The notes: generated from the letters alone by a model not told the origin. Shown: positions 1 through 32,000, counted from the stretch's first letter. The stretch: 32,000 nucleotides of DNA from an uncultured Nitrosopumilaceae archaeon (GCA_964475825.1 CAYYXT010000005.1:73529-105528), one strand, 5' to 3'. Program-made: numbers and translations.

Positions 1-582
1 ATGAGGCATCATGCCAACAACATTGCCGTCCTCATTACAAACGCCAGCTATTCTATCTGAAGAGCCATTTACTACTTCACTGTATCTAAATACAATTTGA
101 TTTTTTTTCTTCAATTTTTTAAGTGTCTCATCATCCACATAATATCTTCCTTCACCATTTGCAATTGGAATTGGAATTTTTTGATATAGTTTTAATTTAT
201 TTGTAAAAGGAGTCTTGTTATTTTCAACTATCAGATTAGTCCACTTACACATAAAATTAAGTGAAATATTTTTGAGCAATGCGCCAGGTAATAATCCAGC
301 CTCTACAAGAATTTGAAATCCATTACATACGCCTAAAATAGGAATTCCTTTTTCTGCCATTTTTCGGACATCTTTAATTATTGGGCTATGAGCCGCAATT
401 GCTCCTGATCTCAATCTGTCACCATAAGAAAACCCACCTGGAAGGATTACGGCATCGATGTTTTTTGGTAGTCCTTTTTCATGCCAAAAATACTCAGCAT
501 CAAGTTTGAAAACATCAGTCAAGACATGATACATGTCTCGATCACAATTACTACCTGGAAAAACTACTACACCTACCTTCAC
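1..582 (-). CDS. purQ: phosphoribosylformylglycinamidine synthase glutaminase subunit PurQ (C-terminus cut by window edge)
   Basis: Absent from the ORF track because it runs off the window. Minus-strand translation from GTG at 582 reads VKVGVVVFPGSNCDRDMYH...ILPGGFSYGD...ILGVCNGFQILVEAGLLPG and ends at the window edge with VVGMMPH. These are the amidotransferase nucleophile motif and the MPHPE-type motif of PurQ. It lies next to purS. Confidence 0.9.
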   Translation of the reverse strand, partial: MKVGVVVFPGSNCDRDMYHVLTDVFKLDAEYFWHEKGLPKNIDAVILPGGFSYGDRLRSGAIAAHSPIIKDVRKMAEKGIPILGVCNGFQILVEAGLLPGALLKNISLNFMCKWTNLIVENNKTPFTNKLKLYQKIPIPIANGEGRYYVDDETLKKLKKKNQIVFRYSEVVNGSSDRIAGVCNEDGNVVGMMPH

Positions 583-761
583 AATTAGTTTTATCAACAG
601 AGATATTTAATTTGAATCTAGTCAAAAAATACCAAAATAAAGAATCAACTGATCGCTTTGTCCACAATCACAGGTCAGATGTAATGAATTACAGAGATCT
701 GTTGTGAATACAGGAAATTGCTCATAAATTGAATAATTTAGAATATAAAATCAAATATCAA

Positions 762-1025
762 CTAAGCATCAAATACATCAATTGTAACTTTACTTACCAT
801 CGGATTGTAAATGCGTAATTCATCGCAGATTTCTTGGACTTTGGTTTTTGCAGATTTTTTATCTTTTTCTTTGATGGTAAATTTTAGCATTTTTGCAGTT
901 TTGATTTTAGATATTGCAGAATGTGTGCCTTTCAATACAAGATCATTTAGAATTGTTTCACCTTCAGGATCGCTGATTCCAGGTTTGTTTTCAATGGTCA
1001 CATGAACATTAAAAGTAGCCATCAA
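762..1025 (-). CDS. purS: phosphoribosylformylglycinamidine synthase subunit PurS
   Basis: 87 aa. It has the PurS-like pattern (VTIENKPGISDPEGETILNDL...KVQEICDELRIYNPMVSKVTI), typical PurS size, and sits next to purQ. Confidence 0.85.
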   Translation of the reverse strand: MMATFNVHVTIENKPGISDPEGETILNDLVLKGTHSAISKIKTAKMLKFTIKEKDKKSAKTKVQEICDELRIYNPMVSKVTIDVFDA

Positions 1026-1247
1026 TAATTTGCAAAATTAAAAAGAGGTTAATCTATCTTCCTACTAGGTTTGTGCTTTTATACTTAAATTCAGATAAAC
1101 ATCTTATCCAATTCGTGTAACTTATGTCATTGTTTCATGTGCATGTACATAATAGATTAGCAGTAATAATTTTTCAAAACTAGTTTCATCTTTATACAAA
1201 TGATAATTGGCAATATTTTGAACAAAATATTTAAAAAAAATAAAAAA

Positions 1248-2027
1248 CTAGTTGCTTCCGATTAGGAAGACAACATTAGCGCTGGTACTAACATCCTGAT
1301 CTGATGAGAATATCGGTGTTGGTGCAGATGATTTTTCCATTCCACCATAAGCCATGTCATACATTGGTGTTGGATATGGCATTGAAAATTCAGATAGGGA
1401 TATCTCCTTCACTCCAATTATCTTGTAGTTAAGTGGAGATAACGCCATTTCTGCTTTTGACTTTGCATTAAGAATCGCTTTTTCTAAAAGGTCATCCTTG
1501 AGTTTGGAATAAACTTCTGGAGATAGTGAAAAAAATACACTGTCTACTCGGTTGACTCCTGCACTTACTGCACTATCAATGATTGCAGCTACACTGTCAA
1601 GTTTCTCAGTTTTTACATTGATGATATTACTTACTCTATATCCAACAAGTTCTTGGGTATACTTACCAGTTTCTTTTTCCTGATAGTTATCATATACAGG
1701 ATAGATGTTAAACTGGGAGGTACTAATTTCTGAATCAGTAATTCCAACTTGTGTTATAGCGGCTATCACTTTGTTCATCAATTCAGAGTTTGCAGCGAGT
1801 GCGTCTCTAGCAGTTTTTTCTTGAATTTCAACACCAAAACTAATGTTTGCAAGATCTGGGTCTACACTTGAAATTGCATTTCCTGTCACAGATATCACTT
1901 TTTCTCTAGATGGAAAGGGAGTGACCTCTTGTGCATTTGCATTTGGTGCAACCGAAATTGCGCTCATAGTCACAGAGACTACCAGTACAGCAATGATTGC
2001 TGTGATGATTTGTTTTGAATGTTTCAT
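1248..2027 (-). CDS. secreted SIMPL/DUF541-family protein
   Basis: N-terminal signal/TM segment, then ISVTGNA..VDPDLANISFGVEIQEKTARDALAANSELMNKVIAAITQVGITDSEISTSQFNIYPVYD, the typical SIMPL (26 kDa periplasmic immunogenic protein-like) pattern. Confidence 0.7.
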   Translation of the reverse strand: MKHSKQIITAIIAVLVVSVTMSAISVAPNANAQEVTPFPSREKVISVTGNAISSVDPDLANISFGVEIQEKTARDALAANSELMNKVIAAITQVGITDSEISTSQFNIYPVYDNYQEKETGKYTQELVGYRVSNIINVKTEKLDSVAAIIDSAVSAGVNRVDSVFFSLSPEVYSKLKDDLLEKAILNAKSKAEMALSPLNYKIIGVKEISLSEFSMPYPTPMYDMAYGGMEKSSAPTPIFSSDQDVSTSANVVFLIGSN

Positions 2028-2106
2028 AATATACCGTGTGTATTTTTGTAGATAAGGTTTGATTAAATCTCATTTTAATAACAAGTCTTAATAAGATACT
2101 TCTAAT

Positions 2107-2829
2107 TTGACTGGTTCAATGAAAAACGATGTGGAAGATGATTCAGTAGGAATTTCAGACAGGGTGGAAATTCTATCAACAGAAGATCAAAAGATAAAGG
2201 CAATAGGAGAAATATTAAGTTCAGACTCAAGCAGAGAGATTTTAAAAATTTTGTTCAATGATTCATTGACGGCAAATCAAATATCACAAAAGACAGAGAT
2301 TTCATTACCACTGGTGATTTATCATTTAAAAAAGATGCGAGAATCAGGAGTAGTAAAAATCACAAGTGTTGGAAAAAATACAAAATCACATGACATGAAG
2401 TTTTACACAGTAGACAAGCTTGCAATCATAATCCTACCATCAAAAATGTCCGAGCCTGCAAAAAAGAGTAAATCTCTTTTTAATTCATTTACAAGAATTC
2501 ACAGATTGGCAACACTTGGAGGAGTATCTATAGCTGCATGGTTTTCATCACAGATTATCCAAAAAGGGACAGAGCCCAGATTATACATAGAAGAACAAAC
2601 TCCAATGATGAGTTCTACACCTTCAGAAACGCCGGAAATATCTCTCAAAGCAATGCCTGTGGAGGACGTAGGCAATACCATAACTGCATCTGCACTACAA
2701 ACCACAGACCCATTAGTTCAATTCTTATGGTCTGCAATAGCAGTGTTGGCAGTAATAGTTACAGGTCTTGTTATCGAAGTAATAATTTCCAAAAAACACA
2801 GTTCCAAATCAATCAATCACCTCTCTTGA
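2107..2829 (+). CDS. membrane-anchored ArsR-like winged-helix regulator
   Basis: The ILSSDSSREILKILFNDSLTANQISQKTEISLPLVIYHLKKMRESGVV segment looks like an ArsR/SmtB HTH. Hydrophobic helices lie near residues 140-155 and 205-230. The track start is TTG; ATG at 2119 is an alternative. Confidence 0.55.
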   Translation: MTGSMKNDVEDDSVGISDRVEILSTEDQKIKAIGEILSSDSSREILKILFNDSLTANQISQKTEISLPLVIYHLKKMRESGVVKITSVGKNTKSHDMKFYTVDKLAIIILPSKMSEPAKKSKSLFNSFTRIHRLATLGGVSIAAWFSSQIIQKGTEPRLYIEEQTPMMSSTPSETPEISLKAMPVEDVGNTITASALQTTDPLVQFLWSAIAVLAVIVTGLVIEVIISKKHSSKSINHLS

Positions 2830-2975
2830 AATTACATCTAGTCAAAATTGAAAATATTTTATTGTATTAGAAATTGAAGATGTGTTCAGGTAAATATCAA
2901 TATCATCTAGATATACTAAATTATTTAGTTCTTGTAGTTACATTTAGAAATACAATACGAAACGATTTTGTGTAT

Positions 2976-3137
2976 TCATGACTTGAATTTTTTGAGTCCC
3001 TCTGCTAGTACCAAGTTCAGTACATGTGAAAAACTAACAGATTTAGAGGTAGTTTTGATCATCTTTGCCTGAATATTTCTTAGTTTTTCAGCATTTGAGG
3101 AATCAAGAACAATTGTTATTCGCCTATTCAATAGCAT
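2976..3137 (-). CDS. small ribbon-helix-helix (CopG/Arc-like) DNA-binding protein, 53 aa (below ORF-track size cut-off)
   Basis: My own minus-strand translation: MLLNRRITIVLDSSNAEKLRNIQAKMIKTTSKSVSFSHVLNLVLAEGLKKFKS. It shows the RHH pattern of a beta-strand (RITIVLD) followed by two helices. Confidence 0.45.
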   Translation of the reverse strand: MLLNRRITIVLDSSNAEKLRNIQAKMIKTTSKSVSFSHVLNLVLAEGLKKFKS

Positions 3138-3231
3138 ACTTACAAGTTCTTCATATAAAAAGAGACCAAGAAATTATACAAATATTGCCAGACATTGGAA
3201 TTTATATCAGATTATTTGAGAGTATCACGTA

Positions 3232-3696
3232 TTGTCAAGATCAAGATATTGGAAGATTACTCCTGATGAAATGCAGAATTTTATCTATAATGAAGAAAAA
3301 TTACTAAATTGGGAAATTAAATGCATTAGAGATCCAGATGTAGACGCAATTTTCATCGGTATTTTCATGTATAGAAACGGTACACCGTATGACTATGAGT
3401 CAATCAAGGGAATTACCTATTATTACAACAATATACCAAGAAGCGAATTGCCTTCTATCACAAGTTTCCTTCAAGAGAGGTTTGGTGGAAAAGAGATGGC
3501 GAAAGGCGAAAGAATATTTCTCAAAGATTCAAAAGAAATCTATTCCAGTAAAGACATAGCAGCATTAGCAAAAGGTATGGAACAGAAATTTAAGACCAAA
3601 GCCATTATCTCCTTAGAATTCCATGATTTGAGTACGGAAGAACTCAAAAATGCAGGATTGCCAGAAGCAAAACTACTTCCGATTCCAGGCAAATAG
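3232..3696 (+). CDS. hypothetical protein
   Basis: 154-aa ORF with no motif I recognise. The track start is TTG; an in-frame ATG at 3271 is a possible true start. Confidence 0.4.
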   Translation: MSRSRYWKITPDEMQNFIYNEEKLLNWEIKCIRDPDVDAIFIGIFMYRNGTPYDYESIKGITYYYNNIPRSELPSITSFLQERFGGKEMAKGERIFLKDSKEIYSSKDIAALAKGMEQKFKTKAIISLEFHDLSTEELKNAGLPEAKLLPIPGK

Positions 3697-3726
3697 ATAA
3701 AACAGTTTAAGATAGATGAATTTTAG

Positions 3727-4527
3727 ATGTCATCAATTGAAGGTATCAATCAACATCTAGAAGAATTAAGAAAACGGGTTATGCGAATTATTATAGTATT
3801 AGGAGTAATTTTTGTATTTATAATTTCATGTCATTTATACCCAATTGATGTTGCAGGGTTACAACTATACTATCCCGCACTAGATCCAGTGAATAATGTT
3901 GCCGCACAGATTACAAATCATATGAAAAATAATTTAGTTCCAGAAGGAGTTCAATTAATACAAACAGAACCAGGGCAAGCTCTCTTTGCCCAAATTTATG
4001 TCGGAGCACTTGTAACGATAGTAGTTGGAATGCCAGTAATAATCAAAGAGTTAGTAGGGTTCATAAAGCCAGCATTAAAAGAACGTGAAATTAAAGTTAC
4101 TCGTAGCATTGCACTTCCTGCATTAGCATTATTCATAACAGGTTGTATCTTTTCATATTTTTTAGTAATTCCATACATGTTAGAATTCCTTTACATGTAT
4201 GGAGATGCATCAGGATTAATTACATTTCTTAACATAATGGATTTCATTACGTTTGTTTTACAATATTTACTTGCGTTCGGTGTGTCATTTCAGCTCCCAT
4301 TGATAATGTATGCCTTGACAATGTCAGGAATAGTAGGCGATAATTTTTGGAGAAAAAACATAAGATATGCCATACTAGCAATCACAGTCTTTGGTGCAAT
4401 AGTTACTCCGGATGGAAGTGGTGTTACCATGTGGTTCATTGCAGTACCGATGATGGCTCTTTATCTCGGAGGTATGATAATAATTGAGCATAAAAAACGT
4501 AAAAAAGATTTAAATCTTAAATCATAG
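3727..4527 (+). CDS. tatC: twin-arginine translocase subunit TatC
   Basis: N-terminal HLEELRKRVMRIII motif, about six hydrophobic helices, typical TatC length, and tatA immediately downstream. Confidence 0.9.
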   Translation: MSSIEGINQHLEELRKRVMRIIIVLGVIFVFIISCHLYPIDVAGLQLYYPALDPVNNVAAQITNHMKNNLVPEGVQLIQTEPGQALFAQIYVGALVTIVVGMPVIIKELVGFIKPALKEREIKVTRSIALPALALFITGCIFSYFLVIPYMLEFLYMYGDASGLITFLNIMDFITFVLQYLLAFGVSFQLPLIMYALTMSGIVGDNFWRKNIRYAILAITVFGAIVTPDGSGVTMWFIAVPMMALYLGGMIIIEHKKRKKDLNLKS

Positions 4528-4539
4528 ACTAAAACTCAG

Positions 4540-4749
4540 ATGACACTACAAAGCATTTTTCTTGCAATGCCTGGAATACCTGAGATATTGGTAATTTTAG
4601 TGCTAGCAGCAGTTTTTATCTTCGGAGCAAAAAAAATACCAGAACTAGCTAAAACTTTGGGTAAAGCAAAAGGGGAGTTTGAGAAAGGTAAGCTTGAAGG
4701 AGAAAAAGAGCTTAATGATTTTAAAAACAAAGAAAAAAAGTTAGACTAG
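4540..4749 (+). CDS. tatA: twin-arginine translocase subunit TatA/E
   Basis: PGIPEILVILVLAAVFIFGAKKIPELAKTLGKAKGEFEKG is the canonical TatA TM helix plus amphipathic helix. The true start may be the internal Met before PGIPE. Confidence 0.8.
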   Translation: MTLQSIFLAMPGIPEILVILVLAAVFIFGAKKIPELAKTLGKAKGEFEKGKLEGEKELNDFKNKEKKLD

Positions 4750-5174
4750 TGCTCTGCAATTGCAACAAATTCATCAATAATTTTAGAATAGTCATTTAGA
4801 ATCTTATTTTTACCAAAAAAATCAGATAGTTTCATCATGCCTTTTAGTTTCCAATCAATTTCAAGAGTCAACTTTGTTCCATGTAAAATGTGCTCATATC
4901 GTTTAATGATATGAGTGCCTTTTGCATCTCCTCCAATAATAAAAATTTCATGTAGCAATGGTTCATCAATTACATGTTTTACCATCATAACTAATTCTCG
5001 TCCACCAATTCGCAGATGTTCTTCTACAACAGACACATTTCCACGAACGGATATTACTCTGACAGAGGGATAGTATTGTGGAAGAATTTTTTGAAAATTT
5101 TCATAATTTGTTGTAAGTTCAAAGACTTTTTTTCTATCAGCCTTTATGATTTTTTCAAAAATAATTTTTGGCAA
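4746..5174 (-). CDS. SRPBCC (START/polyketide-cyclase-like) family protein
   Basis: 142 aa. The N-terminal IIKADRKKVFELTTNYENFQKILPQY and overall size resemble Polyketide_cyc2/SRPBCC proteins. Judged by eye only. Confidence 0.5.
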   Translation of the reverse strand: MPKIIFEKIIKADRKKVFELTTNYENFQKILPQYYPSVRVISVRGNVSVVEEHLRIGGRELVMMVKHVIDEPLLHEIFIIGGDAKGTHIIKRYEHILHGTKLTLEIDWKLKGMMKLSDFFGKNKILNDYSKIIDEFVAIAEH

Positions 5175-5181
5175 TTATAAT

Positions 5182-5739
5182 TTAGAAAGTACCCCAGCGA
5201 GGGTATAAACCGTGCTCTAGATCAAATTGGTCCAAGCATTTTCCAACACCGTGGTTTACAATATCATCAATAGTTTTTGGTTTTGTGTAAAATTCTGTAA
5301 CAGGTGGCAAAATTACAACACCCAATCTAGACAGCTTGAGCATATTTTCAAGAGGTATTGCAGAGAGTGGAGTTTCTCTGACCATTAAAATTAGTTTTCT
5401 AGATTCCTTAATTGTAACACCCGCTGCTCTTGCTACAAGAGTATCATCGTAGCCATTTGCAATTGCAGATAGTGTTTTCATACTACATGGTGCAACTATC
5501 ATACCGTCGACTTTATGAGTTCCACTAGAAACACTAGATGCCATGTTTTTTTCATCAGAAATGTTTGTTGCAAGAGACTTTACATAATCAAGTTGAAATT
5601 CAGTCTCCATAGAAATACACTTGATAGCCCACTCAGACATTATCAGATGAGTTTCAACACCTAATTTCTTGAGAACCTCTAACAAACGAATTCCATAGAT
5701 TACACCCGTGCTACCAGTAATACCAACTACCAATTTCAT
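5182..5739 (-). CDS. ubiX: flavin prenyltransferase UbiX
   Basis: [38 protein letters not shown]...[29 protein letters not shown]-like motifs match the UbiX/Pad1 flavoprotein family. Confidence 0.9.
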   Translation of the reverse strand: [185 protein letters not shown]

Positions 5740-5806
5740 TATGAATTATCTAAAATATCATGGTATTTTATCTATTAGATAGTAAGTGGAGTTGGGCACT
5801 TGTAGA

Positions 5807-6001
5807 CTAGATATTTTGTGGCTCATCACCGTACGCATCTAATTTGTGTTGTTCCTTTCTTCTTTTAAGCCATAAAGAAATTCCACCCACTGTCATTGCA
5901 GATAGCAAAATTACTCCAGCCATCTGTAATTCAAGAGAATATAACACATAATTACCTACAAGTCTTTTCAGAAAAATCTTTTGATCAGAGAATCGATCCA
6001 A
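5807..6001 (-). CDS. small membrane protein (hypothetical)
   Basis: 64-aa ORF with one clear hydrophobic helix (AGVILLSAMTVGGISLWL). No other support. Confidence 0.3.
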   Translation of the reverse strand: MDRFSDQKIFLKRLVGNYVLYSLELQMAGVILLSAMTVGGISLWLKRRKEQHKLDAYGDEPQNI

Positions 6002-6046
6002 ATAATTGAAAATTAGCTATATTAGTTCCTGTTTTGTAGTCAACAT

Positions 6047-7138
6047 GTGATTAATAATTCTGAGATTAAAAAAATTGTAAGTGGGTATTCGGATGTAAGA
6101 ATAGGAGTGATGGGAAGTCATTCTGCATTAGAAGTTATGGACGGAGCAAAAGATGAAAATTTTCAGACTGTTGTTTACTGCCAAAAAGGCAGAGAAGAGC
6201 CCTATCAAAGATTCAGTAGAATAGCCGATGAAATTGTAGTTTTAAATAAATTCAAAGACATGGCATCACCTAAAATTCAAAAAACTATGAGAGATACAAA
6301 CACCATAGTGATTCCCCATAGATCACTCACAGTGTATCTTGGATACAAAACTCTGGAAAATTCATTCAAAGTTCCAATATTTGGAAATAGAAAGTTATTC
6401 CAGGCAGAAGAAAGAACTGCCAAACGAAATCAATATTATTTATTAGAAAAAGCAAAGATAAAATTTCCAAAATTATTCAAAGACCCAAAAAGCATCAACA
6501 TGCCATGTATTGTTAAAGTTCAAGAAATGAAAAGGCCGTTAGAACGTGCTTTCTTTACTGTGTCATCATACAAAGACTATAAAGAAAAATCAGAGGCAAA
6601 GATAAAACAAGGATTAATCTCTAGAAAAGATTTAGAAAAATCAAGCATAGAAGAACTAGCAATTGGAACATACATGAATTTTAATTTCTTTCACACACCA
6701 ATATCAAAACAAGTTGATTTTATAGGAATAGAAAGAAGACTTCAAACCAATGTGCATGACTATAATGCGCTTCCTGCAAAACAACAATTGGAGATAGATA
6801 TAGATTTACAAAATATCGAAGTGGGTCACACACCAGCAAGCATCCGAGAGTCACTACTTGAAAAAGTAATCAAGATGGGAGACAAATTTGTGGCTACTGT
6901 CAAAAAAGAATATGCCCCAGGAATCATAGGACCATTTTCACTACAAAGTGTAATTACAAAAGATTTGGAATTGGTAGTGTATGATGTATCACTTCGCGTT
7001 CCAGGTAATCCAATTGTAGCAACTACTAGTCCATACACAAAATATCAATACGGTAAAACCTTTGGAGTGGGCAGAAGAATAGCAATGGAGATAAGACGTG
7101 CTCAAGAAGAAGATCGTCTAGATGAAATAGTGACATAG
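6047..7138 (+). CDS. purP: 5-formaminoimidazole-4-carboxamide ribonucleotide (FAICAR) synthetase PurP
   Basis: IGVMGSHSALEVMDGAKDENFQTVVYCQKGREEPYQRF and ATP-grasp-like length (363 aa), typical of archaeal PurP. Other pur genes lie in the same window. Confidence 0.85.
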   Translation: MINNSEIKKIVSGYSDVRIGVMGSHSALEVMDGAKDENFQTVVYCQKGREEPYQRFSRIADEIVVLNKFKDMASPKIQKTMRDTNTIVIPHRSLTVYLGYKTLENSFKVPIFGNRKLFQAEERTAKRNQYYLLEKAKIKFPKLFKDPKSINMPCIVKVQEMKRPLERAFFTVSSYKDYKEKSEAKIKQGLISRKDLEKSSIEELAIGTYMNFNFFHTPISKQVDFIGIERRLQTNVHDYNALPAKQQLEIDIDLQNIEVGHTPASIRESLLEKVIKMGDKFVATVKKEYAPGIIGPFSLQSVITKDLELVVYDVSLRVPGNPIVATTSPYTKYQYGKTFGVGRRIAMEIRRAQEEDRLDEIVT

Positions 7139-7469
7139 AATTCTATTTTGTAATATTTTAAAAAACACATAGTTTCAGTTTAATCGATTCAATTTTCTAT
7201 ATAATGTCAAAATTCTGGGTGATGATGCTACTGTTTTTTGGTATTAATTGTTAATTGCCATGGTGTTGATAAATGTCAAATGACAAAGATATATTTCATT
7301 GGTAATACAAACAAATTTGTTAATTGGCTAGATTAGGAAATATATAGAATACCTAACGTTTTGATTCAAATAATTAAAAGAACGGTTTTTGTTTGAAACA
7401 AGATGCTGGATGCCAGTTAACATTAAAATACAAACTCTTTTTTGTCAGAGATTTTCATGAAATACACAA

Positions 7470-7730
7470 ATGCCAAGAACAATTTACATCCGTGAAATAA
7501 TCACAATACTAAAAGAACCAAAACTATGCCCCACATGTCAAAAAGATGACAGATTAGAAAAAAACGTTATTTTTGAAAGAAGATCTGATGGTCAAACAAT
7601 ACTTTGCACACGTTGTGAAGCATTAACAGTAGTTACAAACCACAATCTTAGAGAAGTGGAATTATCAGCTGCAAAAGACTATCAAGTGATGTTAAAAGAG
7701 CCACATCTCATACGAAAAGTCACATATTAA
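7470..7730 (+). CDS. hypothetical zinc-ribbon protein
   Basis: 86 aa with a CPTC...CTRC cysteine pair arrangement. Confidence 0.4.
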   Translation: MPRTIYIREIITILKEPKLCPTCQKDDRLEKNVIFERRSDGQTILCTRCEALTVVTNHNLREVELSAAKDYQVMLKEPHLIRKVTY

Positions 7731-7758
7731 ATTTTAGATATAAAAAATACAGACATAA

Positions 7759-7995
7759 TCAAGGAAGCAATTCTTTAATGATATAATTTCTGACATATGC
7801 AAATTCCCATTCCTTCAAGTCAGCGTTCTTACATTCTTCTTTAATGATTAATCCAGCAAGTCCTTTACTCCAAATGTGTCTGTTTACATCATATACCTCC
7901 AAAATTTTACCGTGTTTTGTGATTTTGATACTACCATGACATCTTTGGATAACTTTAGCAGCGACATTTTGATACAAAACATCAAGATTAGCCAT
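7759..7995 (-). CDS. hypothetical protein
   Basis: 78-aa ORF filling an otherwise empty interval. No recognisable motif. Confidence 0.35.
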   Translation of the reverse strand: MANLDVLYQNVAAKVIQRCHGSIKITKHGKILEVYDVNRHIWSKGLAGLIIKEECKNADLKEWEFAYVRNYIIKELLP

Positions 7996-8091
7996 GAAGA
8001 ATTATTAGTTTTCTGGATATGAAAAATGTTATGGTTTGTTAAAAAGCAAATATCGGTTATAATACCCATATATCTTAGAATGTAGAATAAT

Positions 8092-8160
8092 CAAATGCTG
8101 ATGATTAATAGAAAAGCTATATCTGATTGCTGATGAGTTTGCCGAATTATGAAGCATTTG
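8092..8160 (+). ncRNA. candidate C/D-box sRNA (non-canonical D box)
   Basis: Intergenic. Terminal stem caaatgc (8092-8098) pairs with gcatttg (8154-8160). C box cTGATGA is at 8098-8104, D' CTGA at 8123-8126 and C' cTGATGA at 8130-8136. A 12-nt spacer gtttgccgaatt follows, then ATGA (8149-8152) where the D box CTGA is expected. Weak points: the C-to-D' spacer is 18 nt rather than about 12, and the D box is AUGA. Confidence 0.35.
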
Positions 8161-8247
8161 TCATATACATTTTAGAATTCTAAACAGAGAATCAATTAAG
8201 ACAGAATTAGAGAATAAACCTCTACATATTGGAGAAGAAATTGTATT

Positions 8248-8814
8248 GTGATGGAAGATACCACAGATATTGTATTAGGTGCAAAAAAATTTGCCCAAGA
8301 AAAACACAAAAATCAAAAAAGGAAAGACGGAGTGACTCCATATTCTGATCATTTAGAGGGAGTTGTAAACAGACTCAAAAACTTGGGAGTTACAGATAAA
8401 GATGTATTGTGTGCAGCTTGGCTTCATGACATCATAGAAGATACAGAGGTTACTTTTGATCAGATCAATGAAAGATTTGGAAGGGAAGTTGCAGTGATTG
8501 TTTTATCATTATCAAAAGATCAAAATATTCCAAAAAAAGACAGAGAAATGCAATACATCGACCAGTTAAAAGATGCATCACTTCAAACAAAAATTATCAA
8601 ATTATGTGACATATCCGCAAATCTGAAAGATTTAGCAAATGCACCAATCTCAAAAACTCAGAAAAATAAACAGATCAAAAAGATTTTGCACTATCTCAGA
8701 ATAATTAAAAACGACATATCAGAAAACAAATCAGAATACCCAAAAATTCAAGAAATTATTGATGGGATAAACACAATATGCATTAAATTTAATCAAAATC
8801 CAATTTTAATTTAG
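8248..8814 (+). CDS. HD-domain phosphohydrolase (RelA/SpoT-type (p)ppGpp hydrolase-like)
   Basis: AKKFAQEKHKNQKRKDGVTPYSDHLEGVVNRL...AAWLHDIIEDT...REVAVIVLSLSK matches the HD_4 / SpoT hydrolase-domain pattern. Confidence 0.8.
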   Translation: MMEDTTDIVLGAKKFAQEKHKNQKRKDGVTPYSDHLEGVVNRLKNLGVTDKDVLCAAWLHDIIEDTEVTFDQINERFGREVAVIVLSLSKDQNIPKKDREMQYIDQLKDASLQTKIIKLCDISANLKDLANAPISKTQKNKQIKKILHYLRIIKNDISENKSEYPKIQEIIDGINTICIKFNQNPILI

Positions 8815-8824
8815 AATACAGAGA

Positions 8825-9220
8825 TCAGGTATCAAGGTCTACAACTGTAACAGTCATTGAAAGTGGAGGTGATAATGCTTCTGGGTTATCAACGCTTTCC
8901 CAAACAAATATTTCAACAGTATACAAACCAGATTCAGTTGGAGTCCAAGATTGTGCGGGGGAAAACGATTGTCTTGGAGAAAGGGAGCCAGTTAGCCACG
9001 ATAAAGAGATTACTACTTGATTTTCGTTTTTCACTTGAGTCAAATACGCAAATGGTTGTTGAGTATTTTGACTGTTTGAAATATCAGCAGTTATCATAAT
9101 TTGATTTCCAACAGTAAGAATATGAGCATTAGATGAAATTTGTGCCAAAACATATCCAGTATCAACAAAAGCCAAACTTGTAGTTGAAAATAAAATTAGA
9201 AGGATTATCAGAAATTTCAT
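8825..9220 (-). CDS. secreted hypothetical protein
   Basis: 131 aa with an N-terminal signal-like segment (MKFLIILLILFSTTSLAF) and a beta-rich remainder. Confidence 0.5.
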   Translation of the reverse strand: MKFLIILLILFSTTSLAFVDTGYVLAQISSNAHILTVGNQIMITADISNSQNTQQPFAYLTQVKNENQVVISLSWLTGSLSPRQSFSPAQSWTPTESGLYTVEIFVWESVDNPEALSPPLSMTVTVVDLDT

Positions 9221-9258
9221 AAATATTACTACTTTCCAGTATATTTAATCTATATAAA

Positions 9259-9471
9259 ATGAACAAACTTCCTGAGAAATTTCCTGAATATTTGATCATG
9301 TACAAAACACTCACAAAGAAAATTTTAGATTTGAAGGGTGAAAAGGCCAAATTACAAAATTCGGAATTAGAAAAAATGCAAAATAAAATAAAAAAATATG
9401 AATTAGAAAGAACAAAAATTATGAATATGTTTCCTGAAAATTTTTTTAATGATTACTCATTGGAGGGATGA
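9259..9471 (+). CDS. small coiled-coil protein (YK[ST]LTK...MFPE family, paralog of 13789-14049)
   Basis: 70 aa. It shares YKTLTKKI ...(about 35 aa of heptad-like sequence)... IMNMFPE with the 13789-14049 product (YKSLTKTI...IRDMFPE), with spacing within 1 residue. Confidence 0.45.
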   Translation: MNKLPEKFPEYLIMYKTLTKKILDLKGEKAKLQNSELEKMQNKIKKYELERTKIMNMFPENFFNDYSLEG

Positions 9472-9517
9472 ATTGGAAAATCACTATAATTTTAAGTGAG
9501 AAAGCAATAGATGTTCA

Positions 9518-9598
9518 TGACTGGAGATTGTTCGAAAGAACAGCTACTGCATAATACTAGCAGTAATTATGCGGTGGAGGATCCCTCCAGTCATTTTT
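9518..9598 (+). other. nested-hairpin, locally GC-richer element ending in T5 (small ncRNA or terminator between convergent genes)
   Basis: A 9-bp helix tgactggag (9518-9526) / ctccagtca (9585-9593) encloses two hairpins: tgttc-GAAA-gaaca (9529-9542) and tactgc-N9-gcagta (9545-9565). A mutually exclusive local hairpin tggagg-atc-cctcca occupies 9575-9589. It is followed by ttttt (9594-9598). Confidence 0.3.
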
Positions 9599-9660
9599 AA
9601 AATAAATTAACATACAAAACAAAGAAATGAAAAAAAGTTTAAAATAAAATGAATTTGCGG

Positions 9661-9879
9661 TCAATCATGATTATGGCCACAACCACATTCAGGGTCATGT
9701 CCTTTTAATGACATTAATTTTTCAACCATGTCATCACGAATTTTTAGCAAATCTCCAACTTGTTGTTTCAAGGTTCCTGAATCCCAGTTATCTTCGTATA
9801 ATGCTCTAACAGAATCAATTATCTCAAGATCGATATTGAGTAAATTATCCATTAATTGTTCTTGTTTACTCATAAACAA
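9661..9879 (-). CDS. hypothetical protein with C-terminal Cys/His cluster
   Basis: 72 aa, helical, ending in HDPECGCGHNHD. Confidence 0.4.
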   Translation of the reverse strand: MFMSKQEQLMDNLLNIDLEIIDSVRALYEDNWDSGTLKQQVGDLLKIRDDMVEKLMSLKGHDPECGCGHNHD

Positions 9880-9939
9880 CCAATATTACACTATAAAAAA
9901 ACTATTTTAATTGAGACTGAAAAATCTATTCATACCTTT

Positions 9940-10365
9940 TCAGGCTTCCATGTGTTCTTTAAGGAGATTTTTTCGAACTAGAATTGGGATATTGTACAAC
10001 GCACCCAAAGCCATAGCGTCAGATGCACGGTAATTTCGTAATACCATGTCTTTTTTTCCAGTAAAATACAGATTAGCACGCAATACCTCGCCACTTTCAT
10101 AAATTTTGACTTTAACCAAAACCAATTCATTCTCTTCACATATTTCTTCCATCATTTTGTAAATCGATGGGGCTGAATCGCCTGTACTTTCAACAAAGCT
10201 GGATATGTGTCGGGCAACTTCGCCAGAAAATGCTCTCATATGGAATTCTTTGCCGTCATCTCCTTTTAGGACCAACATTCCTTCAACTGCATAAGGATCT
10301 ACAAATCCAACATAATCAATTTTGACTGATTCATAATCAGGCTCTTGTGCTTGATCAATTTCCAT
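9940..10365 (-). CDS. bifunctional nuclease (DUF151/BFN) domain protein
   Basis: GMLVLKGDDGKEFHMRAFSGEVARHI...VLVKVKIYESGEVLRANLYF...NYRASDAMALGALYNIPILVRKNLL follows the DUF151 pattern (..RPSDAiaLAl....PI.v). Confidence 0.65.
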   Translation of the reverse strand: MEIDQAQEPDYESVKIDYVGFVDPYAVEGMLVLKGDDGKEFHMRAFSGEVARHISSFVESTGDSAPSIYKMMEEICEENELVLVKVKIYESGEVLRANLYFTGKKDMVLRNYRASDAMALGALYNIPILVRKNLLKEHMEA

Positions 10366-10481
10366 TATATCTACGCTTAATGTTCCAGTTCAGTGCTTAT
10401 AAAGATACTAAAGTAAATTGGTTGAATTTGTGTTAATTTTTTTATAACGATCTGAACAAGTATACAATCCCAAATTATTTA

Positions 10482-10934
10482 ATGTCAATAATTAAGGGAA
10501 GCTTGATGTCGATAAACCCTGAACGTTTAGTATCATATGTTCTTACAAAACATGTCTCATTATACATGAGTAAAGATTTCCTGTTGTTAAATCAAAATAC
10601 ACTAATCAGTGAATCAGCTAGAATGCTTCAAGATTCTGAAAGAGATGATATCATTGTAATAGACGACAATCATTTGCCAATTGGAATTGTTACAGATGAA
10701 GACATCATAAATAAAATAAGCGAGATTATGACATATGCAAAATCAGCATCTTTGAAAGATATCATGTCCACACCGTTGATTACAATTAGTGAAAAAACAA
10801 CACTGCAGGAACACTTCAGATATAGTGGATTTTGTGCAGATACCACAGTCAAAATGGTGGTAAGTTTTTTGATGATAATTGGAAGAATGGAAATTATTGC
10901 CATAATCTATATTTTCGTGCCTAAATTGAGCTAA
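10482..10934 (+). CDS. CBS-domain protein
   Basis: ISESARMLQDSERDDIIVIDDNHLPIGIVTDEDIINKI and LKDIMSTPLITISEKTTLQE are CBS-type segments. The last ~40 aa are unusually hydrophobic. Confidence 0.55.
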   Translation: MSIIKGSLMSINPERLVSYVLTKHVSLYMSKDFLLLNQNTLISESARMLQDSERDDIIVIDDNHLPIGIVTDEDIINKISEIMTYAKSASLKDIMSTPLITISEKTTLQEHFRYSGFCADTTVKMVVSFLMIIGRMEIIAIIYIFVPKLS

Positions 10935-10985
10935 AGAATATTCTAAAAGACAGAATAGAATTAATTCAATAACATATCATGGAGC

Positions 10986-11813
10986 ATGTTGGAAAACCAA
11001 ACTTTTAGTCACGGTGGAAAAAAATTAATAATTTTAGGATTTGCAACAATAGTAATCATATTCATAATGTATACAAGATATCAAGACCCAGAATTAATCA
11101 CACCAGATTCCATAGATTCGATTCAGAGAATTGCTTATGGTTTTTACATCATATTATTGACATCATTTGGGGCAATCACATATGGAATTTATCTGTATCA
11201 TAAGGAGAAAGTAGAAAAAAAAGGAAAAGACATTGCAACAATTATTGCATTAAGCACATGGAATACAAGATCAAGAAAAATTTTTGTGTTAACATTTATT
11301 GTATATGGAATCTTCTTTTCACTAGTATCTGGAACACTGGTGTATCAGCCAGAAGTAAATTTTGTTACACACTATGGAGCGACGATACCATCAGGATTTG
11401 TATCACCATGTTGTGATGAACCTGGATACATGCCAAAAATCATAATATATTTAACAGAACATGTAGGGTTACAAATTATCCCTATCAATTTAGTGTTGCA
11501 AGTAATCGTATCATATTTGGTAGGATTAAACGCATCTATTGCAGTTAGTGCGTATACAATATCAAAAAAAGGAAGAGGGATAAGTACCATAGGAGCTGCA
11601 ACAGGATTATTCATAGCATGCCCAACATGTGCAGGAACGTTTTTGTCGATTTTTATAGGAACAGCAAGTGGAATTGCATTGTCAATTGCACTAACACAAC
11701 TACAAACAGTATTAATTGCAATATCAATTCCAGTGTTATTAGTGACACCTTTTGTAATGGCAAAAAAGTTAAGAAATGCAGATGGCAGTTGTAAAATAGA
11801 TCCTACAAAATAA
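10986..11813 (+). CDS. polytopic membrane protein with CPTC motif (hypothetical)
   Basis: 275 aa with at least 6 hydrophobic helices. Cysteine motifs SPCCDEPG and ACPTCAGTF are present. Confidence 0.55.
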   Translation: MLENQTFSHGGKKLIILGFATIVIIFIMYTRYQDPELITPDSIDSIQRIAYGFYIILLTSFGAITYGIYLYHKEKVEKKGKDIATIIALSTWNTRSRKIFVLTFIVYGIFFSLVSGTLVYQPEVNFVTHYGATIPSGFVSPCCDEPGYMPKIIIYLTEHVGLQIIPINLVLQVIVSYLVGLNASIAVSAYTISKKGRGISTIGAATGLFIACPTCAGTFLSIFIGTASGIALSIALTQLQTVLIAISIPVLLVTPFVMAKKLRNADGSCKIDPTK

Positions 11814-12057
11814 ATTTTTTTACTTCAGGAATTTTATTATTCCCTATATCATATCCGTCTCTTCTAAGAAATTTTAATGTCAATTTGTAAATTAATTCAT
11901 CATGATCCACTTGATCTAATATTTCAGTCCAGAGAAGTTTACCATGTTTTTCAATTTGGCCCTTAAATGCAGGATTCATACATTTGGCCATCTCCCTACA
12001 CTGATCAAAAGTTTTTCCATTTTTGTATGCACGAATTCTAGTATCACAGGTATCCAT
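11803..12057 (-). CDS. hypothetical protein
   Basis: 84-aa ORF with no recognisable motif. Confidence 0.4.
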   Translation of the reverse strand: MDTCDTRIRAYKNGKTFDQCREMAKCMNPAFKGQIEKHGKLLWTEILDQVDHDELIYKLTLKFLRRDGYDIGNNKIPEVKKFIL

Positions 12058-12216
12058 AATAGACAGTAAGTGAAATTCTAAATAAACTTAGATAGTTAAT
12101 TTATTCGATTAAAAAATAGACGCGGGTCATATTTTGAATAACAGTAAGACATCTGACAATTACAGTATTAATTAAAATCCAAGGTAGATAAAAAACAAGA
12201 AAAAAGAGCAATTATT

Positions 12217-12372
12217 TTATTCGGTGTTGATTTGTTCGTTTAGATAATTCAATCTTTCATTGAGATGACCAACATACGTATGAAGATCATCCATTTTCTT
12301 TTCCAATCGCTCTATTTTTCTTTCATCAGAATCCTTTTTGGCATCCATAACATTCAATTCCAATTTAGACAT
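12217..12372 (-). CDS. small coiled-coil protein, 51 aa (below track cut-off)
   Basis: My own translation: MSKLELNVMDAKKDSDERKIERLEKKMDDLHTYVGHLNERLNYLNEQINTE. It is the only ORF in a 450-bp gap. Confidence 0.3.
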   Translation of the reverse strand: MSKLELNVMDAKKDSDERKIERLEKKMDDLHTYVGHLNERLNYLNEQINTE

Positions 12373-12511
12373 AATAATTGGAATTTTTTCACAAAGATAA
12401 GATTCTGTATGTTTTCAATAGGACACATTTAGGCACAATGTTCAATAAATTACCAGTTTAATAATCAAAATAGCAATCTTAAATCAAATACTAGAAATAC
12501 ACATTAAAAAT

Positions 12512-12745
12512 ATGGGAATAAAAACAACAAGAGATTATGTAAAATTTTACATAAATCTAGAAATGCAAAATAGTGTCAGTTTTTTAAGTTTTATAAATAA
12601 TGAGAAAATGGTTTTAAAACACAAGTTAGAAAACAAGAAATTAGATAAAGATCTAATTGTAAACGGCATCAGAATTTTAGAGGAATTAGCTGAGGAAATG
12701 AAAAAAAGTGGGGAGAAGGCAATTTTAGAAAAATATAGTGAATAA
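12512..12745 (+). CDS. hypothetical protein
   Basis: 77-aa ORF with helical, charged composition. Confidence 0.35.
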   Translation: MGIKTTRDYVKFYINLEMQNSVSFLSFINNEKMVLKHKLENKKLDKDLIVNGIRILEELAEEMKKSGEKAILEKYSE

Positions 12746-12848
12746 AAAAGTCAAAAATTTGCAAAAATTACCAAAACAAACAAACAGCCACAAAAAACTA
12801 GAAAAAAGAATTGTACATTTAAGTAAATGAATTCAACATAAAAATAAG

Positions 12849-13415
12849 ATGGTCACAGACTCAAATATTATCAGAACAGAAATTTTACGCGTATTAAATG
12901 AAAGTGGAAAAATACGTGGAAGCGAACTGACTAGCAGAGTGATAAAAAAAGTGGGGAATGAAAAAATGGTACATAGGGAAATCAGCTTATTAGTAGAATC
13001 GGGTGAGGTAGAAAAAAAAATGTACAGTAAATCACATATCGAGTACGAGTTGATCAACATATCAGAATCGGTCAATAATCAACTCAAAAGTGTACATAAG
13101 GAAATTGAGATGGTTTTTGAAGAAATAAAAGAGTTCAAACAAATCATGCAACAAAATAAAATAGAATTTCAAGAAAGGTTAAGAACAACAATACATTTTA
13201 TCCATATCGTTCAATCTACTGATGGAGTAATGAAGCTTTTATCACATTATCCAACATTTAAAAAAGATAAAATGTTTTCACAGATCACTAGAAAAATCAG
13301 TGATTGTTGGGAAAACATAATGGAAAGCATTGTGCAACAACCTGAAGAAGAATTTCTCAACGAAGTAATAGCAAATTTAAGAATTTCACAATTAGGATCA
13401 GAAAGTGTAAACTAG
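12849..13415 (+). CDS. winged-helix DNA-binding protein with helical C-terminal domain
   Basis: The N-terminal RTEILRVLNESGKIRGSELTSRVIKKVG...VHREISLLVESGEVEK looks like a wHTH. It has the same overall architecture as 18896-19477. Confidence 0.5.
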   Translation: MVTDSNIIRTEILRVLNESGKIRGSELTSRVIKKVGNEKMVHREISLLVESGEVEKKMYSKSHIEYELINISESVNNQLKSVHKEIEMVFEEIKEFKQIMQQNKIEFQERLRTTIHFIHIVQSTDGVMKLLSHYPTFKKDKMFSQITRKISDCWENIMESIVQQPEEEFLNEVIANLRISQLGSESVN

Positions 13416-13443
13416 ATAGAACAGATCACAATATTAAAAAAGT

Positions 13444-13731
13444 TCATTGTATTTGTTTTAGTTTGCCAACAACGATTTTAAAAATCTCTTCATTATCAAG
13501 CAATTTAAACAGCAAATTATTTTCTTCACATGCTTGACCACTTTCAGTATCTCTAGTAACCAAAACCATGTCATTTTCCTTTGCAAAATTGATCACAGAG
13601 TAATCAGTACGTAGTTTGTGGCCATCAGTACGTAGTTTTTTGACACTGTATGCATCATATCCTATCTTACGAATCTTATCATCCCAGCCATCATCCATCT
13701 CATCAATTAAAATTTTAATGGGTTTTGACAT
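13444..13731 (-). CDS. PIN-like (DUF5615/Mut7-C-like) small protein
   Basis: KILIDEMDDGWDDKIRKIGYDAYSV...DYSVINFAKENDMVLVTRDTES follows the pattern of small PIN-like toxin domains (..D.....l...G.d......D..i...A......lvT.D). It contains an in-frame 21-bp duplication. Confidence 0.45.
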   Translation of the reverse strand: MSKPIKILIDEMDDGWDDKIRKIGYDAYSVKKLRTDGHKLRTDYSVINFAKENDMVLVTRDTESGQACEENNLLFKLLDNEEIFKIVVGKLKQIQ

Positions 13732-13788
13732 GAATTTATCTAATCAAATTTCAATATTAGTGTAAATAACCATTACCAAAAAATATAC

Positions 13789-14049
13789 TTGTCACATAAC
13801 CCTTATTTTCAGATGAGATTCATTGAAACTGTAATGAATGAAAAAACAGAGGACAGATCAGAAGAATCAAAGAAAAACCACATTGCATATTACAAATCAC
13901 TAACTAAAACAATAGAAAATATTCAAAAAGAAAAACTAGAAGAGACTGAATCGACAGTCATTAAACATCTGGATAGCAGAATAGAAGCTATGAATTTAGA
14001 CAAAAAAAGAATTAGAGACATGTTTCCAGAAATAAATGAAGACAGTTAA
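13789..14049 (+). CDS. small coiled-coil protein (YK[ST]LTK...MFPE family)
   Basis: Paralog of 9259-9471 (see that entry). Confidence 0.45.
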   Translation: MSHNPYFQMRFIETVMNEKTEDRSEESKKNHIAYYKSLTKTIENIQKEKLEETESTVIKHLDSRIEAMNLDKKRIRDMFPEINEDS

Positions 14050-14239
14050 CAGATAATCAGCCATACTAAAAAATCACAGCAAACATCAAGACTTGTTACA
14101 AAACTACAAAAATTATGGAATAAAACACATTCGTGAATTCAAAAAATGGATAATCGAGTTTAATTTGTAAAAGATCGTAATAAAAATAGACGCAATAAAA
14201 TAAAAATCAGAGATGAATCAATAAGATTCCACAGTATGA

Positions 14240-14599
14240 TTAATCATGATAATTTTGAGACAAGTCATATAATTTTTCACAGAAAAGAACCAACCTAGTA
14301 GGCAAAACTCCATCAAACCAAGAGAGTTCTTTATCTACATTATAGCCTTTAAAAGATGATTTTGGGTGAGAATTAGATTCAAGAAAAGTAATTTCGTTTT
14401 CAAATAATTGTTTTGCTTGGTTTTGTCCATTTAGTGTTAGATTATAGTTGCAAGTCATCAAGTCAATCTGAACATAATAATTTCCATTGCTGGGGTTTAT
14501 TCGTGCCTTGATGAATGGTTGATTATTTTGTTGACATTCTCTATAATGCCTATCATATTCAAACATTTTGGAATCTGCGATGAATTTTTTCAGAGACAT
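14240..14599 (-). CDS. hypothetical protein
   Basis: 119-aa ORF with no motif recognised. Confidence 0.45.
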   Translation of the reverse strand: MSLKKFIADSKMFEYDRHYRECQQNNQPFIKARINPSNGNYYVQIDLMTCNYNLTLNGQNQAKQLFENEITFLESNSHPKSSFKGYNVDKELSWFDGVLPTRLVLFCEKLYDLSQNYHD

Positions 14600-14634
14600 T
14601 TCATGAAAATATGAAAATTATTCAGAATTTAGAG

Positions 14635-15012
14635 TTAAAGATTAGCCGTAATTTTTTTAACTTTTGTTATTATACGAATTTTTGTGTCAATTGGCATTTC
14701 AGGTTCCATAGTAAAATAAACAGTATTTCTTTTAGCATAAGTTACCATTTGGGTTACTTTTTCTCTTTCAACATGAACATAACGAACCTTTCCCAGTGTT
14801 CTGTCAAACTCTCGTCTCATTTTTCTTCTCTGAGCAACATCTTTGCAAAAATGCTCTTCTTCTTTTTGAGTTTTCAGTGAGGTTTTTCCACTTTTCATAA
14901 TTGCCTCTCTGATGTTACCTTTAATATCGATAATTGCAGCAAATCTCATTTTGGGATCTAAATCAATCATAGATTCGACAATTTTTAGTAGATCAATTTT
15001 TGTTCCTCCCAT
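14635..15012 (-). CDS. hypothetical protein
   Basis: 125-aa ORF. MRFAAIIDIKGNIREAIMKSG is faintly Roadblock/LC7-like, but I cannot support a family call. Confidence 0.5.
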   Translation of the reverse strand: MGGTKIDLLKIVESMIDLDPKMRFAAIIDIKGNIREAIMKSGKTSLKTQKEEEHFCKDVAQRRKMRREFDRTLGKVRYVHVEREKVTQMVTYAKRNTVYFTMEPEMPIDTKIRIITKVKKITANL

Positions 15013-15058
15013 GATGAAATTGAAAGTAAATTCACTAAATATAATCTATTGAAATATT

Positions 15059-16597
15059 TCAAATTTGTATAATACCAGAGGTTACAAGAAATTTAATACC
15101 ATTTGCAAATTCCTGATCTGAAATCAGACCATCTGCCCACCAACTTGCAGTATTTTTAACCCAGTCTGGGATTTGTGCTCCAGATGAACCAGAATGAACC
15201 AAATTAGAAATTAGTATAATTTTTTCTTTGATCATAAATTCTATACCTGTTGCAAAATCATCATCAGTAATTTGGTTTTCAACCCACCCGTGAGCATTAT
15301 TACGAATCCAATCGGGGATAAAAACATCAACGGGTATTTTTTCTGATGGTGATACAGGCTCGCCAGATATAAAGAAAAATGCAAACGATTCAACAGTTCC
15401 ATACTTCACATGAATTTTCCATGGGCCTTGAAGTGAATCTATTTCCAAGATATGAGGAATTGTAAAAGGGCCAGATGCAGGATTTACAAAAGAGATTTGA
15501 TCACCATGATTTCCAGATGGATCTTCAAACCAATAAACAATATTATTTTCCATTAATTTACTAGTAGTGATTTTGGCATTGATAGTTTCTCCAGGCCTAT
15601 ACTGAGATTTATCCAAAAATATTTCAATATCAAGTTCAGACAGAGTAGGTTTTGCTAGTGATTCTGCCAATACATCAAAAGTTTTTGTGGCGATATTTTC
15701 ACCATAATCAAATCTAACAGTATAAGTTCCAATTTCAGATGAGGTAATTCCATCAAATTTCACTCTATTCAAAGAAGATACGCTGGAAAGAGTTTTTGTG
15801 TTTACTTTTCCAGACGGTGACGTTATAGTTAAAACGCCAGAACTTTCAGTTAGATCAGGTATTACTATATTAATTTCTACAGAGTCACCTGGGTCATAGA
15901 GACTTTTATCGCTTCCCAAAAAAATAGTTGTTTTAGAATTTGTGTCAAAAGCAACAAAAGGGACGTCTACTTGAACATTATAATAATTTACAACTGCATG
16001 GTAATTTCCAGAAGGATTGTGTTTTAACAGGTTATACATTGAGAATTGTTGAATGATATTTGGTTGATATACTTTAATTTTAACATCTTCAACTAGTTTT
16101 GCAGGTGTTCCTTTGTCATCTAAAATTTTCACAGATAAAGATTCAGCTTTGGCAGCGTTTGGGTCATAATAATTAGTATGAAATTGAATAGTTACAATAT
16201 CACTTGGACCGTATGAAAGTTTATCAGTTGTAACTGAAACAATTAACGGCTCAATTTCAATATCAATTAATTTTTTGGCATCACTGTATAGATATTCTAT
16301 TTTCCAATGTCCAAATTGATTATCAAAGGCATTTCGAATAATAGTATGGGTTACTTTTGATGCTTTGAGACTTGCAAGAGAACCACTAACAACAGTACCA
16401 TCGGGCTGAGTTGCATTCCAGCTCACCACACCGCCAGAGTAACCATCTATATCTACAAAAATTTTAATCCAATCATTAGGACCAAACAGTTCTTTTTCAG
16501 CAATTGCTGAAATTTCAGAGCCATATGCAATTTGAGGAATAATAAATGAAAAAAATATCAAAAAAAACAGGATCTTCATGATATAATTTTGATTCAA
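15059..16597 (-). CDS. large secreted protein with Ig-like beta-rich repeats and two C-terminal IPDW...GI repeats
   Basis: Signal peptide, then repeated segments of the type LSYGPSD.V.I / KSLYDPGDSVEI / KSQYRPGETINA. The C-terminus carries IPDWIRNNAHGWVENQITDDDFATGIEFMIKEKII and IPDWVKNTASWWADGLISDQEFANGIKFLVTSGII. Confidence 0.7.
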   Translation of the reverse strand: MNQNYIMKILFFLIFFSFIIPQIAYGSEISAIAEKELFGPNDWIKIFVDIDGYSGGVVSWNATQPDGTVVSGSLASLKASKVTHTIIRNAFDNQFGHWKIEYLYSDAKKLIDIEIEPLIVSVTTDKLSYGPSDIVTIQFHTNYYDPNAAKAESLSVKILDDKGTPAKLVEDVKIKVYQPNIIQQFSMYNLLKHNPSGNYHAVVNYYNVQVDVPFVAFDTNSKTTIFLGSDKSLYDPGDSVEINIVIPDLTESSGVLTITSPSGKVNTKTLSSVSSLNRVKFDGITSSEIGTYTVRFDYGENIATKTFDVLAESLAKPTLSELDIEIFLDKSQYRPGETINAKITTSKLMENNIVYWFEDPSGNHGDQISFVNPASGPFTIPHILEIDSLQGPWKIHVKYGTVESFAFFFISGEPVSPSEKIPVDVFIPDWIRNNAHGWVENQITDDDFATGIEFMIKEKIILISNLVHSGSSGAQIPDWVKNTASWWADGLISDQEFANGIKFLVTSGIIQI

Positions 16598-16657
16598 AGT
16601 TTATTTCAAAAGGAAAGATTAACAATGAACGACAGGATTGTGAATGTTCTCAACGAA

Positions 16658-17176
16658 TTAAAATGTAAGTAATTTTTGCCCTTTATCAATTGTGACAAGG
16701 GATAGAACTCTATCGAATTGATATTCTACATCAAACACGGTAGAGCCATCACCTATAGTTTTTCCAACCTTAGGAATTATCTGATATCTATCAGTAACCA
16801 AAACAGTTCCAGTCATCCATGTATGAATGAGGCAATAATACGGATACTGACCTTTTTTATCAAATTTGAATTGATATGATTGTCCAGGAGCCAAGAAATC
16901 AGAACCTCCAAAAATACCATCAGGCCCATCACCAGGTGTTCCGGATGTGACAGTGTGTTTTGCCTGATCCCCATTTTTCCAAATAACAGTGTCACCAACT
17001 GAGATTTCCATATCACCAGTAGCTAGTCCAGATTTTTCATTTTGCCAAAAATATGGGGCGTCTGGACTTGCAGATCCTGTGGGCATGTTAATGTCATAAC
17101 TTGCAGCAAAAACAATATTTGTAAAAGTAATAGAAGAAATTAACAGAATTGAAATCATTAAAAATAGAATATTCAT
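16658..17176 (-). CDS. plastocyanin-like blue copper protein (cupredoxin)
   Basis: Signal peptide. Type-1 copper ligands are in the expected order: GDTVIWKNGDQAKHTVTSG ... YYCLIHTWMTG (H...C..H..M). Confidence 0.85.
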   Translation of the reverse strand: MNILFLMISILLISSITFTNIVFAASYDINMPTGSASPDAPYFWQNEKSGLATGDMEISVGDTVIWKNGDQAKHTVTSGTPGDGPDGIFGGSDFLAPGQSYQFKFDKKGQYPYYCLIHTWMTGTVLVTDRYQIIPKVGKTIGDGSTVFDVEYQFDRVLSLVTIDKGQKLLTF

Positions 17177-17313
17177 ACTAGTTAGAAATCAATTTAATTT
17201 AAAGGGATTACGGTGTTTAAAATTAATCACAAAAGATCAACCAAAAATAAAAGAGGTTGAAATAAACAAAAAAATTATTGGAGTTTATTAGATGGCATAC
17301 CTGTAATTAATCA

Positions 17314-17541
17314 ATGAAAAGTGGTGTCATGATTATTGCCACAGGAATAATTATGGTGATATGTGGATTGATATTGTTTTATGCGGTTCAGAGTAGCCCT
17401 CAGATAGAGCCTTTCTTTAGAACAATAAAACATGCAGGAACATTTATCGGTTTATTAGGCATTGGCGTAACGTTGGCAGGAATTTTGTTGTATTTAATTA
17501 ATAGAAACCAACCGCAAATTCAAGAAGATTTTGATGTCTGA
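17314..17541 (+). CDS. small two-helix membrane protein
   Basis: 75 aa with two hydrophobic helices. Confidence 0.45.
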   Translation: MKSGVMIIATGIIMVICGLILFYAVQSSPQIEPFFRTIKHAGTFIGLLGIGVTLAGILLYLINRNQPQIQEDFDV

Positions 17542-17595
17542 TGATACAATTACCATCAATTCAGGACTAAAAAATATTCAAAAAAAGTACATAAA

Positions 17596-17823
17596 TCATA
17601 TGCCAGATAGCATCTTTTTGAATTCATCTACAGGAACAATAAACTTGCATATCTTACAGAATAACACTTCCTTATTTGCCATATCTCGTATTGCTGTGGG
17701 GATTTTTCCACAATAAAGAGAATCTTTATCACAGTTTGGACAACATGCAAGTAAAGGCTTCATGCCAAATTCATTTTTGATATTCAATAAGTCAATTAAG
17801 CATTTCTTGTATATTAGTAACAA
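17596..17823 (-). CDS. hypothetical zinc-ribbon protein
   Basis: CCPNC...C...CKIC cysteine pairs. The probable true start is the internal MKPLLACC. Confidence 0.4.
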   Translation of the reverse strand: MLLIYKKCLIDLLNIKNEFGMKPLLACCPNCDKDSLYCGKIPTAIRDMANKEVLFCKICKFIVPVDEFKKMLSGI

Positions 17824-17901
17824 GTAGAAATTATACTAGTGGTAAAAAATATGAAAAGATTATTCAGAAATTATAATAACACTAGAATTCAACTTTAAAA
17901 A

Positions 17902-18327
17902 GTGTCAGATAAAATTTGGCTAGGTGCAATTTATCTTAAAGACGAAGGAGGGTATGAAATAGTTTTAAAATCATTAAATCATTATAAAAAAAGATTAAGA
18001 ACCATAGGAAACAGTCCAGGATTAAAAGATTCATCAGCTATGTTTGCATCAATACTCCAGCAAGAAGCCATGAAGACCATTCCAAAAATAGATGAGATAA
18101 TAAAAAGAATTCAAGATGGTTTATCCGATACCATATTGCTTAATTCTTTAAGTGAGGACTCGCCATTTTTAATAAAAGCACTTTTGTGTTATGAAACAGA
18201 TATCAAAAAAGCACAAGATACAGGACATGAGTACTTTTTGAAATTAATAGTGGATTTACCATTAGTCAAAAACGACTTGAAAGTAATTAAAAACGCATCA
18301 AGTAAAATCAGCCAATTTTCAGTTTAA
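17902..18327 (+). CDS. hypothetical protein
   Basis: 141-aa ORF (GTG start in the track), helical. Confidence 0.45.
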   Translation: MSDKIWLGAIYLKDEGGYEIVLKSLNHYKKRLRTIGNSPGLKDSSAMFASILQQEAMKTIPKIDEIIKRIQDGLSDTILLNSLSEDSPFLIKALLCYETDIKKAQDTGHEYFLKLIVDLPLVKNDLKVIKNASSKISQFSV

Positions 18328-18582
18328 TTATGTTCCTTGGAGATACCAATCAAGATATGGTTTCAGATTTTTACATAATTTTTTCTTTTCAGCATTATCA
18401 TTTATGCCTAGAATTGCCTGAATTTTTCCCTGAAGGTAATTTTGTGTGATATCACTTTTGAGATGGTGCTGAATTTGAGTTAAAATTTCAAGAATTTTAT
18501 CAGATGAGGCATTATCAAAGTCATTTAAAACTTGTTTAACTTCGTCTTGTAATGACATTATAGACTCTAAAGTAAATCCCAT
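18328..18582 (-). CDS. hypothetical protein
   Basis: 84-aa ORF, helical. Confidence 0.4.
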   Translation of the reverse strand: MGFTLESIMSLQDEVKQVLNDFDNASSDKILEILTQIQHHLKSDITQNYLQGKIQAILGINDNAEKKKLCKNLKPYLDWYLQGT

Positions 18583-18609
18583 TATTACTTTATTGGTTAA
18601 GTGTATTTT

Positions 18610-18885
18610 CTAAATGAGATCTTTGTCGTCCCATGTAAGACGAAATTTTCCAACAACTCTAAAAAGTTGCAATTTTCCACCTTTTCTAAATTTTAGTTTA
18701 TATGAATTCTGAGATGTATCATAAATCTCCAAAGAAACATTATCAACAATGGTTTCAAAAATCACAGGATTACTAGATATCTCCCTCCATTCATTTGGTT
18801 CAAAATCAAGATAGAATTTAGTATAAAGCAGTCCCATTTTCAAAGATAGTAAAACATGCCAGAATAAAAACCAGGTAGCCCTCAA
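18610..18885 (-). CDS. hypothetical protein
   Basis: 91-aa ORF lying 10 bp downstream of 18896-19477 on the same strand. Confidence 0.4.
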   Translation of the reverse strand: MRATWFLFWHVLLSLKMGLLYTKFYLDFEPNEWREISSNPVIFETIVDNVSLEIYDTSQNSYKLKFRKGGKLQLFRVVGKFRLTWDDKDLI

Positions 18886-18895
18886 TTAGAGATAA

Positions 18896-19477
18896 TTATT
18901 CTAATTCTTGATAATTTTTTGGCATACTAGTACTAAGATAACTCATAACTGTAGGATAGATTGTATCATAGTCTTTATCATTATGAATGATAGTAAAAAT
19001 TCTATGAATTAGCTGTTGAATTTCCAGATGCTCGTCACGGTACAAAGTTTTTTTTGGGTTTTTGTTTGAATCTAAAAGAGTAAATCCATTATCAATCTGG
19101 AATAGATTTTTCAGTAACGAATTTGCTATGACGATCTTTTCATTTGCATCTTTATGCTGATAGTCAGTTTCGAGTTTTTTTATGTAGTTTTTTATGTTGT
19201 GAAAAGATGTGTTTGTAATTCTTTCAATATGTTGTTGAAATCGTGTAGCATAATTTAATGTCGGAACATAGAATTTCATATTCCTTTTTTTTTGAACCGA
19301 GACTATTTCTTTTTCAAGCAATGAATCCCTAGTCTTTTCAAATGTTGTTTTGGCCATACGCTCAGGAACAATCACTTTCATCAATGCATTATGATGCATG
19401 TTGGGATTATTTTTTATGCATTCTAGAACAATCCTCTCACGCTCATATAGTTCTAAATTAGGCTCAAGATAAGTCAT
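18896..19477 (-). CDS. winged-helix DNA-binding protein with helical C-terminal domain
   Basis: The N-terminal ERERIVLECIKNNPNMHHNALMKVIVPERMAKTTFEKTRDSLLEKEIV looks like a wHTH. Its size and architecture resemble 12849-13415. Confidence 0.5.
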   Translation of the reverse strand: MTYLEPNLELYERERIVLECIKNNPNMHHNALMKVIVPERMAKTTFEKTRDSLLEKEIVSVQKKRNMKFYVPTLNYATRFQQHIERITNTSFHNIKNYIKKLETDYQHKDANEKIVIANSLLKNLFQIDNGFTLLDSNKNPKKTLYRDEHLEIQQLIHRIFTIIHNDKDYDTIYPTVMSYLSTSMPKNYQELE

Positions 19478-19852
19478 TATTACTAGGTCGACCTATTATA
19501 TACAGGTTAAGTATTTATCAATATCGTCAACAAATAAAAAATTGGATTTCTGACCCATTTGGTTTTAGTCCTAAAAATTTATCAAAGTTTTGTCAATAAT
19601 ATTATGAAATCTCAATTAAGTTGTTTAGCATAGCATCAAGTTTAGTAGATTAGTATTTAGGAAATAAAACTGATTTTGAAGATGATTCCTACGTGTGCTT
19701 TAAGCAAATTTTGTTATTGTATAACACGTAAACAGCAACGAGGCTGCATCCTGGGAATATCTAGGGATTATCTTTGATTATACTTGAAGAATAGTTTCAG
19801 CTAAAAGAATGCCATCATTATGGATATATGACCATCACATCAAGTCATTAAA

Positions 19853-20101
19853 ATGAGCACAAAAGGAACTGTAATTGGAATAATAATCGCTATTGTAATA
19901 ATAGTAGGAATGCTGACATATACAAATATTTATGATCTTGTAAAACCAAGCATCGAATTATCTGTAGATACTACCAAGGATGCAATCTCTAATGTAGATG
20001 GACAAGATGTAGTGGAAAAGGCTGAAGAAGTATCAAGCATAATCAAAAATGTAACTGACAAAATTAAAGTAACAAATCCACTAGAACAAAAAAATCCTTA
20101 A
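19853..20101 (+). CDS. small membrane-anchored protein
   Basis: 82 aa with one N-terminal TM helix (GTVIGIIIAIVIIVGMLTY). Confidence 0.4.
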   Translation: MSTKGTVIGIIIAIVIIVGMLTYTNIYDLVKPSIELSVDTTKDAISNVDGQDVVEKAEEVSSIIKNVTDKIKVTNPLEQKNP

Positions 20102-20175
20102 TTCATTTCATGTTCAACTCTTTACGTATAAAAATTTGATGTAACGAGTTTTCTTAATATATGATAAAGTTATGA

Positions 20176-20191
20176 TTATCAATTTTGATAA
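20176..20191. promoter_or_regulatory. perfect palindrome TTATCAA-tt-TTGATAA upstream of the wHTH gene (candidate operator)
   Basis: 7-bp arms read directly from the sequence, 61 bp upstream of the ATG at 20252. AT-rich palindromes of this size can arise by chance. Confidence 0.25.
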
Positions 20192-20251
20192 TTCTCTTTT
20201 TGTTTAAATATTGAATGTCCCGTACAAATATTGGTGTTAAGATAGTAAGTT

Positions 20252-20521
20252 ATGAAACAAATAAGCATTGAAAGTATAAGATTAGAGCTTGACTTTGAAC
20301 CAAGCATGAAAACTCTATCGCGTATCGTGAAATTCATGAAAGAGAACGAATCTATTGGTAAGAATCAATTATCACTTCGTGCTAATATACAATATGCCAG
20401 ACTTGCAAATCATGTTGATTGGTTAGAGAAAAAAGGTTTTGTTGAATCAACAATTGATAAATCCAAGATTAATGTTGGTTTGACTGAGAAAGGCAAAGTA
20501 TTTGCTTCAATGATTTTATAA
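20252..20521 (+). CDS. small winged-helix transcription regulator
   Basis: 89 aa. LSRIVKFMKENESIGKNQLSLRANIQYARLANHVDWLEKKGFVE...LTEKGKVF is a typical archaeal wHTH. Confidence 0.55.
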   Translation: MKQISIESIRLELDFEPSMKTLSRIVKFMKENESIGKNQLSLRANIQYARLANHVDWLEKKGFVESTIDKSKINVGLTEKGKVFASMIL

Positions 20522-20540
20522 ACTTAGAGAGTAGTTAATC

Positions 20541-20816
20541 TTAACGCTGATAGAAAGAGAATGTGGTTTGAAAAATGACATTTCTGTTATTCTCAGATGG
20601 TAACGATAAAGTCTCAGTTGAGACATAACCTTTGCCAGATATTACAATTTTTTCATACGGGATTTTTGAGACAAACCATTCCTCTTTATCTGAAATTCCA
20701 GTGATGTCGTTTTGACCGTTTTTAAGAACTAGGTGATTGTTTTTTACGTTAATTGAAACTCCGTAACCTCGGAGTAGTTTTACATTGTAATGATTTCGCT
20801 GATCTTTTTGAGTCAT
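20541..20816 (-). pseudogene. cas1: truncated Cas1/casposase gene (N-terminal ~80 aa only)
   Basis: About 60% identical by eye to residues 1-82 of the full casposase at 28820-29893 (QRNHYNVKLLRGYGVSINVK...PYEKIVISGKGYVSTETLSLPSENNRNVI versus QKNHYNIKFLKGYGHSISVK...PYEKIVLQGKGYISTEALSLLSENNRNVI). Homology stops right after NRNVI, and a stop codon follows 10 codons later. The catalytic C-terminal domain is absent. Confidence 0.8.
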
Positions 20817-20834
20817 TTACAATCTAAAAATAGA

Positions 20835-21548
20835 TTACTTTGATTCACAGCCAATACCGTCTTTACCCCCGTCAAATCTGTGTGGGTCTGGTGGCAATAC
20901 TCTAAAGTTTTTGTAAGAAATGTCCTTGCAATTCAAATCTGGAGGATATGGCTTTATGCACACATCAGGATAGGAAGGATCACAGTTGCTCACTTTGTTT
21001 TGAGTAGGTTTGGAAGTTTCTTTTGAAATTTGAGGCTTTATCACTTTTGTAGCACAGCCATATTTCTGTGCCCATATTTCTGCTGAAAATTCACTAACAG
21101 AGCAGAATTGTTTTGATATTTTGGCATGATTGTTATACAATAATTCTGAATTGAGATTCTCACCATTACAAATTACTTTTCCTAAAACTCGTTTATACTT
21201 GTCATTAGGCTTTTTATCGTCTTGATCTACAATAACCTTAGAACCAACAGGGCAAATCTTCTTTAAGAAATTAGATGCTTCAACACCTTCCTTAGTTTTT
21301 AATTCAGGTGTAGAGGTTAAGGATAATCGGATCTTCTTGTATTTTTTAACGCCATCAACTATTTCTTTTACCCACAACGTATCGCCATCAACTATTTTTA
21401 TCACAGTTCCATCGATGCATGATGCTGTTCCTTTGCACTTGTATTGAGATGATACGTTTTGTTTTTGGTCACTAGTACCCTCAGATGATGCAAAAGATGT
21501 CGCAGAAACAAGCATGATAGCAATTAAATAAAATATGATGATCTTCAT
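20835..21548 (-). CDS. secreted staphylococcal-nuclease (SNase/thermonuclease)-like protein with C-terminal Excalibur-like Cys-rich region
   Basis: Signal peptide. GTVIKIVDGDTLWV...KIRLSLTSTPE...EASNFLKKICPVGSKVIV..DKYKRVLGKV..NGENLNSELLYNNHA is the SNase pattern. The C-terminus reads CDPSYPDVCIKPYPPDLNCKDI..FRVLPPDPHRFDGGKDGIGCE. Confidence 0.8.
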   Translation of the reverse strand: MKIIIFYLIAIMLVSATSFASSEGTSDQKQNVSSQYKCKGTASCIDGTVIKIVDGDTLWVKEIVDGVKKYKKIRLSLTSTPELKTKEGVEASNFLKKICPVGSKVIVDQDDKKPNDKYKRVLGKVICNGENLNSELLYNNHAKISKQFCSVSEFSAEIWAQKYGCATKVIKPQISKETSKPTQNKVSNCDPSYPDVCIKPYPPDLNCKDISYKNFRVLPPDPHRFDGGKDGIGCESK

Positions 21549-21589
21549 ACGTTTTGAATGATCTTCCTAAATAAAAAAGATTACGACAC

Positions 21590-21624
21590 ACAGCAGGTTT
21601 TCACTCATGAAACGGGGGATACTA
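21590..21624. repeat. diverged casposon terminal repeat (right end of the remnant element)
   Basis: GCAGGTTTT (21593-21601) and a G5 run (21614-21618) lie 32 and 11 nt from the att repeat. In the intact right TIR, GCAGGTTTT (29965-29973) and a G6 run (29986-29991) lie 33 and 12 nt from it. The intervening bases differ. Confidence 0.5.
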
Positions 21625-21643
21625 TTTTTATTCTCTGTCAATA
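21625..21643. repeat. 19-bp direct repeat / target-site duplication, left copy (tttttattctctgtcaata)
   Basis: Identical to 29998-30016. It flanks the inverted repeats on the outside. The outer 4-7 nt overlap the inverted-repeat match, so the true TSD may be about 14-15 bp. Confidence 0.9.
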
Positions 21644-21720
21644 AAAAGGCAGTCCCCCCTCTTTACTCACAAAAACCTGCGTCTGACTAAAGTAATGATG
21701 AACTATGATTTGTTGGAAAT
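21644..21720. repeat. left terminal inverted repeat of casposon
   Basis: The reverse complement of 21644-21720 equals 29925-30001 base for base (checked by hand). The match can be extended to 21641/30004 into the direct repeat. Confidence 0.95.
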
Positions 21721-21727
21721 CAGATAT

Positions 21728-22747
21728 TTATGGAGTCTTGAATGCTAATTTGCTAAATTTCTCTTTGTATTCTAAATACAACTCAAGAATTCGCATCATT
21801 GAAAAAATAACTCTTTGTAAATCTTGAATGACAAATCTAAGATTATTGTGAACTTCATGTTTGTATTTCTCCATCTGAATTAATGAAGAACAATCCTTAA
21901 AATCAAATACCGTGTTGTGGGTAACCATATATTTACAGTATTTTTCTATGTCTAAATCTTCGGGATCAATGTACTCCATTTCTTCTTTTAAGTTGATTAA
22001 AAGATCAATCTCATGTTGTGGAAAATCCTCATGTGGAAATTTTTCAGCGTTTTTAAATTCATTAAGTAATGAACGATACGCGTTGGATAATTTCCAAAAT
22101 GCGATGAATTGGATATTGGATAAACGATTAATCATATCGGATTCATTTTGTTTAAAAAAATGTTTGAAAATATCAAATCCCTTTCTCAGTTCTCTAGCAT
22201 TTCCATTGTAAATTAACCAACGCTGTGCATCAGTTCCAACAGATAAACGAAGGAATACCTCATCAAGAAACATGATCATGGCATGTTGAATAAATTGTCG
22301 ATAATGAGCAGATTTCTGAATTAATTCTGTTTCTTCTTTTGGATATTTTGGTTTTGGACCGCTCTCGATAATGTATCTCCGTGCTTCAACACATTTATCC
22401 TTAAAATCATCATCGGTAAAGATTAACTTTTCATCACCATATATCAAAAAGCCTATTTTCGAATCTTTTTGAACCATAGGAATTCTTTCCATCCCTAGTG
22501 CTTGAGCGTAGCCTAATTCTTGGTTTACAGATGCTGAAGCAAGAGAATCATCAGTAAATATGGCAATTAGATAATCAGAATGAATAATTTCATTTATGAT
22601 TTTCTTATCCACCGCTTTACCATATTTTTTCTTATCTTCGAAAATAAAAGCTTCCTCTATAAGTTCGCTTTCTTCTAAGATTTCTTTTAATGTTTTAGCT
22701 AAATCATAATTATCTTCGACATGACTTATGAAAATTTTCACAAACAT
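21728..22747 (-). CDS. TIR-like (TIR_2/DUF1863-like) domain protein with unknown helical C-terminal domain
   Basis: The N-terminal ~115 aa read KIFISHVEDNYDLAKTLKEILEES..EAFIFED...GKAVDKKIINEIIHSDYLIAIFTDDSLASASVNQELGYAQALGMERIPMV. This follows the bacterial TIR-like pattern (FISH..D..a..l...L.....f.d....G......i...i...d..i.i.s..s..S.wv.qE.g.A...g..iipv). The C-terminal ~210 aa are not recognised. Confidence 0.5.
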   Translation of the reverse strand: MFVKIFISHVEDNYDLAKTLKEILEESELIEEAFIFEDKKKYGKAVDKKIINEIIHSDYLIAIFTDDSLASASVNQELGYAQALGMERIPMVQKDSKIGFLIYGDEKLIFTDDDFKDKCVEARRYIIESGPKPKYPKEETELIQKSAHYRQFIQHAMIMFLDEVFLRLSVGTDAQRWLIYNGNARELRKGFDIFKHFFKQNESDMINRLSNIQFIAFWKLSNAYRSLLNEFKNAEKFPHEDFPQHEIDLLINLKEEMEYIDPEDLDIEKYCKYMVTHNTVFDFKDCSSLIQMEKYKHEVHNNLRFVIQDLQRVIFSMMRILELYLEYKEKFSKLAFKTP

Positions 22748-22788
22748 GATTGGAAAAAAATCTTATTAAGTCTGATCCTGTATGAAAG

Positions 22789-24606
22789 TTAAATTTTTGT
22801 AACATCAAACAAAGGTAGAGGAAACGGTGATGAAACATTGTGCTCTTTTAGACGAACATCTGTCAGTCTTCCGTGCCACAATCTGCCTCTATCTCCATTA
22901 ACATTCAGTTGTTTAGAAGCAGTGTAAAACGAACCAATCTTTTCAAGCGTTCCCCTATTCAAATTTTCTTTTAGGGTTCCAACTCGTAGTTTTTCAAATG
23001 AATACTTGATTCGTCCTTTAGAATCAATTGTTGTTTCTTTGTGATTAATTGATTCATCACCAATAGAGCCAATCCCTCTGGATTTTTCCCAAATATCATT
23101 TTTAGCATAAAATCCACTTTGCAGGGCATAAATGGAACCCTCAAAATCAGAAGAAAACTCACCCATTTCTTTGGAATCTAGATCAAGTTTCTTTTTACTG
23201 CAAATCGAATCAGTGTACATCATGATAACTTCCTTTTCTATTCCATGTTTCATAATACAGGAATACAACATAGCTCTGGCTATTCCCGTAATTGTAGATA
23301 CAATTGCAGGATTGAAAATATTTCCCATTTTGTTATCCGTGGTTTGCCCAGTTTTGCCATAAATTGCATTTAGAATTATCTTAAATGGTTGTTCCAATGG
23401 ATTACCTTGATTCTTTAGTTCCTGTCTTTGTCTGTACATTTCCTTGATTGGTTTTTTGTATGGATAGTATGGATTGGAATCACAATACTGCCAAGAATCT
23501 AAAATTTCATACCATGATGAATCCTCACAGGCTCGTAATTCTGCAAGTGTGACAAACGTGATAAACTCACCTACTGGATAAATTAACTTTGATCTGACCT
23601 TGAAAGGAAATGGTGTGATGTGTTTTGTTAGTGGAATGTTTGCTTTGATTTTAAAAAATCCAATGACTACATTGTCTTGAATCTCATTTGATTGAATCCA
23701 TTTTCCCTTTGTAAGTTCTGGAACTAGTGTCAATGCAAAAGGGAATGCGGAATTTATATCATAAATAAAACTCTGTTTGTTGTATCCACGTTCTACTAGT
23801 TCAATTCGTCCACCTGCGTATGCATTCCAAGCTATCTCTTGAGCTTGTTCTGGAATCTCATCAAATTTTGGCAGTATGACTCCTTTGTTGATCAGTATTT
23901 TTTCTGCCAGATACCCTGACGAAATCCAATGACTAGGGTAAAACCCAAATGCTTTGAAAAACATATCAATCCAATTTGTAACTAGTTGAGCAGTAAACTT
24001 GCAATCAGAAATACAATAATTTCGTATTAGTTTCTTGTGTCTTTTGTAATAGTCTATTGTGAAATCCTTTCGTATCTCTTTCATCTCCAAGTATTCTTTA
24101 GGTAATTTGCCAATATTCTTTTGATATGCTTCTGTCAGTTTCTTTTGAAAGTAAAATTGAGAAATATCAAAAAATGTTACTGAATGCTTGCCTTTACGAA
24201 TTGAAAGTTTCTTTTCTTCAATGTAATGAATTGAATATCCTAGGATCTTGCATCGAAATCTTTGGGTAAAGTGAAATAATTCCTTTTTTGATAAAGTCAT
24301 TAGAATCATTTTTAGGATTATTCTTGCGTCATAGTGAAGATTCCAGAAAAAGCACCATGATGATTGATATCTCTTATGAAAAAGAAATTTGAGAGTATTT
24401 TCAAGTGATGTATTGGCTAGTTCTATGTAGTGTTCTTCATTATCTGCCAGTAATAGCATACTTCCGTTTGTTGTAGCCTCAATGTCCAAAGCATAGATTT
24501 TACGCCTATCAGAGGTAGCTTTGCGCCTGAATTGTGGTCTTTTTCTTAGATGTTTTAGAGTTCTGCACTTACTCGTGGGAATTTCTAAGCAGATGGATTT
24601 TGCCAT
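22789..24606 (-). CDS. polB: family B DNA polymerase, protein-primed type (pPolB)
   Basis: Exo I YALDIEATT, Exo II FFWNLHYDARIIL, Exo III YCISDCKFT, motif A IYDINSAFPFAL, motif B KIILNAIYGKTG and motif C MMYTDSICS all occur in the canonical order. The compact 605-aa size is typical of protein-primed PolBs. Confidence 0.9.
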   Translation of the reverse strand: MAKSICLEIPTSKCRTLKHLRKRPQFRRKATSDRRKIYALDIEATTNGSMLLLADNEEHYIELANTSLENTLKFLFHKRYQSSWCFFWNLHYDARIILKMILMTLSKKELFHFTQRFRCKILGYSIHYIEEKKLSIRKGKHSVTFFDISQFYFQKKLTEAYQKNIGKLPKEYLEMKEIRKDFTIDYYKRHKKLIRNYCISDCKFTAQLVTNWIDMFFKAFGFYPSHWISSGYLAEKILINKGVILPKFDEIPEQAQEIAWNAYAGGRIELVERGYNKQSFIYDINSAFPFALTLVPELTKGKWIQSNEIQDNVVIGFFKIKANIPLTKHITPFPFKVRSKLIYPVGEFITFVTLAELRACEDSSWYEILDSWQYCDSNPYYPYKKPIKEMYRQRQELKNQGNPLEQPFKIILNAIYGKTGQTTDNKMGNIFNPAIVSTITGIARAMLYSCIMKHGIEKEVIMMYTDSICSKKKLDLDSKEMGEFSSDFEGSIYALQSGFYAKNDIWEKSRGIGSIGDESINHKETTIDSKGRIKYSFEKLRVGTLKENLNRGTLEKIGSFYTASKQLNVNGDRGRLWHGRLTDVRLKEHNVSSPFPLPLFDVTKI

Positions 24607-24920
24607 ATTACATCATTAATGTCTACATCCTCGCCCCTACGTCTTGCAAAGAACTGAGAGAACACCTGCTTCAAAGTATATTTTTCTCTTAGTTCTGGAT
24701 ATGTGTCATAGGTCAGTTTCACATATCGCCAAACATTTTTCATAAAACTAGAACGCTTTTGGTTAGGATCAAAGATTTTTGGTTTTGGAATTTTGATTTG
24801 TGTTTCTAGTTTTTGTTTTTCTTTGGTAAGTCGTTTTCGCAGAGTTACAGCTTCCTTGATTCGTAAAGACTTTAGCCCATCTAATAGTGAGTTAATCTTA
24901 TCTATGTCAATTGATTTCAT
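24585..24920 (-). CDS. hypothetical basic protein, overlaps the polB start by 22 nt
   Basis: 111 aa, Lys/Arg-rich helical N-terminus. The 22-nt overlap with polB suggests co-translation. Confidence 0.5.
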   Translation of the reverse strand: MKSIDIDKINSLLDGLKSLRIKEAVTLRKRLTKEKQKLETQIKIPKPKIFDPNQKRSSFMKNVWRYVKLTYDTYPELREKYTLKQVFSQFFARRRGEDVDINDVIWQNPSA

Positions 24921-24952
24921 TATTTATCACACCTTAAAATGAAAAAAAGAGA

Positions 24953-25300
24953 TTAGAGGACTTTCACCTCAAAATCTCTTAGTTCATTTTCTGGATTTCT
25001 GCTAGACTTTCTTAGCCAAGTTTTGATTTCCAGTACTGTTCCAGACTTTATTTTTCCATCATGTAACAATTTATTGTACTGTCTGTACAGTATTTTGTTT
25101 GACGACTTTGCTTTCAATGGAATGTTTGTATCTACCATGTCCATTTTTGCAAGAACATTCAAGTCAAACTGTGTTTCAAATGGTTCTGGATCTATTATTT
25201 CCACTTGAATGATGTCTGGATTTTCAGAGTCCTTGCTTTTGTAGTTACCCCACTTCAAAAACTGTGGCAGTAATGTGTCACTCATTTGTGACATCTCCAT
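24953..25300 (-). CDS. hypothetical protein
   Basis: 115-aa ORF in the polB-upstream operon. It overlaps the 25278-25511 ORF by 23 nt. Confidence 0.5.
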   Translation of the reverse strand: MEMSQMSDTLLPQFLKWGNYKSKDSENPDIIQVEIIDPEPFETQFDLNVLAKMDMVDTNIPLKAKSSNKILYRQYNKLLHDGKIKSGTVLEIKTWLRKSSRNPENELRDFEVKVL

Positions 25301-25511
25301 TGTTTTCTACGGATGTCAGTTTGATGAATTTCTCATCTTTTGACTGAACCAATTTTACATTGACATGCGATGTGATATCGCAGTTGTCTAATGCAGTCTT
25401 TGGTAACACAACTATCTTTGAAAAATTTTGTTGTGATACCTTGCGGTTTCCAAAATCAGTTTCCACAGAAACATGATTTTCTAGTGTTTTTGCTTTGGTT
25501 TTTCTTGGCAT
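25278..25511 (-). CDS. small DNA-binding-like protein (possible AbrB/SpoVT-type fold)
   Basis: 77 aa. SKIVVLPKTALDNCDITSHVNVKLVQSKDEKFIKLTSV resembles the swapped-hairpin pattern (v.iPk.al..l.i.....v.v......i.l). Weak, judged by eye. Confidence 0.35.
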   Translation of the reverse strand: MPRKTKAKTLENHVSVETDFGNRKVSQQNFSKIVVLPKTALDNCDITSHVNVKLVQSKDEKFIKLTSVENNGDVTNE

Positions 25512-25562
25512 GTTATTAATACGAACATTATGCTTAAATCAGTCTAAAATACTAATTTTAAC
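25512..25562. promoter_or_regulatory. 51-bp divergent intergenic region inside the casposon (probable back-to-back promoters)
   Basis: It separates start codons at 25511 (-) and 25563 (+) and contains TATA-like stretches (ttattaata, ttaaat, taaaatact). Both transcripts would have very short leaders. No experimental support. Confidence 0.3.
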
Positions 25563-26120
25563 ATGAAAAAAGGACAAACTGCAAAGCAAGAAAAGATTTT
25601 AATGGAAATAAAAAAGACACATCCCAAACTCACTTTAATCAAACCTCTTGAATTTGCAAGACTTTTCCATTCTGAAGATTTTCCTTTTGAAAATAAACCG
25701 CGACTTCATCGCGAAGTAACTGAGAAAGTTATTCAGTTTTTTGATGATTATCATTACGCCACTAGAGAATTACCAACATCATACAAAGTAAAAATTATTA
25801 CAAGTAGAGGGTTTAGTGATTGTCTTAATAGTATAATTCGTGACATGTCGTATGTAGATAAAAAACAAAAATCAGAAGAACCTGAGAAACAATTGTCATT
25901 TATGATGTATTATAATTTTTTTAGTCTTGGAATTGAGGGGTTGATAAAAAGTATGCCTGAAGAATTCAGATATACATTACAAGATCAAATTAGACCTGCA
26001 CTGTTACTTATGCAATCTATTACAAGATTTACACTTCAATCAGATTCTAAAAAGAAAGTTCCGTTTGTTCATGCACCTGATTTTATGCTTAAGAAAGGTA
26101 TTGCAGATAATTTAGAATAG
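25563..26120 (+). CDS. hypothetical protein
   Basis: 185-aa ORF, one of only two plus-strand genes in the element. No motif recognised. Confidence 0.5.
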   Translation: MKKGQTAKQEKILMEIKKTHPKLTLIKPLEFARLFHSEDFPFENKPRLHREVTEKVIQFFDDYHYATRELPTSYKVKIITSRGFSDCLNSIIRDMSYVDKKQKSEEPEKQLSFMMYYNFFSLGIEGLIKSMPEEFRYTLQDQIRPALLLMQSITRFTLQSDSKKKVPFVHAPDFMLKKGIADNLE

Positions 26121-26141
26121 TCATAATCTGATTTTATTAGT

Positions 26142-26423
26142 TTGAAGTATCATAGAGGTATCATGAAGTATATAGTTTCAGTGTCAAAAACTTACATTCA
26201 CAGGGGAAATCACAGACATAAATCAGATACAAAGAAGCATTGGTTCATCTATTACTATGAAGATAATGTTTTCAAAACAAAACAAGTTAGTTTGACAGAA
26301 GCATTATTTTACAAAACTCAGAAATACAAACGTATCAAGTATGTTTGTTTAGAATGTGGAAATATGTTTTTGGGATTTGTAAAATCAACTAAAGAAGAAC
26401 TAGATTGTCCTTATTGTGAATAA
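26142..26423 (+). CDS. hypothetical protein with C-terminal zinc ribbon
   Basis: 93 aa (TTG start in the track; an internal Met in MKYIVS is possible). Cysteine pairs CLEC...CPYC. Confidence 0.45.
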   Translation: MKYHRGIMKYIVSVSKTYIHRGNHRHKSDTKKHWFIYYYEDNVFKTKQVSLTEALFYKTQKYKRIKYVCLECGNMFLGFVKSTKEELDCPYCE

Positions 26424-26488
26424 TGGAAAGATAGTAAATTATGCCTCTTTTCATGCCTAAAATCCTTAAGTTAATACAAAAATTAGTT

Positions 26489-28045
26489 TTATGATTTTTC
26501 TTCTAATTTTTTTGCTTGATCAAAACATCTGATAGCTTCTTCAAATTTGTCTAGAGAATTTAGTGCATTGCCTTTGTTATTCCATGCATCTGCATCTTTT
26601 GGATTAATCTCTAACATTTTATCCAAACATCTTATAGATTCTTCATATTTGCCAAGTTCGCCAAATGCACCACCTTTGTTATGCCACGCATCTGCATACT
26701 TGGGATTGATCTCCAATGCTTGATCAAAACATGTGATTGCCTCTTCATGTTTACCTAGTTTACCAAGTACAACACCTTTGTCATTCCATGCAATTATATA
26801 ATTTGGATTAATCTCTAATGCTTCATCAAAACATGTGATAGCTTCTTCAAATTTGTCTAGTCCTTCACCAAGTACAACACCTTTGTTATGCCATGCATCT
26901 ATAAAATCTGAATTAATGTTAATAGATTTATCAAAACATGTGATTGCCTCTTCATGTTTACCTAGTTTACCAAGTACAACACCTTTGTAATTCCATGCAA
27001 TTGTATAATTTGGATCAATTTTAATTGCTTTATCATAACATCTGATAGATTCTTCATGTTTACCGAGATCGTAAAATGCTCTACCTTTGTTATACCATGC
27101 CTTAGAATCATCTGAATTAATCTCTAATGCTTGATCAAAACATCTGATTGCCTCTTCATGTTTACCTAGTTCGTCAAGTGCAACACCTTTACCATTCCAT
27201 GCAATTGTATAATCTGGATTAATCTCCAATGCTTGATCACAACATCGAATAGATTCTTCATGTTTGCCGAGATCGTAAAATGCTCTACCTTTGTTATACC
27301 ATGCCTTAGAATCATCTGAATCGATGTTGATTGTATTATCATAACATTTGATAGCTTCTTCATGTTTACCGAGATTAGATAATGCAATGCCTTTGTCAAT
27401 CCACACTTCTGTAACATCTGGATTAATCTCTAATGCTTCATCATAACATCTGATAGCTTCCTCAAATTTTCCTAGTTTACCAAGTACAACACCTTTGTTG
27501 TTTAATGCGGTAGCATCATCAGGATCAATTTTAATTGCTTCATCATAACATCTGATAGATTCCTCAAATTTTCCTAGTTTACCAAGTACAACACCTTTGT
27601 TGTTTAATGCGGTAGCATCATCAGGATCAATTTTAATTGCTTCATCATAACATCTGATAGCTTCCTCAAATTTGTCAAGCTCGCCAAGTGCACTTCCTTT
27701 GTTAGTCCACATTTCTACGGCATCTGGATTAATCTCCAATACTTTATCAAAACATATGATTGCCTCTTCATGTTTACCAAGTTTACCAAGTGCAATACCT
27801 TTACTATTCCATGTAATTGTATAATCGGGATTAATCTCCAATACTTTATCAAAACATCTAATTTCTTCTTCATGTTTACCAAGTTCACCCAAGGAAAGTC
27901 CTTTGTTATGCCACGCATTTACAGCATCTGGATTAATCTCCAATACTTTATCAAAACATGCGATTGCATCTTCAAATTTGTCAAGTTTACCAAGTGCAAC
28001 ACCTTTGTTAAACCACTCTTCAGCACTTTTTTTCCTACCAAACAA
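26489..28045 (-). CDS. tetratricopeptide-repeat (TPR) protein, ~15 consecutive 34-aa repeats
   Basis: The whole 518 aa is a 34-aa periodic array: W.NKG.aLg.LGK.EEAI.C.DkaLEINPd... Confidence 0.9.
   Translation of the reverse strand: MFGRKKSAEEWFNKGVALGKLDKFEDAIACFDKVLEINPDAVNAWHNKGLSLGELGKHEEEIRCFDKVLEINPDYTITWNSKGIALGKLGKHEEAIICFDKVLEINPDAVEMWTNKGSALGELDKFEEAIRCYDEAIKIDPDDATALNNKGVVLGKLGKFEESIRCYDEAIKIDPDDATALNNKGVVLGKLGKFEEAIRCYDEALEINPDVTEVWIDKGIALSNLGKHEEAIKCYDNTINIDSDDSKAWYNKGRAFYDLGKHEESIRCCDQALEINPDYTIAWNGKGVALDELGKHEEAIRCFDQALEINSDDSKAWYNKGRAFYDLGKHEESIRCYDKAIKIDPNYTIAWNYKGVVLGKLGKHEEAITCFDKSININSDFIDAWHNKGVVLGEGLDKFEEAITCFDEALEINPNYIIAWNDKGVVLGKLGKHEEAITCFDQALEINPKYADAWHNKGGAFGELGKYEESIRCLDKMLEINPKDADAWNNKGNALNSLDKFEEAIRCFDQAKKLEEKS
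27437..27673. repeat. near-perfect 102-bp tandem duplication (2.3 copies) inside the TPR gene
   Basis: Units start at 27437, 27539 and 27641. Units 1 and 2 differ at one base (gatagCttcc versus gatagAttcc). They encode two RCYDEAIKIDPDDATALNNKGVVLGKLGKFEE[S/A]I repeats. A separate 204-bp-spaced repeat pair lies at about 27047 and 27251. Confidence 0.9.
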
Positions 28046-28112
28046 TAACTATACTAAACCTACAATTTAATGAAGATTCTGAAAGACCATTCTAAACTCT
28101 TTTTAGAATGTG

Positions 28113-28775
28113 TCATTCCTCACAATAAGGCTCGGTATCTATTTTTTTATTTTCATCACGCCTTGAATTTTCTTTTTCTATTCGTTTCAAAAATCGTTTT
28201 TTTAATGCTGTAAAATGTCTTGCAGTCCGAGGATTATTCTCTTGTCGTCTTTTTATCTCAACTTCTAATGTATTCCAATCTCTTACTATCATTTCGCCAT
28301 AAGTATCAAAAAATAATTCCTTATCCACTAAATCATTTAGAACTAGAACGGACACCTGATCAAATGAAGAAATCACTTTATCTACATAATCTTTCATATG
28401 TGGATCATCACTATTATTGAAAGATATTTCCTTTTGACTATTTTTTAATTTACAGTATTCTTTATGAACTTTCTCTCTAGATGTTCTAATGTCTATACTA
28501 CTTAGTAATTCAAAAATTTTTGTCATAGAGGTAGTTTGTAATTGCTTATTTTGATAAACCTGATTTGTATAGGCAATGACGATTGTGATTATTATTCCAA
28601 TAATGGCAACTAAAGCTAACATCCTATCATCATACTCAAAATTCGGATAATCCATAGTCATTATGATGTATCCAAACACCACTAGAACTCCAATAATTAT
28701 ACCGATAATACTACTATGCCAAAGAGTTTTTTCAGTATATTTTGACCAACTAACATCCCTAAATTGTTCAAGCAT
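28113..28775 (-). CDS. membrane-anchored protein (two N-terminal TM helices plus a helical cytoplasmic domain; DUF4760-like by eye)
   Basis: TM helices SSIIGIIIGVLVVFGYIIM and LALVAIIGIIITIVIAY. The C-terminal region VISSFDQVSVLVLNDLVDKELFFDTYGEMIVRDWNTLEVEIKRRQ...PRTARHFTAL is reminiscent of DUF4760-type proteins. The family call is from memory and needs an HMM check. Confidence 0.5.
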   Translation of the reverse strand: MLEQFRDVSWSKYTEKTLWHSSIIGIIIGVLVVFGYIIMTMDYPNFEYDDRMLALVAIIGIIITIVIAYTNQVYQNKQLQTTSMTKIFELLSSIDIRTSREKVHKEYCKLKNSQKEISFNNSDDPHMKDYVDKVISSFDQVSVLVLNDLVDKELFFDTYGEMIVRDWNTLEVEIKRRQENNPRTARHFTALKKRFLKRIEKENSRRDENKKIDTEPYCEE

Positions 28776-28819
28776 TTGTAATTCTTAAATGAAGAATGGA
28801 ATATAAAAACAAGATATTG

Positions 28820-29893
28820 TCAAATAATTAAATCAGTTCTTTTACCAATACAAAATTCAGCGAGATTCTGAATCATAATTTTTGCAATAGTGATTTCTTG
28901 AACATTTTTCAATCCATCTTTTGTCTTTGCCCCATGTCTAAACTTGTATCTTCTATCTTGCTGAAATGTTCTTTCCAATAATTCCAAGAATTTTCTAATC
29001 AGATTATACTCCATAACTACAACCCCGTCTCTAGTATGAGTAAATTCATCTAATCGAATTCTCTGATTGTGATCTTTGATATTTGCAATCTTGAATACTG
29101 TATAATCAACTAGCCACCTGAAAGGCTCTATCATGTCATACACTAACGGTTGAAATCCTGTATGAGGCTTGTGATAAAACCCATAGTAAGCATCTAATCC
29201 AAATCCATTTACAAATTTAGAAATCTCACCAGCTAGTACGGCATAACCATAGTTTAGTAAAGCATTGATTACATCAGTAGCCTGATTTTTTGATATTTTC
29301 ATTTTAGACTGATTTCTTGAATGAAATTCGTATCTTTCGGGAATTAATCTGGCAAATGCTCTAAAGTAAATGTGAGATGTTTTTGCTTCGTTTTGAATAG
29401 GGGTAGAAATACTAGATAGATCAGCAAGATACGATTCTAGTTTTGAAATAGCATCTGTGACCTCATCTCTTTGAATAAGTTTGAGAAATCTGATTTGTGA
29501 TTCTAGTTTTGCCTTTACAATCTGTCTTGATAGATACTTACATTTCTCAGGGTTTCTAAATGTGTCATACTGAGCAATTCGATAATTTGTTGCCGTTAAT
29601 GATTCCATTACTGGATTTAGATAAGTAATTGGTTTTCCGTATGTATCAACTAAAATGACATTTCGATTATTCTCAGATAATAGGCTTAATGCTTCAGTTG
29701 AAATGTATCCCTTACCTTGCAGAACTATCTTTTCGTATGGCATATTTTTGACATACCATGATTCTATTTGTGGCTCTGAGAAAGGATCAAAACAGTTCTT
29801 CAAAATTATCTTTGAATCTTTTACTGAAATAGAATGACCATATCCTTTTAGAAATTTGATGTTGTAATGGTTTTTCTGTCCTATCAACGTCAT
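28820..29893 (-). CDS. cas1: Cas1-family integrase (casposase)
   Basis: 357 aa. N-terminal beta-domain (NHYNIKFLKGYGHSISVKDSKIILKN), then NALLNYGYAVLAGEI and YGFYHKPHTGFQPLVYDMIEPFRWLVD, which match the Cas1 catalytic His and acidic motifs (GflH......aLv.DlmEpfR). The start lies 31 nt inside the right TIR boundary. Confidence 0.9.
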   Translation of the reverse strand: MTLIGQKNHYNIKFLKGYGHSISVKDSKIILKNCFDPFSEPQIESWYVKNMPYEKIVLQGKGYISTEALSLLSENNRNVILVDTYGKPITYLNPVMESLTATNYRIAQYDTFRNPEKCKYLSRQIVKAKLESQIRFLKLIQRDEVTDAISKLESYLADLSSISTPIQNEAKTSHIYFRAFARLIPERYEFHSRNQSKMKISKNQATDVINALLNYGYAVLAGEISKFVNGFGLDAYYGFYHKPHTGFQPLVYDMIEPFRWLVDYTVFKIANIKDHNQRIRLDEFTHTRDGVVVMEYNLIRKFLELLERTFQQDRRYKFRHGAKTKDGLKNVQEITIAKIMIQNLAEFCIGKRTDLII

Positions 29894-29924
29894 AACGAAA
29901 ATTATTACTTTTAGTATTTAGAAA

Positions 29925-29997
29925 ATTTCCAACAAATCATAGTTCATCATTACTTTAGTCAGACGCAGGTTTTTGTGAGTAAAGAGGGGGGACTGCC
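29925..29997. repeat. right terminal inverted repeat of casposon
   Basis: Perfect reverse complement of the left TIR. It contains a G6 run that is unusual for this AT-rich sequence. Confidence 0.95.
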
Positions 29998-30016
29998 TTT
30001 TTATTCTCTGTCAATA
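29998..30016. repeat. 19-bp direct repeat / target-site duplication, right copy, overlapping the aEF-2 stop codon
   Basis: Identical to 21625-21643. On the minus strand it covers 1 nt of the Tyr codon, codons I-D-R-E, the stop (30001-30003) and 3 nt beyond. Confidence 0.9.
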
Positions 30017-32000
30017 TATTCGTCTATGCCAGGAGGTTCTGGTGCAAGACCCTTTCTCTTTCTTATTTCTGCAATTGCAGTAGCAGCTATAGATTTTGGA
30101 AGTTCAGTCCATGCCTTAAAGGAAGTATTCCAAGTTGCGCGTCCAGCTGTTTGACCTCTCATTGCTTCTGAAAGTGTAAATGTTTCAGATGCTGGAATTT
30201 CACCAATAATAATACTGGAAGCTCCTTTTTGTGACATATCAAGTACCTTTCCGCGTTTTCCAGATAATACAGTAGCAACATTTCCTACTAGATCGGTTGG
30301 AACTCTAACTTCAATTGCAAGCATTGGTTCGAGTATTGTAGTTCCTGCTGTTAAAAGTGCACCCATACAAGCACGTCTAGAAGCAGGACCCAATTGAGAT
30401 AGCCCTCTATGAGCAGTATCTTCGTGAGGAACAAAATGAGTAAAAGTAAACTTACAATCCCTCATTTGCTCTTTGCATAAAGGACCTTCTTTCATAACTT
30501 CTTCAAATCCAGAATTAATAGAGTCTGTAGATTCTTGAATAAATTGAACACCTTTTGTTCCATTAATCATAACATTTCCACGTGAATCCAATCTCATAAT
30601 TCTCTTAATAGTATCAGTATCCCAACCAGCACCCTTGAGAAGGTCAGCCACCACCTTTTTGTCTTTCATGTCACTGACTTCACCTGTTCTAAGCATATGT
30701 GCAATAGCAGGTTCTAACGGTTCAACTTTCATGAAAATCTTGTTATGTCTATTAGGTGATTTTGCCATGATTGGTTCACATTTACCTTTGACAGTTTCTC
30801 GGTAATTGATAAGTGGTTCAGATGTAATAATTTCCAATTTAGTATCTTGAATACGATGTGTAGCTACATCAAGATGAAGTACGCCCATTCCGGCAACAAG
30901 GGTTTCACCTGTTTCTTCATCGATTTTTACTACTAGGTTAGGATCTTCAATTGTTAGTTGTTTGAGAACCTCAACCAGTTTAGGTAAATCTTTTGGATGT
31001 TTTGGCTCAATTGCGATTTGAACGACAGGTTCTGAAACATATTTGACTCCTTCAAACATTTGTATACCTTTAACAGATGAAATTGTATTGCCTGCTCTGG
31101 CTTCAGTTAATCCCAATAATGCAGGAATGTTTCCAGCACCTAGTTCGCCAATTTGCTCTCTTTGGTTACCCATGAAAAAGTTTACAGATTGAACTCTTCC
31201 TTCTCGTTTTGAATCTATAATGTTAACTGTTTGTCCATCCTTTATTGTTCCTGAAAATAATCTACCAATTGCAACAGGTCCAGCAGCAGCATCCAACACC
31301 ATGTTAACAACCATCATAATTGTTGGTCCATCATCACTACATGCCAAAAGCGCTTTTCCGATATCAGATTCAAGATCACCTTTCCAAATTTTAGGAATTC
31401 TATATTTTTGAGCAACGTGTGGCGGTGGAACATGTTTAACTACCATTCCCAATACAGCGTCAGCCAACGGAGCTCTTTCTACTAACGCATCAACTTTTTC
31501 ATTTTTATATGCGTCAATAACCTCTTTGAAGGTAATTCCTTTTTCTTTCATAGTATCTACGTTAAATGCCCACTTGTCTTTAGCAGAACCAAATGTTACA
31601 CTAGCATCTTGGATTGATACTTTCCATTTTTCTTTGTACTCCGGTTCTGCATAAGTATCAACTAATTGGTTAAAGCTAGACACTACACCTGCAAGTGTTT
31701 CTTGCATTTTTTCTGGAGTTAAACGAAGTTCTTTAATTAATCGATCTACTTTATTGATAAAGAGAACTGGTCTGACTCTTTCTTCTAGTGCCATTCTTGT
31801 TACAGTTTCTGTCTGAGTCATGATTCCTTCAACTGCATCGCAAACAACCACTGCTCCGTCAATTGCTCTAAGGCTTCGAATTACCCTTCCACTAAAATCA
31901 ACGTGTCCAGGTGTATCAATCATGTTAATGACATATTCTTTGTCTTTTTGTGTAAAGTGTAATGTGACGTTTGCTTGATAAATTGTAATTCCTCTTGCCT
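30001..32000 (-). CDS. fusA: translation elongation factor aEF-2 (N-terminus beyond window edge)
   Basis: ...ARGITIYQANVTLHF...MIDTPGHVDFSGRVIRSLRAIDGAVVVCDAVEGIMTQTETV...FINKVDR shows the GTPase G2-G4 motifs, and domains II-V are typical of EF-2. The reading frame continues past the track's internal Met to position 32000. Confidence 0.95.
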   Translation of the reverse strand, partial: ARGITIYQANVTLHFTQKDKEYVINMIDTPGHVDFSGRVIRSLRAIDGAVVVCDAVEGIMTQTETVTRMALEERVRPVLFINKVDRLIKELRLTPEKMQETLAGVVSSFNQLVDTYAEPEYKEKWKVSIQDASVTFGSAKDKWAFNVDTMKEKGITFKEVIDAYKNEKVDALVERAPLADAVLGMVVKHVPPPHVAQKYRIPKIWKGDLESDIGKALLACSDDGPTIMMVVNMVLDAAAGPVAIGRLFSGTIKDGQTVNIIDSKREGRVQSVNFFMGNQREQIGELGAGNIPALLGLTEARAGNTISSVKGIQMFEGVKYVSEPVVQIAIEPKHPKDLPKLVEVLKQLTIEDPNLVVKIDEETGETLVAGMGVLHLDVATHRIQDTKLEIITSEPLINYRETVKGKCEPIMAKSPNRHNKIFMKVEPLEPAIAHMLRTGEVSDMKDKKVVADLLKGAGWDTDTIKRIMRLDSRGNVMINGTKGVQFIQESTDSINSGFEEVMKEGPLCKEQMRDCKFTFTHFVPHEDTAHRGLSQLGPASRRACMGALLTAGTTILEPMLAIEVRVPTDLVGNVATVLSGKRGKVLDMSQKGASSIIIGEIPASETFTLSEAMRGQTAGRATWNTSFKAWTELPKSIAATAIAEIRKRKGLAPEPPGIDEYIDRE

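Follow-up and report, generated by a model that had tools for sequence, protein, structure and literature searches.

Genomic organization of the locus

The DNA analyzed here, referred to as the window, is a stretch of 32,000 nucleotides from an uncultured Nitrosopumilaceae archaeon (GCA_964475825.1, CAYYXT010000005.1:73529-105528). It contains an element of about 8.36 kb, spanning positions 21643-30002, that lies directly after the stop codon of the aEF-2 gene. The features of the locus, numbered from the first nucleotide of the window, are as follows.

19640..21629, minus strand: older casposon relic of about 2 kb, separating the intact element from the neighbouring host gene
20541-20816: relic ORF, N-terminal fragment of a Cas1, with 79% amino acid identity to the Cas1 of casposon locus L017 and 89% nucleotide identity to that of L114
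20835-21548: relic ORF, staphylococcal-nuclease-like, in a region homologous to the interval between terminal repeat and Cas1 in three other loci (L090, L092 and L148)
About 21545-21629: degraded terminal-repeat end of the relic, which aligns with the terminal repeat of the intact element
21625..21643: left-hand direct repeat; the 13-bp duplication is probably 21630-21642 (plus strand ATTCTCTGTCAAT, aEF-2 sense strand ATTGACAGAGAAT)
21643..21720: left terminal inverted repeat (78 bp, given a 13-bp duplication)
21728..22747, minus strand: TIR-domain cargo protein, 339 aa, with a C-terminal helical domain of no known kind (PF13676 TIR_2, 1e-7)
22789..24606, minus strand: family-B DNA polymerase (PolB) of the protein-primed type, 605 aa (PF03175, 1e-19; phrog_11768, 2e-54)
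24585..24920, minus strand: orf111, small core gene overlapping polB from directly upstream (homologs in 25 casposon loci, same position)
24953..25300, minus strand: orf115, second small core gene (homologs in 22 loci, order kept)
25278..25511, minus strand: orf77, third small core gene (homologs in 20 loci, order kept)
25563..26120, plus strand: orf185, semi-conserved casposon gene (homologs found in 5 casposon loci, that of L046 56% identical)
26142..26423, plus strand: orf93, small semi-conserved gene with a C-terminal CxxC...CxxC zinc-ribbon-like motif (13 casposon loci, identity up to 80%)
26489..28045, minus strand: TPR cargo protein, 518 aa, about 15 tetratricopeptide repeats (TPR_1, 2.5e-165, 15 stretches; tandem repeat with a 102-bp period)
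28113..28775, minus strand: DUF4760 cargo or accessory protein, 220 aa, two N-terminal transmembrane helices (PF15956, 1e-16)
28820..29893, minus strand: casposase, a compact Cas1 of 357 aa without extra domain (PF01867, 6e-51)
29925..30002: right terminal inverted repeat (repeat search and 28-nt terminal match)
29998..30016: right-hand direct repeat, overlapping the last five codons of aEF-2; the 13-bp duplication is probably 30003-30015
30001..32000, minus strand: aEF-2, the target gene (Pfam GTP_EFTU, EFG_III, EFG_IV and EFG_C), its N-terminus lying beyond the window

All ten genes of the element were full length relative to their homologs, in line with the first-pass annotation, which had seen no obvious disruption. 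PolB (605/605 aa), Cas1 (357/357 aa) and orf111 (111/111 aa) match their nearest homologs exactly in length, while the TIR-domain protein has 339 residues against 337 and the DUF4760 protein 220 against 218-220. The coding sequence of aEF-2 is preserved as well: its stop codon TAA is made up of the last T of the duplication and the first two A's of the element, and its reading frame is open up to the end of the window. The base composition of the element was not distinguishable from that of the host, and a scan for promoters and terminators, made with bacterial models that are not suited to archaea, did no better than on shuffled sequences.

The 199 C-terminal residues of aEF-2 are 98% identical to those of Nitrosarchaeum MAGs, and the best nucleotide identity of the gene among the compared genomes, none of them conspecific, was 94%. 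This comparison speaks against the Nitrosopumilus host assumed initially and points instead to what looks like a Nitrosarchaeum-like ammonia-oxidizing archaeon.

The casposase, the polymerase and the core genes

The profile search bore out the full-length Cas1 homolog proposed for 28820-29893. Cas_Cas1 was the sole Pfam match in the protein (residues 19-307), with no fused HTH or zinc-binding domain, and the best solved structure was that of the Methanosarcina mazei casposase (6OPM, 8e-28). In the alignment, conserved Cas1 active-site positions are matched by E169, H241 and D253. The more than one hundred nearest homologs belong to ammonia-oxidizing archaea, and every one inspected was in a casposon context, including all relatives at 80-92% identity. 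The sequence of this Cas1 itself was on record only on a 2-kb Logan contig. Models specific for Cas1 of CRISPR subtypes all scored below their cut-offs (for example, I-D 108 vs 385 and II 94 vs 120). The grouping with CRISPR-associated Cas1 that the first-pass annotation had named as a sign against a casposon was thus not what we observed.

PolB scored 71 bits with the PF03175 model (DNA_pol_B_2, cut-off 25.8), whereas models of RNA-primed Pol II gave only about 20 bits. The proposed match to protein-primed polymerases therefore held, and by its profile the enzyme is of the protein-primed type. Its exonuclease motifs (Exo I D41xE43, Exo II N89..YD93, Exo III Y197..D201) and polymerase motifs (A D283INSAFP, B K409..N..YG, C YTDS at 463-466) are conserved across 22 members of the family. 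The earlier description of a polymerase with every motif was correct as to their presence and slightly overstated as to their form, since motif C reads YTDS instead of DTDS and the first Asp of DTD is missing family-wide. Along its full length the protein is 87% identical to the PolB of a casposon in Nitrosarchaeum sp. LAS73.

Three small genes, orf77, orf115 and orf111, precede polB, as in the published definition of family-1 casposons (PMC4046053, PMC6563490). For orf111 there was no match in Pfam, PHROG or NCBIfam; a terminal (priming) protein has been proposed at its position (PMC4046053). No family match was obtained for orf185 in profile searches, and the CxxC...CxxC motif of orf93 was read off the sequence.

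Searches of the 32-kb window found no repeat-spacer array, no tRNA genes and no Rfam matches, and PADLOC, run on the plausible ORFs beyond the element, detected no Cas2, Cas4 or other Cas protein, so the absence of cas2, cas4 and an array noted at first sight stands. All that PADLOC gave there was a generic winged-HTH resemblance to Csa3.

Terminal repeats and target duplication

Cas1 and PolB sit between one and the same pair of inverted repeats. The perfect inverted repeat measures 81 bp at its longest (21640-21720 and 29925-30005, arms 81/81 identical), it accommodates the 77-bp arms reported originally as a perfect repeat of 77-80 bp, and a repeat finder extended it to 92 nt at 95%. A 28-nt piece of the terminal repeat was matched at both ends of the element and nowhere else (0 expected by chance). 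The 19-bp direct repeat TTTTTATTCTCTGTCAATA has exactly two copies, identical to each other, at 21625-21643 and 29998-30016; no third copy was found in the window at up to 3 mismatches, where 0.12 chance matches are expected. Neither the 81-bp inverted repeat nor the 19-bp direct repeat arose in shuffled controls.

Direct and inverted repeats overlap by 4 nt on the left and by 8 nt on the right, which makes the exact boundary of the element ambiguous from sequence alone. By homology to the experimentally mapped duplication of N. koreensis, ATTGATAAAGAGT (PMC8464041), the true target duplication is probably the 13-bp ATTGACAGAGAAT, and the rest of the 19 bp would be shared end bases. The direct repeat originally described is therefore exact in sequence and copy number, and as a target duplication it is probably shorter than its 19 bp. 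Since the duplication ends are self-complementary, the perfect repeat (21640-21720) reaches beyond the 78 bp assigned to the left terminal repeat. The terminus of the element, AAAAAGGCAGTCCCCCC, fits the family terminus AAAAA[T/G][A/G]G..(C)5-9 seen in relatives, and the 3' end of the terminal repeat reads ...CTGCCTTTTT.

In the predicted target the leader ...GAATAT is followed by ATTGACAGAGAAT and then by AAAAATAG. The critical target bases A1, A11 and T13 are conserved between this 13-bp core and the N. koreensis duplication. Yet the leader is TAT, against the TTT demanded by the N. koreensis casposase, the only characterized family-1 enzyme, and positions 5-8 of the duplication read ACAG, against the ATAA ruler of that enzyme; the target rules of N. 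koreensis are therefore not simply transferable. The joining of terminal-repeat DNA to the target by a casposase, with formation of the duplication, has been demonstrated only for the N. koreensis enzyme (PMC8464041). Following that biochemistry and the published casposon model, from which we infer the steps of integration and replication, Cas1 would join the 3' ends of the terminal repeats to both borders of the 13-bp target beside a short leader on the aEF-2 side, and gap repair would then create the duplication. Replication would fall to the element's own PolB, with a terminal protein, possibly orf111, as primer.

An older casposon at the same site

The relic adjoining the intact element extends to about position 19640, where host synteny picks up again. 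A search allowing 3 mismatches gave no additional target copy that would mark the left boundary of the relic, and an exact-protein look-up of its nuclease ORF, made in search of contigs joining the nuclease directly to aEF-2, returned nothing on record. The presence of some 2 kb of an older casposon next to the intact one indicates serial insertion. The intact element inserted into the target copy regenerated by the earlier casposon, which implies repeated use of the site.

Comparison with related casposons

Downstream of aEF-2, one related locus carries a Cas1 92% identical to that of our element, with the same architecture, and five others with this architecture have Cas1 proteins 88-90% identical. 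The closest genome-resolved relative is an unannotated casposon in Nitrosarchaeum sp. LAS73 (GCA_036984365.1, BQXB01000003.1). Besides PolB (87%), the two elements share Cas1 (80%), orf111 (82%), orf115 (74%), terminal repeats about 90% identical and a TIR-domain protein downstream of polB, although the C-terminal domains of the latter are unrelated. The LAS73 element differs in its size of about 10.9 kb, in its inverted orientation with respect to aEF-2, in its place as second member of a tandem array, and in having no TPR or DUF4760 gene.

A census of the aEF-2 site in the genomes of 80 related species revealed no casposon trace in 43, a repeat-like terminus only in 13, fragments of Cas1 or PolB in 11 and an intact casposon in 2-3; our element was absent from the site in all 80. 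The search for empty sites suggested in the first-pass annotation thus yielded empty sites, footprints or different casposons, and the same fixed 8.35 kb in all relatives, held there to mark a dead element, was not seen in the site comparison.

Compared by description, the element resembles the Nitrosopumilus casposons NitAR1-C1, NitSJ-C1 and NitAR2-C1 (PMC4046053, PMC8464041) in its compact Cas1 without HTH, protein-primed PolB, three small genes, terminal repeats, insertion at the 3' end of aEF-2 and homologous 13-bp core. It differs from them in its Nitrosarchaeum-like host, in the TAT leader and ACAG, and in its TIR-domain, TPR and DUF4760 cargo. The tandem NitNF5-C1/C2 of Ca. Nitrosopumilus adriaticus (PMC6563490) likewise shows reuse of the ef-2 target, arrays and element-specific cargo of nuclease or defence-like type; there, however, the second copy is complete and the cargo comprises OLD, NERD, HNH or Cas4 proteins, whereas here the second copy is a relic of about 2 kb and the cargo includes a TIR-domain protein. 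Family-2 casposons (AciBoo-C1, Methanosarcina mazei) also integrate by means of Cas1 and duplicate about 14 bp of target, but they have a PolB of the RNA-primed type, a Cas1 with C-terminal HTH, an HNH nuclease and tRNA targets. A more distant parallel is Tn7 at attTn7, downstream of glmS, where the end of a conserved essential gene is recognized and insertion takes place just downstream without damage to the gene; Tn7, in contrast, uses the unrelated enzymes TnsABCD, has no polymerase and makes a 5-bp duplication.

Nature of the element

The solo compact Cas1, the PolB of protein-primed type, the three small genes, the terminal inverted repeats, the flanking target duplication and the aEF-2 site uphold the original reading of the locus as an intact casposon. 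Family-1 casposons commonly, though not always, occupy the aEF-2 3' end and leave the gene intact. Judged from its sequence, 21643-30002 is with high confidence a structurally intact family-1 casposon immediately after the aEF-2 stop. The element type, the aEF-2 target and even tandem insertion have already been published, and the classification is unchanged.

Public annotations label the Cas1 homologs 'CRISPR-associated endonuclease Cas1' and generic Cas1 models score well, so that the protein could be imagined as belonging to a CRISPR adaptation module, with its array and remaining cas genes situated beyond the window. We give this hardly any credence, since Cas1 is located inside the inverted repeats and beside a protein-primed PolB, it misses every subtype-specific cut-off, and its homologs at 80-92% identity, like Cas1 here, are found in casposons, with no cas genes in flanks of up to 10 kb. 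The polymerase, for its part, is of the protein-primed type known from viruses and has a match in a family of phage polymerases, casposon PolBs have been placed beside those of His1 and His2 (PMC4046053), and five ORFs have no annotation, all of which would suit an integrated small virus or plasmid of the His1/pleolipovirus kind that uses Cas1 and is not a transposon. Against this very improbable origin, PHROGs and Pfam gave no capsid, packaging or other virion-related match, the unannotated ORFs are conserved casposon core genes, and size and layout are those of described casposons.

An assembly chimera, in which a casposon contig was fused to the aEF-2 locus through its repeat-like ends, is similarly remote. 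Logan assemblies from two sequencing runs independently contain 7.07 kb of the interior, 100% identical; these short-read contigs break within the terminal repeats and in the TPR repeats, so the host-element junctions rest on the assembly of the window, and four related contigs stop exactly at the attachment site. The junction of aEF-2 and Cas1, however, recurs in many independent assemblies, complete chromosomes included, the expected duplication is present at both junctions, and NCBI lists a protein of the element on a contig of 107.6 kb. A casposon that arrived recently, is now fixed or silenced and is intact only in appearance is a possibility of more substance, though still an unlikely one. 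A single copy of the element was seen, an exact junction scan did not find the empty-site allele, the Logan contigs of the two runs contain the filled interior only, and intact elements are outnumbered by decayed ones at the site (2 against about 24 footprints or fragments in the 80 genomes), which suggests that decay is the usual fate. The predicted empty-site junction GGGATACTATTTTTATTCTCTGTCAATATATTCG had 0 matches in metagenome contigs, a result uninformative on mobility because an exact match was required. Arguing for a casposon that can still move are the 81/81 identity of the terminal repeats, the identical duplication and the ten full-length genes, together with the older copy alongside, which shows the speed at which decay becomes visible. 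From these features, current mobility of the casposon appears plausible.

The CRISPR adaptation machinery is presumed to descend from casposons, very few of which, to our knowledge, look currently active. Their hosts here, the ammonia-oxidizing archaea, are globally important nitrifiers that mostly lack CRISPR. With identical ends, full-length genes and a known target, the element would offer a good natural substrate for tests of excision, protein-primed replication and target choice, and such tests would be the more informative because its leader and 'ruler' bases are unlike those of the sole characterized family-1 system. The casposon life cycle can also be read from this single site, which holds an intact element beside a decayed neighbour here and shows empty sites and footprints in relatives.

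Cargo genes

The TIR-domain, TPR and two-transmembrane-helix DUF4760 proteins are most likely defence or conflict cargo, and they add to the hints of defence genes on casposons. The TIR-domain protein has weak similarity to ThsB (8e-5), and its motif SASVNQELGYA, including E77, is invariant across 17 homologs. In an AF2 model (pLDDT 85) the N-terminal domain resembles the folds of SARM1, TIR-STING, AbTir and ThsB, whereas a fold search with the C-terminal domain gave no match. Full-length homologs elsewhere are neighboured by OLD, GmrSD and DndB genes and by transposases. Paralogs of the TPR protein with 41-46% identity occur in two casposon loci. The AF2 model of the DUF4760 protein is all-helical (pLDDT 86) and had no PDB fold match with E<1; PADLOC likewise gave no match for it.

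We considered and rejected the idea that the 518-aa TPR protein is a truncated TIR-TPR fusion, as the gap to the next gene is only 67 nt and the protein shows no more than a generic 28% similarity to the fusions in L125 and L114. DUF4760 and TIR-domain genes were also discarded as core casposon genes, being present in 2 and 3, respectively, of about 64 unbiased Cas1 loci.

Could the three proteins form an abortive-infection module carried by a casposon and distantly analogous to Thoeris in function? In such a module the TPR protein would sense, the TIR-domain protein would consume NAD+ or make a signal, and the DUF4760 protein would act at the membrane. The pairing of ThsB with a ThsA-type protein was not found, as the element encodes no SIR2, SLOG or Macro protein, and we regard the module as speculative and rather unlikely. 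If it were real, family-1 casposons would be vehicles spreading innate-immunity genes among ammonia-oxidizing archaea. DUF4760 genes adjoin Cas1 in six other loci, among them L125, a casposon with a Cas1 only 56% identical that combines DUF4760 with a TIR-TPR fusion and a second TIR protein; the L114 casposon carries a TIR-TPR fusion as well. The cargo of these two casposons and the defence-island-like neighbourhoods of the TIR homologs lend the module thin but real support.

Core genes and CRISPR context

The element between aEF-2 and an older casposon relic is a structurally intact, new representative of the family-1 casposons, a class already well described. As the first-pass annotation had proposed, Cas1 and a PolB of the protein-primed type lie between perfect inverted repeats, with no CRISPR context; the small-gene core of the family is present as well. 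Family-1 casposons in Nitrosarchaeum were already noted in the literature. Pfam searches identified the following genes, in agreement with the previous assignment of the first two.

Core genes of the element and the flanking gene
22789-24606, minus strand: PolB, 605 aa, Pfam DNA_pol_B_2 (organellar/viral protein-primed group), E=1e-19
28820-29893, minus strand: Cas1, 357 aa, Pfam Cas1, E=6e-51
30001 onward, minus strand: elongation factor 2 (aEF-2), flanking the element, Pfam

The aEF-2 reading frame is open up to the window end, hence the gene is merely cut by the window. The best solved-structure match of Cas1 was the Methanosarcina mazei casposase (6OPM, 8e-28); E169, H241 and D253 align with conserved Cas1 active-site positions, and no extra domain was detected in the protein. 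Only the generic Cas1 model was passed, and each CRISPR-subtype Cas1 model scored far under its cut-off. In PolB, the exonuclease motifs Exo I (D41xE43), Exo II (N89..YD93) and Exo III (Y197..D201) and the polymerase motifs A (D283INSAFP) and B (K409..N..YG) were present as claimed earlier, but motif C reads YTDS (23209-23220, residues 463-466) and lacks the leading Asp of the canonical DTD. Since this motif is [A/Y]TDS in all 22 family-1 casposon polymerases aligned (the window and 21 relatives), the missing Asp characterises the family and does not reflect damage.

Three small ORFs named by their length in amino acids, orf77, orf115 and orf111, lie immediately upstream of polB, and their homologs keep this order in 20-25 casposon loci; such a trio belongs to the published family-1 core (PMC4046053). 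Orf111 overlaps the polB start, a position proposed for the terminal protein (PMC4046053). The zinc-ribbon-like orf93 (13 loci) and orf185 (5 loci) are semi-conserved.

No repeat-spacer array, tRNA or Rfam family was found in the window. A PADLOC scan for Cas proteins among plausible ORFs outside the element gave only a winged-HTH resemblance to Csa3, in line with the reported absence of cas2, cas4 and arrays. The region concerned, in host ORF 2095-2826, is similar (3.6e-7) to the C-terminal portion of Csa3/CARF regulators; the ORF has a predicted membrane segment and, by context, is no Cas protein.

Terminal repeats and target duplication

Among the inverted repeats of the window the repeat finder showed one that stands out; its 92-nt arms (21629-21720 / 29925-30016) are 95% complementary. 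By direct search its longest perfect stretch is 81 bp (21640-21720 vs 29925-30005), which encloses the 77-80 bp originally described, and the identical 19-bp direct repeat TTTTTATTCTCTGTCAATA was recovered at the positions first reported, 21625-21643 and 29998-30016. With up to 3 mismatches permitted, this 19-mer occurs in the window at these 2 sites only (chance expectation 0.12), and a 28-nt segment taken from the terminal repeat is present at the two element ends only (chance expectation 0). Because the direct repeat shares 4 nt with the inverted repeat at the left end and 8 nt at the right, sequence alone does not fix where the element begins and ends.

The layout on the aEF-2 sense strand is ...GAATAT / ATTGACAGAGAAT / AAAAAGGCAGTCCCCCC ... 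GGGGGGACTGCCTTTTT / ATTGACAGAGAAT / AAAAATAGTATCCCCC... Experiments with the family-1 casposase of N. koreensis showed that what looked like a 22-bp duplication is the 13-bp ATTGATAAAGAGT, with critical positions A1, A11 and T13 (PMC8464041). The homologous 13-mer ATTGACAGAGAAT keeps all three, and by this analogy we infer a 13-bp target duplication (21630-21642 and 30003-30015). The element would then be 8,360 bp long (21643-30002), and its perfect terminal repeats would measure 78 bp. The remaining repeated bases would come from the AAAAA end common to the new element and the adjoining older element's terminus, and from self-complementary target ends (ATT...AAT). The final T of the duplication together with two element A's restores the aEF-2 stop codon. 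The window differs from the N. koreensis system in its leader, TAT instead of TTT (TAT being a Tyr codon conserved in Nitrosarchaeum), and in duplication positions 5-8, ACAG whereas N. koreensis has the ATAA "ruler". As in the literature, the element would be integrated by its Cas1, with subsequent gap repair, and copied by protein priming; its present-day mobility is plausible.

The aEF-2 site and the older relic

Over its C-terminal 199 aa, aEF-2 shares 98% identity with Nitrosarchaeum MAGs, and the best nucleotide identity is 94%; the host is therefore Nitrosarchaeum-like. In relatives, the gene found at 18896-19477 of the window comes after aEF-2 at as little as 260 bp. The site was surveyed in 80 species-representative Nitrosopumilaceae genomes.

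State of the aEF-2 3' site in 80 genomes
43/80: casposon trace absent
13/80: terminal-repeat-like end alone
11/80: Cas1 or PolB fragments
2/80: full Cas1 and PolB
4/80: contig ending at the attachment site
7/80: aEF-2 3' end missed by the search

The site is a hot spot with turnover. A fixed, dead element shared by all relatives is excluded because the window element was at this site in 0/80 genomes. In the first 70 nt past the aEF-2 stop, many Cas1-free genomes of this set (L002-L081) have AAATAGAA(T)CCCCC, the consensus casposon terminus, immediately behind the stop codon, and otherwise clean sites often open with AAATAGAA too. Excision or deletion may have left these sequences as footprints, or element ends could mimic the native target flank.

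The older relic (19640-21629) directly adjoins the intact element and has a degraded terminal-repeat end: immediately beyond the left duplication lies sequence that can be aligned to the active terminal repeat; host synteny picks up again at ~19640. It holds a 91-aa Cas1 N-terminal fragment (20541-20816; 79% aa identity to the Cas1 of locus L017, 89% nt to that of L114) and a full-length, intact-looking, secreted-looking staphylococcal-nuclease-like ORF (20835-21548), which may have been retained after the rest decayed. Loci L090, L092 and L148 have sequence homologous to the nuclease region between their terminal repeat and Cas1. From the terminus, nuclease and Cas1 fragment beside the left duplication it follows that the intact element inserted into a target copy regenerated by the earlier casposon. 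Family-1 elements inserted in tandem at ef-2 have been published before (PMC6563490).

Cargo genes

DUF4760 and TIR-domain genes are cargo and not core, since they occur in only 2 and 3 of ~64 Cas1 loci of an unbiased set. The 339-aa TIR-domain protein (TIR_2, 1e-7) carries the motif SASVNQELGYA with a candidate catalytic Glu77, invariant in 17 homologs. In its AF2 model (pLDDT 85) the N-domain matches SARM1, TIR-STING, AbTir, ThsB and SpbK, and a fold search with the helical C-domain gave no match. Full-length homologs (~40% identity) lie among OLD, GmrSD, DndB and helicase genes and transposases. TIR-domain genes recur in the casposons of L168 (Nitrosarchaeum sp. LAS73), L114 (TIR-TPR fusion) and L125 (TIR-TPR fusion plus a second TIR protein). 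The 2-TM DUF4760 gene is immediately beside Cas1 in the window (28113-28775) and in the otherwise divergent family-1 casposons of L125 (9329-10000), L086 (1343-1846) and L175-178, L175 carrying it twice (6411-6878 and 8001-8654); its product matched no defence-database entry and no solved fold. The L125 casposon (9307-17525, Cas1 56% identity) combines the same three ingredients as the window, DUF4760, a 653-aa TIR-TPR fusion and a second TIR protein of 447 aa; a relic terminal repeat and a Cas1 fragment come after it, as in the window. A joint defence role of the TIR, TPR and DUF4760 cargo is only hypothetical. The DNA of the TPR gene (26489-28045) has a clear 102-bp periodicity, its ~15 units being 70-82% identical, and a strongly negative GC skew; contigs assembled from short reads break within this gene.

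Relatives of the element

A search at E<=1e-20 gave 914 homologs of Cas1. The nearest of them (92% identity) directly follows a 729-aa aEF-2 (L162), and those at 88-90% belong to elements that share the core and carry other cargo (for instance MBOAT, methyltransferases, MazE), one of them a tandem pair. The closest genome-resolved relative is the unannotated element of Nitrosarchaeum sp. LAS73 (GCA_036984365.1), with PolB 87%, Cas1 80%, orf111 82% and terminal repeats ~90% identical. AAAAA[T/G][A/G]G..(C)5-9 is common to all family termini. Identical DNA was found elsewhere only in three Logan contigs (SRR6868922 and SRR6868923), which match 21691-26752 and 27930-29938 with 100% identity; they break off within the terminal repeats and TPR repeats.

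A second LAS73 locus (L169, 10001-11074) encodes a full-length Cas1, 80% identical, just downstream of the ribosomal-protein operon. No PolB lies within 10 kb of it, so the gene may stand alone or belong to a casposon that decayed at a second target site. On contig L164, a second, inverted Cas1 fragment adjoins a full Cas1 (4-936 vs 1044-2099; 82% nt identity to the window Cas1 and terminal repeat), which suggests head-to-head casposon copies.
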